A stretch of 64,000 nt of DNA from an uncultured Pseudomonadota bacterium (GCA_963847705.1 CAWKBC010000027.1:320001-384000); one strand, 5' to 3'. Positions 1-64,000 are shown, counted from the first letter of the stretch. The notes: generated by a model from the sequence alone, not told the origin. Numbers and translations are program-made.

Positions 1-94
1 CTGCATACGTGCTTGCATGATCTTCTTCTCCTTGTCACATCGGACTCTGTCGGTCCGTCACCCCGATGACGGCGAGAGAGAAGGGAATGTGACG

Positions 95-1060
95 ATGACC
101 GAAAAAGAATCCAAGAGAGGGCCGGAAGAGCGATTGGAAAAGGGCCTGGCCGACCGATTCGAAGCCCATCGGGACCACCTGCGGCGGGTGGCCCACCGGA
201 TGCTCGGCGCCGCCGGCGAGGCGGACGACGCGGTTCAGGAGGCCTGGCTGCGGCTCAGCCGGTCCGACGGCGGGGCGGTCGACAACCTCGGCGGCTGGCT
301 GACCACCGTGGTGGCGCGCGTCTGCCTGGACATGTTGCGCGCCCGCAAGTCCCGGCGCGAGGAGCCCACTGACCGCCACCTGGCCGACCTCGTCGCGCGC
401 ACCGGCGGAGAGACCGGCCAGGCCGAGGCCCAGGCGGCGCCGGGGCCCGAGCGCGAGCTGCTGCTGGCCGATTCGATCGGCGTCGCCTTGCTGGTGGTGC
501 TGGAGACGCTGGCGCCGGCCGAGCGAGTGGCGTTCGTCCTGCACGACATGTTCGATCTCTCGTTCGACGACATCGCGCCGATCGTCGGGCGCTCGACGGT
601 GGCGACCCGGCAGCTGGCGAGCCGCGCGCGCCGCCGCGTGCAGCTGGGGCGGGCCGCCTCCGATGCCGAGGTGAGGCACCAGCAGGCGCTGGTCGGCGCC
701 TTCTTGGCGGCCGCGCGCGCCGGGGACTTTCAGGCGCTGCTGGCGGTGCTCGATCCGGACGTCGTGCTGCACGCCGACGGCGTGGCCGTCGCGGCGGCGG
801 CGGCGAATCAGTCGAGGGGTGCGCCGCCGTTCGCGCCCGAAGTGCGCGGCGGGGCGGCGGTCGCCGAGACCTTCCGGGGTCGCGCGCGGGGCGCGCAGCC
901 GGCGCTGGTCGAGGGCCTCCCGGGGGCGGTCTGGGCGCCGGGCGGGCAGGTGAGGGCCGTGTTCGGCTTCGTCATCGACGAGGAGAAGATCGTCGAGATC
1001 GCGGTCACCGCCAATCCGGCGCGCATCGCCGAGCTGGACGTGCGCATCGCCGGTGAATAG
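95..1060 (+). CDS. ECF sigma-70 factor, SigJ/ECF41-like with C-terminal SnoaL-like domain
   Basis: Region 2 (AHRMLG..ADDAVQEAWLRL, WLTTVVARVCLDMLR) and region 4 (LAPAERVAFVLHDMFDLSFDDIA..RQLASRARRRV), followed by GDFQALLAVLDPDVVLHADG and a terminal NP, typical of ECF41. Start placed at ATG 95 after a purine-rich RBS. Confidence 0.9.
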   Translation: MTEKESKRGPEERLEKGLADRFEAHRDHLRRVAHRMLGAAGEADDAVQEAWLRLSRSDGGAVDNLGGWLTTVVARVCLDMLRARKSRREEPTDRHLADLVARTGGETGQAEAQAAPGPERELLLADSIGVALLVVLETLAPAERVAFVLHDMFDLSFDDIAPIVGRSTVATRQLASRARRRVQLGRAASDAEVRHQQALVGAFLAAARAGDFQALLAVLDPDVVLHADGVAVAAAAANQSRGAPPFAPEVRGGAAVAETFRGRARGAQPALVEGLPGAVWAPGGQVRAVFGFVIDEEKIVEIAVTANPARIAELDVRIAGE

Positions 1061-2671
1061 CCGAGGCCATCCTCTTTGCGTTTGAACACGCGCACGCCCT
1101 CGATCTCGGCCTCGAGGCGGTAGTCCGACGAGAGCAGCTGGGCCAGCGCCGGGTAGTGCTCGGGCGGAAACGGGTAGTCGTAGCGCCCGGGCGAGGTGTC
1201 GAGGATGTAGGCGGGGCGGGCGCGCGCCAGAATCGGCGAGCAGCATCGGCCAGGCCTCGGGCACCAGGTGGCCGCGGGTGGTGGCGCCGCCTTGCGCGCG
1301 CGCGCCCGACAGGAGATGCGTGTAGACGAAGCGTGAGGCCGGGCAGCGATCGGCGTCGACGTAGAGCGCGGGGAACCACCCCCAGACGAAGACCTGATCG
1401 TCAGGCTGCGTTCTGGCGCGGACGTAGGCAGAGGCCTCTCGGTAGTCCGGGTTCAGCGTGAGCCAGCTGTCGGTCGCGCCCCGGAACAGCCAGGCGGCGA
1501 CCAGGAACCCGGACGCCATGGTGGTCACCAGGGCCGCCAGCCGGCGCCGCTCTACGGTCGACGCGGCCGTCAGCCAGGCAACCCCACCGACGCCGGCCAG
1601 CACCGAGAGCGGAGGGACGGTGAGGAGAAAGTAGTGCCCGTACATCCGCCCTCCGATGAGGGCGGCCCCGGTCATCGCGGCCAGCCAGAGCCAGACGACC
1701 AGGGCGTCGCCCCGCCACCGGACGCGGCGGCCGAGAAAAAGGAGGGGCGACATCGCCAGCGCAAAGGGGAGAAAACACTTGAACAGCCTCGCCACGAATC
1801 CCCCGGAGGCTGCGGCGGCGGGCATGTAGTGGCGGAAGATGTACGTCCAGGACCAGAACAGCGCGTCGCGCAGGATTCCCTGGCGCCAGAAGAAAACGGC
1901 GACGGTGCCGGTGACGCCCACCACGCCGAGGCCGACAAGAACGAGATCGACGACGGCGCGCCGAAGCTCCCGTCGCCGCAACCCGCGAATCAACCGGTCC
2001 GCCGCCAGCGCCAGCAGCAAGAGGCCAGCCACCTGCTTGAACAGCAACGCGCAGGCGGCCAGCCCGCCTGTCGCCAAAAGGGCGCTCGGTCGCCCGCGCC
2101 CCCGCAGATGGACGAGCACCGCCAGCGACCCCGGCAACACCGAGAAGAGCTCGGTGTTCGCCGCCAACAGCTTGGGCTCGTACGTCGTGGAGAACACGGC
2201 GTAGAGGAGGGCGGCCAGCCACCGCGCGCGCCGCGCCGCCACCGCGTCGGCGCCGCGCCGGCGGGCCAGGGTTGCCGCGATGGCCCCGGCGGCGAGCGCC
2301 GTCGCGAAGGCGGCCACCGCCGCGACGGCGTGCACCGCCCGCATCTGGTAGCGACCGAACAGCCCGAAGACGGCGGTGTAGAGGTAGAAGATCGCCGGGA
2401 ACTTGTTCTCCACGCCGTCGCGGTAGGGGAGCCCGCCGGTCAACATCCGGCAGGCGATCGCCGCGTACGAGCCTTCGTCGATGTCCATGATCGGGTAGAC
2501 GAAGCTCGGCGCGCGCAGCAGGGCGGTCACGACCGCCACCGCCAGCAGACCTCCGAGGTGGCTCTTCCAATCCACCTTCTCCACTTTCTCCGCCGCGCTC
2601 GCCGCGCTCGCCGCGCTCGCTGCGATGGGAGCGGGCCCGGAACCGTTCGGTCCCGCTTCGGTGGATGCCAC
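808..2671 (-). CDS. GT-C fold membrane glycosyltransferase (ArnT/PMT, GT39/GT83-like), with a frameshift at ~1232; 3' end uncertain
   Basis: DIDEGSY..GGLPYRDGVENKFP, ANTELF, LFKQ, YGHYF motifs and many TM segments. Removing one base at GAATC (1230-1234) restores LADLARARPAYILDTSPG..YRLEAEIEGVRVFKR. The restored frame overlaps the convergent sigma gene. Confidence 0.7.
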
Positions 2672-2952
2672 CCGAAAGACCTAAGGTCGCGATCGTGACG
2701 CGTCCACGATCTCGATCGACCAGGCGCGAAGACACACGGGCGTTCGTGGAACGCAGTTGTCCGAGCCCAGACGGTCTTCGCGCGCCCGTTCGGCGCGCGG
2801 GGCGGACGTCGTAGGCGGAACTCCTACAGTGCTCACATCGACGGTTTCTGTCGCCGCTCCTCCGGTGACTTCGGTCATGCCAGCGACGGGTTTTCGCCAA
2901 AAATGTCTCCGCGGGTGATCGCGATCCGGGAACCCGGGAATCTCCGATCACG

Positions 2953-4461
2953 ATGCTGTCTTACGATCGTCCTCGGAGATTGAATTGCCTCGTCGCTTCC
3001 TGTTTTGCGGCGATGAGCCTGGCGGCCTGCTCCGGCAGCGGGTCGGCCGGCGGCGACGGCGGGAGCGGAGGGACCTCGACAGGTAGCGGTGGGGCGACAG
3101 GGGGAAATGCGAGCGGCGGATCCGCTCCGGGCCAGGGCGGAAGCCTGGGCCAAGGTGGATCGACCGGCGCGGCAACGGGTGGATCAGTCGGCGCAGGCGG
3201 ATCGGGCGGGACGACCGGCGCGGCGGGGAAGGGTGGCGCCGTCGGCAGCGGCGGCGCAGGCGTCGGCGGCAAGGGTGCCGGCGGGACGACCGGTTCGGCA
3301 GGAAAAGCCGGCGGCACCGGAGGCGCGGGGGCAGCCGCGGGACGTGGTGGCGGCACCGGCGGCAGCGTCAGCACCCCGCCCGACGCCGGTCCGCTCCCTG
3401 ACGGCGGCGCTTCGGCTGCCACCACGACGATCCCCGGAAACGGTTGCACGCCGCCGGCGCAGTACGCCGATCTCTTCGTCAGCCTTTTGGGGGAGACGCA
3501 GGCGCAGAGCCAGGCCAAGGTCACCGCCGCCTGGTCGCAGCTCTTCAACCCGTCGAACGCGAACACCATCTTTTACAACGGGCCGGGCACGGGCGAGGCG
3601 TACGTCGAGGACGTCGCGGACAACGCCGTGCGCAGCGAAGGCCAGTCGTACGGGATGATGATCGCTCTTCAGCTCAATCATCAGACGGAGTTCGACGAGC
3701 TGTGGACGTTCGTCAAGAACCACATGTGGAAGAGCGGCAACACCATCGCCTGGCAGACCAGCACCAGCGGCTCCGTCACGGGGTCGGGGGGGGCCCCCGA
3801 CGGCGACGAGTGGTTCGCGGCCGCGCTCGTCTTTGCGCACTATCGCTGGGGCGATACCTCCGGCAAGTACGACTACGGCAGCGAGGCCCAGAAGACGCTC
3901 GACCTGGTCCGGACCACCGACTTCAGCCCGACCCAGTACCTGGTCCGTTACTTCACCGGCACCGACGGGAACGGCACCGACGCCTCGTACATGCTGCCAG
4001 CCTTCTATCAAACGTGGGCCTGCTTCGACACCGCCAACGCCGACTTCTGGAACAAGGTGCTGACCACGACGCGCGCCTGGTTGCAGACCGCGGCCGGTTC
4101 GACCGGCAACATCGGCGACCAGTCTTCGTTCGCCGGTCAGACCACGAACTCCAGCGGCGACGACAAGCTGCGCACGGTCGCGAACTTCATGAGCGACTAC
4201 AATTTCTTCGACGCCGATCCCTTCGAGGCGACCTACGCCAGCGAGTACGCCACCTGGGTCAGCTCCAACAACAACGGCTCGACGGCCATGCTCGCCTGCA
4301 ATGCGCTGCTGGGCTTCGGCCTACCGGCATCGACCGGGAAGGCCTGGGTTCAAAAGCTCTGGTCGGCGGCCATCCCGACGGGGACCTACCGCTACTACGA
4401 CGGGGCGCTCTACACGATCGCGCTCCTGCACGTCAGCGGCACGTTCCATCTCTGGTACTGA
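2953..4461 (+). CDS. GH8 glycoside hydrolase (xylanase/oligoxylanase-like) lipoprotein with Gly/Thr linker
   Basis: Lipobox LAAC, ~110 aa Gly-rich linker, then GH8 motifs VRSEGQSYGMMIA, APDGDEWFAAAL, TDASY, YRYYDGALY. Confidence 0.88.
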   Translation: MLSYDRPRRLNCLVASCFAAMSLAACSGSGSAGGDGGSGGTSTGSGGATGGNASGGSAPGQGGSLGQGGSTGAATGGSVGAGGSGGTTGAAGKGGAVGSGGAGVGGKGAGGTTGSAGKAGGTGGAGAAAGRGGGTGGSVSTPPDAGPLPDGGASAATTTIPGNGCTPPAQYADLFVSLLGETQAQSQAKVTAAWSQLFNPSNANTIFYNGPGTGEAYVEDVADNAVRSEGQSYGMMIALQLNHQTEFDELWTFVKNHMWKSGNTIAWQTSTSGSVTGSGGAPDGDEWFAAALVFAHYRWGDTSGKYDYGSEAQKTLDLVRTTDFSPTQYLVRYFTGTDGNGTDASYMLPAFYQTWACFDTANADFWNKVLTTTRAWLQTAAGSTGNIGDQSSFAGQTTNSSGDDKLRTVANFMSDYNFFDADPFEATYASEYATWVSSNNNGSTAMLACNALLGFGLPASTGKAWVQKLWSAAIPTGTYRYYDGALYTIALLHVSGTFHLWY

Positions 4462-4585
4462 CCGCGGACCATCGGTTCGTCTCTCGCGGCGCGCGCCGCT
4501 GGCGATCGGCGCGCGCGACAGCGTCAGGGGCGGCCGCCGCGAGAACCACGGCGTCGGCTGGCCGCCATCGTCGGGCGACGCCCTC

Positions 4586-5764
4586 CTAGCCGGGATCGGA
4601 GAGCCCGGACGCCTGCGTGAGACCGGCCGGACAGGCGATCTGCTGGTAGACGAAGTCGGGGTTGTTCGAGGCGCCGAACCAGTTCAGGAACCAGGTGCAG
4701 CCCGCCATGAGCTCGGGCTTGCTGCTGAACGCGGCCTGGCACTTGGTCTGGACGCAGCTCGCATCGCCGTTGCACTCGCTCAGCCAGCCGCCGTACTGGG
4801 TGCCGAGGTCGACCCCCGAGCCCCACTGCGTCGAGCAGGCGTTGAGGGCGCCCACGCCGCCGCCTGGGATCAACAGATCGAACTGCGTGGCCTGAACGCC
4901 TCCGTTGTTGATGACCTGCACGATCATCGTCTTGCCGCTCACGCCTGGCGTCCCCTTCTTGTCGCCGTTCGTGTTGTTGGTGCCGGTGAACTGAAGTTGA
5001 TAGCAACGGCCGCAAGCGTAGTTGCTTCCCGAGGCGGCCGCGTAGCCGTACGACAACGTGTTGTCGAGCGACCAGGGAACGCCGCTCCAGCACATGTAGG
5101 CGGTTCCACCACCCTGACAGGCGTTGACCGCGTCGTAGTTGCTGCCGAGGCTGTTGTCGCTCATGTCGCAGCTCATCATCGGATTGCCGCGGGTGACATT
5201 TCCCTTCCAGCCGCAGGCCGGCTTGCAGCAGTCCCAGTAACGCGAGGCCCAGCCGCTCATCCCGCCGGTGATCGGATTCGGGTGCATGACGGTGGTTCCG
5301 CCGGTGCCGTTGGTGCCGCCGGTGCCGTTGGTGCCGCCGGTGCCGTTCCCGCCGGTGCCGTTCCCGCCGGTGCCGTTCGTGCCGCCGGTCGCGCCGCCTT
5401 TGCCCGCGCTGCCGGCTGCTCCGCCGGTGCCCGTCGTGCCCGCGTGCCCGCCGGCACCGCCCTTGCCGGCGCTGCCGCTCCCGGCCGCTCCGCCGGTGCC
5501 GTTGGTGCCGCCGGTGCCGTTGCCACCGCCGGTGCCGTTCGTTCCGCCGGTGGCTCTCACGCCGCCGGTGCCGTTCGTCCCGCCGGTGCCGTTGACGCCG
5601 CCGGTGCCGTTCCCACCGCCCGTGCCGTTCACGCCGCCCGTGGCGGTCGCACCTCCCGAGCCTGGCGTCCCGTCACCGCTCTGCGGTGCCTGACAGGCAG
5701 CGATCGATAGAGAAAGAGCACAACCCAAGCAGGCGAGAACTGACCTGTACGACATCGACATCAC
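4586..5764 (-). CDS. GH45 endoglucanase lipoprotein with GGTNGT-repeat linker
   Basis: Lipobox IAAC. GH45 signature SRYWDCCKPACGW, CGRCYQLQFT, FDLLIPGGGVG, GCTWF..WF..NNP. Confidence 0.9.
   Translation of the reverse strand: MMSMSYRSVLACLGCALSLSIAACQAPQSGDGTPGSGGATATGGVNGTGGGNGTGGVNGTGGTNGTGGVRATGGTNGTGGGNGTGGTNGTGGAAGSGSAGKGGAGGHAGTTGTGGAAGSAGKGGATGGTNGTGGNGTGGNGTGGTNGTGGTNGTGGTTVMHPNPITGGMSGWASRYWDCCKPACGWKGNVTRGNPMMSCDMSDNSLGSNYDAVNACQGGGTAYMCWSGVPWSLDNTLSYGYAAASGSNYACGRCYQLQFTGTNNTNGDKKGTPGVSGKTMIVQVINNGGVQATQFDLLIPGGGVGALNACSTQWGSGVDLGTQYGGWLSECNGDASCVQTKCQAAFSSKPELMAGCTWFLNWFGASNNPDFVYQQIACPAGLTQASGLSDPG
5295..5645 (-). repeat. Coding tandem repeat, 15-18 bp units (GGTNGT/GGNGT) in the GH45 linker
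   Basis: Repeated ccgccggtgccgtt units on the + strand. Confidence 0.85.
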
Positions 5765-5951
5765 CTATTCGAAAGGGGGGGAGGCGACGGAAGGGGGCTC
5801 AAGCTATCACGCTCGGTGCTTCCCTGAGATCAACTCGAGGCGATGGTGTTGCGCCCGGCTAGGATAATTCCTGATATTCCAGGCGCCGAGGCCGTCCCGC
5901 CCCCACCGTCCGGCGCTAACCGTTCGTGACGATTCCACGTAGAGTTGCCGC

Positions 5952-7205
5952 GTGCACAGCAGCGAGGCTCTGACCGCCGACACGGGGGGAGCCGAAGTCC
6001 GGCTCGGGCGACGGGGCCCGTTGATCTTGCTTTCGGTCGCCGCCGGGCTCGGCGTCGCGAACCTGTATTACGCGCAGCCCCTCGCCGCCATGATGGCGAA
6101 CGCGCTCGGCGTCTCGGCGGGCCAGATCGGGATGAGCCTGATGGCCTGTCAGCTCGGCTATGCGCTGGGGATGCTGCTCCTGGTGCCGCTCGGCGACGGT
6201 CGCGAGCGCCGCAGGTTGATGGTCCAGACGACGCTGGCGACGAGCGTCTCCGCGCTGCTGGTCGCGTTCTCCTCCCGCTATGCGGTGCTCGTGGTGGCGA
6301 GCGCGGTGCTCGGATTCAGCTCCTGTTTGCCCCAGATGGCGATCCCCTTCGCCGTTGGCCTGGTGAACCGCGAAGAACGTGGCGCCGCCATCGGCACGGT
6401 CATGACCGGCCTCTTGACGGGGATCTTGCTGTCGCGCACCGCCAGCGGGCTGCTCGCGGCGGCGATCGGCTGGCGGGCCACGTTCGTGGGGGCGGCGCTC
6501 TTGATGGCCATCCTGGCGCTGGTGTTGCGGCTGTCGCTTCCGGCGCAGCGGCCGCCCGAGCCGCTGGCCTGGCGCGCGGTCGTCGTCTCCCTGCCCGCCG
6601 TCCTGCGCGCCGAGCCGCTCCTGCGGAGACACGCGCTGCTCGGCGCGCTCGGCTTCGCCGGCTTCAGCATGTTCTGGGCGACCCTTTCGTTCCAGCTGGC
6701 CGTGCTGGGGGAGGGGCCGCGAACGGCGGGGCTGTTCGGCGCGCTGGGGCTGGCCGGGATCGCGGTCGCCCCGCTCGTCGGACGCCACGCCGAGAGGCTC
6801 GGCACGAGGCGGGTCAACGCAGCGGCGCTGAGCATGCTGGCGGCGTCCTTCGTCGTTGCCTTCCTGGCCGCCCGCTCGCTGCCCGGCCTGGCGCTCTCCG
6901 CCATCCTCCTCGACGCTGGAATGCAGTCGAACCACCTGACGAATCAGACGGTCATCTTCGGCTTGACGCCTGCGCTCCGGAACCGGATCAACGCCGTCTA
7001 CATGGTGGTGTTCTTCGTCGGTGGGGCGGTGGGGACGTCGGTCGGGGCCCTGGCCTGGGAGGTGGCGCGCTGGAAGGGGGTCTGTTTCGCCGGGGGCTGC
7101 TTCTCGCTCGCCGGGCTGCTGCCGCTGCTCGGACCGAGGCACGTCGCGACGGTCCCGGCGACGGCACCGTCGCTGTCGCCGCCTGACGACGGGCCGCCTT
7201 CATGA
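5952..7205 (+). CDS. MFS transporter
   Basis: ANLYYAQPL, LVPLGDGRERRRL, GLLTGILLSRTASG motifs and ~12 hydrophobic segments. Confidence 0.9.
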   Translation: MHSSEALTADTGGAEVRLGRRGPLILLSVAAGLGVANLYYAQPLAAMMANALGVSAGQIGMSLMACQLGYALGMLLLVPLGDGRERRRLMVQTTLATSVSALLVAFSSRYAVLVVASAVLGFSSCLPQMAIPFAVGLVNREERGAAIGTVMTGLLTGILLSRTASGLLAAAIGWRATFVGAALLMAILALVLRLSLPAQRPPEPLAWRAVVVSLPAVLRAEPLLRRHALLGALGFAGFSMFWATLSFQLAVLGEGPRTAGLFGALGLAGIAVAPLVGRHAERLGTRRVNAAALSMLAASFVVAFLAARSLPGLALSAILLDAGMQSNHLTNQTVIFGLTPALRNRINAVYMVVFFVGGAVGTSVGALAWEVARWKGVCFAGGCFSLAGLLPLLGPRHVATVPATAPSLSPPDDGPPS

Positions 7206-7483
7206 ACAGGCCCCTCCACAAGAGCGTCTTTCACGTCTGGTGGGATCACGTCGACGGTTCGACGGGCAAGCTGGTGCGCAGCGACAAGGAGTTTCCGCGC
7301 AAGGAGGAAGCGGCGTCCTTCATTCGCAAGACGCCCCATCTCGTCAATCAGGGCGCCGCCGGCTGCTATCAGCTGACCGAGTCGCGCGAGGTGGCCAAAG
7401 ACGGCAAGGCCACGCTCACCTCGATTCGCCAGGACATCTGGACGCTCCAGGAGATCGCTTCGATGTCGCGAAGACCGGCGTGA
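7202..7483 (+). CDS. Hypothetical protein (93 aa), ATGA-coupled to the MFS gene
   Basis: 4-bp ATGA overlap, GC3-biased codons, globular-looking sequence. Confidence 0.6.
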   Translation: MNRPLHKSVFHVWWDHVDGSTGKLVRSDKEFPRKEEAASFIRKTPHLVNQGAAGCYQLTESREVAKDGKATLTSIRQDIWTLQEIASMSRRPA

Positions 7484-7524
7484 GCTCCGGACTGAAGCTC
7501 CGGACTGAAGCGACGGGCTTGTGA

Positions 7525-8358
7525 TCAGCGTGAGCTGCTGAGCGTCCGTCGGATCGCGGCCCGTGCCTCGGTCTTGTGCCAACCGCGGGGAGCGAGCTCC
7601 AGATAGCGCTGGTAGGCCGTCCGCGCCTCGTCGTCCCGGCCGTTCTTGGCGTCGGCGCGCGCGATGATGACATAGGCCTCGGCCGCGGTCGGGTCGAGCG
7701 CGAGCGCGCGCCTCGCCCACTGGGCGGCCTCGTCGAGGCGCCCGTGCGCGTGCTCGGCCTGGGCGACCGCCAGCGCAAGGGAGGCGTTCTTCGGATCCGC
7801 CGCGAACGCCTGCGCGCACACCTCGGGCGACCGTCGCCAGAGCCCTCTGCGCCGGGACGTGTCGCACCCTTCGGCGGGGACGCCGCTGTCGCTCACCTTC
7901 GCTGGCGCGGCAACCGGCGCCGCCGCGGCCGGAGCGGCCGGCTCGGCGATGGGCGGCTCGGCGGCGATCACGGGCCGCGCCGGCGGGACAGCGACGGTCG
8001 GCTGCGCGGCGACGGTCGGCGGGACAGCGATCGCCGGCTGGGCGGCGTGCGCCGTCGCGGCCGGCGCCGCTGCTTCCGGCGCGAGCGGCGAGGTCCGCAG
8101 CGCGTTCGCGGCCTGCGCGCGGGACTGCCGCCAGCGCGCCAGGCGTGGCGCGGAGGCGACGGCGCCCAGCGCGGCCGCTCCCAAGAGGAGAGCCACCCCG
8201 AGCCGTGTCTCGATCGTCTGCCGACGCGCGCGCTTTTGCGCGCTCTCCTGGGCGACCCGGACCGCCGCCAGTGACGCACGCGCCTCCTGGGACAGCGCGA
8301 GTTTGAGCGACACGATCGCGACGCCGCGATTCTCCCCGGTCTCCGGCTGTTCGAGCAT
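7525..8358 (-). CDS. Membrane-anchored TPR protein with Ala/Pro-rich linker
   Basis: TM segment LGVALLLGAAALGAVA, Ala/Pro linker, TPR-like ARRALALDPTAAEAYVIIA..ARTAYQRYLELAPRG. Confidence 0.75.
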   Translation of the reverse strand: MLEQPETGENRGVAIVSLKLALSQEARASLAAVRVAQESAQKRARRQTIETRLGVALLLGAAALGAVASAPRLARWRQSRAQAANALRTSPLAPEAAAPAATAHAAQPAIAVPPTVAAQPTVAVPPARPVIAAEPPIAEPAAPAAAAPVAAPAKVSDSGVPAEGCDTSRRRGLWRRSPEVCAQAFAADPKNASLALAVAQAEHAHGRLDEAAQWARRALALDPTAAEAYVIIARADAKNGRDDEARTAYQRYLELAPRGWHKTEARAAIRRTLSSSR

Positions 8359-8443
8359 CAGCCGATTGAGCCACCGTTCGTCCGATGCCGCAAAAAATCG
8401 ACCCGTCGTGCAGCGCCAGCTCAGCCGGTGGTCCGGGGGCAGC

Positions 8444-9523
8444 TCAGTGGGCGGCGAGCATCGCCGCGCGCGTATCCCGGGTGGCGACGAGCGCCTGGTG
8501 CAACGACCACTGGCCGCGCGCGCGGACCAGGTTGTGCTCGCCGCGGCCCGGGAAGCGGGAGGCGTTCCAGCCGAAGTACGACTCGGCCAGCGCGTCGGCG
8601 GCGAAGCGGGCGGCCAGCTCCAGGCTCACCCACTCGACGCCGAGCACCAGGGCCCGGCGCTCGTCGGCGCCGAGCGCGCGCCCGAGGCCGGCGCGGTAAC
8701 CGTCGAGCGAGGCAGACATGATCTGGAGATCGAGCGCGGCGTTCACGTCGTCCTCGCCGGCGCGGTTGCACCACGAACGCCAGGCGTCGCCCAGCTCGTA
8801 CGCCAGCGGCAGCGGACCGACGGTGTCGAGGTCGATGAGCGCGACCGCGCGCGCGTCGTCGGGCGGTCGCGTCCCCGCGAAGAGGATGTTGTTGAACTTG
8901 AGATCGCCGTGGCAGACGCGCGGCGGCAGCGCCGGGAGCGGGGGGAGGGCGCCCGCGCCGGCGCTGATCGCCTGCGCCAGCGGCCGGACCTCGCCGGCCA
9001 GACGATGCCCGGCGTGGCCGGCGACCGCCTCGTCCAGCCGCGCCAGGTGGCGGGGCGTGTCGTGGACGCCGACGCGCAGGCCGGTGAACGCGTGGTCGAG
9101 ATCCTCGACGGCGGCGTGGAAGCGGCCGACCAGCGCGCCGGCTGCGCCCGCTTGCGCGGCGCCGCCCACCACGTCGTACGCGACGCCGTCGATGTGCGTC
9201 TGCAACCGCCAGACGGTCCCGCCCGGCGCGATGAGATACGGCCGCCCGTCGCGCGCCGGCAGGAGGCGCGGCGTCACCAGCCCGGCGGCCGCCAGCCGCT
9301 CGGTGACCGCCACGATGTTGCCGTGAATCGCCGGCGAGAAGATCGGGCTCACCGCCTGCAGCACGGCCCGCGCGCCGTCCTCGCGCGACAGGAGATAACT
9401 GCGGTTGATGAGGCCGGCCCCGATGCGCGTGGCCAGCGCGCCCTGCCAGCCCGCGTAGCCGGGCAGGACGTCGGTGGCGATCTCCACGGCGTCGTTCGCT
9501 GCAGCTTGGTCCGTCATCGTCAT
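8444..9523 (-). CDS. Aminoglycoside/sugar phosphotransferase family kinase (APH/NahK-like)
   Basis: GAGLINRSY, HDTPRHL, CHGDLKFNNILF, LIDLDT, ELGDAWRSWCN. ATGA-coupled to the upstream hydrolase. Confidence 0.85.
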   Translation of the reverse strand: MTMTDQAAANDAVEIATDVLPGYAGWQGALATRIGAGLINRSYLLSREDGARAVLQAVSPIFSPAIHGNIVAVTERLAAAGLVTPRLLPARDGRPYLIAPGGTVWRLQTHIDGVAYDVVGGAAQAGAAGALVGRFHAAVEDLDHAFTGLRVGVHDTPRHLARLDEAVAGHAGHRLAGEVRPLAQAISAGAGALPPLPALPPRVCHGDLKFNNILFAGTRPPDDARAVALIDLDTVGPLPLAYELGDAWRSWCNRAGEDDVNAALDLQIMSASLDGYRAGLGRALGADERRALVLGVEWVSLELAARFAADALAESYFGWNASRFPGRGEHNLVRARGQWSLHQALVATRDTRAAMLAAH

Positions 9524-11184
9524 CGACCCGGTCCGATCGCCAGCCGCCGCGCGCCGCCGGCCCAGCGGACCTCCAGCTCGACGGGGCCGCTGGCGACCGC
9601 CTCGACGCGCGGCGGCTCGCTGGGCGAGCGCCGGGCGGCGCAGCTCAGATCGATCGAGACGTCCGGTCCCAGCGGGTAACGCCGGACGCCGTGGGCGTCG
9701 GTCAACCGCACGTCCCACAGCAGGCGCCGCGCGGCCCCGTCGGGGCGCAGCCCGAAGACGTACTCCAGCAGCACCGCGATCGGCGGGAGGCCCGTCCACC
9801 CGACGAAGTTCGGTTTCGCCGGCACGCCGGGCGCTGCCGATTCGGGCGCGTAGTTCTCGTAGAGCGTGCCGGTCTTCTCGAACACAGCGACGACGTTGTC
9901 CAGGTGGTTGCGCCCAATCTCGTGCGCCAGCGCGTCGCGCCCGACCTCGCTCAGCCCGCGCAGCACCATGTACGTCGTCGGCGCCCAGACGGCGCCCTTC
10001 CAGTAACCGCCGCGCGCGTCGTAGCTCGGGTGATCGGCCGACAGCGACGGGACCCGGTGCGGGCGCTTGAAGGCGAGCGGGTCCTCGAGGTGGGCCACGA
10101 ACGGCGTCAGGCGCGCGGCAGGGACGATCCCCGCCAGCAGCGCCCAGTATCCGGCGACGCTCTTGACGTGGGTGAGGGTGCCGTCGGCGAGCCGATCGCA
10201 ATAGAAGCGCTCGGCGTCGCTCCAGAGGTGGTCGTTGGCGAATTGGCCGAGCCGCGCGCTCTCCTCGCGCATGTCCGCGACCTCAGCCTCCGCGCCCAGC
10301 GTCTGTCCCATCAGCGCCAGGAGGCGCGCCGACAGGAGCTGCTGCAGGGTCGCGTCGATCCAGGTCATGCGCCCGTGGTAGCGCTCCGGGTCGGCGTACG
10401 GCGTGCCGGTGGGCGCGCGCGGCTGGTTGTCCATCCCCGACGCCCAGCCCGTCGACCAGTAGGCGCCGTCGGGCCAGGTCCGGTAGGCGCGCAGCCACTG
10501 GTGGTAGGCGCAAAGGACCGGGAAGACCCGCGCCAGCCGGTCGCGGTCCCCGAAGTTGCGGTAGTGCTCCCACTCGGCCCAGGCCAGCACGTTCGGTCCC
10601 GTCGACGATGGATCGAAGCGGGGGAACCGATCGTCGCCCAGCGCGCGCCCGATCTCGCGGCAGATGAACCCGTCGGCATGTTGCTTGACGTAGAAGTTGT
10701 CGAGGGTCCGAATGAACGGAAACGCCCGCGCCCCGTACCGTCCGAACAGCGTCATGAAGCACGAGTCCCACAGGAAGACGCAGTCGTTGAAGGCCGGGTC
10801 GATGAAGCGGGCCACGAACCCGCTCTGCGGTTCCGGCCGGCGCAGGTTCGCGAACGCCAGCTTCCAGGCCTTCTTCGCGCAGGCGATCGCCGCCGCGTGG
10901 CCCTCCCAGAACGGCTCCGGCAAGAGGTGGCTGGCCTGATCGAAGCCGGGGACCGCCGCGGCGTCCGGCGACATCTGCAAGAACGTGTTGCGCGCGACCA
11001 GCGGGTTGCGCACGTAAGTCTCGTAGGGTGCGCGAATCCAGGGCCCGCGGCTGATCGGTCCGCGGACCGGCTCCAGCGCCGGCGGGGGGCGGGGCCAGGC
11101 CCGGGCGGCGCGCCCGCTCGAGGTGACGACGGCCGCGACGGCTGCTGCCGGGGGCACCATCAACATGCGGCGGCGGGTCACCAT
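9520..11184 (-). CDS. GH63/MGH1-like (alpha/alpha)6 glycoside hydrolase with probable Tat signal
   Basis: N-terminal MVTRRRML..ARA. Motifs FLWDSCF, SGMDNQPR, YWKGAVWAPTTYMV, TLYENYAPE, FVGWTG. Confidence 0.8.
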   Translation of the reverse strand: MVTRRRMLMVPPAAAVAAVVTSSGRAARAWPRPPPALEPVRGPISRGPWIRAPYETYVRNPLVARNTFLQMSPDAAAVPGFDQASHLLPEPFWEGHAAAIACAKKAWKLAFANLRRPEPQSGFVARFIDPAFNDCVFLWDSCFMTLFGRYGARAFPFIRTLDNFYVKQHADGFICREIGRALGDDRFPRFDPSSTGPNVLAWAEWEHYRNFGDRDRLARVFPVLCAYHQWLRAYRTWPDGAYWSTGWASGMDNQPRAPTGTPYADPERYHGRMTWIDATLQQLLSARLLALMGQTLGAEAEVADMREESARLGQFANDHLWSDAERFYCDRLADGTLTHVKSVAGYWALLAGIVPAARLTPFVAHLEDPLAFKRPHRVPSLSADHPSYDARGGYWKGAVWAPTTYMVLRGLSEVGRDALAHEIGRNHLDNVVAVFEKTGTLYENYAPESAAPGVPAKPNFVGWTGLPPIAVLLEYVFGLRPDGAARRLLWDVRLTDAHGVRRYPLGPDVSIDLSCAARRSPSEPPRVEAVASGPVELEVRWAGGARRLAIGPGR

Positions 11185-11285
11185 GGCGCGGTCGACGACG
11201 GCAACCTTACGACGGGAACTGGCGGCCGGGTACACGGCAAATAGTTGACGGCTCTCGCCAGCGTCGGACAATCGGCGACCGGTCC

Positions 11286-11969
11286 ATGCTCGACACCATG
11301 TTCGCCACCGAGACGATGGCCGAGCTCTCCGCGCGGCAAGGGCGCGTGGCGGACGCGGTGGCCATCTATCGACATCTCCTCCGCGGCGCCGAGGCCAACG
11401 AGGGGACGGAGAAATGGAAGCGGCGCCTCGCCGAGCTGGAAGCAGGCTCGTCGACCGCCGCGGCGTCGGCCCCGACCAGCGCCGCCCCACAGATCGGCAG
11501 CGCGCCCGCCCCCTCCACGCCGGCGCCCTCCGCACCTGCCGAGCGCGCAGAGGTGACCGTCCCGCGCGCCTCGCTCGTCATTCGCGAGCCGGTCCGCTCG
11601 GGCCAGGTGATCTACGCGGAGGGGCGCGACCTGATCGTGGTGGCCCCGGTTCACGCCGGCGCGCAGCTGCTGGCCGACGGCAACATCCACGTCTACGGCC
11701 CGCTCAAGGGGCGCGCGGTGGCGGGTGCGCACGGCCTGCGCGAGGCGCAGCTGTTCTGCCTGGCGCTCGAAGCGGAGCTGGTCGGCGTGGACACGGGCTA
11801 CCTGCTCAGCGACGACATCCCGGCGCCGCTCCGGAGCGGCCCGGCGCGGGTCTTTCTGACCGCCGAGGGGACCTGCACCGTCGCGGCGCTGGCAGTGGGC
11901 GGGGCGGTCGCGCCCGCGGCGGGGCACCGCGGGCGCCGGATCTTCGGCGATCGAGGAACCGTCCGCTGA
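11286..11969 (+). CDS. minC: MinC C-terminal-domain protein with an atypical TPR-like N-terminus
   Basis: VRSGQVIYAEGRDLIV..AGAQLLADGNIHVYGPLKGRAVAG..LEAELVGV matches the MinC C-terminal beta-helix. The N-terminus (TETMAELSARQG..AIYRHLL) does not resemble MinC_N. Confidence 0.75.
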   Translation: MLDTMFATETMAELSARQGRVADAVAIYRHLLRGAEANEGTEKWKRRLAELEAGSSTAAASAPTSAAPQIGSAPAPSTPAPSAPAERAEVTVPRASLVIREPVRSGQVIYAEGRDLIVVAPVHAGAQLLADGNIHVYGPLKGRAVAGAHGLREAQLFCLALEAELVGVDTGYLLSDDIPAPLRSGPARVFLTAEGTCTVAALAVGGAVAPAAGHRGRRIFGDRGTVR

Positions 11970-12096
11970 AACACACGTGGGGTCGCGACCCGGACGCGCA
12001 GCTCAAAACGCGACATTTTTGTCGCAACGATCGCCCGGACGAGGCGACAGGTCAGCGTGCACGGCGTCGGCTTGACGCTTGCAGCAAACCGTCCCC

Positions 12097-12456
12097 ATGA
12101 CCAATCGACGGAGACTGCTCCTGTTCGGGGCGATCGGGTTTGCTCTCGGAGCCTCGTGCGGTGGCGATCAACAACTGACGGGTAACCGCGGGACTGGTGG
12201 CTCTGACGCCGGAGACGATGCTGCCTGCCTCTACCATCATTATTTTTCTGCGGGATGCGGAGCCGATGTCGCACCTCGTTGCACCGGAGCCGGTGGCGCG
12301 TGCTACAGCGTCGCCTGTGGGTGCAGCGGGAAGGTCATCGGCGGCTGCGCGAACGAATTCGCCGAGCCGTACGCCTACACGTTTCCCGGGAACCTCGACG
12401 GCGGCGACCCTGCGATCGGGATGACCTGCGATCCCGGGAGCGACGCCAGCCAGTAG
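12097..12456 (+). CDS. Small Cys-rich lipoprotein
   Basis: MTNRRRLLLFGAIGFALGASC lipoprotein signal followed by 8 further Cys. Confidence 0.6.
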   Translation: MTNRRRLLLFGAIGFALGASCGGDQQLTGNRGTGGSDAGDDAACLYHHYFSAGCGADVAPRCTGAGGACYSVACGCSGKVIGGCANEFAEPYAYTFPGNLDGGDPAIGMTCDPGSDASQ

Positions 12457-12649
12457 ATCCCCCGACGCCGGTCCGCCGGTCGAAATCGGTAGTCGCGTGA
12501 TCCAGATAAACGGATCCTGGCCTGATCAATTCGTGATGTGTCGCCCACGTCAGGCCGGTGGGCGACCGTGGTCGTCAAAATAGGACCAGGAGCCGGCCAG
12601 CCCCCGCCTCAGCTTCTCTGGCGCCTCTGCCGATTCTCAGGGCGCCACC

Positions 12650-15181
12650 GTGCATCAAGCGCCGACCCTCGTCCCGACCGCTTCCGATGCCGATGCCGAG
12701 GGGCTCCTCGGGCGCGGCGCGGTCATCGGGCGGTTCGTCGTGCTGGGCCTGCTGGGAAAGGGGGGGATGGGCGAGGTGTATGCGGCTCACGATCCCGAGC
12801 TCGATCGGCAGGTCGCCATCAAGCTCCTGCGGGCCGGGGCGGCCAGCGAGTCTCCGGAGGGGCGGACGCGCCTCATGCGCGAGGCGCAGGCGATCGCGCG
12901 GGTCTCGCACCCCAACGTGGTGGTGGTCTACGACGTGGGCACGCTGGGCAACCGGGTGTTCATTGCCATGGAGCTGGTCGCGGGGCACACGCTGCGCTAC
13001 TGGATGCACGAGCGGACCCGGAGCTGGCCCGAGGTGCTGGAGGTGTTCGCGGCGGCGGGGCGGGGGCTGGCCGCCGCGCACGAGCGCGAGCTGGTTCACC
13101 GCGATTTCAAGCCGGACAACGTCATGATCACCCCCGACGGCCAGGTGCGGGTCATGGACTTCGGCCTGGTCCAGCTGGCGGGCGAACGAACCGGCTCCGC
13201 CCGCGACCTCCCGCTCGGGAAGGTCGAGACGGCGACGACGGTGGAGGTCGTGGCCGAGGAGGAAGACCTTTTTGCCACGCGGCCGGTGCGAGCCACCACG
13301 ACGACGATGTCCGCCCGGACGCTGGGCGGCGCGCTGAGCGTCGAGCTGACCCGGACCGGCGCCGCGCTGGGGACGCCTGCGTACATGTCGCCCGAGCAGT
13401 TCCGCAACGAACGCACCGACGCCCGCACCGATCAGTTCAGCTTCTGCGTGGCCCTCTACGAGGCGCTCTACGACGAACGGCCGTTCCCCGGCGCGAGCCT
13501 CCAAGAGCTGTCGGCGGCTGTCTGCAGCGGGACGGTCTCCGAGGCGCCGACGGAGAAGCAGGTTCCCGGGTGGCTCCGGGAGGCGCTGCTGCGGGGCCTG
13601 CGCCGCGATCCGGAGGGGCGCTGGCCGTCGATGCGGGCGCTGGTCGCCGAGCTGGACAGGCATCCGGCGATCGCCAACCGCCGCCGCTTCGCCGCCGCCG
13701 CCGCTGAGAAGCTGGAAGGGATCTGGGAGGCACCACGCGGCCCGGCGCCGGTGGAGACGCCGGCCAAGGCGGCGATGCGGGCCGCTTTTCTGGCCAGCGG
13801 CAAGAGCTACGCGGCGAAGGCGTGGGAGGGCGCGGGCCAGATCCTGGATCGCTACGCCCGCCGATGGACCGATCTCTATGTGGAGGCCTGCGAGGCCACC
13901 CACGTGCGGGAGGAGCAGTCGGCCGAGGTCCTCGACCTGCGGATGGCCTGTCTGCGGCAAGGGCTGGAGGATCTTCGCGCGCTGGTGAAGATGTTCCAGC
14001 AGCCGACGGCGGAGGTGATCGAAAACGCGGTCAGCGCGGCGAGCGCGCTCGGCAACCTGGAACGCTGCGAGAACATCGAGATGCTGCGCGCGGTCGTCCG
14101 CCCGCCGGAGGATCCGTCCACGCGCCAGGAGGTCGACCGGCTGCGCTCCCGGCTGGCGGAGGTGCGCGCGCTCTGCCGCGTCGGGCGGATCAACGAAGGG
14201 CTCGCGGCGGCGGCCTCCTTGGAGCCTGCCGCCCGCGCCCTGCGATATGGGCCGCTGCTCGCCGAGGTTCTGTTGGCGATCTGCCGCCTCCCCGAGGAAC
14301 GAGGCGCGTGGGCCGACGCGGCCCGCCTCTCCGAGGAGGCCATGTTGACGGCGCTGTCCTGCGGGCACGAAGAGGCGGCGGCGGAAGCGGCCGCGTTGCT
14401 GGTCGGGCACGCGACCTACGCCGGGGAGCACCTGGCAGACGCCTGGTGTCGGCTCGCCGAGGCGCTGCTGCGACGAATCGGTGGGCACGACCTGCTGTGG
14501 GGCTGGCTGTTCACCAACCGCGCGGGGCTCCGCGGCAAGCAGGGACGGATCGTCGACGCACTCGAGGACTCCCGCTTGTCACTGGCCGCCAAGGAGAGGG
14601 CGCTCGGGCCCGATCAGCCGGACATCGGGATCTCCCTCTGCAACATCGCCGTCCACCTCGACGAGCTGGGCGAGCTCTCCGAGGCTCTCGTTTACGGCGC
14701 CCGCGCGCTCGAGATCGCGGAGCGTGGCTTTGGAGCGGATCACCCGCGCACCGCGCTGGTCCTGTCCAACAACAGCGAGTATCTGGCGCGCAGCGGCCGC
14801 TGGGACGAAGCGGCGGACGCCGCTGCCCGTGCGCTCGCGATCTTCGAGCGAGAGGCCGATCCGGAGGGGATGTTCGCCTTCCTGGGCCTGACGGCGCTGG
14901 GGACGGCCCACCTCGGCGCGGGGCGGGTGGACGAGGCCCTGCCGATCCTCGAGCGCGCCAATCGCATCGGTGAGGCCGGCGCCCCCACGATCAAGTACCG
15001 CGCGCAGGCCCGCTTCGCGCTGGGGCGCGCCCTCTGGAAAATCGAGGGCGAACGTCCGCGGGCGGTGGCCCTGGCGAAAGCGGCGCGGCAGGACTACGAA
15101 CGTTCGCAACAGACCCCCACCACGGAACGAGAGCTGGCGATCGTCGACGCCTGGCTGGCCGCGCGTTCGGCAGCGTCGTAG
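12650..15181 (+). CDS. Ser/Thr protein kinase with C-terminal TPR repeats (myxobacterial type)
   Basis: GKGGMGEVY, VAIK, HRDFKPDN, DFG, GTPAYMSPE, DQFSFC. TPR_12-like repeats (ALGPDQPD, GADHPRTA). Confidence 0.92.
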   Translation: MHQAPTLVPTASDADAEGLLGRGAVIGRFVVLGLLGKGGMGEVYAAHDPELDRQVAIKLLRAGAASESPEGRTRLMREAQAIARVSHPNVVVVYDVGTLGNRVFIAMELVAGHTLRYWMHERTRSWPEVLEVFAAAGRGLAAAHERELVHRDFKPDNVMITPDGQVRVMDFGLVQLAGERTGSARDLPLGKVETATTVEVVAEEEDLFATRPVRATTTTMSARTLGGALSVELTRTGAALGTPAYMSPEQFRNERTDARTDQFSFCVALYEALYDERPFPGASLQELSAAVCSGTVSEAPTEKQVPGWLREALLRGLRRDPEGRWPSMRALVAELDRHPAIANRRRFAAAAAEKLEGIWEAPRGPAPVETPAKAAMRAAFLASGKSYAAKAWEGAGQILDRYARRWTDLYVEACEATHVREEQSAEVLDLRMACLRQGLEDLRALVKMFQQPTAEVIENAVSAASALGNLERCENIEMLRAVVRPPEDPSTRQEVDRLRSRLAEVRALCRVGRINEGLAAAASLEPAARALRYGPLLAEVLLAICRLPEERGAWADAARLSEEAMLTALSCGHEEAAAEAAALLVGHATYAGEHLADAWCRLAEALLRRIGGHDLLWGWLFTNRAGLRGKQGRIVDALEDSRLSLAAKERALGPDQPDIGISLCNIAVHLDELGELSEALVYGARALEIAERGFGADHPRTALVLSNNSEYLARSGRWDEAADAAARALAIFEREADPEGMFAFLGLTALGTAHLGAGRVDEALPILERANRIGEAGAPTIKYRAQARFALGRALWKIEGERPRAVALAKAARQDYERSQQTPTTERELAIVDAWLAARSAAS

Positions 15182-15307
15182 GGCGCGCGTCTCCGGCCGC
15201 GAGGGGGCGGCGGCAAGCCTCCAACAGCTGCATCTTCAATGACCAACATTCCCGGAAAAGCGCCGTGCCGCAGCGGCGCTCGTCGGATCCAAAGCCGGCC
15301 GGCGGTC

Positions 15308-17182
15308 TCAGGCAGCCGCGGCCAGCGCTCCAAGCAGACGGCCCCCGTCGACCGGTTTGGTCAGGTGCTGGGCAAAACCGGCCTGCTTGGCCCGGGCGCG
15401 ATCGGAATCCTGTCCGTAGCCGGTCAGGGCGATCAGCCGGGGCAACTGTTTGCCGAGCTCGGCGCGCAGTCGACCCGCCAGCTCGTAGCCGTCCATGACC
15501 GGCAGGCCGATGTCCAGGATGGCGACGTCCGCAACGAAGGTCTTCATGATCTTCAGCGCGGTGGGCCCATCCTTCGCCGTCGTCACCAGGTGCCCGGCGT
15601 TGCGCAGGACCTCTGCCAGCAGCTCGAGAGCGTCCTCGTTGTCGTCGACCACCAGGATTCGTTGCCGCGCGCCGGTCACCGGGTCCGCCGCCGACGAAGA
15701 ATCGATCGCCACCGGCTCTTCGGTGGCCAGCGGCAGCCGAACGATGAACTCGCTCCCCTTCCCAAGTCCCTTGCTCTCAGCCTGGACGGTCCCGCCATGC
15801 AGCTCCACCAGGTTGCGAACGATCGTGAGCCCGATTCCCAGGCCGCCTCGCGAGCGATCTGCGGCCTGGCGCTCTTGGGTGAACATGTCGAAGACGTGCG
15901 GCAAGACCTCGGCGGAGATGCCGATGCCGCTGTCCCTGACGGTGAGAACCAGCTCGGCGCCCTGACGACGCGCCTCGATGGTGATGCGCCCTCCCGGATC
16001 CGTGTACTTGGCGGCGTTGGTGATGAGGTTGGAAACAACCTGTGCCAGGCGCCCTTCGTCTCCGTTCAATCGCAGCTCGGAGGAGGGGAGGTGGACCTCG
16101 AGATGGTGACGGCGCTGCTCGACCAGGGGCATCGCGATCTCGGCCCCTTGCGCCACGACGTCTTGCAGGCGCAGCAGTCGCTTTTTGATCTGAATCGTGC
16201 CGCGGGTGATGCGGGAGACATCGAGCAGATCGTCCACCAGCCGGATCAAGTACTGGACCTGGCGCTCCACGATCTCGAGGGCCTTTTCGGATGGACCGTC
16301 GCTCCTCGGCTTCAACAGCTGCAGCGCGGTCACGATGGGCGAGAGCGGATTGCGCAGCTCGTGACCGAGCATGGCGAGGAATTCGTCCTTGGAGCGATTG
16401 GCTTCCCGCAGAGCCTCCGCCGCCCTTCTCTGTTCCGTGATCTCCTCGGCCAGGAAGCTGAACCTTGGCTTCTCGTTCTCTCCGGTGAATGCCACGGTCG
16501 CCCGGTACCAGCGGTTGCCCCCGGGCGTGGGATGCTCGTATTCGATCTGCACCGGAGCACCTTCGCGCTGGGCCCTCCGGTAGCTCTGCAGCCAGAGCCG
16601 CACTTCCTCTGGTGAGCCGAACTTTTCCGCGCGCCTGTTGGCCATCCGTTCCGGAGTGGTCCCGAGTGAATCGGCCAGGGCCTGGTTGGCGCTCAGGAAG
16701 ATGATCGAATCGCCGTCGAGCTCGACCAGGCCCATGACGAAGGGGGAGCTGTCGTAGAAGCTCTGCAGGGCACTTCGGTTTTCGCGCAGGCTCTCCTGCA
16801 CCAGCCTCTGCTCGGTCACGTCCGTGATGGCTTCGATCCACCCGTCGGGGGCGCCGGAGGGGCCGAAGGTGGGAACTGAATCCACGTGGATCCAGCGCGG
16901 CCCCAGCCTCTTGTGGAAGACCTGGGCGTCGCGCTTCATCGGCTGACCCGCGAGCGCCGCCTCCACGTGAGGACGCATCCCCTCCAGGCACTCGGTGCCG
17001 ATGACCTCGGCGATCGTGCGTCCGATGATCTGGCTGCGCGAGGCTCCCAGCCAATCTGCATAGCGTTGGCTCACCCACAGGTACCGCATGGCCGCGCTCA
17101 CCTGCGCCACCGCGACAGGCAGAGCACACAGCCTCGCTTCTGCCTGCCTGAGGAGATCCTCGATGGTCCCGGCATCGTCCAT
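15308..17182 (-). CDS. PAS-PAS hybrid sensor histidine kinase with receiver domain
   Basis: FLAMLGHELRNPL, NLITNAAKY, DSGIG, GGLGIGL, receiver ILVVDDN..DIGLPVMDG..HLTKP. Confidence 0.92.
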   Translation of the reverse strand: MDDAGTIEDLLRQAEARLCALPVAVAQVSAAMRYLWVSQRYADWLGASRSQIIGRTIAEVIGTECLEGMRPHVEAALAGQPMKRDAQVFHKRLGPRWIHVDSVPTFGPSGAPDGWIEAITDVTEQRLVQESLRENRSALQSFYDSSPFVMGLVELDGDSIIFLSANQALADSLGTTPERMANRRAEKFGSPEEVRLWLQSYRRAQREGAPVQIEYEHPTPGGNRWYRATVAFTGENEKPRFSFLAEEITEQRRAAEALREANRSKDEFLAMLGHELRNPLSPIVTALQLLKPRSDGPSEKALEIVERQVQYLIRLVDDLLDVSRITRGTIQIKKRLLRLQDVVAQGAEIAMPLVEQRRHHLEVHLPSSELRLNGDEGRLAQVVSNLITNAAKYTDPGGRITIEARRQGAELVLTVRDSGIGISAEVLPHVFDMFTQERQAADRSRGGLGIGLTIVRNLVELHGGTVQAESKGLGKGSEFIVRLPLATEEPVAIDSSSAADPVTGARQRILVVDDNEDALELLAEVLRNAGHLVTTAKDGPTALKIMKTFVADVAILDIGLPVMDGYELAGRLRAELGKQLPRLIALTGYGQDSDRARAKQAGFAQHLTKPVDGGRLLGALAAAA

Positions 17183-17254
17183 GACGCCTGCACAATCTAA
17201 GTCGCCGCGCGCGGTCCAAGTCGCCGCGCGCGCGCCAACCTGGAATCGCGGAAG

Positions 17255-17465
17255 AGCCGAGATGGCCCATCTCGCCGCGCAGGAGTTGATTCAGAGCAAC
17301 AGCCCGCTGGCGGCGTACGTGAAGTAAGTCGGCTCAGCCCGTCGATCCTGGAGGTCGTTGCGCTCCTCGACGACTCAGCATTTCACCCGATCCGGCCGTC
17401 GTTGATCCCGAACGCCGCGAAGACGTAGTCGCCCGCCTTGACGTTGTTGATGAGGGGTCTTCCAT
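17255..17465. pseudogene. Possible remnants of an SGNH (rhamnogalacturonan acetylesterase-like) gene in two orientations
   Basis: Minus strand reads LINNVKAGDYVFAAFGINDG (like the SGNH block III DYVxIQFGHND). Plus strand reads AEMAHLAAQELIQSNSPLAAYVK-stop, resembling a C-terminus. Confidence 0.35.
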
Positions 17466-17639
17466 GGCGGGACAGCAAACGGCCAAGGTAGTCACGGGGC
17501 CCACACCACCCGTGAGATACCCATGTTCGCCTACGATGCCCGCATCCGCTGGCGTGCTGTTTTTTGCCCTCAAAGGGGACTTTCAAAAAAAAATGAGACC
17601 TCTCGTGATCAGAGCCGCGGTGTCCGGGAATGCGTGAGC

Positions 17640-18872
17640 ATGAACTACACGCCCCCGCGTCGTTCTCAGTGGTCGACCTGCGTCATCTTGTCCTGCTTTG
17701 TCGGTGTGGCCCTCGCTGGCTGCGCGCAATCGACACCGCTCGGAGGTGAAACTGGAAGTGGAGGGACGGGCGAGACCGGTGGCGAAACCGGTGGCTCGCC
17801 AGGAACGGGCGGAAGCCAGACGAGCGGGTCCGGCGGAACCGGAACCGGCGGCCTGATCGGCACGGGCGGGACGACCGGGACTGGCGGAGCAGCAACGGGT
17901 GGCGCGATCGGGACGGGCGGCGCGAAGGGTGGGACGAGCGGGACCGGCGGCACCGGGACCGGCGGTGCGAGCGGGACGGGTGGCGCCAAGGGCGGGACGA
18001 CCGGGACCGGCGGCCTCACCGGGACGGGCGGCATCGTCGGGACGGGTGGGATCGTCGGGACGGGCGGCATCGTCGGGACGGGTGGCGCCAAGGGCGGAGC
18101 GACGGGAACGGGCGGCACCGGGACGGGCGGCGCCAAGGGGGGGACGACCGGCACCAGCGGGACCGGCGGCGCCACCGCGACCGGCGGCAGCGGGGACGGA
18201 GGAACTGATCCTTGTTCGGTGACGACTCTCCCGAGCGGCGGTACGGCGCACAACTCCTCGAATGCCTCGGGCACCGCGGCTGGCCTCGACTGGACGATCT
18301 GGTCGAATGGGTCGGCGGGAACCATCACCACCTACACCACGCCAGCTTTCTCTGCGTCCTGGAACAACTCGGGCGACTTCCTGGCCCGCATCGGCCTGCA
18401 ATGGAACGACACCAAGACCTACGACCAGCTGGGAACGGTCAACGCGGAATACTCGCAAACGAAGTCGGGAAGCGGCGGCGGCTACTCGTACATCGGAATT
18501 TACGGATGGTCGGTCAACCCGTGCGTCGAGTGGTACATCGTTGACGACTCTTACAACAAGATGCCGGTCAATCCGGGCAGCACGACCAACAAGGGCACGG
18601 CAATGATTGATGGGGGGACCTACACCCTCTACACGCGCGCCACGTCCGGAACCGGTGGCTCGAAGTGCTCTGGCGTCTCGAGCTGGACGCAGTTCTACAG
18701 CGTGCGACAGACGGCTCGCCAGTGTGGGCAGATTTCCATCAGCCAGCACTTTGCGGCGTGGGCCGCCGCGGGAATGACGTTGGGGAAGATGGACCAGGCC
18801 CAGATCCTCGTCGAGGTCGGGGGCGGCAGCGGAAGCATCTCCTTCCCGGTGGCCAACGTAACCGTTCAGTAG
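17640..18872 (+). CDS. GH11 endo-1,4-beta-xylanase lipoprotein with GTGG linker
   Basis: Lipobox LAGC, ~155 aa Gly/Thr linker, YIGIYGWSVNPCVEWYIVD (nucleophile E), TQFYSVRQ, HFAAWAAAG, ILVEVGGGSGS (acid/base E). Confidence 0.9.
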   Translation: MNYTPPRRSQWSTCVILSCFVGVALAGCAQSTPLGGETGSGGTGETGGETGGSPGTGGSQTSGSGGTGTGGLIGTGGTTGTGGAATGGAIGTGGAKGGTSGTGGTGTGGASGTGGAKGGTTGTGGLTGTGGIVGTGGIVGTGGIVGTGGAKGGATGTGGTGTGGAKGGTTGTSGTGGATATGGSGDGGTDPCSVTTLPSGGTAHNSSNASGTAAGLDWTIWSNGSAGTITTYTTPAFSASWNNSGDFLARIGLQWNDTKTYDQLGTVNAEYSQTKSGSGGGYSYIGIYGWSVNPCVEWYIVDDSYNKMPVNPGSTTNKGTAMIDGGTYTLYTRATSGTGGSKCSGVSSWTQFYSVRQTARQCGQISISQHFAAWAAAGMTLGKMDQAQILVEVGGGSGSISFPVANVTVQ

Positions 18873-19655
18873 TCGCTCACCCGCGGGGGCCCGCGGGGGG
18901 ATTGAAAGGACCCGGCCCGGCGATGCTCGGGCGTCGCGCGCCGGCCTTGGACCGAGCAGGCGCTCTCGAAGCGCGGAGGGCGGGGCGGCGCCCGGCTGAT
19001 CGCGCGCTTCCCCGGCGCCGCCTGCGCCCCTCCGGCGCCAGTCGCCCCGCGCCGCCCGAAGCCCCCGCGCCGCCGCCGGCACCTCCGCCCGATCCGCCAC
19101 CTCCGCCGGTCGCATTGCTCCCGCCAAACCGTCCGCGTGGTGACGAAAATCGGAGCCGTCGCGACCTCGGCAGGACACCTCCTGGTGTGGTGCCGAGGGC
19201 GTCTCGGGGCTCAGGAGGGCCTTGCTGCGGTGAGCCGAGCTGGGTTTGTTCGAAAAATCAAACGGTAACAATCACTTGTGAGTTGGCGTCCGTCGCATGA
19301 AAAATTCGTCAACGACGATCACAATTGTCGGCGGCGTTCCCTTTTGTCATGGAAAGATCCGCGGGTCGGCTGGATGACGGGACCAGTGCGATCGGGCGCC
19401 GCCCATCCGATTGGCACCTCACGCTGCTCGGCGCAGCCCGGCGACCAGCGCCGGTGCAAGAAGCCCCGTTCAACCGCCAAGGACGCCGGCGGCACAGACT
19501 CGGGTGAAGGCCGGATCGCGTTCACACGTTCGCATCGATGGTTGTTTTCGTCCGGCCGGCTTGTTAAGAAACTTGGTCATTGCCCGCATGACGTTCGCAT
19601 CAGAAGGCCTTGGTCGATTTCATGATCAAAGAGTCTTCTGCCGGCAATAAGATAA

Positions 19656-21533
19656 GTGGACGCAGCGAGGACGATGGAAAACGGAGTACCGGCGGGAGCT
19701 GAAGCGGCGGGCATTCTCGAAGCGGGGACGCGGCTCGGGAAGTACGAAATCCGGCGTCTCATCGGTCTCGGCTCGATGAGCGCCATCTATGAGGGCGCGC
19801 GCCCAGACACCGGGCGGCGCGTTGCGCTCAAGGTTCTCAGCCCGAAGCGCGCGGGGGTGCCGGGAGCGCGCGCGCGCTTTCTGACGGAGGCAAAGCTGAC
19901 GGCGCGGGTCCATCACGCGCACATCGTCGACGTGATCGAGGTCGGCGAGGACGGGGAGCGGAGCTTCCTGGCGATGGAGATGCTCGAAGGCGAGGATCTC
20001 GCCAGCCGGCTCCGGCAGGCCGGTTTCCTGTCGCCGGCAGAGACCGCGGACATTCTCGTGCCGGTGTGCGAAGCGGTGGCAGCGGCCCACGAGAGCGGCA
20101 TCGTTCACCGCGATCTCAAGCCGGCCAACATCTTCCTGGCGATTCGCGATCAAAGGATCCATCCGGTCGTCCTCGATTTCGGGATCGCGAACGACAACGA
20201 CAACGACGACGACGCTGGGACAGCTCCCGGCCCTCGGCTGGTCTTCGGAACTCCGTACTATCTGTCGCCGGAGCAGATTGCCGACCACCGAGCGGCCAGC
20301 CCCGCGAGTGATCAGTGGGCGCTCGGGGTGATCCTCTACGAGTGTCTGACGGGCGCGCGTCCGTACGATGGAGACAGTCTCGACGCCGTGTTCGCGGCCA
20401 TTCGCGCCGGGCACGCGGTGCCGCCGAGCGAGCGGCGGTCGGGCATCTCGACCGAGCTCGCGCAGGTCGTGATGCGGGCGATGAGCTCCGAGCCGAAGGC
20501 GCGGTTCGCTTCGGTGACCGAGCTGGCGCAGGCGTTGCGGCCGTTCCAGTCGACCCTCGGAGGGGCAAGCGCGTCCGGGCGCCGGCGGGCGCCGTCCTCA
20601 CCGGCGATCGCGGCGGAGGCGTCGACGCAGAGTCCCTTCACGCGGACGCTGACGCCCGAGATGGACGTGCTGGACGGGCTCTGGTTCGAGCCCGACCAGC
20701 CAGAGGAGACTGCCGGCGACCCGACATTGCCGCCGGCAGATCTGTCGTCGCCCGAGGAAACGTCGGTCGCTGGCGCCGAGCGCCCCCTCTCCTCCGAATC
20801 CTGGCCGACCTTCGCCAACAGCTGGACCGAAAAGTGGCGGTCGGCCTCGGGGCGCAGGTTCTCGGCTCGGCAGGTCGGTGCCGTGGCGGGTGGTGTGCTC
20901 GGTGGGCTCGCCCTGCTGATCCTCTTCACGCATGGTGGCTCCTCCAGGCAGTCGCAGCAGCCGGCGGCGGAGAAGGAGAGCTCTGCCGCGAAGGAGGCGC
21001 TGCTGGCCAAGGAGCCGGCACCGCCCAGCTCGCTCTCGGCCGCGGCGGTGAAGGAGCCCGCGGCGCCGGAGACGAAGGAGCCGGCGGCGGCGAAGGAGCC
21101 CGCGGCGCCGGAGGCGAAGGAGCCGGCGGCGGTGAAGGAGCCCGCGGCGCCGGAGGCGAAGGAGCCGGCGGCACCGGAGCCGGTGGTGGCGAAGGAGCCG
21201 GTGGTGGCGAAGGAGCCGGCGGAGGTGAAGGAGCCGGTGGTGGCGAAGGAGCCGGCGGAGGTGAAGGAGCCGGTGGTGGCGAAGGAGCCGGCGGCGGTGA
21301 AGGAGCCGGTGGTGGCGAAGGAGCCGGCGGTGGTCGAGCACGTCGCGAAGCCGCAGGCGACGCCGGCCGCGGTGCGGCCGCCAAAGGCAGAGCGCCATGA
21401 GCATCACGTCGCGGCGGCGCCAGCCCAGACACCGACGGCGAGCGGCGCTGCGCCGCGCGACACCGCGGAGAAGCCACGCGCCCGCACCAGCCCCGACGTT
21501 CGCATGCACAACGGCGTCCCCCTTCTCGATTGA
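19656..21533 (+). CDS. Membrane Ser/Thr kinase with extracytoplasmic KEP-repeat stalk
   Basis: VALK, HRDLKPAN, DFG, GTPYYLSPE, DQWALG. TM VGAVAGGVLGGLALLILF, 15 KEP repeats, terminal MHNGVPLLD. Confidence 0.9.
   Translation: MDAARTMENGVPAGAEAAGILEAGTRLGKYEIRRLIGLGSMSAIYEGARPDTGRRVALKVLSPKRAGVPGARARFLTEAKLTARVHHAHIVDVIEVGEDGERSFLAMEMLEGEDLASRLRQAGFLSPAETADILVPVCEAVAAAHESGIVHRDLKPANIFLAIRDQRIHPVVLDFGIANDNDNDDDAGTAPGPRLVFGTPYYLSPEQIADHRAASPASDQWALGVILYECLTGARPYDGDSLDAVFAAIRAGHAVPPSERRSGISTELAQVVMRAMSSEPKARFASVTELAQALRPFQSTLGGASASGRRRAPSSPAIAAEASTQSPFTRTLTPEMDVLDGLWFEPDQPEETAGDPTLPPADLSSPEETSVAGAERPLSSESWPTFANSWTEKWRSASGRRFSARQVGAVAGGVLGGLALLILFTHGGSSRQSQQPAAEKESSAAKEALLAKEPAPPSSLSAAAVKEPAAPETKEPAAAKEPAAPEAKEPAAVKEPAAPEAKEPAAPEPVVAKEPVVAKEPAEVKEPVVAKEPAEVKEPVVAKEPAAVKEPVVAKEPAVVEHVAKPQATPAAVRPPKAERHEHHVAAAPAQTPTASGAAPRDTAEKPRARTSPDVRMHNGVPLLD
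21009..21333 (+). repeat. Coding tandem repeat (aaggagccg-based 18/24 bp units; KEPAAV/KEPVVA)
   Basis: 15 KEP motifs counted in the translation. Confidence 0.9.
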
Positions 21534-21555
21534 AAGCCAACCTTCAAAGGATCAG

Positions 21556-22665
21556 ATGGTCTCGAAGAGCGCGTTAGAGAGATTCGCGACCGGTCGGGGA
21601 GCCCGGCGTCGGCGGAGCGCCGGCTTTGGGGTCGTGCTCGCTCTCTTTCCGGTGCTGCTCTTGCTGGCATCGCCGTCGCGCCTGCGGGCCGGGACGGAGG
21701 AGGCGGAGCAGGCGGAGGCGCTCATTCGGGAAGGCGTGCAGCTGCGCGCCCAGGACCAGACGGCGCGGGCCTTGCCGTTGTTCGAGAAGGCCTACCGGCT
21801 CTCGCGCAACCCGCGAACGGCCGGCCAGCTGGGGCTGTGCGAGCTCGAGCTCGGCTTCTTCGCCGAAGCGGAGCTCTATCTGTCGGAGGCGCTGGCGACG
21901 CCGACTCACCCCTGGATCGCCAAGAACCGAACGACGTTGAAGCGCCAGCTCGACGCCGCGCGCGCGAACGTCGGGGAGCTCTCGTTGACCGTCTCACCAG
22001 CGACCGCCGAGGTGCTGCTCGACAACAAGTCGACGGACAAGGTGGTCCCCGGCGTGCCCCTTCACCTCCGAAAGGGGCCGGTGGTCGTCGAAATCCGCGC
22101 GCCCGGCTACCAGCCGGTGCAAGCGACCATCAACATCGTCGGCGGAAAGCGAGAGGAGCGCACCTTCGCGCTGGTTCCGGATTCGCCTCCGCCGGTGGTG
22201 CCGGTGGCGGAGACCAGCCCGGCGGTGACCCTGGCGACGGGCGCGCCCCCCGCGGAGACCACCGAGACCGACCCCCGGCGAATCGCCGCCTGGGCGGCCG
22301 GGAGCGGGGCGCTGCTCGCGCTGGCCGTGGGGACGATCGAGGCCTTCAACGCCGCCAGCAAGCGCGACGACTTCAACAACCACACCAGCTTCGTTGGCGG
22401 CATGGCGCGCCCCGACTGCACGACGGTCAGCCTGTCGGCGGAGTGCAAGCCGCTCAAGGACGACTACAATCGCGCGCTCACGGTGTCGGTCGTCAGCTTC
22501 GTCATGGCGGGGGCACTGGCGGCCGCGTCTTCGGTCCTCTTCGTCCTCTCCTCGTCCGGTCATGTCAGCAACGCGGAGCGCGCCGGCGGCGCTCCGGTCG
22601 CGCCAGCGTGGGCCTGTGTCCCGGACCTCGGTGTCCGCGGGCTCGGCTGTAGCCTGCGGTTTTGA
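21556..22665 (+). CDS. TPR + PEGA domain envelope protein
   Basis: Signal-like hydrophobic stretch, TPR-like helices (ALPLFEKAY..TAGQLGLCELELG), PEGA-like GELSLTVSPATAEVLLD..EIRAPGY, two hydrophobic helices, C-terminus GLGCSLRF. Confidence 0.75.
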   Translation: MVSKSALERFATGRGARRRRSAGFGVVLALFPVLLLLASPSRLRAGTEEAEQAEALIREGVQLRAQDQTARALPLFEKAYRLSRNPRTAGQLGLCELELGFFAEAELYLSEALATPTHPWIAKNRTTLKRQLDAARANVGELSLTVSPATAEVLLDNKSTDKVVPGVPLHLRKGPVVVEIRAPGYQPVQATINIVGGKREERTFALVPDSPPPVVPVAETSPAVTLATGAPPAETTETDPRRIAAWAAGSGALLALAVGTIEAFNAASKRDDFNNHTSFVGGMARPDCTTVSLSAECKPLKDDYNRALTVSVVSFVMAGALAAASSVLFVLSSSGHVSNAERAGGAPVAPAWACVPDLGVRGLGCSLRF

Positions 22666-22682
22666 GCAAACGGAGACCAGAG

Positions 22683-24437
22683 ATGCTTCGACGATTGGTG
22701 TTGGTGACGGTGGTCCTCGGGGGTTCGGGCGTCGGCTGTGGTGGCCTTCGGGACCAGCCGCTGTCGTGGGACGGGGCCGTGGTCCCGACGGGGACAGGCG
22801 GCTCGTCGAGCACGGGAGGGCGAGGGGGCACCGGTGGCAAGGGGGCGACGGGCGGCGCGGCGGGAAGGACGACGGACGGCGGCGGGCCTGACGTGCCGGC
22901 CTGTACCCCTGGCAGCGCGTGCGCGCCGGCCAACCCCTGCCACCTGGGACAGACGGCCTGCTCCGACGGCGTCGCGACCTGCACCGACACGCAGCAGCCC
23001 CAGGCGAACGGCACCGTTTGCGGCACGGACAAGGTCTGTCTGAGCGGTTCCTGCGCGACCTGCGCGGCGGGAGGCGCCTGCTCGCCGGGAAGCGCCTGTC
23101 GAACGGGGACGACCTCGTGCGCCACCGGCAGTCCCGTGTGCGCCGAATCGGGCGACCAGCCGAACGGAACCGCGTGCGGCGCCGGGATGGTGTGCCTCTC
23201 GGGGCAGTGCGCCGCGTGCGCCGACGGCGCGAGCTGCGTGCCCACCAATCCCTGCCATCAAGGAACGCTGGCGTGCGCGACGGGGACGCCGGTCTGCACC
23301 GACACGGGGACGCTGCTGGCCGCCGGAACCAGCTGCGGAACGAACAAGGTCTGCGGTCCGGCGGGAAGCTGCCTGAGCTGCACCGCGGGCGCGAGCTGCA
23401 ACGTCAGCGGCAAGCCGTGCCGGACGGGCACCACCAGCTGCGACACGGGCGCAGCCGTCTGCACCGAGTCGGGCAACGTCGCCAATGGCACGTCCTGCGG
23501 GACGAACATGGTCTGCGGCAACGGCGCTTGCACCGCCTGCACCGCCGGGGCTGACTGCACCCCGGCGAACGCCTGTCGGACCGGCGCGATCTCCTGCACG
23601 ACAGGGGCGCCGGTCTGCGGGGAGACGGGGAACGCAGCGAACGGGACCTCGTGCGGGACGAACAAGGTCTGCAACGCCGGGGCGTGCAGCAGCTGCACGG
23701 CCGGGGTCACCTGTACGCCCACGAACGCCTGCCGGACGGGCGCGACGTCGTGCGCGACGGGGACGTCCGTCTGCGCGGAGACCGGGAACGTTGCAAACGG
23801 GACGTCGTGCGGGAACAACAAGGTGTGCAACGCCGGGGCGTGCAGCAGCTGCATGGCCGGGGTCACCTGTACGCCCACGAACGCCTGCCGGACGGGCGCG
23901 ACGTCGTGCGCGACGGGGACGTCCGTCTGCGCGGAGACCGGGAACGTGGCGAACGGGACCTCCTGCGGGAACAACAAGGTGTGCAACGCCGGAACGTGCA
24001 GCAGCTGCACGGCCGGCGGCAGCTGCGCTCCGAGCGATCCCTGCCAGCTGGGAATGACCACCTGCCAGACGGGCAGCGCGACCTGTCAGGCCACCGGGCC
24101 GGCGCCCGACGGAACGACCTGTGGCCTCAATCAGGTCTGCAGCGGGGGGAGCTGCGTGGCCTGCAACTCGGGCGCGACCTGCTCGACGGGAAATGCGTGC
24201 AAGCTCCCGGGGATGATCTCCTGCACGACGGGCAGTCCGGTCTGTGTGGCCTCCGGCAACGCGCCTTCCGGGACGGCCTGCGGCGCGCCGCAGTCGTGCA
24301 CGAACGGCGTGGTGACGCCGGGTCAGACCTGCAACGGGAACGGGAACTGCAGGACGCCGTCAACCATCACCTGCGACTCGGGGCTTTGTGATGGAACGGG
24401 AACGGGTTGCGCCTTGCCGCCCGACGCAGGGCAGTGA
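22683..24437 (+). CDS. Cys-rich repeat surface lipoprotein (52-aa, 8-Cys units)
   Basis: Lipobox GVGC, short Gly linker, about 9 repeats of NGTxCGxNKVCxxGxCxxCxAGxxCxPxNxCRxGxxSCxTGxxVC. Confidence 0.85.
   Translation: MLRRLVLVTVVLGGSGVGCGGLRDQPLSWDGAVVPTGTGGSSSTGGRGGTGGKGATGGAAGRTTDGGGPDVPACTPGSACAPANPCHLGQTACSDGVATCTDTQQPQANGTVCGTDKVCLSGSCATCAAGGACSPGSACRTGTTSCATGSPVCAESGDQPNGTACGAGMVCLSGQCAACADGASCVPTNPCHQGTLACATGTPVCTDTGTLLAAGTSCGTNKVCGPAGSCLSCTAGASCNVSGKPCRTGTTSCDTGAAVCTESGNVANGTSCGTNMVCGNGACTACTAGADCTPANACRTGAISCTTGAPVCGETGNAANGTSCGTNKVCNAGACSSCTAGVTCTPTNACRTGATSCATGTSVCAETGNVANGTSCGNNKVCNAGACSSCMAGVTCTPTNACRTGATSCATGTSVCAETGNVANGTSCGNNKVCNAGTCSSCTAGGSCAPSDPCQLGMTTCQTGSATCQATGPAPDGTTCGLNQVCSGGSCVACNSGATCSTGNACKLPGMISCTTGSPVCVASGNAPSGTACGAPQSCTNGVVTPGQTCNGNGNCRTPSTITCDSGLCDGTGTGCALPPDAGQ
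23485..24010 (+). repeat. 156-bp near-identical coding tandem repeats
   Basis: acgggac(c/g)tc recurs at 23641, 23797 and 23953, with almost identical intervening DNA. Confidence 0.9.
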
Positions 24438-24487
24438 CGCCTGGCGGAGGATCGCCGTCGTCGCGCGCCTTGACCGGGAAGGTCGGG

Positions 24488-25726
24488 TCAGAAGGCGCCC
24501 CCGAGCGCCCGCGTCGCGATCTCGGACAGCTCGGCGTCGGTGAGCGCGATCGGATTGCCCTTCATGCTGCTGGCGACGCGCGCCTTGTCCACCAGCGCGC
24601 CGACGTCTGATTCGCGCATCCCGTAGCGGGCGAGACCAGGGACGTCGAGCGCGCGGCAGAGCTCGGCGACCCAACCGAGGCCCTCCTCGATGGTGGCCGC
24701 AGGATTGCCGGTGACGAGCGTCGCCACCTCCCGATAGCGGGCCAGCGCGGGACCGTCAGGATCGCGGGCGCGCAAGGCCGCCACGTTGATCCGCATGACC
24801 GGCCCGAGCAGGGCGGCACAGACCGCGCCGTGGGGCGCGTCGAAGATCCCGCCGACCGGAGCGGCGAAGCCGTGCACGGCACCGAGCCCGGCGTTCGCCA
24901 GGCTGAGGCCCCCGAGCAGGCTCGCCAGCGCGAGCGCCTCGCGATCGGCCGGCGCCACGCCGACCCCCCTCCGAGCCGCGGTGTACGCACGCCGAAGCGC
25001 CGCTGCCGAGCGCTGCAGCCCTTCCCGGGCAAAACCGTCGGTGAGGGGGTTCGCCCGGGCGCTGACGAAGGGCTCGATGAGCTGCGACAACGCATCGAGT
25101 CCGCTGGCGGCGAGCACTTCCGCCGGCAGCCCGACGAGGAGATCGGGATCGACGAGCGCCACGCTCGGCAGCATGAGCGGGCTGCGCAGGCTGGCCTTCA
25201 TTCCATCCTTGCCACCCTCGCCACCCTTGCCACCCTCGCCGTGGGCGCGGGAGCCGAGCACCGCGTTCTTGGTCACCTCCGAGCCGGTGCCCGCCGTCGT
25301 GGGGAGCGCGATGAAAGGGAGCGAACGGCGCGTGAGCGCCTGGCCGCGACCGACCACTTCCAGGTAGTCGAGAGGGTCGCCCCCGTTCGCGAGCAGCGCG
25401 GCGATCGCCTTGCCGGCGTCGAGCGTGCTGCCGCCACCGAACGCGATCACCACCTCGCAAGACGCGGCGCGCGCGGCCGTCACGCCCGCGCGCGCGGTCT
25501 CCACGGTGGGCTCCCCGGCGACGGAGAAGGTCGTCGCCGCCACGCCCGCGGCGGCGAGCGCCTCCAGCACCCCCCGGGCCCGCTCGGTGCTCTTGCCCGT
25601 GACCAGCAGGGCGCTTCTCCCCAGCCCGGCCGCGAGCGCGCCCACCTCGCGCGCGCAGCCCGCGCCGAAGACGATCCGCGTCGGCGCGGCCAGCTCGAAC
25701 GCCAGGCTCGGCGCCACGCTCACCAA
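24488..25726 (-). CDS. Iron-containing alcohol dehydrogenase
   Basis: [46 protein letters not shown]. Confidence 0.92.
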
Positions 25727-26037
25727 CCCTGAGCGTCGGGGAATACGTTGACGTAGCGAGCGGCGCTGCGCGGCTCGGCCATCAGCTCGGCGACGGCGTC
25801 TCGCCAGCGCAGGTAGTGCGCGGTCTCCTTGTGCGCGGCCGGCGCTTCGGGCGAGCGGTAGACCTCGACCAGCACGAAGCGGGTCGGATCTTCGACCGAC
25901 TGGATCACGTCGAAGCGGGCCACGCCCGGCTCCTTCACGCTGTGGCGGGCGTTGTCGAGGGACGCCACGCGGAACGCCTCCACCCCCTCGGTTTTGACGT
26001 GGACGTACACGTGGACGATGACGAGTGACTCCGGCAT
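25720..26037 (-). CDS. ABM-domain monooxygenase/isomerase (LsrG/YgiN-like)
   Basis: [31 protein letters not shown]. Overlaps the start of the Fe-ADH gene. Confidence 0.85.
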
Positions 26038-26075
26038 GCGGGCAGTGTAACGCCTGGTTCGGCCCGACGCGCAGG

Positions 26076-27404
26076 CTAGCGGAAGATGATGCTGTCGATG
26101 CGGAGCTCCACGGTGCAGGTCCCCGCGCCGGCCGACCCCGAGTTCACCTGCCACTGAACCCCGGTCACTTGAGCCGGCGTCGAGATCGTCGAGCTGGACG
26201 GATTGTTGAAGAGCGTGAAGGTCTCCCGGTAGGTGCTCGCCGCGGCGGTCGGGGCGGTCAGACCGGTGACCGCCGGATAGCGGTAACAGGTGGTGGTCGT
26301 CGCGTTGCAGGTCCCGCCGCTCGGGTTGGTGGCGGTGGAGTCTCGCTGATCTTGGGTCTGGAGCTGCACCTGCCAGGTACAACCCGTCAAGCTGCCGGCC
26401 GTGATCGCGGCGGTGAACTGCACGGAGGTGAAGCTCGAGGCGTTCACGCAGGAGTTGAAGGTGACGCCACCTCCGGCGTAGCCCATCGCGCCGACGGTGA
26501 GGTTCAGCTTGAGGTTCTGGGCGCTGGTGTCGACGGCGGCGGTCGCGGCCGAGGGCGAAGCCCCCGAGTAGGAGAACACGCTGCCGCTGAGCCCGTCCGC
26601 GTTGCACCACATTCCGGTCGAGCCGTTCCAGTCGGCCGGCGAGAAGTCGGTGACGTCACCGTCGGGGAGCTTGAGCGCCCCGGCGGTCGAGCAGTCGAGC
26701 ACACCGCCGAGCGTACAGACGTTCCCGCTCGCGCCGGCCTTGCCGCCCGCGCCTGCGGCGCCCCCTGCTCCCGATGCGCCGCCGGTGCCCGTGACACCGC
26801 CGGTGGCGACGACGCCGCCGGTGCCCGGGACGCCGCCGGTGGCGACGACGCCGCCGGTACCGGTGACACCGCCGGTGGCGACGACGCCGCCGGTGCCCGG
26901 GACGCCGCCGGTGGCGACGACGCCGCCGGTGCCCGTGACGCCGCCGGTGGCGACGATGCCGCCGGTGCCCGTGACGCCGCCGGTGGCGACGACGCCGCCG
27001 GTGCCCGTGACGCCGCCGGTGGCGACGACGCCGCCGGTGCCCGGGACGCCGCCGGTGGCGACGACGCCGCCGGTGCCCGTGACGCCGCCGGTGGCGATGA
27101 CGCCGCCGGTGCCCGTCACGCCGCCGGTGGTGGTGACGCCGCCCGTCCCGGTTTTCCCGCCGGTCGCGACCGTGCCCGCGGTTCCACCGCGGCCGCCGCT
27201 CCCGAGAGCGCCACCGCCTCCCGTCGGCGAGACGCCTCCAGCACCGCTACCGCCTGTGCCGAAGGTACCGCCGCCGCCCGTCTCGTCTGCACCCGGAGCC
27301 TCCATGCCTCGGTTTGCGCATCCCGCGAGAGTCAGGGCCAGCAGACAGACCCGCAGCGCGACTCGCGCAGGGCCGAACGAGGGGGCGTTGGGCATTGCAG
27401 GCAT
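26076..27404 (-). CDS. Lipoprotein with [12 protein letters not shown] repeats and a C-terminal putative carbohydrate-binding beta-sandwich
   Basis: Lipobox LAGC, repeat linker, C-terminal domain [38 protein letters not shown] (CBM-like pattern, inferred). Confidence 0.65.
26787..27146 (-). repeat. 36-bp coding tandem repeat, about 10 copies
   Basis: ccgccggtgcccgtgacgccgccggtggcgacgacg unit with 36-bp period. Confidence 0.9.
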
Positions 27405-27674
27405 AGTCTATTGCAAAATCGAGGGACAGTTCGCCAGCGCAAACCGAGCCTCGGCTCTGGCCCGGACCGGCTCCGACAGCCGCGGACCAGTCGGTTTTCA
27501 TGACAGGAGCCTACCGGCGCCGACAAAAACCTACGGTGTCACGCGCCCGGGGGAGTTGCGGCAGGTGCGCCGTTGGAGCTGCCGTTCGTGGCCGCAATCC
27601 CCGTGAACAGCGTCGCGTCGCGTCCTCGCGCCCGGCCGGTGTAACGGGCCGCTCGGACGGTGCCGGTCGATCCC

Positions 27675-27715
27675 AAAAGGAAACGGCCAGTCCGCGCGAG
27701 GCGGACCGGCCGTTT
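27675..27715 (-). terminator. Rho-independent terminator after the ricin-lectin gene
   Basis: Minus strand AAACGGCCGGTCCGC-CTCGC-GCGGACTGGCCGTTT followed by CCTTTT. Confidence 0.7.
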
Positions 27716-27741
27716 GTAGGGCGACTGCTTCAGGTCAGCGC

Positions 27742-29577
27742 TTACTGCATGCTGAACTGGGCGTTGGTGCCGGGGGTGGTCCCGCAGTCGTACAGCTGCA
27801 TGAGCGCACCGTTCGACGTGCTCGGGCCCTGGATGTTCAGGCAGCGCCCAGAGGCCACGTTCTGGAAGGCGTACACGCCCGAGGTGGACATCGGCAGCGC
27901 GGTGTAGCTCTGCGCCGTGCTCCCGTTGCAGCTCTGAATCACGACCATCGTGCCATTGCCCGTGCCGTTGTTGCTGGCGCCCAGGCACATCGCCTGGTTC
28001 GCGCCCATCGCGATCTCCCAGTTGCTGCCGTTGGCCAGCAGGTAGAAGGCCTGGTTGATGTTGCCGGACTGGGTCTGGTACTGCTGAATCCCGGTGCCGG
28101 TCGCCTGGCTGCCGCCGACGACGTCGATCGACTCGCCGGTCGCGTTCTGGGGAACCATGCGATAGGTCCGCGACGAGGCGAACGTCGGGGTCTGGTTGGC
28201 GGTGCTGCCCGCGACAATGGTCGCCTGGATGTTGAACTGCTGGCTGGCCGTGCCAGACGTGCAGGTGTTGACCTCCATGACGGCCCCCGGTGCGGTGTTG
28301 CCGCCGCGGACGTTCATGCAGAGACCGGTGCTGGCCGTGGCGACGTTGAAGCTGCCGTTCATGGCGTTGGCGCTGATGTTCCAGTTCTGCGAGGCGCTGC
28401 CGTTGCAGGTGTTGAGCACCAACCCGGTGCCGGCGCTGCCGGCGCCCGCGTCGAGGCATTGGGCCGTGTTGTTCATCGGCGAGATGGTCCAGCTGGAGCC
28501 GTTGGGCGCCATCACGAAGACCGAGGTAGCGAGACCCGCCGAGGCGTTCCACTGTTGAATCGGCGAGGTGCCGCAGTCCATGACCATCGGGCTGCCCTGA
28601 GTGGCGACGGCCGAGAGCGTGTACTGGTAGCTGGTGTCGAACACCGGCGTGTAGTTGTTGTTGCGCCACACGGTGATGCCGTGCTGCCAGACGCCCCCGT
28701 TGTTCGTGGTGAGGGCTTTGTAGCCGTCGGGGCAGCCGGCCGCAGGGTTCGAGTTCGAGCCCGCAGGGCAGCTGCCCGACACGCCCTGGCTGAACTGCCC
28801 GACCGATGAAGCATTTTGGCAGAGTGTGGCGTTGCCGAATGGGTTCACATACGGAGCGCCGCTCTGGTTGGCGCCGAGGCGCCCGGCCACGACGCCCGAG
28901 GCGCCGGTGGGAAAGCCGGCACCGTCGCAGTAGTAGGCGACGGGGGCGGTCACGCCGGGCTTGCTGAGGTTGGTCATGGCGCCGGTGTCGATGATGTCGC
29001 CGAAGAAGGTTCCCTCCTGCATGGGGAAGTTGACGCGATCGACGCCCCAGCCGATGGCGGTGTCGTTCGAGTCGAGCCAGAGCGGGACGTGGACGCCGGC
29101 GGTGTTGACGTGGGCCATCATGCAGGCGGAGAGCGCCTCCATGCACTGGTCGTTCCCGTAGACGCCGCCGTTCTTCCAGGCGGGGCAGAGGCCGATGCCG
29201 CCGGCGAAGGTGTAGTTGTTGCCGTTCTGATCCGCCTTGACCAGGGAGTCGTTGGCGGCGAGGGCACACTTGACGAGGTAGGAGATCGTCTTGCGGCCTC
29301 CCGAGTTCGTCATGAGGCCGTTGATGGAGCTGAGGCCGTTGATGGACGACAGCCCGTTGATGGAGCTGAGGCCGTTGATGGACGACAGGCCGTTGATGGA
29401 GCTGAGGCCGTTGATGGACGACAGCCCGTTGATGGAGCTGAGGCCGTTGATGGACGACAGCCCCAGGTCGTGGGTCCCCGTCTCGACGTCGCTCGACTGC
29501 TCACCGCAGCCGATCAGGCCGGCGATGGCCCCGAGAGCGATGCTGATTTGGATGGTCCGCTTCCCCAGTTCTCTCAT
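27742..29577 (-). CDS. Lipoprotein: (GLSSIN)8 repeat, Cys-rich domain of unknown function, two ricin-B lectin domains
   Basis: Lipobox LIGC, 8 x GLSSIN, LVKCAL..GGIGLCPAW..SACMMAHVN..QEGTFFG domain, QxW/QxF repeats (CNGSASQNW, SGRCLNI, NAQF). Confidence 0.8.
   Translation of the reverse strand: MRELGKRTIQISIALGAIAGLIGCGEQSSDVETGTHDLGLSSINGLSSINGLSSINGLSSINGLSSINGLSSINGLSSINGLSSINGLMTNSGGRKTISYLVKCALAANDSLVKADQNGNNYTFAGGIGLCPAWKNGGVYGNDQCMEALSACMMAHVNTAGVHVPLWLDSNDTAIGWGVDRVNFPMQEGTFFGDIIDTGAMTNLSKPGVTAPVAYYCDGAGFPTGASGVVAGRLGANQSGAPYVNPFGNATLCQNASSVGQFSQGVSGSCPAGSNSNPAAGCPDGYKALTTNNGGVWQHGITVWRNNNYTPVFDTSYQYTLSAVATQGSPMVMDCGTSPIQQWNASAGLATSVFVMAPNGSSWTISPMNNTAQCLDAGAGSAGTGLVLNTCNGSASQNWNISANAMNGSFNVATASTGLCMNVRGGNTAPGAVMEVNTCTSGTASQQFNIQATIVAGSTANQTPTFASSRTYRMVPQNATGESIDVVGGSQATGTGIQQYQTQSGNINQAFYLLANGSNWEIAMGANQAMCLGASNNGTGNGTMVVIQSCNGSTAQSYTALPMSTSGVYAFQNVASGRCLNIQGPSTSNGALMQLYDCGTTPGTNAQFSMQ
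29315..29464 (-). repeat. 18-bp repeat x8 (36-bp dimer x4) encoding GLSSIN
   Basis: ttgatgga at 29321, 29339, ... 29447, with alternating synonymous codons. Confidence 0.92.
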
Positions 29578-29588
29578 TTGAATACCCC

Positions 29589-29671
29589 CCTTGAGGCGGC
29601 CCGGCCGACTGCGAGAGTCCCGTGGGCTTTGCGTCGCCCGATCGCTCGGGTTTTGCCGTTTGTTCACAAGG
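29589..29671 (-). ncRNA. Cyclic di-GMP-I (GEMM-I) riboswitch
   Basis: Minus strand CCUUGUGAACAAAC-GGCAAAA-CCCGA-GCGA-UCGGG-CGACGCAAAGCCCACGGGACU-CUCGC-AGUCGGCCGGGCCGCC-UCAAGG. Shows GGCAAA, a GNRA-capped P2, GACGCAAAGC and P1 CCUUG/CAAGG, directly upstream of a CDS. Confidence 0.85.
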
Positions 29672-29912
29672 TGTCGGTCCGACACACGGAGTCTCTAAAG
29701 CAGTAATCAGGCCAACGTATTTTTTATGGGATGAGCCCAGCGAATGAGGACTCTTGCGGGGTACTGGCGACCCCAGGCGTTGCGCCGGAAGCAACAGAAG
29801 CGAACGGCAGACAACACGCGCGGGCCCGTGCGCCGTCGCTGCAGCCGCTCCTCGGCGAGCGCTTTGCCTGACAAGGGTCGACCGATCGCGACAAACCTCA
29901 GGTGGGTCACAC

Positions 29913-30464
29913 GTGAGTCATTTGCGCCTCGTTCCCCGAGCGGCTCCACAGATCACGCTCGACGACGCCTGCCTGGGCGCATTCCAGCAGGAGCTCGCCT
30001 ACGTCCATCGTTCGTTCCGGCGACTCGGGACCGCGCCCTCCGAGGTCGAGGATCTGGCGCAGGATCTGTTCCTGGCTCTTCGTCGATCCTGGAGCGAGTA
30101 CGACCCCAACCGGCCGCTGCGACCTTACCTGTTCGGGTTCGCCTTCCGGATCGCGGCGGCCCACCATCGAAAACGGAACCGCGAGGTGGCGTTCGGTATC
30201 GTCGAAATGGACGACGGGGGGCCGGGACCCGAGGAGACGCTGGAGACGAAGCAGGCCCGCGCGCTGGTGCTGGCGGCGCTCGATCGGATTCCGTTGCCGA
30301 GGCGCGCCGTCCTGGTCATGCACGAGCTCGACGACGTCCCGGTCTCCGAGGTGGCGGCGGTGCTCCAGATCCCGCTCTTCACCGTCTACTCGCGGTTGCG
30401 CAAGGCGCGCCGGGAGCTCCAGGCGGGGATGCGCCGCCTTCGGAGGGGAGCAGGCGGCGCGTGA
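29913..30464 (+). CDS. ECF sigma-70 factor (copy 1)
   Basis: EDLAQDLF..YDPNRPLRPYLFG, RRAVLVMHELDD..TVYSRLRKAR. Confidence 0.9.
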   Translation: MSHLRLVPRAAPQITLDDACLGAFQQELAYVHRSFRRLGTAPSEVEDLAQDLFLALRRSWSEYDPNRPLRPYLFGFAFRIAAAHHRKRNREVAFGIVEMDDGGPGPEETLETKQARALVLAALDRIPLPRRAVLVMHELDDVPVSEVAAVLQIPLFTVYSRLRKARRELQAGMRRLRRGAGGA

Positions 30465-31123
30465 TCTGGTCGTCTGCCAAGCTCTCGCCGGACGTACGCT
30501 CGCTGCTGGATCGCGAGCGACCGATTGCGGTCCTGCCCGCCGCCGCCCGGGCCCGGGCGCTCTCTCGCGCGCGCGCTGCGCTGGCCGCGGGGGTGGCCAC
30601 GCGGTCGAGCCCGCCGAGGGCGCCTGCGGCCTTTCGATGGGCGGCGGCGGCGGGGCTGGCCTGCATGGCGACGGTGGCGGCAGGAGCGGCCGCCTACAGG
30701 CTGGGCGTCCGCGCCCGGCCGCCGGCGCTGGCTGCCGCTGCCTCATCGCCCGCGCAATTCCCCGCGCCTCACTGGACCGCCGGAGATGAGCCGTTCCTCG
30801 ACCTGCTCGCCGCCCCCGTGCCCGCGCCGCCGCCGCCGCGCTCGGTCGCGGGCGCCATCCGGGTGGAGCTGCGTCTCCTCGAGCAGGCGCGAATGGCCGT
30901 GGCCCAGGAGGACTTCGTGCGGGCGATCGACCTGCTGGCTGAGCACGCCCGTCGCTTCAGGACGGGGCGTCTGGTGGAAGAAAGGGAGGCGCTGCGCATC
31001 AGGTCGCTGGCCGCGCTGGGCCGCCGCGGCGAGGCGCGTCGGGCGGCCGCCCAGTTCGAAGCGAGCTTCCCGCGCAGCCCGCTTCTGACGGCGATCAGCC
31101 AGATGCTCGATCCGGAGCCCTGA
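30461..31123 (+). CDS. Putative membrane anti-sigma factor with C-terminal TPR-like domain (copy 1)
   Basis: GTGA overlap with the sigma gene, single TM, Pro-rich linker, LEQAR..HARRFRTGRLVEEREAL..FPRSPLL. Confidence 0.7.
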   Translation: MIWSSAKLSPDVRSLLDRERPIAVLPAAARARALSRARAALAAGVATRSSPPRAPAAFRWAAAAGLACMATVAAGAAAYRLGVRARPPALAAAASSPAQFPAPHWTAGDEPFLDLLAAPVPAPPPPRSVAGAIRVELRLLEQARMAVAQEDFVRAIDLLAEHARRFRTGRLVEEREALRIRSLAALGRRGEARRAAAQFEASFPRSPLLTAISQMLDPEP

Positions 31124-31220
31124 GGCACGCGCCGGCGACGACTCCCCGCGTCGGTGGGGCGGGGGCTCGTTTCCGGCCTGCGGCTTTTCTGAGAAGACCT
31201 TTCATGCGCGACCACTTAGT

Positions 31221-31781
31221 ATGAGGGAGCAGTTCGTGAGTCATCTACGCCTACTGTCGTCGCCCCCCCCTCAGGTGACCGCCGATGAGGCCTGCCTTGA
31301 GGCCTTTCTACGGGAGCTCGACTACGTTCACCGGACGCTGAGGCGCCTCGGCACCTCTCCGTCGGAGACCGAAGATCTGGCGCAAGAGGTGTTCCTCGTT
31401 CTGCGCAAATGTTGGACCGCCTACGATCCGGGGCGGCCGTTGCGCCCGTACCTGTTCGGGATCGCCTTTCGGATCGCGGCGGCGCATCACCGCAAGCGCC
31501 ACCGCGAGGTGACGTTCGAGGTCGTCGAGGTCAGCGACACGGGCCCCGGGCCAGACGACGCGCTTCAGACCAAGCAGGCGCGCGCGCTCGTTCTGGCGGC
31601 GCTCGAGCACATCCCCCTGCCGCGGCGGGCGGTGTTGCTGATGCACGATCTCGACGATGTCCCCGTCGAGGAGGTCGCCTCGGCGCTGGGAATCCCGCGG
31701 TTCACCGTCTACTCGCGCTTGCGCAAGGCCCGGCGCGAGCTGGAGACCGCCGTGCGGCGACTGACAAAGGCGAGGATTTGA
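31221..31781 (+). CDS. ECF sigma-70 factor (copy 2)
   Basis: Close paralogue of 29913-30464 (SHLRL, RPLRPYLFG, AFRIAAAHHRKR, FTVYSRLRKARREL). Confidence 0.9.
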   Translation: MREQFVSHLRLLSSPPPQVTADEACLEAFLRELDYVHRTLRRLGTSPSETEDLAQEVFLVLRKCWTAYDPGRPLRPYLFGIAFRIAAAHHRKRHREVTFEVVEVSDTGPGPDDALQTKQARALVLAALEHIPLPRRAVLLMHDLDDVPVEEVASALGIPRFTVYSRLRKARRELETAVRRLTKARI

Positions 31782-32449
31782 TGACCATGCGCTCCCCGGT
31801 GTCGCCCGAAGTTCGCGCGCTGCTCGACCAAGAGCGCGTCCTGCCGCCTGTCTCGGCGTCGCAGCGTGCCCGCGCGACGGCCCGAGCGCGGGCCGCCCTC
31901 GCAGCCCCCCTGGTCGCAACGGCCGCCCCGTTCAGCGCGGCCTCGCGGCCCCGCTGGGTCGCGGCCGCGGCGGCGGGCCTGATCATCAGCGCGGCGGTCG
32001 GCGCCGCGGCCTACGAGGTCCATTCTCGGTGGGCCCCCGCGCCGGTGATGCGTCGGGCGGTCGTCTCGGCGCCCGCGGTCGCGAGCGCTCCCGCCGCTCC
32101 GCCGCCCGTCGTGGCGGTTCCCGAGTTGCTTTCTGCGCCCGCTCCCGCCCTCGGAGCGCCGGGTTTGTCGTCCTCGGACGCGGCCCGGGCAGAGCTGCAT
32201 CTGTTGAGGGAGGCGCGCGCCGCGGTCGCGCGGGGCGACTTCGCGGCCGCGCTGCCCCCGATCGCCGAGCACACCCGCCGATTCAGGAACGGCCGCCTCG
32301 TCGAGGAACGCGAGGCGCTGCGCGTGAAGGCGCTGGGGGGCCTCGGCAGAACCGTCGAAGCGCGGCGGGCCGCCGCCGCGTTCCGGGCTCGTTTTCCACG
32401 CAGCGTCCTCCTGCCGGCCGTCAGTCAGATGCCAGCCTCGGGACGCTGA
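31781..32449 (+). CDS. Putative membrane anti-sigma factor (copy 2)
   Basis: TGATG overlap with the sigma gene. Paralogue of 30461-31123 (SPEVRALLDQER, EHTRRFRNGRLVEEREAL, FPRSVLL). Confidence 0.7.
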   Translation: MTMRSPVSPEVRALLDQERVLPPVSASQRARATARARAALAAPLVATAAPFSAASRPRWVAAAAAGLIISAAVGAAAYEVHSRWAPAPVMRRAVVSAPAVASAPAAPPPVVAVPELLSAPAPALGAPGLSSSDAARAELHLLREARAAVARGDFAAALPPIAEHTRRFRNGRLVEEREALRVKALGGLGRTVEARRAAAAFRARFPRSVLLPAVSQMPASGR

Positions 32450-32490
32450 GCGGGCGTCGGCCCGGTCCTGTGGGGGCGGGGGCCTGCCGA

Positions 32491-33180
32491 CTACTTGATC
32501 GGCTTGATCGGCGGCGCCCCGGCCACCAAGTGTAGCGCGAACAGCAGGCCGGCGCTGGGGTCCGATGCGAGATAGACCGCTCCGCCGATCGCATCGGCGA
32601 TGGCGCCGGCCAAGATGAGACCGGCCTCGCCGCGCAACTCGGGCAAGGAGCGGGCGAGCACCAGGTCGAGCCGCGCCTTGCCGACGGCGCCCAGCGCTCC
32701 GGCCTCCGGTGCCCTGATCTCCACGATCACCGGCGAGCCGGCCTCCGATCGACGGACCGCCACCGTGACCGCGGCGGGCGTGGGACTCGCCGCCAGCGCA
32801 TGCTCGAGCAGAGAGGCGATCGCCGTCGTCAGCGCCGCCGCCGCTCCGACGACGCAGAGATCGGCTGGAATCGACTGCGCGCGCAGCTGCTCGGGCGATC
32901 GATCGACCTCGGCGAAGGCATCCGCGCAAGCATCAGCGAGTCGCGTGGAGGCTCCGGTGCCGGCGCTGGCCAGGGCGCGGAGCCGCCCGCCCATCCTGCG
33001 CAGCTCCTCGAGATCGTCTTCGAGGATGGCTTCCGTCTCGGCAGCATCGGCGCCGGTTGCGCCGGCCGTACCGGCCAGAGCGCGCACGCTCGACACGCCC
33101 TGCACGAAGTTGTTGATGTCGTGTGCGACCGCGCCGGCGAGAAGTCCCGTCCAGGCCGCGTTTCTGGTCGACGCGGTCAT
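32491..33180 (-). CDS. Degenerate histidine-kinase-like protein (H-box intact, ATPase boxes eroded)
   Basis: LAGAVAHDINNF H-box. N box appears as SLLEHA and G2 as AGLILA, with no DxGxG. Confidence 0.6.
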   Translation of the reverse strand: MTASTRNAAWTGLLAGAVAHDINNFVQGVSSVRALAGTAGATGADAAETEAILEDDLEELRRMGGRLRALASAGTGASTRLADACADAFAEVDRSPEQLRAQSIPADLCVVGAAAALTTAIASLLEHALAASPTPAAVTVAVRRSEAGSPVIVEIRAPEAGALGAVGKARLDLVLARSLPELRGEAGLILAGAIADAIGGAVYLASDPSAGLLFALHLVAGAPPIKPIK

Positions 33181-33192
33181 CGCCTGGGGCGC

Positions 33193-33879
33193 TCAAGCAC
33201 CGAGAGGTGCCTTGTCGTCGATGTCCATCAGGTTGTGGGCGAGCGCGTAGCGAACGAGGTCGGAGCGTCGGCTCAGGCCCAGCTTTTGGGACAACCGCGC
33301 CCGGTAGGTCTCGACGCTCTTCACGCTCACGGCGAGGCGCGCTGCGACCTCCTTGTTCGTGAAGCCCAGCGTGAGGTCGCGCAGCACCCGGGTCTCGCGC
33401 GGGCTCAGTCGGTCGAAGGCCGTTTCGGGGCCTGACGGCAGGGGTTGAGGTGGCCGCAGCACCTCGTTCAGGGCCGCGCCTGCCAGCGTCGGATCGACGT
33501 AGGTGCGTCCCTGGAGCACGGCACGGATCGCGGTGACCACCTCTCGACTGGCCGCTTGCTTCAAGATGAACCCCGAAGCGCCGGCGAGGAGCGCGACGCG
33601 AAGATACTCCGGGTCGTCGTGCATCGTGAGGATCAGGATCCGCGTGGCGAGTCCCGCCTTTCGAATTTCGCGCAGAGCCGCGATCCCGCCGCCGCCCGGC
33701 ATGGAGACATCGAGCAGCAGAAGGTCCGGTCGGGCGGTGGAGACCTGCTCGATCGTCGTTGCGACGTTCGCCGCTTCGCCCACGATCTCCAGGTCGGGCT
33801 CGCTTTCAATGGCACGCCGGAGCCCGTCACGCACCAGCGCGTGATCGTCAGCCAATACGATGCGTGCCTTTCTGTTCAC
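33193..33879 (-). CDS. NarL/FixJ-family (REC + LuxR HTH) response regulator
   Basis: VLADDHALVRDGL, LLDVSMP, LTMHDD, LSPRE..GFTNKEVA..SVKSVETYRARL. Confidence 0.93.
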   Translation of the reverse strand: MNRKARIVLADDHALVRDGLRRAIESEPDLEIVGEAANVATTIEQVSTARPDLLLLDVSMPGGGGIAALREIRKAGLATRILILTMHDDPEYLRVALLAGASGFILKQAASREVVTAIRAVLQGRTYVDPTLAGAALNEVLRPPQPLPSGPETAFDRLSPRETRVLRDLTLGFTNKEVAARLAVSVKSVETYRARLSQKLGLSRRSDLVRYALAHNLMDIDDKAPLGA

Positions 33880-33979
33880 GTTCGTTGTCAGGAAAACCCC
33901 GACAGCGGCCCGGGGTCAAGGGGATATTCCCCGATAGGCGCGGCCGCCTCAACTGGGCAGAGTCACCCCGGAGGCTTTG

Positions 33980-34201
33980 ATGAACCAGCAGCGGAGCGGG
34001 GGGAAGGCGATCAGCATGTTCACCGGCGTGAAGGTCTTTTCCGCGACGATGGCGCATGACCGCGAGATCTTGGGAGACAAGGTCATGGCCTGGATCCAGA
34101 AAAACCCCAGCAGGCAGATCGTCCAGACGGTCGTCACCCAGTCTTCGGACCAGGCGTTTCACTGCCTCGCGATCACGGTCTTCTTCTCGGAGAAGGCCTA
34201 G
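33980..34201 (+). CDS. Small conserved-looking myxobacterial protein
   Basis: FTGVKVFSATM..RE.LG..V..WI..TVVTQSSDQAFHCLAITVFF. Start could be 33977, 33980 or 34016. Confidence 0.7.
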   Translation: MNQQRSGGKAISMFTGVKVFSATMAHDREILGDKVMAWIQKNPSRQIVQTVVTQSSDQAFHCLAITVFFSEKA

Positions 34202-34263
34202 CCCCTCCCGCTCCCGCTGGGGAGAACGCGCCGAACGCCTCCAGTCGGGGTATAGTTTGGGGG

Positions 34264-34494
34264 ATGAGCGAAACCGACAAGAGAAAACAGAGTCTCTACT
34301 TTCCGGAGGCGATGCTGAAGGAGATCAGCGCGGAGGCGACGCGGCAAGATCGCTCCCTCTCCTGGATCGTGCAGAAGGCCTGGAAAGCGGCGCGCAAAGA
34401 GTTCAAGAACATTCCGTCCGTCGATGACGCTCCGGGCGGCGACAACCTGGCGCAGGACAAGCAAGACAAGCAGGACAAGGAAGACAAGAAGTAG
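34264..34494 (+). CDS. TIGR04563 (MXAN_4361/4362)-like ribbon-helix-helix small protein
   Basis: DKRKQSLYFPEAML.EI..EATRQDRSLSWIVQKAWKAAR. Confidence 0.85.
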   Translation: MSETDKRKQSLYFPEAMLKEISAEATRQDRSLSWIVQKAWKAARKEFKNIPSVDDAPGGDNLAQDKQDKQDKEDKK

Positions 34495-34524
34495 CGGGGG
34501 CTGGCGCCGGCGGCCGTCGCCGGA

Positions 34525-37500
34525 CTAGGAGGCCGCCGCTTCGTCCGGCCGACCGGCCTTCAGCTCGGCCAGGAGGCCGATGAGCTCGTCGACGTTAACC
34601 GGCTTCACCAGGTGCTCGTCGAAGCCGGCCTCTCGCCCGCGCGCCCGCTCGGAGGCCTGTCCATAGCCGGTCAGAGCGATGAGGAACAGGCCGGCGTGGC
34701 GCGGATCCGCCCGCAGCCGTCGCGCCATCTCGAACCCGTCCATGCCCGGGAGCCCGACGTCGAGGACGGCGACGTCGGGGAGGATCTCGTCGATCAGGGC
34801 AAGCCCTTCGGACCCATTCTCCGCCGTCCGACAGGCGAATCCCTCCTGGGAGAGCAGCTCGCACAGGGCTTCGCGGCTGTCAGCCTGATCTTCGACGATC
34901 ACGATCGTGGCTCCCTCGCGCAGCGACGCGCGGACGGGGCGGGCGGAGCTGGCGGGCGGCTCGGGCGCCGTGTCCCGTTTGTTCGAGAGCGGAAGCCGCA
35001 CCACGAACTCGCAGCCTTTGCCTTCCCCATCGCTGTGCACCTGCACGGTCCCCCCGTGCATGTTGACGAGCGAGCGCACCAGGGTGAGGCCCACGCCCAA
35101 CCCACCCCCCGAACGGTCGAGCGTCCGCTTCGATTGGACGAAGAGCTCGAACACCGACTCGGCCATCTCCGGGGGGAGGCCGACGCCGTCATCCTTGAGA
35201 CGAAACAGGGCCGCGCCGTCTTCTTCTCCGACCAGCAAGCTGACGTGACCACCCTTGGGGGTGTACTTGGCGGCATTGTTGAGGAGGTTGACCTGAATTT
35301 GCTGGAGGCGAGAGGGATCGGCCTCGATCCAGAGCGGCTCGCCGTCGAGATCGACGGTGAAGGTGAGTCCGCGAGACTCGAAGAGGCCACGCGCCGAGTC
35401 GGCGGCCTCGCGCGCGGCGGAGCGCAGATCGATCGCGCGCCGCTTGAGCGCGATCTTGTTCTGCGTGACCCGGCTGGCCTCCAGGAGGTCGTCGAGGAGC
35501 GCGGCCATCTGCGCGGACTGCCGCTCGAGGATGCCCAGAAATCGCGGGGTGTTGGCGGCCGCGCGCGGCGATTTCAAGAGGGCGGTGGCCGTCACGATGG
35601 CGCCCAGCGGGTTGCGCAGCTCGTGCGAGAGCATCGCCAGGAACTGGTCGCGTCGTCGGACGCTGTCCTGGATCTTCAGGTCGGCCAGCTTCTGCTCCGT
35701 GACATCGCGGAAGATCGCGGCCATGCCGACCAGAGCGCCGACCCGATCCCGCAGCGGGAGCCTGGTCACCAGGTCCCATCGCTCGGGCGCGCCGGGCCCC
35801 TGCGGAACGCTCCGCTCCAGCTTGTAGTGATGGGTCTCGCCCGTCCGGAGGACGACCTCGTCCTTCCGATGGAGCTCGAGGGCCAGCTCTTGATTGGGAA
35901 GCTCCAGCGCCGTCTTGCCGACGGCGGCGGCCGGATCCGCCAGGCCCAGCCGGGTGGCCATCGCGTCGTTGGCGCGGATGAACCGCCCGCGCTGATCCTT
36001 GAAGTAGATCGCGTCCGGAGTGGAGGCGAGGAGGCTGTTGAGCAGGTAGCGCTCGTGGAAGAGGGCGTCCTCGGCAGACTTGAGGCCGCTGACGTCGATG
36101 AGCGTGAGGACCACGCCGGCGATCGACCCCTTGGCCCGGTAGGGGAGGATTCGCGAGAAGAAGGCCTTTCCGTCGACCTCGCCCAGCTCGCGCTCGACCG
36201 GCTGGCCGGTCTTGAGGACACGATTGAGATCCTCGACCAGCTCGGGGTGCTCCATCCGGTGCGCGAAGGTCTCGATGGTCCGGCCCACGTCGTGCGGGAC
36301 CAGGCTGAAGGTCTTGGCGATCTGCGGCGTGAACTTGCGGATCTTGAGCTCCGCGTCGAGGAAGATGGTCCCGATCTCCGTGCTGGCCAGGAGGTTGTCC
36401 ATGTCGTTCGTCAGCTCGGTCAGCTCGCCGATCTTGCGCTGGTACTCGGCGTTGACGGTGTAGAGCTCCTCGTTGACGCTCTGGAGCTCTTCGTTCGTGC
36501 TCTGGAGCTCCTCGTTGGACGTCTGCAGCTCTTCGTTGCTGGCCTGGAGCTCCTCGTTGCTCGTCTCCAGCTCCTCGATCGCCGACTGGAGGCTCTCCTT
36601 GGTGTGCGCGAGCTCGGCCTCGAGGGCGCGCAGCCGATCGCGGGAGACCTGGTCGATCTCCACCTCGGTCTCGGACGGCGGCCTGGCCGCGGCCGTCGGC
36701 TCCGTCTGCTCGAACGAGACCAGCAGGTGGGGGGCTCCGCCCCCCCGGCTGCCGATGCGCTGAATGGTGACCTTGTAGGCCTGCTCGCTCTCTCGTTCGG
36801 AGACCCGAACGTCCCGGTAGACGATGGTCCCTGGCTCGACGATGGCCCGCTTGAGGCCGCCCACCAGGACCATCTTCAGCTCGGGCTCCACCAGCTCGAG
36901 GACGTCGAGCCCCTGGCGACCGTCACGCGTGGCGCAAGAAAGCGCTCGCCCCGCCGAAGGCGTGAACCAGCTCGCCGCGTTCGTTGACGAGGAGGCTCGG
37001 GCGGCATGGTACCGCTCGAGGAGGGCGTCGTAGGTGCCGAGGAGCTGGGAGAGCGAGTAGCGTCGCCGCCGCGGGTTGAAAGCGGGGGCAGGGCGGGGCG
37101 GGCCGTCGTCGATGACGGCTGCAATCGCGCGTCGACCTGGATGCGGGTGTCGCTGTATTTCGGTAGACGCGCCAGTGCTTGTCGAGCGTCTCGTAGCCCG
37201 CTGCCAGAGGGCCGACCGTTCTCGCTCGGCCCCAGGAAGAGGAATCCGTTCCGGTTGAGCGCGAAGTGAAACAGCGAGAGCACCTTCTGCTGCGCGGCCG
37301 GCTGCAGGTAGATGAGGAGGTTGCGGCAGGTGATGAGATCGACGCGGGTGAAGGGCGCGTCCTTGATGACGTTGTGCTGCGCGAAGACGATCCGCTGGCG
37401 CAGCTCGGGGACGACCTGGTAGCGCTCGCCGATCCGCGTGAAGTAACGCGCCAGGCGCTCCTGCGGAGACGCCGGCCAGAGCCTCCTGCGTCGTAGATGG

Positions 37501-38599
37501 CCCGGGTGGCGTGCTCGAGCGAGCCCCGGTGCACGTCGGTCGCGAAGATCTTGATCGGGCGCTCACCCCGCGTGGCCATCAGATCCTCGCAGCAGGATGG
37601 CCAGCGAGTAGGCCTCTTCGCCCGTCGCGCAGCCGGCGACCCAGAGACGCAGCGGGGCCTCGCGCGGCTGGCGCGCCAGCAGGTCGGGGAGGACCTGGTT
37701 CTCGAGGACCTGCGAAGGCCTGCTCGTCGCGGAAGAAGCGCGTCACCTCGATGAGCAGATCGCGATAGAGAACGTCGAGCTCGCCGCGATCGGATTTCAA
37801 CCGCCGGATGTATTCGTCGATGTCCGCCGAACGGGCCAGGGCCAGCCGCCGCTCGATGCGCCGGGTGACGGTGCTCGGCTTGTAGTGCGTGAAGTCGATC
37901 CCGTACTCCTCCTGCAACATCCGATAGACCTCGACCACCGTGGCATTGCCGGCCGGGGCCTCGGTCACCGGCACCCGCTTCGAGGCCGCGGAGCGGCCCG
38001 CCGTGTGCTCCAACAGAACCCGGGGCATGTCGGAGGGGGAGAGGACCCAGTCGGCCAGGCCCGAGTCGGCCGCCGTCCGCGGCATCCCGTCGAACTGGGC
38101 GCTCTCGACGTCCTGGACGATCACCATCCCGCCGGCCTCGTGCACGTCGCGGATCCCGCGCGACCCGTCGCTGCCGCCGCCCGAGAGAACGACCGCCACC
38201 GCCCGCGCGCCACAGTCCTGGGCCAGCGAGCGAAAGAAGATGTCGATCGGCAGCGTCCGTTCCTGATGCCGCTCCTGCTCACTCAGCAGGAGGCGGCCGC
38301 CGGAGATGATCATCTCGTTCTTCGGGCGGGATCAGATAGACGTGCTCCGCCTCGACCGGCATCCCGTTCTCCACGAGGTGAATCGGCAACTCGGTATGAC
38401 GGGCCAGGAGCTCGTCCATCATGCTCCTGAAGTCGGGCGAGAGGTGCTGAACGATGACGAACGCCAGGCCCGTCTCCCGGGGCAGGTTGTCGAAGAAGCG
38501 TTCGATGGCTTCGAGCCCGCCGGCGGAGGCGCCGATCCCCACGACGTGGGAGGGGGAGCGGGACAATCCGAAGGCCACGTTTGTCCTCGGGCTATCCAT
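34525..38599 (-). CDS. CheB-CheR-coiled coil-PAS-PAS-histidine kinase-receiver fusion, broken by several frameshifts at ~36900-38330
   Basis: Che[45 protein letters not shown]. Che[34 protein letters not shown] repeats, SHELRNPL, HATPase, REC. Pieces lie in different frames. Confidence 0.85.
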
Positions 38600-38810
38600 T
38601 TTCCCGGAGGTTAAGCATCGCTCATGCGGAGGGAATGGCCCTTCATGCTTGCTTGAGCGTTGAGGCTAGTTTGTGGCGGCAGGCCCAAAAAAGATGGGGC
38701 GAAACCGGGGCGGCGCTCCGCTCCCCCCCCTTGCGCGCTCATCCGCTCGAATTAGGTTTCGTCCGCCGTGCTCTGTCGAGCGTCGGCGGTCAGGGCGACC
38801 AATCCCCGCG

Positions 38811-39029
38811 ATGAAATCTCCACCGAAGAACCGACACGCCGTCGCCTTGGGGCGGCTCGGTGGGGAGAAGGGCGGCCCGGCGCGCGCCAAGGCGCTGAGC
38901 GCCCGGCGCCGGCGGGAGATCGCCACGCGGGCAGGGCTGGCGCGGGCGGGCTCGCTCACCGCCGAAGAGCGAAAGGCCCTCGCCCGGCGGGCGGCGCTGG
39001 CCCGCTGGGCGCAGCGCCCCCCCAGCTAG
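38811..39029 (+). CDS. Small basic protein (KNxHAVALGRLGGxKGGxARA..L..ERxxIA..AA.ARW family)
   Basis: Recognisable small basic KGG-like motif with an internally duplicated second half. Confidence 0.65.
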   Translation: MKSPPKNRHAVALGRLGGEKGGPARAKALSARRRREIATRAGLARAGSLTAEERKALARRAALARWAQRPPS

Positions 39030-39094
39030 GAAATGAGTCAGGAAGAGCGGGCGAGCACCCGCGCCGCCCAGGGGCGACGCGGGTGCGCCCAGTT

Positions 39095-39580
39095 TTACAG
39101 GTGCGGGGCGGTCTCCGTTTCGGAGGGGATTGCTTCGCGCGGATTCCCGTCCTCCAGGAGCTCGTCGCGGGTCTCTTCCATCGCCTCGGCGATGGCCTCC
39201 AGCGTCTCCTCGTCGAACAGCTTCTCCACCTTGGGGAAAAGCTCTTTCTCTTCCTCTCCCACGTGATGCTGCACGTCCTCCTCCAGCACCGTCACCTTGG
39301 CCTCGAACGTCGGGTCCTTTGCCTCCAGGGCCAGGAGGTCGGCGATCACCCGCTTGATCTCCAGGTGCTCCTCCAGTGATTCGAGCAGCAGATCCTCCGT
39401 GGCCTTCTTCTTCACCGAGGGATAGAAGTGTTTCTCCTCGATCGTCGCATGGACCGCCAGCGCGTCGGCGATCTGCTCGAAGATCTTTCGCTGCGGACCC
39501 GCTGATTTTGCCTTCTTGAACTGGGCAAACAGCGCCTCGACCTCACGGTGCTGCTGCTTCAACATCTCGATCGCGTTCAT
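39095..39580 (-). CDS. Hemerythrin (HHE) domain protein
   Basis: LKQQHREVE, LAVHATIEEKHFYP, EEHLEIK, HHVGEEEKELFP. Confidence 0.9.
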   Translation of the reverse strand: MNAIEMLKQQHREVEALFAQFKKAKSAGPQRKIFEQIADALAVHATIEEKHFYPSVKKKATEDLLLESLEEHLEIKRVIADLLALEAKDPTFEAKVTVLEEDVQHHVGEEEKELFPKVEKLFDEETLEAIAEAMEETRDELLEDGNPREAIPSETETAPHL

Positions 39581-39771
39581 TTGTTCCCCCCTCAGGATTC
39601 CCCTGAATCTGTCTGGATGGCTCCAACGTAGGTCCGGAGATTCCCGAGACGAGGAGAAAACGACGATGGCGGGCCAGAACGCTCCGGCCGCCTCGACGAT
39701 CTGGTCGAATTTACGCTCGAGTTGCACCGTTCGCGTGGACAACCGCCAGCTCGTGCACAGGTTCGGCGCTC

Positions 39772-40803
39772 ATGCCACGGAACGCGGGGCCAGCGAAGGG
39801 GAATCCTCTGTCAGCCCCTGCGCTGTTGCGGTCACTTCCACGGGCCTGGGACCAGCGGCCGATCTGGGCGCAGCTCAACATTACCTGGCGCTGCAACCTC
39901 GACTGCTCGTACTGCACCGAATACGACAACGACAAAGGGGACGTCCCGTACGAGGAGCTCATTCGCCGGATCGACAAGTGCCGGGAGCTCGGCGTTTTGC
40001 ACACCGATCTCATCGGCGGGGAGCCCCTCCTGCACCCCGATCTGGTTCGGCTCTTTCAGCAGATAAAAGCGCGCGGCATGACCAGCGGGATGACCACCAA
40101 CGGATTCCTGCTCACGGAGGACAAACTGGATCGGCTGTTGGAGGCCGGTCTCGGACGACTGCAGATCTCGGTCGACCGTCTCCGTCCGACCCGCGGGACA
40201 CCCAAATCGCTCAAGACCCTCAAGGGTAAGATCGACCTCTGCGCGGGCCGCCCGATCTGGTTTCGGGTGAACACCGTCCTTTGCGACGAGACCCTGGACG
40301 AGGTCGAGGAGGTGGCCGGCTTCTGTTTCGAGCGCGGCGTCGGCGTCAACTTCTCGGTCGTCCACGAGCGCGGCCGGCTGCGGCGGCGGCTCAACAACGG
40401 TCGATATCTGGAGAAGATTCGTTGGCTGCGCGCCGAGAAGCAGGCCGGGCGCCCGGTGGCGACCCCGTTCTTCCTGCTCGATTACTACGAACAGACGCTC
40501 TCCGGTGCCCCGCCAGACTGGACCTGCATGGCAGGGCAGAAGTGCTTCTACGTCGCGCCGGACGGCGGCTTCCACTACTGCGCGCACGTGCCGCCGGCGG
40601 GCGACTTTGCCACCGTCACCGCTGCCGACCTGGTGCTCGGGGGAGCAATGAAGGGGTGCGAGGCCAACTGTGGCGTCGACTGCGTGGTGCACACGTCGCT
40701 CCCCTACTCGAGCCTGGGCGCCGTGCTCACCTCGGAGATCGGCGCCCGCGTCGGCGCCGTCGTCGGTTCCGTCAAGGACGACCTGCTTCGGCGGCTCCCC
40801 TGA
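39772..40803 (+). CDS. Radical SAM protein with C-terminal SPASM/twitch-like Cys motifs
   Basis: CNLDCSYC, GGEPLLHPD, TTNG, C-terminal CMAG..HYC..CEANCGVDC. Confidence 0.85.
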   Translation: MPRNAGPAKGNPLSAPALLRSLPRAWDQRPIWAQLNITWRCNLDCSYCTEYDNDKGDVPYEELIRRIDKCRELGVLHTDLIGGEPLLHPDLVRLFQQIKARGMTSGMTTNGFLLTEDKLDRLLEAGLGRLQISVDRLRPTRGTPKSLKTLKGKIDLCAGRPIWFRVNTVLCDETLDEVEEVAGFCFERGVGVNFSVVHERGRLRRRLNNGRYLEKIRWLRAEKQAGRPVATPFFLLDYYEQTLSGAPPDWTCMAGQKCFYVAPDGGFHYCAHVPPAGDFATVTAADLVLGGAMKGCEANCGVDCVVHTSLPYSSLGAVLTSEIGARVGAVVGSVKDDLLRRLP

Positions 40804-41200
40804 AGACGAACCAACGATTGAGGGGATAGTTCCAGCCCAGATAAACTGCCGTCGCGATCACCAGCTTCGAGGCCGGGTAGGGCAGTCTTCCGAATCGGGT
40901 CAAGAGCCAGACCCCCAGCGTGTGTAAGGCCGAGGCCCCGGCCTGGACCACCACGAAACGTCCGAACGCGGGAATGGCCGGTGAGCCGCGCGCGCCGAAC
41001 GCCCATTGCTTGTTGATCGCGAAGTTGCTCAGCGAGCCGACGACAGTCCCGATCCAGGTCGACAGGACGTAACCGAGGCCGGCGAGCTCGGTCAGGCCGA
41101 TCAGCGTCCCGAAGTCGAGGGCGGTCGTCAGCAGTGACGTGAGGACGCTGCGCCCAAAGATGGCTCTCCCGTTGCCTCCGCGCGCGGGGTCGAGGTGCAC
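40772..41200 (-). CDS. GtrA-family membrane protein
   Basis: TTALDFG, SNFAINKQWAF, SKL..WNYPLNRWFVF, four TM segments. Confidence 0.85.
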   Translation of the reverse strand: MHLDPARGGNGRAIFGRSVLTSLLTTALDFGTLIGLTELAGLGYVLSTWIGTVVGSLSNFAINKQWAFGARGSPAIPAFGRFVVVQAGASALHTLGVWLLTRFGRLPYPASKLVIATAVYLGWNYPLNRWFVFRGAAEAGRP

Positions 41201-41356
41201 CTCTCCAGGGTAGCGTGGCGGAGCCGGTTGAACAGACCGCCGCCGCTGTTATTCCCGCCGACAGCTCTGGCCCTGGCCCACGCCGTGATCACGCAATGGC
41301 GAGCCGAGCGCGATTCGTGCGAGACTCAGCCACTTCCAAAGGAGAGCGACGCAAAA

Positions 41357-42064
41357 ATGCAGATCAAAGGTCCGGGGCTCGGGTGTGTGATGGCAATCGT
41401 GGCGCTGGTCGGCTGCGGCAGCAGCAGCGGGACTGGCGGCACGGGAGGGAGCACCGGCAGCGGTGGCGCCGGGAGCGGCAAAGGCGGCACCACGGGGGGA
41501 GGCGGCGCGTTCACCACCAGCGTTCCCGCCGGTACCAAGGTGACCGGCTTGACCACCGCGCAGGCCGCCCAGCTCTGCAACGACATCGAGAGCTACTTCG
41601 ACAACACCTTTCTGCCGTCCCTGTGCCAGGCCACGTCGTCGCTGCCTGGGCTGGAGGACGCCTATCTCGACCTGCTCCAGAATCCCACGGCGAGCAATGC
41701 CGAGTTGCAGACCGTCTGTGCCAGTGACGCGCAGGACGGCGGCTGTTCGGACTTCGTCGATGCCGGCACCGACAGCTGCGACATTTCGAGTGTGCCCTCG
41801 ACGTGCGAGGCGACCGTTGGTGACTACTCCAAGTGCATCAACGATATGACCACCACCGACGTGCAGTTTTACGCTTCGCTTCCGAGCTGCAGCACGCTGA
41901 CCGCTGCGAGCCTCCAGGCGTTTTTCGAGGCGGACGGCGGCTCCAGCTTCGACGCGCCGGAACCGGCGAGCTGCTCGAAGTTCGATTCGACCTGCGACGT
42001 CGACGGTGGCTCCGGGGCCATCTCGAACATGAGCCGTAGGATGATGCCCAAGCGAAGAAGGTAA
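41357..42064 (+). CDS. Cys-rich lipoprotein of unknown function
   Basis: Lipobox LVGC, Gly linker, [21 protein letters not shown] motif. Confidence 0.7.
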
Positions 42065-42179
42065 ACCCCGCCAGATCGCCCCTGGCGAGAGGGCACGAAG
42101 ATTCCAATCCGCCGATGGTCTCGGCGGGGCGGAAGGGAAGATCGCGCGGCGGGCGGCGACAAATGGTATTAGGAATTCC

Positions 42180-43277
42180 ATGTCCCCCACCGTCCGTCGC
42201 CCCGCTGGGTCAGGTCTCCTGGCGCTCTCGTCGCTGCTCCTCGCGGCCTGCTCCAGCAACAGCCACCCGGGCGGCGTCTCGACCGGCAGCGGCGGCTCCG
42301 GGAGCGGCGGCGTGACCGGCACCGGCGGCGTGGGCGATGCGGAAACGACCTGTGCCTTGCCGACGACCTTCCACTGGACCTCGGGCGACCCGCTGGCGAC
42401 GCCGAAGGCGCCCGCAGGCAAGACCTGGGTCGCGTTGAAGGACTTCTCCGACGTCGTCTACAACGGCATGCACATCGTCTACATGTCGACCCACGACACG
42501 GCGACGAGCTATGGCTCGGCCATGTTCATGTTCAGCGACTGGCCCGGCGCGAGCTCGGCCACGCAGTTCGTCACGCCCCACGGCGTCGCGCCGACGCTCT
42601 TTTACTTCACGCCGAAGAACACCTGGGTGCTCGCCTACCAATGGGGCTCGACCGCCTTCAGCTACGTGACCTCCTCGGACCCCGCGAACCCCACCTCGTG
42701 GTCCTCCGAGAAATCGCTCTTCGCCGGAACGCTCTCCTCCGACGCCTCCAGCACCGGCCCCATCGATCAGACGGTGATCTGCAGCAGCACGACCTGCTAT
42801 CTGTTTTTCGCCGGGGACAACGGGAGCATCTACCGGTCGTCGATGCCGATCGGCAGCTTCCCCGGCACCTTCGGCGCGCAGACCACGGTCATGTCCGACA
42901 CCACCGCCAACCTGTTCGAGGCGGTGGAGGTCTACGCGATCAAGGGCGCCGGCCAGTACCTGATGATCGTCGAGGCGCAGGGCGCCAACGGGCGATACTT
43001 CCGCTCGTTCACCGCCACCGATCTGGAGGGGGACTGGGCTCCGCTGGCCGCCACCGAGAGCAACCCCTTCGCGGGCAAGGCCAACGTGACCTTCAGCGGC
43101 ACCGCCTGGACCAACGACATCAGCCACGGCGACATGGTCCGCAACAACCCCGACGAGACCATGACCATCGACCCCTGCAACCTGCAGTTCCTCTTCCAGG
43201 GGCGCAGCCCCAGCTCCGACGGAACGACTTACGATCTGCTCCCCTACCAGCCGGGCCTGCTCACGCTCACCCCATAG
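42180..43277 (+). CDS. GH62 alpha-L-arabinofuranosidase lipoprotein
   Basis: Lipobox [87 protein letters not shown]. Confidence 0.93.
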
Positions 43278-43298
43278 CCGGCGGAGGCGGCTGCTGGA

Positions 43299-43556
43299 CT
43301 ACCCGGCGTTGTAGACGAGCACCTCGACGGGGCCCATCTCGGCGGCGATCGAGGAGAAGGTCCGCTCGACCGCCGCTCCGTCCGTGACGTCACGAGGGTA
43401 CGCCTTCGCGCTGCCGAGCTCGCTCGCCAGGCCGGCAATCAGATCGGCCGAGCGCGCCAGCAAAGCGACCGAGTGCCCCTCGGCGTGGAACCTTCGGGCC
43501 AGCGCCGCGCCGTTCCCCGGGCCCACGCCGACGACCACACAGACGGGCTTGCTCAT
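43299..43556 (-). pseudogene. Truncated SDR oxidoreductase (N-terminal Rossmann half only)
   Basis: VVGVGPGNGAALARRF..DVTD..LVYNAG then stop. No YxxxK half before the convergent GH62. Confidence 0.75.
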
Positions 43557-43577
43557 GCGGCGAAGCCTGGCGCATCG

Positions 43578-44894
43578 TCAGGAGCCGAGCGCCAGCTCGT
43601 TGAGCACCGGGAGCGGTGGCAGCAGCGCGCTGCCGAGGCGTCGTTCGATGCGCTCGACCAGGTAGGTCGCGTCCGCGGCGACCCCGGAGAAGCGACCGGA
43701 GCCCCAGGTGTGCAGCCAGGGGAGGCCGATGAAATACAGGCCGTCGACCGGCGTGACGCCGCGCCGGTGGGTCGGATAGCCGCGCCCGTCGAAGATCGGC
43801 AGCGAGATCCAGCTGTAGTCGGTGCGGTATCCGGTCGACCAGACCACCGCCGCCAGCGGGGTCTGCGCCAGGTCGAGGCTGGACGTGATCCCTTCTGGTT
43901 CCCACACCGGCCGGTAACGGGCCTCCGTCGGTGCTTCGATTCCCCGGTCGGTGATGAACTTGTCGATGCTGGTCTTGATGCTCTCGGCGACGGCGTCGGC
44001 CTGGTCGAGGTTGGCCTTGAGATCGCCGGCGAGCTCGAGGCGTCCATTGCGCACGGCCGTGAGACGTCCGTAGAGCCGCATCCCTTCCCGGGCCCGCTGG
44101 CGCAGATCGATGTCGCGGCCGCCGTCGCGGCCGGTCACGTAGTGGTTGGCCTTGGCGCGCACGCGATCGTGCAGGGGATGGTCCTCGACCGCCAGGCGGT
44201 AGTACCCCATGTCTTCCAGCCAGTCGACGACGTCGCGGCCTCGATAGCGCCGCGCGGTGCGGGGCGCGCTGCCGACGCAGAGGTGCACGCGCCGCCCGGC
44301 CAGGTGCAGGTCCTCCGCGATCTGACAGCCCGATTGGCCGGTCCCGACGACCAGCACCTCTCCCCCCGGCAACGCCGCGGAGTTGCGGTAGGCCGACGAG
44401 TGGAGCTGCACGATCGATTCGGGGAGCCGCTCGGAGAGGCGGGGGAACGAGGGGGTGTGATAGCCGCCGGTGGCGATCACCACCTCGTCGGCGTGGTATT
44501 CGCCGGCGGTGGTGCCGAGGTCGAAGCCGCCGCCCGCCGCGCGCCGCAAGGAGGTGACCGCCACCCCTTCGCGCAGCGGCGGATCGAACGAACGTGCGTA
44601 GGCCTCGAGGTAGCCGACGATCGCGTCCTTCAGCATGAACCCGTGCGGGTCGGGGCCGTCGTAGGGAAAGCCGGGCAGGCGGCATTGCCAGTTGGGCGTC
44701 ACCAGACAGAAGGAATCCCAGCGCCGTTCGCGCCACTCGTGGCCGATGCGGTGCTTCTCGAACACCAGGTGGTCGATGGCCCGCTGCTTGAGGCAGTAGC
44801 TGACGGCCAGTCCCGCCTGGCCGCCTCCGATCACGATCACGCTGTGATGACGCGCGGGCGCGCCTTTCTCCGGGGACGGTTCGCTGGAGGTCAA
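43578..44894 (-). CDS. nitH: MSMEG_0569-family flavin-dependent oxidoreductase
   Basis: GGGQAGL, RWDSFCLVTPNWQCRLPG, GTGQSGCQIAEDL, NHYVTGRDGGRDIDLR, TWGSGRFSGV. Confidence 0.9.
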   Translation of the reverse strand: MTSSEPSPEKGAPARHHSVIVIGGGQAGLAVSYCLKQRAIDHLVFEKHRIGHEWRERRWDSFCLVTPNWQCRLPGFPYDGPDPHGFMLKDAIVGYLEAYARSFDPPLREGVAVTSLRRAAGGGFDLGTTAGEYHADEVVIATGGYHTPSFPRLSERLPESIVQLHSSAYRNSAALPGGEVLVVGTGQSGCQIAEDLHLAGRRVHLCVGSAPRTARRYRGRDVVDWLEDMGYYRLAVEDHPLHDRVRAKANHYVTGRDGGRDIDLRQRAREGMRLYGRLTAVRNGRLELAGDLKANLDQADAVAESIKTSIDKFITDRGIEAPTEARYRPVWEPEGITSSLDLAQTPLAAVVWSTGYRTDYSWISLPIFDGRGYPTHRRGVTPVDGLYFIGLPWLHTWGSGRFSGVAADATYLVERIERRLGSALLPPLPVLNELALGS

Positions 44895-45187
44895 GGCGTG
44901 GCTCCCGGCGGATCGAAGGCGACGATCGTCACCCGAGAGGTCTCGTCGAAGGCGGCGGCGCGCTCCTCGATCCTGGCCAGCTGATCGAGCGCGCCGGTGC
45001 AGACGTAGCCGTACTTGGCCCGCACCCGCTCCGAGCCGATGTTCAACATCGTGCGGCTGCGCGCCACGAAGTCGGGCAGCGGGTAGTCCTGTCCGACCTC
45101 CAGGTGCTCGCGCACCACCAGCGAGGGCGAATAACAGCGGGACTCGACGCCGTCAGGCCAGCGAACGACGAAGTGCATTTCCGGCAT
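44891..45187 (-). CDS. nitG: MSMEG_0570-family protein
   Basis: MPEMHFVVRWPDG..CYSPSLVV..SERVRAKYGYVC. Confidence 0.9.
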   Translation of the reverse strand: MPEMHFVVRWPDGVESRCYSPSLVVREHLEVGQDYPLPDFVARSRTMLNIGSERVRAKYGYVCTGALDQLARIEERAAAFDETSRVTIVAFDPPGATP

Positions 45188-46349
45188 GGCTGAGGATCCT
45201 TTCGTAACCTGCGAGATGGAGCGCCGCGACCCGCGGCCAGGAGTGGAGCTCGGCGCGCCGCCGCCCGGCCTCGAGCCGGGAGGGGGGCGTCGCCAGCGCC
45301 TCGGCGAGCCCGAGCGCGATCGCCTCCTCCGAGGTGGGATCGACCAGGGTCGCGCAGGAGGCGTCGAGGAACTCGGTGAACGGGGGGCGAGCGGAGGCCA
45401 CCAGCGGAAGCCCGGCACCCAGCGCCTCCAGCGCGACCAGCCCGAACCCCTCTTGCAGCGACGGTGAGGCCACCACCTGGGCGACCTGATAGAGCGCGAC
45501 CAGGTCGGCGTCCGGGACGACGCCCAGCTGGACCACCGCGTCCTGTATTTCGGGAGCCAGCGCCGCCAGCGCCCGCTGGAACTCGGCGCGGTAGGCACCG
45601 TGGTCGAGCGCCGTGGCGCCTCCGACGATCCAGAGCTGGGCCCCGGGATGGCTGGCCCGCAGCCGTCTGAACGCGCCCAGGATGCGCCGGCTGTTCTTGC
45701 GCGGCTCGATCCCGCCCACCGCCAGCACCAGCGGGCCGCGGCCGCCCAGGCGGGCGCGCCACCTGGCCACCCGGGTCGGATCGGCGACGCGGAGGCGACC
45801 GAGGTCGACGCCGTTGCCGACCAGCTCGCATCGAATGCCCAGCGCCTCGACGACGTCTCGCTGCGCGGTCTGGCTCACCGCGAAACAGAAGTCGACCTCG
45901 CGAATCGAGCGCTCCTGGCAGCGGGCCAGCGCCGGATCGGCGAAGGCCTCCAGGTGATGGACGGTGCGCACGAGCGGCGCCGACAGCGGTACGCCCCGCG
46001 CGCCCGCGGTCAGAAGACCGTTCGCGGTCAGGCAGTCTTGCGCGTGATGGAGGTCGTGACGCAATTGAGCGCGCGCCAGGAAGTCGGCCAGCTCGTTGGC
46101 GCGCTGGCGGACCAGCGCCGCGGTGGTGACGGGGGCGGGCGCCGCCGGCACCAGGCGGAGCGCGGCCCGCAGCGGGCGAAAGAAGCCGCGTCCGTCCTTG
46201 TCGAGCGCGTACAGGGTGGCGTCGCATCCGGCGTCGTGCAGCGCGTCGGCCAGCGCGGCGGCGTGAACGACGCTGCCGCGAGGGGCCGTCGAGTAGGTGA
46301 AGATCCCCACCGAGAGGCGCGGGCGCGACGAAACCGGCCCAGCGTTCAT
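45153..46349 (-). CDS. MSMEG_0565-family GT4 glycosyltransferase
   Basis: TYSTAPRGSVVH, HAQDCLTAN, RTVHH, VGGIEPRKN, GGATALDH, EGFGLVALEA. Confidence 0.88.
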   Translation of the reverse strand: MNAGPVSSRPRLSVGIFTYSTAPRGSVVHAAALADALHDAGCDATLYALDKDGRGFFRPLRAALRLVPAAPAPVTTAALVRQRANELADFLARAQLRHDLHHAQDCLTANGLLTAGARGVPLSAPLVRTVHHLEAFADPALARCQERSIREVDFCFAVSQTAQRDVVEALGIRCELVGNGVDLGRLRVADPTRVARWRARLGGRGPLVLAVGGIEPRKNSRRILGAFRRLRASHPGAQLWIVGGATALDHGAYRAEFQRALAALAPEIQDAVVQLGVVPDADLVALYQVAQVVASPSLQEGFGLVALEALGAGLPLVASARPPFTEFLDASCATLVDPTSEEAIALGLAEALATPPSRLEAGRRRAELHSWPRVAALHLAGYERILSHAGNALRRSLA

Positions 46350-47290
46350 CGCCGCTCCCGCACGAACCGGCGCTCGGTGATCAGATCGGCCATGGTCCGA
46401 CCGTCGCTGGGGCGCAGGAGGCGCAGGTGCGTCTTCACCCCGCGCGCCCCGAGGAGCTCGAAGCCGAGGAGGTCGACCACCAGCGGCTCGCCGAGCGGCA
46501 GGTTGGCGTAGAAGAAGACCGCGCGCCGCACGGTGGAGGTGCAGAGGGCCCAGTCGGTGCGCGGCCGCGGCGAGAGACCGAGCCGCTGCACGAGCCCGCG
46601 CTCCGCCGTGTCGGCGATCGTGACGTAAGAGGCGAAGTAGAGCAGTCCGGCGCCGTTGTAATCGCCGTAGGGCGAGGGCTGGTAATCGAACCGTCCCAGC
46701 GCCGGTCCGGTCGTCCGCAGCGACGGTCCGCAGAAATCATCGTCGAGCCTCTGCCCCGCGCGGGCCGCCCTGGCGAGCCGCACCAGCTCGGGCGGGGTGT
46801 CGCCAGCCTCCACCAGCCAGCGCGCCGCCAGCTCGGGCGCGGGGACGGCCATGCGCAAGCCGCCGTCCGGCGCGTGAACGGCGAAGGTGGTGAGCAGCTC
46901 GACCGACGAGCGACGGCCGGCGATGGTCAGATCGATCCGCCCGTCGGCGCAGGCGCGCCCGCAGGGTCTGACGGAGACCTTGATCGCCAGCAGATCGTTC
47001 TCGTTCACCGCGGCGAGCGGCGCCCCGTACCGCGCGCGCAACGCCACCACCGTCGGGTAGAGACGCTGACCCGCCTCGGCGCGAAATCCGTCCGAGGAGA
47101 CCCCCAGCTCGCGCCCGATCTCCTCCCAGTGAAGGTCGCCGCAGGTCCGGTAGAGCCACCCTTCCGATAGCCCGCCGGCGTCCAGCTGAGGCATGCCGAT
47201 CCGGATCCGGCGCGGCGCCGCGGGCAACCCGTCGGCCGGCGCGAGATCGGTCAGCCACGGTCCGGAGGCGCAAAGCGCGGGCGCGCTCAT
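46346..47290 (-). CDS. Pnap_2097/LnmK-like double hot-dog biosynthetic protein
   Basis: RIGMPQL..GGLSEGWL..CGDLHW and PSPYGDYNGAGLLYFASY..AD.AE..FFYANL motifs. Confidence 0.75.
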   Translation of the reverse strand: MSAPALCASGPWLTDLAPADGLPAAPRRIRIGMPQLDAGGLSEGWLYRTCGDLHWEEIGRELGVSSDGFRAEAGQRLYPTVVALRARYGAPLAAVNENDLLAIKVSVRPCGRACADGRIDLTIAGRRSSVELLTTFAVHAPDGGLRMAVPAPELAARWLVEAGDTPPELVRLARAARAGQRLDDDFCGPSLRTTGPALGRFDYQPSPYGDYNGAGLLYFASYVTIADTAERGLVQRLGLSPRPRTDWALCTSTVRRAVFFYANLPLGEPLVVDLLGFELLGARGVKTHLRLLRPSDGRTMADLITERRFVRERR

Positions 47291-48267
47291 GGCGACTGGC
47301 TCCCCGGGCCGAAGCCAGTGAGCGGGGTCCGGGAGAGATCCCAGACCGTGGCCCGCTCGGCGCCGGCGACCAGGGTCAGCGTGTGGCTTTCGTCCACGCG
47401 CCCGACGATCGCCGCGTCGATCCCGCGCGCTGCGAACGCGGCCAGCGCGGCGGCGCTGCGAGAAGGGGCGACCGAGAGCAGGAAACCGTAGCTGGGGAAC
47501 GCCAGCAGCCAGCTCTCCCAGGGGATCCCCGGCGGACGCGGCATCGCCTCGAGCGACAGCGTCGCGCCGACCCCCGAGGCCTCCAGCAACATGACCGCGG
47601 TCCCGACAACGCCGCCCATGCTGATGTCCTTGCCGGCTTCCGCCACGCCGTCCTCGGCCAGCTGCGGCAGGATCTGATAGTCGGCTTGCAGCCGCTCCGG
47701 TGGCGCCTCGGTGCTGGCGTTCCAGAACGGGTAGCGCCCGTGCATCTGGCCGCGCAGATCGACCGCGGCGACGAGGTCGTCGCCGGGGCGCGCGTCGAAG
47801 CTGGTGAGGAGGCGCCGCGCGCGCCCGAGGATCGCCACCGAGAGCGCGGGATAGGGGCTGTGCAGGTTGGTGTGTCCCCCGACCACCGGGACGCCGAAGC
47901 GGGCGGCGGCGTCGGCCATCCCGGCCCAGAGCGGTTCGGCGGTCGGCGCGTCGGTGGCGAAGAGCGTGTCGACGACCGCCAGTGGGCGTCCGCCCATGGC
48001 GTAGATGTCGCTGATGTTGACCATCACCGCGCAGTAGCCGGCGAAGCGCGGCTCACGCGCCACCAGCTCGGGCCACATCCCCTCGGCCGCCAGCAGGAGG
48101 TAGCCCTCTCCGTCGGGGATGGCCGCCGCGTCGTCGCCGAGGCGCACCTCGGCGCTCCCCCAGGGTCCGCCGGGCGCCCGGGGCAGACGGCTCGCCGCCG
48201 CCTGGATCTCGCGCTTTTGCTGGACCCCCAGCGCCTGTCGCAGATGGGTCGCCAGGTCAGGCAGCAT
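47287..48267 (-). CDS. nitF: sll0787-family AIR synthase-like (PurM/SelD fold) protein
   Basis: LGDDAAAIPDGEGYLLLAAEG, MVNISDIYAMGGRPLAVVD, VGGHTN, GKDISMGG, FPSYGFLL. Confidence 0.9.
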   Translation of the reverse strand: MLPDLATHLRQALGVQQKREIQAAASRLPRAPGGPWGSAEVRLGDDAAAIPDGEGYLLLAAEGMWPELVAREPRFAGYCAVMVNISDIYAMGGRPLAVVDTLFATDAPTAEPLWAGMADAAARFGVPVVGGHTNLHSPYPALSVAILGRARRLLTSFDARPGDDLVAAVDLRGQMHGRYPFWNASTEAPPERLQADYQILPQLAEDGVAEAGKDISMGGVVGTAVMLLEASGVGATLSLEAMPRPPGIPWESWLLAFPSYGFLLSVAPSRSAAALAAFAARGIDAAIVGRVDESHTLTLVAGAERATVWDLSRTPLTGFGPGSQSP

Positions 48268-48814
48268 GGTCCTCGGCGAATCGACGGAGAGTTCTGTCGG
48301 CCGGTGATGTCTCCGCGACCGGCGGATAGGCCGCCAGATCGGCCTCCATCAAATGGTGCGGCTGCTCGAACAGCGTCAGCTCCTCCAGCGAGCGCCAGCG
48401 CAGCCGCCGGAAGAACGGGACGTTGGCCTGCTGGACGGTGGCCCGAAACCGCCAGGCGCCCCAGGCGCGCGCGGTGCCGACCGCCGTTCGAATCAACCGG
48501 CGGCCGATGGCGCCCACGGTGCGGTGGGAGAGGTCGACGCCCAACCGACCCCCCCACCAATCGCCAGGGGCCTCCTCCCAGATGCGCACCACCCCGACGA
48601 CGCGGGGCGCCTCGTCGCCGAGCAGGCAGACGATTGGAAAGGCCTCCGCGTCGAGGGGATCGCGATCGTCTCCCCGGAACAGCCGCTGCTCGTCGCAGAA
48701 GATCGATCGCCGCAGGGCGAAGTAGCCTTCGCGTTCGCGGTCCCCACGCGCCAGCCGACAGGTCAGCGTCAGCTCCGATTCGCGCGTTCCGTCCGGAGCG
48801 CCGGCCTCGCTCAT
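48257..48814 (-). CDS. nitE: MSMEG_0567/sll0786-family GNAT N-acetyltransferase
   Basis: [65 protein letters not shown]. Confidence 0.88.
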
Positions 48815-49968
48815 GACGACGCCTCGTAGGACGAGAGAGCGGAGCAAGCGCCGCACTTGGCGCACCCCGCCTTCCCTTCGCTCGACGACAGGCCCGCTCC
48901 CCTGAGCAACGCTGCGACCTGCCGGTAGAGATCGTCCATCATCGCGGCGGGAGGCGGGGCCGTGTCGGCCATCGGCGTGCCGGCGATCGGCACGAACGGG
49001 ACCAGGAACGGGTAGACGCCCATCGCCACCAGCCGGGCCGCGGCGGCGACCAGGCTGTCCGGGCGGTCGCCGAGCCCGGCGATGAGGTAGGTGCTGACCT
49101 GGCCGCGCCCGAACAGACCGACGGCGGCCGCGAACGCCTCGTCATAACGCTCGAGCGACAGCTCGGCCTTGCCGGGCATGACCGCGGCGCGCACGGCCGG
49201 CTCGACCGCCTCGAGGTGCATCGCGAGGGTGTCCGCGCCTGCCTCCTTCAAGCGGGCGAGCCAGCTCAGATCGTCGGGCGGCTCGCACTGGACCTGAACG
49301 GGGAGCGACGGGACGGCCTGCTTGATGGCCGCCACGCAGGCTGCCAGATGCGCGGCGCCGCGATCGGGTGTGGCCGGGGTCCCCGTGGTGAGCACCATCT
49401 GCTCGATCCCGTCGAGGCGCACGGCGGCCTCGGCCACCTCGGCCAGCTGGGCCGGTGTCTTGCGCGCCAGCGTACGCCCTTCTTTGAGCGATGTTCCAAT
49501 GGCGCAGAAGCGGCACGCCTGCGCGCTGTCGTTGTAGCGGACGCAGGACTGCATCACGGTCGAGGCCAGCACGCGCCGCGCGTGGAGCAGGGCGATCTTC
49601 CAGTACGGCACGCCGTCGGCGGTCGCGAGTCGGTAGAAGCTCGGCGCCGCCGGCAGCTCCACCTCCGCCACCGGAGCGCTCTCGCGCAGGAGCAGCGCCC
49701 GCGGTTGCCGCTCCCCGCCATCGCTCGGAAGCACACGGAGGCGGAAAGGCGAGCGCCCCGGCGCGCGCATCGGAACCATCACCGTGTCCGCCCCGAATGA
49801 GAGCGCGCGGTGGTCGGAGGGCCCGGCGCCGCCCCGACGACCGGGGGCCCCGGCGGGGACGTCTGCCTCGCTCACCCCCATCGCCTGCAGGTCGGCGTAG
49901 AGCCCGATCGTCGGCTGCGTCGTCGTCCCGAGCGCCGCCGCCTCGATGCTGCCGCTGTCTATCGCCAT
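48811..49968 (-). CDS. nitD: MSMEG_0568-family radical SAM protein
   Basis: [24 protein letters not shown], non-canonical [22 protein letters not shown]-terminal [11 protein letters not shown]. Confidence 0.92.
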
Positions 49969-49981
49969 CTCCCTGGTCCTT

Positions 49982-50959
49982 TCATCTGACGTTGTCGGTG
50001 GTGAGGGTCTCGCTCCGCCTGGTGGTGGCCCGGTCGGTGAGCGGTGAGGTCGCCGTCCGATCGATGAGCAGGCTCAAGAGCTCGGGCCGGCTGTAGTGAC
50101 CGACGCTGTCCATCATCCGTTTGCGCTTGGTGATGAGCGACAGGTCGAGATCGGCGTAGAGGATCCCTTCCCCCTCGGTGAGCGGCTTGCCGAGCAGCGT
50201 CCCCTCGGGCGACACGATGGCGGTGAAGCAACCGCCGCTCACGGCCCGCTCGAGGCCGGTCGTGCCCGCCACCTCCACCCGCTGCTCCGGCGTCAGCCAC
50301 CCGGTGGCGTTGACCACGAAGCAGCCTGATTCGAGCGCGTGGTGGCGGATGGTCACCTCGATCTGCTCGGCGAAGATCGGCCCCACCAGCGAGCCCGGGA
50401 ACATCGCCACGTGGATCTCCTCGTGGTCGGCCATGAGCGCGTAGCGGGCCAGCGGGTTGTAGTGCTCCCAGCAGGCCAGCGCGCCGATCCGGCCGACGCG
50501 GGTGTCGACCGCCCGCAGGCCGGCCCCGTCCCCTTGCCCCCAGACCATCCGCTCGTGGTAGGTCGGGGTGATCTTCCGCCGGTGGAGGACCAGCTGGCCG
50601 TCGGCGTCGAAGATCAGCTGGGCGTTGTAGAGCGTGCCGTGCGCGCGCTCGTTCACCCCCAGCACCACCACCGTCCCGGTGGTGCGCGCCGCCTCCGCCA
50701 CCGCCTCGGTCGTCGGTCCCGGCACGACGACCGACTCTTCGTAGAGGCGCAGGTGCTCCTTGCCCATCACCGCGGCCGGCTGGATGAACGAAAAGTACGG
50801 GTAGTACGGGACCACCGTCTCCGGGAACACCACCAGCGCCGCCCCCTCGGCGGCGGCGGCGCGGATGGCGGCGCAGACCTTCTCGGTGGTGCCGGCCCGG
50901 CTCCCGAGGACGGGCGCCAACTGCACGGCGGCCGCCCGGACCTTTCGATTCTCCGACAC
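49982..50959 (-). CDS. nitC: Nit6803-family nitrilase
   Basis: Catalytic triad [33 protein letters not shown], plus [20 protein letters not shown] start at 50959. Confidence 0.93.
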
Positions 50960-50967
50960 GCCGCCGC

Positions 50968-51450
50968 CTACAGCGTCCAGGTGTTCAAGATGAAGGCGCC
51001 GGCCTTGCGGTGGAGCAGCACGATGTCGAGCACGTCGAGCGGGCTGATGGGACGGATCCCGGGGATGAGCGCCGCCTCCGTCTGGCCGTAGAGCGCCGAG
51101 AGCGCGAACCGGCAGGCGTAGACCTTCCCGCCCTCGGCCATGAAGCCGCCGATCTTCTGGTTGACCACCAGATGTCCGGGAAACGCTTCGCTCCCCAGCT
51201 TGGGGAACCCGCGCTGCACGCCCAGCATGACGCCGGGGCCGTACAGAAGGACACTGGTCTCGAACCCCTTTCGCATCAGGCGCGTCGCCTGCAGCATGTT
51301 GACGAGGCCGATCGAGCCCTCGAACGGAACGGTGTGGAAGGTGACCAGGGCCTTTTCCCCGGGAGAGGCCTTCACGTCCTCGAAGACTTTCTCTTCGGGA
51401 TCGACCAGGAACTCTCCCTCCTTGTGCGGTGCGTGCGTCACGGCTGCCAT
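50968..51450 (-). CDS. nitB: MSMEG_0572/sll0783-family DsrE-like protein
   Basis: [68 protein letters not shown] upstream. Confidence 0.92.
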
Positions 51451-51499
51451 CTGAACCTCCTCGGCGCGTTGGTTGCGGTCGGTGTCGATCCCTACAATC

Positions 51500-51516
51500 A
51501 GCAAGGGCAGGGCCAA
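51500..51516 (-). promoter_or_regulatory. Sigma-54 (-24/-12) promoter of the nit operon
   Basis: Minus strand TTGGCCCTGCCCTTGCT = GG-N10-GC with TTGC, ~50 bp upstream of nitB and facing away from a divergent sigma-54 activator. Confidence 0.8.
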
Positions 51517-51610
51517 TCACCGGGACACGGCAGGGTCTTCGATGAAACCGGGGTCGTGGAGCGCTGAACGACGCGCGCGGTGTCAGCTCAATCGATGCAC
51601 CGTTTCCGGC

Positions 51611-51657
51611 TGATTTCGTGACGGCGAAGATCACGGCAGACGCCACGGGATCTCGTG
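51611..51657. promoter_or_regulatory. Candidate upstream activator sites
   Basis: Near-palindrome CACGGGATCTCGTG (51644-51657) and a related half-site GATTTCGTG (51612-51620), ~100-140 bp from the -24 element. Confidence 0.4.
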
Positions 51658-51710
51658 TTTTCCACCGCGAATTTGCGTTTTCGAAACGAACGTTCGCGTA
51701 GGCTGGTCGC

Positions 51711-53379
51711 GTGTTGTGGTCGCAGATCAGCGCGCCCGCCCCGGACGCCTTCAAAGAGCTGCTGCTGGAGCTCGCCCACGAGCGCTCGCTCGAACAGCTC
51801 TTGCCGCTGGTCACTCAGCGCCTGGCCGAGCACGAGGACGTCGCGCTGGCGCGCCTGTGGCTGATCGATCCGGGCGATCAATGTGGTGATGGCTGTCCCA
51901 ACGCCGCCACCTGCGGCGATCGCTCGCGCTGTCTGCACCTGGTGGCCAGCACCTCGCGCTCGCTCGACGGCGCGACCGTCGCGGCCAATCGATTGAACGG
52001 CGACTTTCGCCGCATCCCGATCGGGGCGTTCAAGGTGGGCGCGGTGGCGGCCGCCGGAGCCCCGGTCGTGGTGACCGATCCGGCGCACGATCCCAAGATC
52101 CGGCGGCCGGAGTGGGTGCGCGCCGAGCAGATCGCCGGCTTCGCTGGGTTGCCGCTCGACTGTCGGGGCGAACGCCTCGGCGTGCTGGGGGTGTTCGTGC
52201 GCGCGCCCATCACCGATGCGGCAGTGGACGTGCTGCGCATCGTGGCCAATCACACCGCCGCCGCCATCGCCACGGCGCGCGCCGTCGCCCAGGTCACCGA
52301 GATGCGCCAGCAGATCCTGCTCGAGGGCGGTCGACTGCTCCGTCAGGTCAACCAGAACGTGGGCGTCGAAGAGTTGATCGGCCAGAGCGCCCAGATGCGC
52401 GAGGTGCGGCGCCAGATCGCCGCCGTGGCCGCCACCGACGCCGGTGTCCTGATCCTGGGCGAGTCGGGCACCGGGAAGGAGCTGGCGGCGCGCGCCATCC
52501 ATCGTCTGAGCCCGCGCGCCGGAGGGCCCTTCGTCGAGCTCAACTGCGCGGCGATCCCGCGCGAGCTGGCAGAGACGGAGCTCTTCGGCCACGTGCGCGG
52601 CGCGTTCTCCGGCGCGACGCGCGATCGCATCGGTCGTTTCGAGGCGGCCGAGGGCGGCACGCTGTTTCTCGATGAGGTGGGCGAGCTGCCGCCGGAGCTG
52701 CAGGCCAAGCTGCTGCGGGTCTTGCAGGAGGGGACCTACGAGCGGGTGGGGGACGTGCGGACCCGCCGCACCGACGTCCGCATCGTCGCCGCCACCAACC
52801 GCAACTTGCTGGTCGAGGTCGACGCCGGGCGATTCCGACAAGATCTCTACTATCGGCTGGCGATCTTCCCCGTCTCGCTGCCGCCGCTGCGCGAGCGAAC
52901 GGAGGATCTGCCAGCGCTGGTCGAGCACCTGCTGTCGCGGATCTGCCGACGGCTCAATCGGCCGCCGCTCTCCCTGACGGGTGAGCAGCTGCGGGAGCTG
53001 GCGCGTCGCCGCTGGCCGGGCAACGTCCGCGAGCTGGTCAACCTGCTGGAGCGGGCGATCATCTCGGCGAGCTCCGACGAAGAGCTGAGCTTCGCACCCG
53101 TCCAGGAGCTGTGGGCGGCGCGCCCCTCGGCGCAGCCGGCGGGATCCTCGGTGGCCGTCCCGGCGCTCGAGGGTCCGCTCTATCCGGCGCGCTCACCGGA
53201 CGCCGCGGACGTCGTTCCCGATCTCGAGATGCGGCGGCTCGAGCGCGACAACTTGAGACGGGCGCTGGCCCGGACCGGCGGGAAGATTCTACGGCCCTGA
53301 CGGCGCCGCGGCGCTTCTGGGAGTCAAGCCGACCACGCTCGCTTCGCGCCTCAAGCGGCTGCACATCGAGACCCCGTAA
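51711..53379 (+). CDS. nitA: Sigma-54-dependent activator (GAF-AAA+-HTH), frameshift at ~53287
   Basis: [37 protein letters not shown]. Deleting one T at GATTC (53285-53289) restores the [30 protein letters not shown], stop 53379. Confidence 0.88.
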
Positions 53380-53380
53380 T

Positions 53381-54538
53381 TCACGTTGACGTCGGGCCCG
53401 GAAAACCGACGGGCGGCGCCCGCAGCGCGGCCGCGGCGAAGAGCGCCAGCGCGGCGACGGCGAACAGGGTCGCGGTCGGGGTCACGTGGCGCGCGGCCAG
53501 CGCGAGCAGCAGCGGGGTGCTGAAGCCCGCGTAGGTCAGCACGTAGTAAAGGCCGGCCATCCCGGCGCGGGTTTCGGGACGCGAAAGCGCCTCGACCAGT
53601 CGCAGCCCCGAGGTCATGCAGACGCCATAGCCCACGCCGAGCAAGGCCGCGGCGGCCAGCAGCGGCAGCGTGGCGTGCCAGACGACCGCCTCCGCGCCGA
53701 GGAGGACGCCGGCCGCGCCGACGAGCAGGCCCACCCGGGCGGCGGTGGTGGGCGCGATGCGCCTGGTGAAGGGCTGCGCGGCCATCCCGGCCGCCAGCGT
53801 GAGCGCCGCCAGCGCCCCCACGTAGCTGGGCTGAATCTTGCCGCCCGCCAGCGCCGGCAGCGTCGCGAAGGCGATTCCGGGAAAGGCGAACACGAACGGC
53901 GCCATCCAGACGACGCCGCGCAGGAAAGGGCCGCGGTTCGTGCGGTCGAGGCCGATCCGCAGCAGGGGACCGGACCGTGCCGGCGCGCGCGGGGACGCCG
54001 GCGTGCCCAGCGCCAGAGCGAAAACGAAGACCGTGACGAGCAGGTGGGCGAGGTAGGGAAGAACGGTCGGGTGCGGTTCGTACTGGGCCAACAGGCCACT
54101 CAACAAGGGGCCGAAGCCGAATCCGGCGGAGAGCGCCAGCGTCGCCCGGCGCGCGCCCGCCCCGGGAGCGGCCCCGGCCGACAGCTCGAGCAGCCAGACC
54201 GCGCCCGGATTCATGGCCGCGCCAGCCCCGACGCCATAGAGGAGCCGTCCGACCAGGAGCGCCGTGAAGCTGCCGCCCCCCGCGCCGAGGAGGGCGCTCC
54301 CCAGCAGCGTGACCACGGTGGCCGGAAAGACGAGGGCGCGTCGGCCGTAACGATCCGACAGTGGCCCCGAGAGCAGCAGGCCCGGGACCAGCCCCAGCGC
54401 GTACATGCCGAGCAGCGCCGCGGGGGCCGCCGCGTCCAGCGCCAGCGTCCCCTTGTAGACCAGCAACAGCGCCACGAAGTGGTTCGCGCCCCAGCCGACG
54501 CAGAACAACAGCAGCGCGATCCGCGCCCACGGCTTCAA
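53381..54538 (-). CDS. MFS transporter
   Basis: VGWGANHF, GPLSDRYGRR, GFGFGPL and multiple TM segments. TTG start is approximate. Confidence 0.85.
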   Translation of the reverse strand: MKPWARIALLLFCVGWGANHFVALLLVYKGTLALDAAAPAALLGMYALGLVPGLLLSGPLSDRYGRRALVFPATVVTLLGSALLGAGGGSFTALLVGRLLYGVGAGAAMNPGAVWLLELSAGAAPGAGARRATLALSAGFGFGPLLSGLLAQYEPHPTVLPYLAHLLVTVFVFALALGTPASPRAPARSGPLLRIGLDRTNRGPFLRGVVWMAPFVFAFPGIAFATLPALAGGKIQPSYVGALAALTLAAGMAAQPFTRRIAPTTAARVGLLVGAAGVLLGAEAVVWHATLPLLAAAALLGVGYGVCMTSGLRLVEALSRPETRAGMAGLYYVLTYAGFSTPLLLALAARHVTPTATLFAVAALALFAAAALRAPPVGFPGPTST

Positions 54539-54557
54539 CGTGGCCGACCGTTCCGCA

Positions 54558-54950
54558 TCAGCGAGGCGCGGGCGCGCTCTCGAGGAGCTGGCGGAGAAGA
54601 TCCGGATCGACGGGCTTGACGAGATGATGATCGAACCCGGCCGCCAGCGCGGCGCTGCGATCTTCCGGCTCGCCCGAGCCCGAGAGCGCGAGGAGCAGCA
54701 CCGCCGACGAGCCGGGGTCGGCGCGAATCCGGCGCGCCACTTCGAGACCATCCATCTCGGGCATTCTGATGTCCATCACGACGGCCGCATGACGCCCCTC
54801 GCGCGCGGCGGCCAGGGCGGCCGATCCGTCTTCCACCGCGGTGACCTCGAAACCCCACAGCTGCAGCACGATCTGGAGCGCCCGGCGCAGCATGGCGTTG
54901 TCGTCGGCCACCAGGATTCGGCGCTTGCCGATCTGCGTCGACGTTTCCAT
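54558..54950 (-). CDS. Single-domain response regulator
   Basis: ILVADDN..MDIRMPEMDG..LSG..GFDHHLVKP. Confidence 0.88.
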   Translation of the reverse strand: METSTQIGKRRILVADDNAMLRRALQIVLQLWGFEVTAVEDGSAALAAAREGRHAAVVMDIRMPEMDGLEVARRIRADPGSSAVLLLALSGSGEPEDRSAALAAGFDHHLVKPVDPDLLRQLLESAPAPR

Positions 54951-55007
54951 GGAATGCGCAGCATGACATGCGCACCCGACAGAAGGGGAGATACACTCCT
55001 GCCGATC

Positions 55008-56277
55008 ATGCTCGGGGGTGCCAACGACAGTCGCGCTGGATACGAGAGCGCGCGGCTCGAGTTGGCCCGCCTCCGCCTGGGCGGCGGCGACGCGCGGGCG
55101 GCGGCCATGCGGCAGGTGGCCCAGACCACCGCGCGCGCGCTCGGCGTCGAGCGGGTGGGGATCTGGGCCTTCAAGGGGGCAGGGGGCGGCCTCATGGGCG
55201 TCTGTCAGTTCGACCTCCGTTCGGACACCTTTCCGCCCACGGGGCTTCCCGACGGGCTGCCGATGCCGCTCTTGCTGGCGGAGATCTCCAAACGGAGGGT
55301 GGTCGCGATCGCCGAAGCCCGCACGGACGTCCGCACCAGCGAGCTCCGTCAGGGCTATCTCGACGTCAACGGCATCGAATCGTTGCTGGCGGCCCCGGTG
55401 ATTCGCGACGGGAACGTGGTGGGCGTCATCTGCTGCGAGCAGGTCGGCACCGTCCGCCCCTGGTCGCTGGCGGACCGCGACTTCGGAGCCTGCGCGGCGG
55501 ACATGGCCGCGCTGTTTCTCGAGCAGGCCGACCGGCTGGAGATCGAGGCCTCGTTGCGGGCGCGGCGGGAGAGCGAGCTCGGCGATGAACGCATGGCCTC
55601 GCTCGGGCGGCTGGCCCGCTCGGTCGCGCACGACGTCAACAACGTGCTCGGGGCGCTCGACCTGATTGGCGTGGCGCTGGAGGCCGACGCCCGGAGCGAC
55701 GTCGCCGGGCACGGCGCGGAGGTCCGGCGAACGGTCGACTTCGGCTCGCGCCTCGTCGAGCAGCTCCTGCTGTTCGGGCGCGAGTCGGCCGCCACCGGCG
55801 AGAGCATCGATTCTGACGCCGCTGCTCCAGCAAATCCAGCCGGTCTTGCTCCGCCTCCTGCGCGGCGCGCGCCTCGAGCTCGACGTCTCGGTCGCCGAGG
55901 GTGCTTTCGTCCTCGTCGATCCGTCCGAGCTGAAGCAGGTGGTGCTCAACCTCTGCGTCAATGCCGCCGAGGCCGTCGCCGCGGGGGGCCTGGTCCGGCT
56001 CGAGCTGCGCGAGCCCCGCGCCGACGAGCCTATCAGCCCCACCTCGATCGTCCTGGCCGTCGTGGACGACGGGCGTGGGATGGACGCCAAGACGCAGGAG
56101 CACATCTTCGAGCCCTACTTCTCGACCAAGCCGGCCGGGCACGGGATTGGCCTGGCGACCGTGTACGGGATCGTCAAGCGGGCCGGCGGAGCCATCCTCG
56201 TGGACAGCAGCGTCGGCGCGGGAACGACGTTTCGGATCGTGCTCCCCCGCGTCGCCCGGCCGGCCTCGCTCCGGTGA
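55008..56277 (+). CDS. GAF-domain histidine kinase, frameshift at ~55811
   Basis: GAF (VERVGIW, GIESLLAAPV..VGVICCE), VAHDVNN H-box. Deleting one T at 55809-55813 joins to NLCVNA, DDGRG, FEPYFSTK, GIGLATV. Confidence 0.85.
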
Positions 56278-58292
56278 GCGGGGGCCGCTTGGCGCGCGAT
56301 CCGATCGACGTTTTTCCCGGGCGTCCGCTGGGGTTGCAGGGGCGCTCGACGACCAGCGAGCGGGCGCGACTGAGGACGGCGCTGGCCTGGGCCGCCGCGC
56401 TGCTGATGTTCGCCGCCAGCGGATTTTGGGCGCATCGCAGTCTTCAGGCGGAGGTCGAGCGGCGGGTCGGTGACGACATGAAGGCTGTCCTCGACACCGC
56501 CGTGAACGGCGTCGGCGCATTTCTGCAGGGCGCGGAGCGGCTGGCCGCGCTGGTGGCGGAGGCGCCCGAGGTCCGCGCCGCCGCGGCCGGTCAGGGCACG
56601 ATGGCCAGCGCCCTCGCCCCGTTCGAGCGGGCCGGCAAGCTGACCGGCTACGTGGTGGCCAGTGCGGGTGGCGTCGTTCTCGAGTCGAGCGACGGATTCG
56701 CGTCGGTGGGACAGACCCTCCCGGCCGAGGCCTTCCCCGGCCTCGTCACCGCGTCCAGCGGGGCGCCGCGCGCCGGATTGCCGTTCCGGGCGCTCGACGG
56801 GCGGGTGCGAATCATGGTCGTCGTGCCGCTGCCGGGCGGCGCGCGCGCCCTCGGCCTCGGCATCGATCAAAGCGAGCTTTCGGCGCCGCTTCTGGCGGCC
56901 CGGGCCGGGCGGACAGGGGAGACCTACGCCTTCGACCGTCAGGGCGAGATGATCTCCAGCAGCCGCTTTCCCCAGCATCTGCGCGGCGCCGGCCTCATCG
57001 GCCCCGACGAAGACGATTCGGCCCTGCGGGTCGCCATTCGCGATCCCGGCGGAGACATGACCGAAGGGTTTCGCCCCCAGACGCAGCGGCGCGCCCAGCC
57101 GCTGACGCGGGGGGCGGCGGACGCGGTCGCCGGGCACTCCGGCGTCTCCGTGACCCCCTACCGCGACTACCGCGGCGTGCCGGTGGTCGGCGCCTGGACC
57201 TGGGTCGACGCGCGCGGCTTCGGTGTCCTGTCCGAGGTCGACGCCGACGAGGCCTTCGAGCCGATGCGGGCGCTGGAGCGGATCTTCGGGGCGCTCTTCG
57301 GCCTGGTGGCGGTGACCGGCGCGGCGGCGGTGGCGGCGGGGCTGTGGGCCGGGCGGGCGCGACGTCGCGCGAACCGGGCCGAGGCCGAGGTGCGGCAGCT
57401 CGGCGAATACGTCCTCGAGCGGCGCCTGGGCGGCGGCGCGATGGGTGAGGTCTACCTGGCGCGGCACGCTCTGCTCCGTCGCCCCACCGCGCTCAAGTTG
57501 CTCCGCCCCAACCAGAGCGATCGCCTGGCGGTCGAGCGCTTCGAGCGCGAGGTCAAGGTGACGGCGCTTCTGACCCACCCGAACACCATCGCCATCTACG
57601 ACTACGGGAGTAGCCAGGGGGGATCCTTCTACTACGCGATGGAGTACCTGGAGGGGGTCGATCTCGAGCGCTTCGTGGCCCGCTTCGGTCCCTGCTCCGA
57701 CGCGCGGGTGGTCCACCTCCTGCGCCAGGTCTGCGGCTCGCTCGCCGAGGCGCACGATCGGGGCCTCGTTCACCGCGACATCAAACCGGCGAACATCTTT
57801 CTCTGTCGCCGCGGCGGCGTCCCCGATCTCATCAAGGTGCTCGACTTCGGGCTGGCCAAGGTGGCCGAGGATCACAGCATGACCCGCGCCAGCGTGGTGG
57901 TGGGGACGCCCGAGAACATGGCCCCGGAGCTGTTCGAATCGGCGGACAAGGCCTCCCCGCGCAGCAATCTCTACGCGGTCGGCTGCGTCGGCTACTACCT
58001 GGTCACCGGACATCACGTGTTCGCAGGGAGCTCGCTGGCCGAGCTTTGCAACGCGCACCTCTCGAAGACGCCGGTGCCGCCTTCGGAGTATCTGGGCCGC
58101 ACGGTCGACCCGATGCTCGAGCGCGTGCTGCTCTCCTGTCTGGCCAAGGATCCGACCCGCCGACCGTCGACCGCGCGGGGCATCCTGGAGCTGTTCGAAC
58201 GCTCCTCGGTGGCCCGGGACTGGACGTCGGGCGACGCCGCCGCGTTCTGGGCCCGCCACGGCGACCGGATCGTCGAGGAGGGACCGGCCTAG
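56274..58292 (+). CDS. Membrane Ser/Thr kinase with N-terminal extracytoplasmic Cache-like sensor
   Basis: GTGA-coupled to the HK. TM, GRTGETY..S.SRF, YRDYRGVPVVGAW (Cache-like), TM, then GGGAMGEVY, TALK, HRDIKPAN, DFG. Confidence 0.88.
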   Translation: MSGGRLARDPIDVFPGRPLGLQGRSTTSERARLRTALAWAAALLMFAASGFWAHRSLQAEVERRVGDDMKAVLDTAVNGVGAFLQGAERLAALVAEAPEVRAAAAGQGTMASALAPFERAGKLTGYVVASAGGVVLESSDGFASVGQTLPAEAFPGLVTASSGAPRAGLPFRALDGRVRIMVVVPLPGGARALGLGIDQSELSAPLLAARAGRTGETYAFDRQGEMISSSRFPQHLRGAGLIGPDEDDSALRVAIRDPGGDMTEGFRPQTQRRAQPLTRGAADAVAGHSGVSVTPYRDYRGVPVVGAWTWVDARGFGVLSEVDADEAFEPMRALERIFGALFGLVAVTGAAAVAAGLWAGRARRRANRAEAEVRQLGEYVLERRLGGGAMGEVYLARHALLRRPTALKLLRPNQSDRLAVERFEREVKVTALLTHPNTIAIYDYGSSQGGSFYYAMEYLEGVDLERFVARFGPCSDARVVHLLRQVCGSLAEAHDRGLVHRDIKPANIFLCRRGGVPDLIKVLDFGLAKVAEDHSMTRASVVVGTPENMAPELFESADKASPRSNLYAVGCVGYYLVTGHHVFAGSSLAELCNAHLSKTPVPPSEYLGRTVDPMLERVLLSCLAKDPTRRPSTARGILELFERSSVARDWTSGDAAAFWARHGDRIVEEGPA

Positions 58293-58293
58293 C

Positions 58294-60714
58294 TCAGGTG
58301 GTGGCTTCGCGCGCCCCGGCGCAGATGCGCTTGATCCGCTCGATGTTGGGCGGCTTGGCCAGGTGCTGATCGAACCCCGCCGCGCTGGCCCTGGCCAGGT
58401 CCTCTGACTGGGCGTACCCGCTGAGCGCGACGAGGAGCGTGGAACGAAATGCGCCGTCGGCCCGAAACGCGCGCGCCACCTCGTAGCCGTTCATCCCTGG
58501 CAGGCCGATGTCGCAGAACACGACATCGGGCTTGAACAGGCGCGCCGCGGCCAGCGCCTCGGGCCCGTTGTGCGCCACCGCGACCTGGTGTGTGTGGATC
58601 TCCAGCGCGGCGCGCAGCCCATCGGCGACGTCGCAATCGTCGTCGACGATGAGCACCCGCCGGCCGGGCTGCGGCGGGCTCTCGGCGCGCGCGCTCTCAG
58701 CCGCGGTGGCGCGCTCCGCCTGGAGCGGAAGTCGCACCGTGAGCTCCGCCCCCTGGTTGCGTCCGGCGCTGTAGGCGCTCACCTCTCCCCCATGCAACTC
58801 GACCAGCCCCTTGACGAGCGCCAGGCCGAGCCCGAGCCCGCCGCTGTTCCGATCGAGCGTGTCGTCGCCCTGCATGAACGGTTCGAACAGGTGCTCGATC
58901 AGGACGGCGTCGATTCCCGCGCCGTCGTCCGACACCTGCAGGATCGCCTGGGCGGAGCTCGGGTCGGCGGAGACCGAGACGCTGACCGCGCCTCCGGGTG
59001 GGCTGAACTTGATGGCGTTCGACAGCAGGTTGGTGATCACCTGGGAGATCCGCGCGCCGTCGGCGCTCACCATGACCGGAGCTTTCGGCACCCGAAGCTC
59101 CAGCCGCACGCCGCCAAGCTCCAGGTGGGAGCGGTTGTCCTGGATGGTCTCCCGAACGACCTGACTGAGATCGAGCGGGCGTCGCTGCAGCTCGATCTTG
59201 TTTCGCGAGATGCGCGTCACGTCGAGGAGATCGTCCACCATGCGGACGACGTGACCGACCTGGCGGTCGATGACCTCCCGCGCCTTGACGACCGCCGGGC
59301 TCCCCGGCGTGCCGTGCTCGAGCACGTAGAGGGTGGTCCGAATGGCGGCCAGCGGGTTGCGCAGCTCGTGGGAGAGAACCGCGATGAACTCGCTCTTGCG
59401 GCGATCCGCCTCGCGCAGCTCGTCGACCAGCCGCCGCTGTGCCGTGATGTCCTCGCTCATCACCAGGAGCTGGTCCACCAGGCCGTTCGAGCCGAACAGC
59501 GGGACGACGGTCCATTGCCGCACGAAGTGTGGCCGGCCCGGCAGGTCGTTGGCCAGCTCGTACGTCTGCGGTTCGCCCGTCTCGATCGCGCGCTCGCCGT
59601 GCCTGCGCAGGGGGGCCCAGATGGCGTCGGGCCACAGCTCCTCGCCAAACTTTCCCAGCAGCTGCTCCTTCGGGATCTTCAGCTTCACCGAGCACTGCAG
59701 GGAGAGCGCGGGGTTGAGATAGAGGAGGCGGAACTCCCGGTCGTAGAGGACCAGGTTGATCGGGATGTTCTCCACCGTGGTCCGAAAGCGCTCCTCGGAT
59801 TCGCGCAGCTTCTGGGCGTACGCCGCCCGCGCGTTCAGGGTGGCGGCCTCCTCGGCCCAGCGTGCCCGTTCGATGGCGTCGGCGCACTGCAGAGCGAGCA
59901 GCTCCAGCAGCTCGAGGCTGTGGCTGGGCAGCTGGTGCACCCTGCGGAAATAGGTGGAGAGCAGGCCGACCACCTTCCCCGAGCGGCTGCCGAGCGGCGT
60001 CGTCTGAATCGCCAGGACGCCCGCCGCGCGCATCGCCTCGCGATCGGAGGACTCCGCGTCAGGCCGGACACTCGCGAAATGATCGGCGACGGCCGGCGCG
60101 AACCCCCGCTGCGCGGTCAGCTTCAACTCGCCCGAGACCGGGTCCCTCAGCTGGATGCTGGCCATGTCGGCGCCGACGATGGAGACCGCCGCGTCGACCA
60201 CCTCTTCGAGCAGAGCCGGGAGATCGCCCTCCCGCACGAAACGGGTGGCGATGGCGTGCAGCCGGGTCATGGCGGCCAGCTCTGCCACCAGGCGCTCCTC
60301 GGCGACCTGCAGCTCGTCCTGCGCCCGCTTCCGCTCGGTGATATCGGAGATCACCGCGGTCACGGTCCCTCGGTTGGAGGGGAAGGCCGACACCTTCAAG
60401 TACTTCTTGAGGTGCTCGACGTACATCTCCGTGTGGGCCGCCTCGTCGCTGCGGGCGACGCTCCCGAGCAGCGCGAAGCAGGCGCTGTCGGGACCGTTGA
60501 GCTCCGACAGGCGATGCCCGATCCGGCTTGCTCTTTGAATGCCGAGGATCTCTTCGTAGGCTGGGTTGATGTCGAGGAACAGGTAATCGACCGGAGTTCC
60601 GGCGGCGTCGACGACGACCTCCAGCAGCGCCGCTCCGTCGCTCAGCGATTCGAACAGGCGCTGATATTTCTCCGCGCTGATCCGAAGCTCCGAATCGAGA
60701 GGATTCGCCGTCAT
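58294..60714 (-). CDS. PAS-GAF-PAS hybrid histidine kinase with receiver
   Basis: [50 protein letters not shown]. Confidence 0.9.
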   Translation of the reverse strand: MTANPLDSELRISAEKYQRLFESLSDGAALLEVVVDAAGTPVDYLFLDINPAYEEILGIQRASRIGHRLSELNGPDSACFALLGSVARSDEAAHTEMYVEHLKKYLKVSAFPSNRGTVTAVISDITERKRAQDELQVAEERLVAELAAMTRLHAIATRFVREGDLPALLEEVVDAAVSIVGADMASIQLRDPVSGELKLTAQRGFAPAVADHFASVRPDAESSDREAMRAAGVLAIQTTPLGSRSGKVVGLLSTYFRRVHQLPSHSLELLELLALQCADAIERARWAEEAATLNARAAYAQKLRESEERFRTTVENIPINLVLYDREFRLLYLNPALSLQCSVKLKIPKEQLLGKFGEELWPDAIWAPLRRHGERAIETGEPQTYELANDLPGRPHFVRQWTVVPLFGSNGLVDQLLVMSEDITAQRRLVDELREADRRKSEFIAVLSHELRNPLAAIRTTLYVLEHGTPGSPAVVKAREVIDRQVGHVVRMVDDLLDVTRISRNKIELQRRPLDLSQVVRETIQDNRSHLELGGVRLELRVPKAPVMVSADGARISQVITNLLSNAIKFSPPGGAVSVSVSADPSSAQAILQVSDDGAGIDAVLIEHLFEPFMQGDDTLDRNSGGLGLGLALVKGLVELHGGEVSAYSAGRNQGAELTVRLPLQAERATAAESARAESPPQPGRRVLIVDDDCDVADGLRAALEIHTHQVAVAHNGPEALAAARLFKPDVVFCDIGLPGMNGYEVARAFRADGAFRSTLLVALSGYAQSEDLARASAAGFDQHLAKPPNIERIKRICAGAREATT

Positions 60715-60742
60715 GGAGCGGAATAGTACCGCTCTCGCAGCG

Positions 60743-61726
60743 TCAAGGAAGCAGGACCGCGGCTCCCTCGATGCGACCGTGTCGAAGATCATCAAGCGCC
60801 TCGTTGGCGCGTGCCAGCGGATAGGCCGCGGTCTGGACCCTGACCGGAACGCGCGGCGCCAGCGCCAGGAACTCCTCGGCGTCGCGTCGGGTCAGGTTGG
60901 CCACCGATCGGACCGTCCGCTCGCCCCAGAGCTCTGCGTAGGGGAACGACGGAATGTCGCTCATGTGGATCCCCGCGCAGACGACCGTCCCCCCCTTGGC
61001 GACGACCCGCAGTGCGGCCGGGACGAGAGCCCCGACCGGCGCGAAGATCAGCGCGGCGTCGAGCGGCTCGGGAGGCGCGGCATCCGAGCCGCCGGTCCAG
61101 ATCGCGCCCAGTCCGCGCGCGAACGCCGCCGTCGCCGCGTCGCCGGGACGGGTGAAGGCGTAGATCGCGCGCCCCTCGTGGCGCGCCACCTGCGCGATGA
61201 TGTGAGCGGCGGCGCCGAACCCGTAGAGGCCGATCCGCCTGGCGTCGCCGGCCGCCCGCAAGGCGCGGTAGCCGATGAGGCCGGCGCAGAGGAGCGGCGC
61301 CGCCTCTTGGTCCGAGTACTCCACCGGCAGCGGGAAGCAGAAGCGGTGATCGGCCACCACCAATTCGGCGAAACCGCCGTCCAGGTGATAGCCGGTGAAG
61401 CGGGCCCGGTCGCAGAGGTTCTCGCGCCCCGACCGGCAGAACGGGCAGACGCCGCAGGTCCAGCCGAGCCAGGGGACGCCGACCCGATCGCCGACGGCGA
61501 ACCGGTCGACCCGATCTCCCTTCTGCACGACGACGCCGACGATCTCATGCCCGGGCACGAGGGCCTGCTTCGGATCGGCCAGCTCGCCGTCGACGATGTG
61601 GAGATCCGTCCGGCAGACCGCGCAGGCGCTGACGCGGATGAGGAGCTGATCCTCGCCCGGCCTGGGCGGTGCGATCTCGGTCGCGGCCAGCGGTCGCCCG
61701 GGACCCTCGAGGACCATCGCGCGCAT
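60743..61726 (-). CDS. Zinc-dependent alcohol dehydrogenase
   Basis: CRTDLH, PGHEIVG, CGVCPFC..C, PLLCAGLIGYR, GLYGFGAAA. Confidence 0.93.
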   Translation of the reverse strand: MRAMVLEGPGRPLAATEIAPPRPGEDQLLIRVSACAVCRTDLHIVDGELADPKQALVPGHEIVGVVVQKGDRVDRFAVGDRVGVPWLGWTCGVCPFCRSGRENLCDRARFTGYHLDGGFAELVVADHRFCFPLPVEYSDQEAAPLLCAGLIGYRALRAAGDARRIGLYGFGAAAHIIAQVARHEGRAIYAFTRPGDAATAAFARGLGAIWTGGSDAAPPEPLDAALIFAPVGALVPAALRVVAKGGTVVCAGIHMSDIPSFPYAELWGERTVRSVANLTRRDAEEFLALAPRVPVRVQTAAYPLARANEALDDLRHGRIEGAAVLLP

Positions 61727-61745
61727 GACCGTCGAGGTCACCACC

Positions 61746-62324
61746 TCACCCCTTGCGGGCGTTATAGACCGGGCGGCCGCTGGCGGCGAACCGGCGGAAG
61801 CCCTCGAGCGCCTCGGCGCGGAGGAGGCCGTCGCGGACGGCAATGCCGCGGCGGCGGAGCTCGTCGGGCCAGTGGGGATGGAGGGGGCCCTCGTCGAAGC
61901 CGGTCAACGCCTCCATCTCGGGCCCGCTGCCGGCGATGACCACGCTGCGGACGCCCGACCAGCAGATCGCGCCACAGCACATCGCGCAGGGGGCCCAGTT
62001 GACGACGATCTGGCAAGCGGGTTGGCCGGGACCGCCCAGATCGTGCCCGCCGATCGCCTGCTGCGCGAGCGACAGCGCCATCACCTCGGCGTGCGCCGAC
62101 GAGCAGCGCCCCGGGACGACGCGGTTGACGCCGATCGACACCACGCGACCGGTCGCCTCCTCGAACACCGCCGCCGCAAACGGCCCGCCGGTGTCGCGGT
62201 CGAAGTTCGTGCGCGCCAGCTCGATGACCCAGCGCATGCGCGCCTCGTCGTCGAGCTGCGCGGGCGCAGCAGCGAGTGACTCACTCGCCCAGTCGGGGAG
62301 GCTCAGCTCGAACCGTGTTGCCAC
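61746..62324 (-). CDS. Zinc-dependent nucleoside/nucleobase deaminase (TadA/guanine deaminase-like)
   Basis: GGPFAAAV, SAHAEVMAL, PCAMCCGA, GFDEG. Confidence 0.85.
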   Translation of the reverse strand: MATRFELSLPDWASESLAAAPAQLDDEARMRWVIELARTNFDRDTGGPFAAAVFEEATGRVVSIGVNRVVPGRCSSAHAEVMALSLAQQAIGGHDLGGPGQPACQIVVNWAPCAMCCGAICWSGVRSVVIAGSGPEMEALTGFDEGPLHPHWPDELRRRGIAVRDGLLRAEALEGFRRFAASGRPVYNARKG

Positions 62325-62470
62325 CGTGTTTCCTTGCTGCTTCTTTCTGTTGCCGTCGCCTCCGACTCTACCGAACTCCGCTTGTGTTCGTCGAGCGCCC
62401 GGTCTAGAAAAAATGAGAAAGCCCGAGGTGAATGGGTAGAGCCGCAGCCGCCGACGATCACCTGGCGGGG

Positions 62471-64000
62471 ATGTCCCCAGCACCGAGGCTCGCGCTGACA
62501 AATGTCAGCAAACGGTATCCAGGAGTTCAAGCCAACGATCGCATCAGCCTGACGGTCATGCCGGGCGAGATCCACGCCGTGCTCGGGGAGAACGGCGCCG
62601 GCAAGTCGACGCTGATGAAGATCATCTACGGCGCGGTGCGCCCCGACGCCGGCAGCCTGGCCTGGAACGGCGCGCCGGTGGCCATCCACAATCCGCGTCA
62701 GGCGCGCGCGCTGGGGATCGCCATGGTGTTCCAGCACTTCGCGCTGTTCGAGACGCTCACGGTCGCCGAGAACGTCTGGCTCGGCATCGACAAGAAGATG
62801 ACCCGCGCCGAGGTGGGGCGCGAGGTCGAGCGGGTGTCGGGCCTCTATGGCCTCGAGCTCGAGGCCGGGCGGATGGTGTCGAGCCTCTCGGTGGGGGAGC
62901 GCCAGCGGGTGGAGATCCTGCGCGCGCTCCTCACCAAACCGCAGCTGCTGATCCTCGACGAGCCGACCGCCGTGCTCACGCCGCAGATGGCGGAGCGGCT
63001 GTTCGTCACCTTGCGCCAGCTGGCCGGCGAAGGCTGTTCGATCGTCTACATCAGTCACAAGCTCGACGAGGTGCGCGCGCTCTGCACGCGCTGCACCGTC
63101 CTGCGCGCCGGGCGTGCCGTGGGCGCGGTCGATCCGCGCCTCGAGACCAACCGCAGCCTGTCGGAGCTGATGCTCGGCGCCGCACCGCCGGCGCCTCCGG
63201 TGCGCGCCGCGCGGATCGGCGAAGCCGCGCTGGAGGTGCGCGGCCTGTCATTGCCGTCGATCGACGAGCTGGGGGTGGCGCTCAAGGAGATCGGGCTTTC
63301 GGTCAGGAGCGGAGAGATCCTCGGCGTGGCTGGGGTCTCCGGCAACGGGCAGGCCGAGCTGCTCGCCGCTCTTTCGGGCGAGGACCGGCGCGCGCCCGCC
63401 GGCAGCGTCCGCCTGTTCGGTCGCGACGTGGCGTCCGCGGCGCCGCGGACGCGCCGCGCGCTGGGGCTCCACTTCATCCCCGAAGAACGGATCGGCCGCG
63501 GCTCGGTCCCGGGCCTGGCGCTGGCCGACAACACGCTCCTCACCCGGCGCGAGCCGGTGGGGAAGGGGGGGTGGTTGCACCGCGGCCGCGCCCGGCGGCT
63601 GGCCGCCAGCTTGATCGCGCGCTTCGGCGTCAGCGCGCGCGGGCCCGACGCGATCGCCGGGAGCCTCTCGGGCGGAAACCTGCAGAAGTTCATCGTCGGC
63701 CGCGAGGTGGGCGCCACGCCCAAGGTGCTGGTGGTGGGGCAGCCGACCTGGGGGCTCGATGTGGGCGCGGCGGCGCTGATTCGCCGCGAGATCGCCGCGC
63801 TCTGCGACGCGGGGGGCGCCGCGCTGATCGTCAGCGAGGATCTGGAAGAGCTGTTCGAGCTCTGCTCGGATCTGGTGGTGATCGCGCGTGGGCGATTGTC
63901 ACCGCGGATCGCGGTTCGCGACGCCAACCCCGCGCTCATCGGTCAGTGGATGAGCGGCCTGTTCGCCGAGACGGCGGGGCCGGAGGTGGCACCGATGGCG
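62471..64000 (+). CDS. Sugar/nucleoside ABC transporter ATP-binding protein (two NBDs), running to the window edge
   Basis: Translated by hand: ANDRISL..GENGAGKSTLMK, LSVGERQRVEI..LILDEPT, ISHKL, GVSGNGQ, LSGGNLQKF, QPTWGLD. No stop seen before 64000. Confidence 0.9.
   Translation, partial: MSPAPRLALTNVSKRYPGVQANDRISLTVMPGEIHAVLGENGAGKSTLMKIIYGAVRPDAGSLAWNGAPVAIHNPRQARALGIAMVFQHFALFETLTVAENVWLGIDKKMTRAEVGREVERVSGLYGLELEAGRMVSSLSVGERQRVEILRALLTKPQLLILDEPTAVLTPQMAERLFVTLRQLAGEGCSIVYISHKLDEVRALCTRCTVLRAGRAVGAVDPRLETNRSLSELMLGAAPPAPPVRAARIGEAALEVRGLSLPSIDELGVALKEIGLSVRSGEILGVAGVSGNGQAELLAALSGEDRRAPAGSVRLFGRDVASAAPRTRRALGLHFIPEERIGRGSVPGLALADNTLLTRREPVGKGGWLHRGRARRLAASLIARFGVSARGPDAIAGSLSGGNLQKFIVGREVGATPKVLVVGQPTWGLDVGAAALIRREIAALCDAGGAALIVSEDLEELFELCSDLVVIARGRLSPRIAVRDANPALIGQWMSGLFAETAGPEVAPMA

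What the first reader, a model, noticed from the sequence alone, without database searches (positions are those of the whole stretch)
43578..53379. Nit1C (MSMEG_0565-0572-type) cluster with glycosyltransferase and Pnap_2097/LnmK-like gene: orphan biosynthetic pathway in a myxobacterium
Seen: nine tightly coupled genes, nitB-nitC-nitD-nitE-nitF-(hot-dog)-(GT4)-nitG-nitH, plus a divergent activator; no separate MSMEG_0566-like amidase. Established: Nit1C clusters are induced by nitrogen starvation or cyanide and support cyanide/nitrile assimilation, but to my knowledge the product of the radical SAM, PurM-like, GNAT, GT and flavoenzyme set is unknown. LnmK is an acyltransferase/decarboxylase acting on ACP/CoA substrates, yet no ACP or PKS is present here. 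Inference: the operon builds an unknown acylated, glycosylated small molecule or cofactor, with the Cys-bearing small proteins NitB/NitG as possible carriers.
Basis: partly seen in the sequence, partly recalled or inferred. Interest (0 to 1): 0.7.

Follow-up and report, generated by a model that had tools for sequence, protein, structure and literature searches.

The report
Known Nit1C nitrilase operon, myxobacterial copy
This is an intact nine-gene copy of the already catalogued Nit1C operon, which other bacteria use to grow on cyanide or under nitrogen starvation and whose product is still unknown; comparison with relatives suggests it likely centres on a three-enzyme unit predicted to insert sulfur into a small acylated molecule, with the hot-dog enzyme likely supplying propionyl-CoA and the sugar transferase an optional extra.

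Summary
Observation confirmed. All nine genes pass their NCBIfam cut-offs, are translationally coupled and follow a conserved sigma-54 promoter. The same order holds in 14 Myxococcota loci, and the same gene set occurs in Rhizobiaceae and Burkholderiaceae. It is a new member of the known Nit1C cluster; the scan noted one in another myxobacterium (e1-2787440). I found no published product.

The comparison splits it into modules. (1) NitD-E-F: NitD folds most like lipoyl synthase and has a conserved C-terminal GCxxCxxC. D-E fusions exist, and the triad recurs without nitB/C/G/H in distant loci beside SsuA-type importers and Hdr-like proteins. (2) NitG-NitH: fused in 8 of 120 homologs, so NitG is more likely the flavoenzyme's dithiol partner than an acyl carrier. 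(3) The hot-dog keeps LnmK's active-site residues and overlaps methylmalonyl-CoA mutase in 5 of 5 Burkholderiaceae loci, so it likely makes propionyl-CoA without an ACP. (4) GT4 and hot-dog are independently optional, so 'acylated, glycosylated' cannot describe the core product. The activator's HTH is cut by a one-base frameshift, probably an assembly error. All chemistry is inferred.

The parts
51711..53379 (+). nitA, GAF + sigma-54 AAA+ enhancer-binding activator. As assembled the ORF ends at 53300; a one-base frameshift at about 53287 separates the C-terminal HTH (next frame to 53379)
   Evidence: Pfam GAF and Sigma54_activat; frames and intact HTH in 11 of 11 relatives translated; related strains in 2 of 4 runs lack base 53287
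51668..51690 (-). Conserved intergenic element, candidate activator-binding site or nitA promoter element (untested)
   Evidence: Conserved block in the alignment of the window with 13 relatives; coordinates
51500..51515 (-). sigma-54 -24/-12 promoter (TGGC-N7-TTGCT) in front of nitB
   Evidence: TGG and TTGCT columns invariant in 14 of 14 aligned intergenic regions; coordinates
50968..51450 (-). nitB, 160 aa, MSMEG_0572/Sll0783 family, DsrE-like, single Cys113
   Evidence: TIGR04044; no Pfam hit; Atlas neighbours with DsrE at 0.93 (15% of members) and 0.85 (91%); Cys113 in 26 of 26
49982..50959 (-). nitC, Nit6803-family nitrilase, 325 aa, triad Glu47-Lys129-Cys163
   Evidence: TIGR04048; triad motifs
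48811..49968 (-). nitD, radical SAM enzyme, 385 aa, variant CX9CX2C (142/152/155) plus C-terminal GCxxCxxC (369/372/375)
   Evidence: TIGR04043; cysteine conservation; model pLDDT 92, top folds lipoyl synthases
48257..48814 (-). nitE, GNAT acyltransferase, 185 aa
   Evidence: TIGR04045; fused to NitD in distant homologs
47287..48267 (-). nitF, PurM/SelD/ThiL-superfamily ATP-dependent enzyme, 326 aa; next-closest family is methanogenesis marker 2
   Evidence: TIGR04049 447 bits, TIGR03267 261 bits; PDB hits PurL, ThiL, SelD
46346..47290 (-). Pnap_2097/LnmK-like double hot-dog protein, 314 aa; Tyr78, Asn212, Tyr218, Asn263 align with LnmK Tyr62, Asn216, Tyr222, Asn263
   Evidence: TIGR04098 and TIGR04099; invariant in 16 of 16; alignment to LnmK
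45153..46349 (-). MSMEG_0565-family GT4 glycosyltransferase, 398 aa (optional in the cluster)
   Evidence: TIGR04047; absent from several hot-dog-bearing clusters
44891..45187 (-). nitG, 98 aa, two conserved cysteines (18, 63); partner or N-terminal domain of NitH
   Evidence: TIGR04042; both Cys in 121 of 121 close homologs, fusions with NitH in 8 of 120; model pLDDT 90.6
43578..44894 (-). nitH, FAD/NAD(P)H flavoprotein, 438 aa, invariant Cys63-X7-Cys71
   Evidence: TIGR04046; Cys63 and Cys71 in 121 of 121 close homologs

Best explanation
This is a nine-gene Nit1C operon behind a sigma-54 promoter, likely switched on by its neighbouring activator when nitrogen is short, whose core radical-SAM, acyltransferase and ATP-dependent enzymes are predicted to build a small sulfur-containing, acylated molecule or protein-bound cofactor. 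Shown: gene set, order, coupling, promoter motif, conserved residues, fusions and co-occurrence. Inferred steps: (1) NitD abstracts a hydrogen with its SAM cluster and inserts sulfur from a second Fe-S cluster held by the C-terminal GCxxCxxC, as lipoyl and type II biotin synthases do. (2) NitB (DsrE-like, Cys113) resupplies that sulfur as a persulfide. (3) NitE acylates and NitF ATP-activates the same intermediate. (4) NitH passes NAD(P)H electrons through its Cys63/Cys71 pair to the NitG dithiol, serving the core. (5) The hot-dog decarboxylates (2R)-methylmalonyl-CoA (or malonyl-CoA) to propionyl-CoA (acetyl-CoA), the donor for NitE, with no ACP needed. (6) GT4 optionally glycosylates the product. 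(7) NitC frees ammonia from a nitrile or cyanohydrin; this is the part linked to growth on cyanide in Pseudomonas. Membership in Nit1C is near certain (about 0.97); the confidence below is for the mechanism.
For: Families and coupling. The NitD model's best matches are lipoyl synthases, Z 20.0 (rmsd 3.5, 247 aligned) and 19.6, then a type II biotin synthase, Z 17.7; Foldseek ranks 1-7 are LipA, as are the PDB sequence hits. The C-terminal Cys triad is at least 90% conserved over 54 sequences of 28-53% identity. LipS2 uses a C-terminal CxxC for its auxiliary cluster (PMC9585515 passages). NitD-NitE fusions: 9 of 40 length-selected homologs pass both HMM cut-offs. NCBIfam names imply an NitE-NitF fusion in MSMEG_0567. 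In 80 distant NitD loci (38-47% identity, 49 clusters at 90%) NitE-like occurs in 59, NitF-like in 47, and nitB/nitG/nitH in 0 by tblastn; among the 19 with at least 3 kb on both sides: 17, 16 and 0. Their neighbours are an SsuA/NMT1-family importer (16 of 19), an Hdr-like CCG protein (9 of 19), homocysteine sulfur-incorporation enzymes (4 Pfam-verified loci) and a DsrE protein (3 loci of one lineage). Hot-dog residues; LnmK mechanism (review passage); scpA follows the hot-dog in 5 of 5 Burkholderiaceae loci, overlapping it in the 3 annotated ones; other clusters carry an acyl-CoA dehydrogenase or AMP-binding ligase after nitH. NitG-NitH fusions. Lower NADPH/NADP in the sll0783 mutant and higher on gpr expression.
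Against: No biochemical data exist for NitD, E, F, G, H or the hot-dog in my searches. The fold margin is small: non-sulfur-inserting MqnE (Z 17.6) and HydE, HydG and PylB (16-17) follow closely, and a shared fold shows no function. The LipS2 HMM hit on NitD (E 4e-11) is no better than ordinary radical SAM hits in 129 of 151 genomes and misses the C-terminal motif. NitF lacks an N-terminal Cys like SelD's (motif recalled). The 80 distant loci are the best 80 of 506 from one pattern, so a biased subfamily with short contigs, and the HcyBio-linked ones show no NitE or NitF nearby. scpA is absent from 7 of 7 alphaproteobacterial Nit1C loci and 14 of 14 Myxococcota loci, and the five Burkholderiaceae are kin. 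The Myxococcota hot-dogs lack the GxN loop seen in LnmK and most proteobacterial members. The direction of acyl-CoA flux (supply or disposal) is not resolved.
Confidence: 0.38

Rival explanations
1. Catabolic chain. The operon exists to take nitrogen from cyanide or nitriles: NitC (with the core enzymes) yields ammonia plus a malonate-type acid, and the accessory acyl-CoA enzymes (hot-dog decarboxylase, mutase, ligase, dehydrogenase) dispose of the carbon. No stable biosynthetic product accumulates.
For: [quoted passage not shown] Hauf et al. propose degradation of unusual nitriles. The accessory slot holds typical acyl-CoA catabolic genes. Mutase plus decarboxylase can run as disposal.
Against: Cyanide is a poor NitC substrate and the authors doubt nitrogen provision is its main role. 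The D-E-F triad persists without any Nit6803-level nitrilase in the 80 distant loci (2 weak hits, 26-33% identity). Radical SAM, GNAT and ATP-dependent steps cost energy, which is odd for plain hydrolysis.
Confidence: 0.3
2. One reading: all nine genes make one acylated, glycosylated small molecule, with NitB and NitG as covalent carriers replacing an ACP.
For: Tight coupling and fixed order in 14 Myxococcota loci. The hot-dog keeps the Tyr that carries the acyl group in LnmK. Both small proteins have invariant cysteines.
Against: GT4 and hot-dog are independently dispensable. NitG is fused to NitH in 8 of 120 homologs. Neither small protein was found near the distant D-E-F loci by tblastn (0 of 80), apart from a remote DsrE in 3.
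Confidence: 0.14
3. Scavenging module. NitD-E-F breaks down or remodels an imported organosulfur or organonitrogen compound by radical C-S, C-N or C-C cleavage (HydG/ThiH-like), using its extra cluster for electron transfer or product binding rather than sulfur donation.
For: An SsuA/TauA/NMT1-family importer lies beside the triad in 16 of 19 wide distant loci. HydE, HydG, ThiH and NosL are close structural neighbours.
Against: No importer lies in the window's operon or was annotated inside the Nit1C operons I read. The best structural matches are sulfur-inserting enzymes.
Confidence: 0.15

Closest known systems
Pseudomonas nit1C cluster (nitA + nitBCDEFGH; P. oleovorans CECT 5344, P. fluorescens NCIMB 11764)
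   Same: Seven core genes in the same order with a divergent sigma-54 activator (PMC11049912 passages; PMC7815647).
   Different: The window adds a Pnap_2097 hot-dog and a GT4 between nitF and nitG.
Rhizobiaceae and Burkholderiaceae nine-gene Nit1C (e.g. Rhizobium daejeonense, Paraburkholderia sp. FT54, Burkholderia anthina plasmids)
   Same: Identical nine-gene content including GT4 and Pnap_2097.
   Different: There the hot-dog follows nitH, the upstream gene is a divergent gene annotated PLP-dependent aminotransferase family (probably a MocR-type regulator; recalled), and in Burkholderiaceae scpA follows. Myxococcota hot-dogs form their own clade (100/100).
Mycobacterium smegmatis gpr operon MSMEG_0565-0572
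   Same: Same families including the GT; induced by nitrogen starvation, raises NADPH/NADP (PMC6039565).
   Different: GlnR-controlled, has the MSMEG_0566 amidase; GNAT and PurM-like parts share one locus tag; no hot-dog mentioned in the passages read.
LnmK (leinamycin acyltransferase/decarboxylase, PDB 4HZO/6X7L)
   Same: Profile match E 1e-19 over LnmK residues 32-302; Tyr62, Asn216, Tyr222, Asn263 conserved.
   Different: No ACP, HMG-CoA synthase or PKS nearby; Phe65 position is Val and the GSN loop is missing in the window's protein.
Lipoyl synthase LipA and LipS1/LipS2
   Same: Best structural neighbours of the NitD model; extra cysteines suited to an auxiliary cluster.
   Different: NitD has CX9CX2C rather than CX3CX2C, no N-terminal CX4CX5C or RSSY motif, scores 44 bits against the LipS2 cut-off of 270, and has no lipoyl-carrier or ligase gene beside it.

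Membership tests
Nit1C / MSMEG_0565-0572 cluster | Seven core genes nitB-nitH, each in its own family | tested here: met
   All seven above curated cut-offs
Nit1C / MSMEG_0565-0572 cluster | Conserved order B-C-D-E-F-(GT)-G-H in one operon | tested here: met
   Order and junction gaps; order as in PMC1199592
Nit1C / MSMEG_0565-0572 cluster | Nit6803-type nitrilase with Glu-Lys-Cys triad | tested here: met
   TIGR04048 560/503 bits; Glu47, Lys129, Cys163
Nit1C / MSMEG_0565-0572 cluster | Divergent sigma-54 activator and promoter (Pseudomonas type) | tested here: met
   GAF-AAA+ gene and -24/-12 site present; HTH frameshifted in this assembly, intact in 11 of 11 relatives
Nit1C / MSMEG_0565-0572 cluster | Induced by nitrogen limitation or cyanide; supports cyanide assimilation | not testable with these tools
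   Needs expression and growth data for this organism
Pnap_2097 / LnmK double hot-dog family | HMM above cut-off and LnmK active-site Tyr and Asn residues | tested here: met
   TIGR04098 164.5/100, TIGR04099 150/125; Tyr78, Asn212, Tyr218, Asn263 invariant in 16 of 16. Tyr62's role is; the specific Asn numbers' roles are recalled
LnmK-type beta-branching cassette | Cognate ACP and PKS genes in the cluster | tested here: not met
   No ACP hit in the window or in 14 related loci; genome's two PP-binding matches on other contigs
LnmK-type beta-branching cassette | Decarboxylation of (2R)-methylmalonyl-CoA | not testable with these tools
   Only gene-context support: scpA in 5 of 5 Burkholderiaceae loci
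Lipoyl synthase (LipA or LipS1/S2) | CX3CX2C plus the family's auxiliary-cluster motifs; HMM cut-off | tested here: not met
   CX9CX2C; lipA 31/310 and LipS2 44/270 bits. NitD may work like one without being a member
Sulfur-inserting radical SAM enzymes (functional class) | Second Fe-S cluster that donates sulfur | tested here: inconclusive
   Conserved C-terminal Cys triad and LipA-like fold; cluster binding and sulfur donation untested
Acyl carrier protein (for NitG) | Helical bundle with phosphopantetheine-Ser; PF00550 match | tested here: not met
   No Pfam hit; not among genome PF00550 matches; model has four strands and three helices
DsrE sulfurtransferase family (for NitB) | DsrE fold with conserved Cys | tested here: inconclusive
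   No Pfam hit; Atlas links to DsrE clusters; a NitB profile finds a Pfam-verified DsrE protein at E about 1e-4; Cys113 invariant; not folded

The most novel reading that the evidence does not exclude
Nit1C is one host of a portable, undescribed sulfur-installing machine, NitD-NitE-NitF (LipA-like radical SAM with a C-terminal auxiliary cluster, GNAT, methanogenesis-marker-2-like ATP enzyme). It makes an unknown thio-acyl cofactor or redox metabolite in aerobes, anaerobic bacteria and perhaps archaea. Aerobes plug in NitB as sulfur donor and the NitG-NitH flavin-dithiol pair; anaerobes plug in an SsuA-type importer and an Hdr-like complex; the hot-dog with methylmalonyl-CoA mutase switches the acyl group from acetyl to propionyl.
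Probability: 0.22. Interest if true: 0.8.

Novelty: new member of a known kind. Interest (0 to 1): 0.4.

Why it matters
The locus itself is ordinary: a catalogued cluster with catalogued accessory genes. Its chemistry, though, has been open since 2005, although the cluster is linked to cyanide assimilation, NADPH balance and peroxide resistance and lies on at least 515 plasmid records. The modular reading reduces nine unknowns to three cheap assays: sulfur insertion by NitD with NitE and NitF, a NitH-NitG thiol relay, and methylmalonyl-CoA decarboxylation by the hot-dog. If the triad is right, it would also give a lead on methanogenesis marker 2, NitF's next-closest family.

Tried and rejected
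1. Complex prediction NitH + FAD + NitG: no answer, score 0.00 against a mark of 0.32, controls not run; not used as evidence either way.
2. Fold searches of the NitG model: no Foldseek match at E up to 0.001, best VIA Z 5.2, which is uninformative.
3. NitD as a LipS2 relative by sequence: rejected, the hit is at background level.
4. Independent recruitment of the hot-dog from a PKS in Myxococcota: not supported. The 14 Myxococcota Nit1C hot-dogs fall on the same side of a 95/94 branch as the proteobacterial Nit1C ones, away from the two PKS-linked rows; several rows are long, the tree is midpoint-rooted, no AU test was run, and L009 was left out as frameshifted.
5. Expression: no RNA holder listed.
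6. Whether the nitA frameshift is real: the laid contigs spanning the site came from related strains, not this one, so undecided.
7. aa:carrier-protein ligase or ACP genes beside the hot-dog (recalled lead): not seen in the 13 Nit1C-linked plasmid loci read; ACPs are annotated only in two non-Nit1C loci.
8. Phylum sample: 4 of 301 genomes over the TIGR04098 cut-off including this one; none of the 10 other loci fetched had a Nit1C context.
9. Literature: no paper naming the product or the hot-dog/scpA link in searches. The library lacks most subscription papers; the two primary LnmK papers were not held, and Estepa 2012 and Jones 2018 were seen only as citations. No supplements were read; they could hold single-gene mutant data.

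Full report
Observation. Nine minus-strand genes run from 51450 to 43578 in the order stated, and each passes its curated NCBIfam cut-off. Junction gaps are 8, 13, -4, -11, -4, -4, -35 and -4 nt, with GC3 0.83-0.95. A sigma-54 site TGGC-N7-TTGCT lies at 51515-51500; its TGG and TTGCT columns are invariant in the window plus 13 relatives. The divergent gene at 51711 is a GAF + sigma-54 activator. One extra base at about 53287 cuts off its HTH, which is intact in 11 of 11 relatives translated (L004 and L009 were left out as frameshifted elsewhere, L005 lacks the gene). Related strains in 2 of 4 runs lack that base, and a CheB-CheR gene in the window has several frameshifts. An assembly error is likely but not shown. 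No second carbon-nitrogen hydrolase was found in the genome, and its two ACP-type matches lie on other contigs (84.7% complete).

Distribution. Eight of 61 related genomes, this one included, carry NitD above cut-off, and all seven others also carry the hot-dog. Across 14 distinct Myxococcota loci (15 examined; L003 and L033 are one contig) 12 have hits to all ten genes in this order, and two are cut by contig ends but keep the order. The hot-dog matched 35 plasmid records. Of the 17 I fetched, 13 are in Nit1C and 4 are in PKS, fatty-acyl or polysaccharide loci. NitD matched 515 plasmid records. Of four more loci chosen by NitD, two have the hot-dog, one an acyl-CoA dehydrogenase and one an AMP-binding ligase after nitH. 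The hot-dog occurs without GT4 in six loci and GT4 without the hot-dog in two.

Known background. [quoted passage not shown] The M. smegmatis operon raises NADPH/NADP and gives peroxide resistance (PMC6039565, passages and Discussion). The Synechocystis nitB mutant fails to raise NADPH, and those authors already note DsrE homology (PMC3901256, passages). Nine searches found no product; the library lacks most subscription papers. An earlier scan note on another myxobacterial copy reached the same 'catalogued cluster' verdict.

Module 1, hot-dog. A 16-sequence profile matches LnmK at E 1e-19. Tyr78, Asn212, Tyr218 and Asn263 are invariant and align with LnmK Tyr62, Asn216, Tyr222 and Asn263. LnmK first decarboxylates (2R)-methylmalonyl-CoA to propionyl-CoA and then transfers the acyl group via Tyr62 to an ACP (review PMC11350588, passages); a loop asparagine is used for decarboxylation (PMC8666670, passages and section 7). 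In 5 of 5 Burkholderiaceae loci methylmalonyl-CoA mutase follows the hot-dog, overlapping it in the three annotated ones; the mutase makes the (R) isomer (established knowledge). It is absent from 7 of 7 alphaproteobacterial and 14 of 14 Myxococcota Nit1C loci, though this genome has mutase genes elsewhere and a near-cut-off epimerase. I infer a CoA-level decarboxylase, which removes the 'no ACP' puzzle. Whether it feeds the GNAT or disposes of a nitrilase product is open. The Myxococcota proteins form one clade (100/100) grouped with the proteobacterial Nit1C hot-dogs (95/94) and lack the GxN loop.

Module 2, NitG-NitH. Eight of 120 close NitH homologs carry a complete NitG domain at the N-terminus. 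NitG Cys18 and Cys63 and NitH Cys63 and Cys71 are present in 121 of 121 close sequences (all at least 64% identical, so a narrow sample), and NitG Cys18 and Cys63 also hold in 25 of 26 sequences that include proteobacteria. The two genes move together in Verrucomicrobium. The NitG model (pLDDT 90.6, single sequence) is alpha/beta. I read NitG as the flavoenzyme's thiol partner, not an acyl carrier.

Module 3, NitD-E-F. NitD has CX9CX2C and a C-terminal GCxxCxxC, at least 90% conserved over 54 sequences. Its model (pLDDT 92) matches lipoyl synthases best (Z 20.0 and 19.6), then a type II biotin synthase (17.7), with MqnE, NifB and HydE within 3.1 Z units of the top (Foldseek agrees). LipS2 ligates its auxiliary cluster with a C-terminal CxxC (PMC9585515, passages), but the LipS2 HMM hit on NitD is at background level (PMC10332631 passages read for context). 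Nine of 40 length-selected homologs are NitD-NitE fusions above both cut-offs. In 80 distant metagenome loci (best 80 of 506, one pattern; 38-47% identity; 49 clusters at 90%) NitE-like genes occur in 59, NitF-like in 47, nitB/G/H in none by tblastn, and a nitrilase-like gene in 2 at 26-33%. Among the 19 loci with at least 3 kb on both sides, 17 have NitE, 16 NitF, 16 an SsuA/NMT1 binding protein and 9 an Hdr-like CCG protein. Four loci have a Pfam-verified homocysteine sulfur-incorporation gene just upstream, without NitE or NitF in view; three more match only its C-terminal end. Three loci of one lineage have a DsrE gene upstream. NitF's next family is methanogenesis marker 2, for which the passages read give no function (PMC12978539). 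So the triad appears to be a unit independent of the nitrilase, and it keeps sulfur-related company.

Mechanism and verdict. My preferred reading (0.38) is sulfur insertion by NitD with NitB as donor, acylation by NitE, ATP activation by NitF, electrons from NitH-NitG, propionyl-CoA from the hot-dog, optional glycosylation, and ammonia release by NitC. Every chemical step is inferred. The locus is a new member of a known kind. Interest is 0.4: unsurprising as a locus, but the modular evidence makes a 20-year-old open question more directly testable.

Noticed in passing
L099-L178 (e.g. L104, L139, L150, L168): A conserved operon in apparently anaerobic bacteria: SsuA/NMT1 ABC importer, FMN reductase or Hdr-like CCG protein with a NarI-like subunit, NitD-NitE (often fused) and a NitF/marker-2-like gene, without nitB/C/G/H. 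I found no description of it; it deserves its own study.
   Followed up: partly
L138, L140, L166, L171: NitD-like radical SAM gene directly downstream of, often overlapping, a homocysteine sulfur-incorporation enzyme (PF01837) in archaeal-looking contigs. NitD-like proteins are also named from Bathyarchaeota and Lokiarchaeia (below the TIGR04043 cut-off), although Nit1C genes were reported absent from archaea.
   Followed up: partly
L053, L057-L060: Pnap_2097 hot-dog followed by methylmalonyl-CoA mutase scpA at the end of Nit1C in five Burkholderiaceae.
   Followed up: yes
P0494, P0496, P0502, P0506, P0508, P0516, P0521, P0523: Natural NitG-NitH fusion proteins of 516-520 aa.
   Followed up: yes
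window 43299-43556 (-): An 85-aa short-chain dehydrogenase stub 21 nt after nitH, ending against the convergent GH62 gene; no hit in 14 related Myxococcota loci, so likely a pseudogene fragment.
   Followed up: partly
window about 36000-38599 (-): CheB-CheR fusion gene broken by several frameshifts, suggesting indel errors in this assembly.
   Followed up: partly
window 39772-43277 (+): A standalone radical SAM gene (39772-40803), a convergent GtrA-family gene, an unannotated Gly/Thr-rich secreted-looking protein (41195-42064) and a GH62 arabinofuranosidase (42180-43277).
   Followed up: no
L087-L092: A divergent clade of TIGR04098-like hot-dogs (below cut-off) in other Myxococcota families, not linked to Nit1C; context not annotated.
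   Followed up: no
L054 (Roseobacter plasmid) and L056 (Thalassospira plasmid): Pnap_2097-family genes in a polysaccharide locus (486-aa gene) and in a fatty acyl-AMP ligase/ACP/desaturase cluster.
   Followed up: no
L063, L064, L065, L052, L098: A DUF983 gene recurs next to alphaproteobacterial Nit1C clusters.
   Followed up: no
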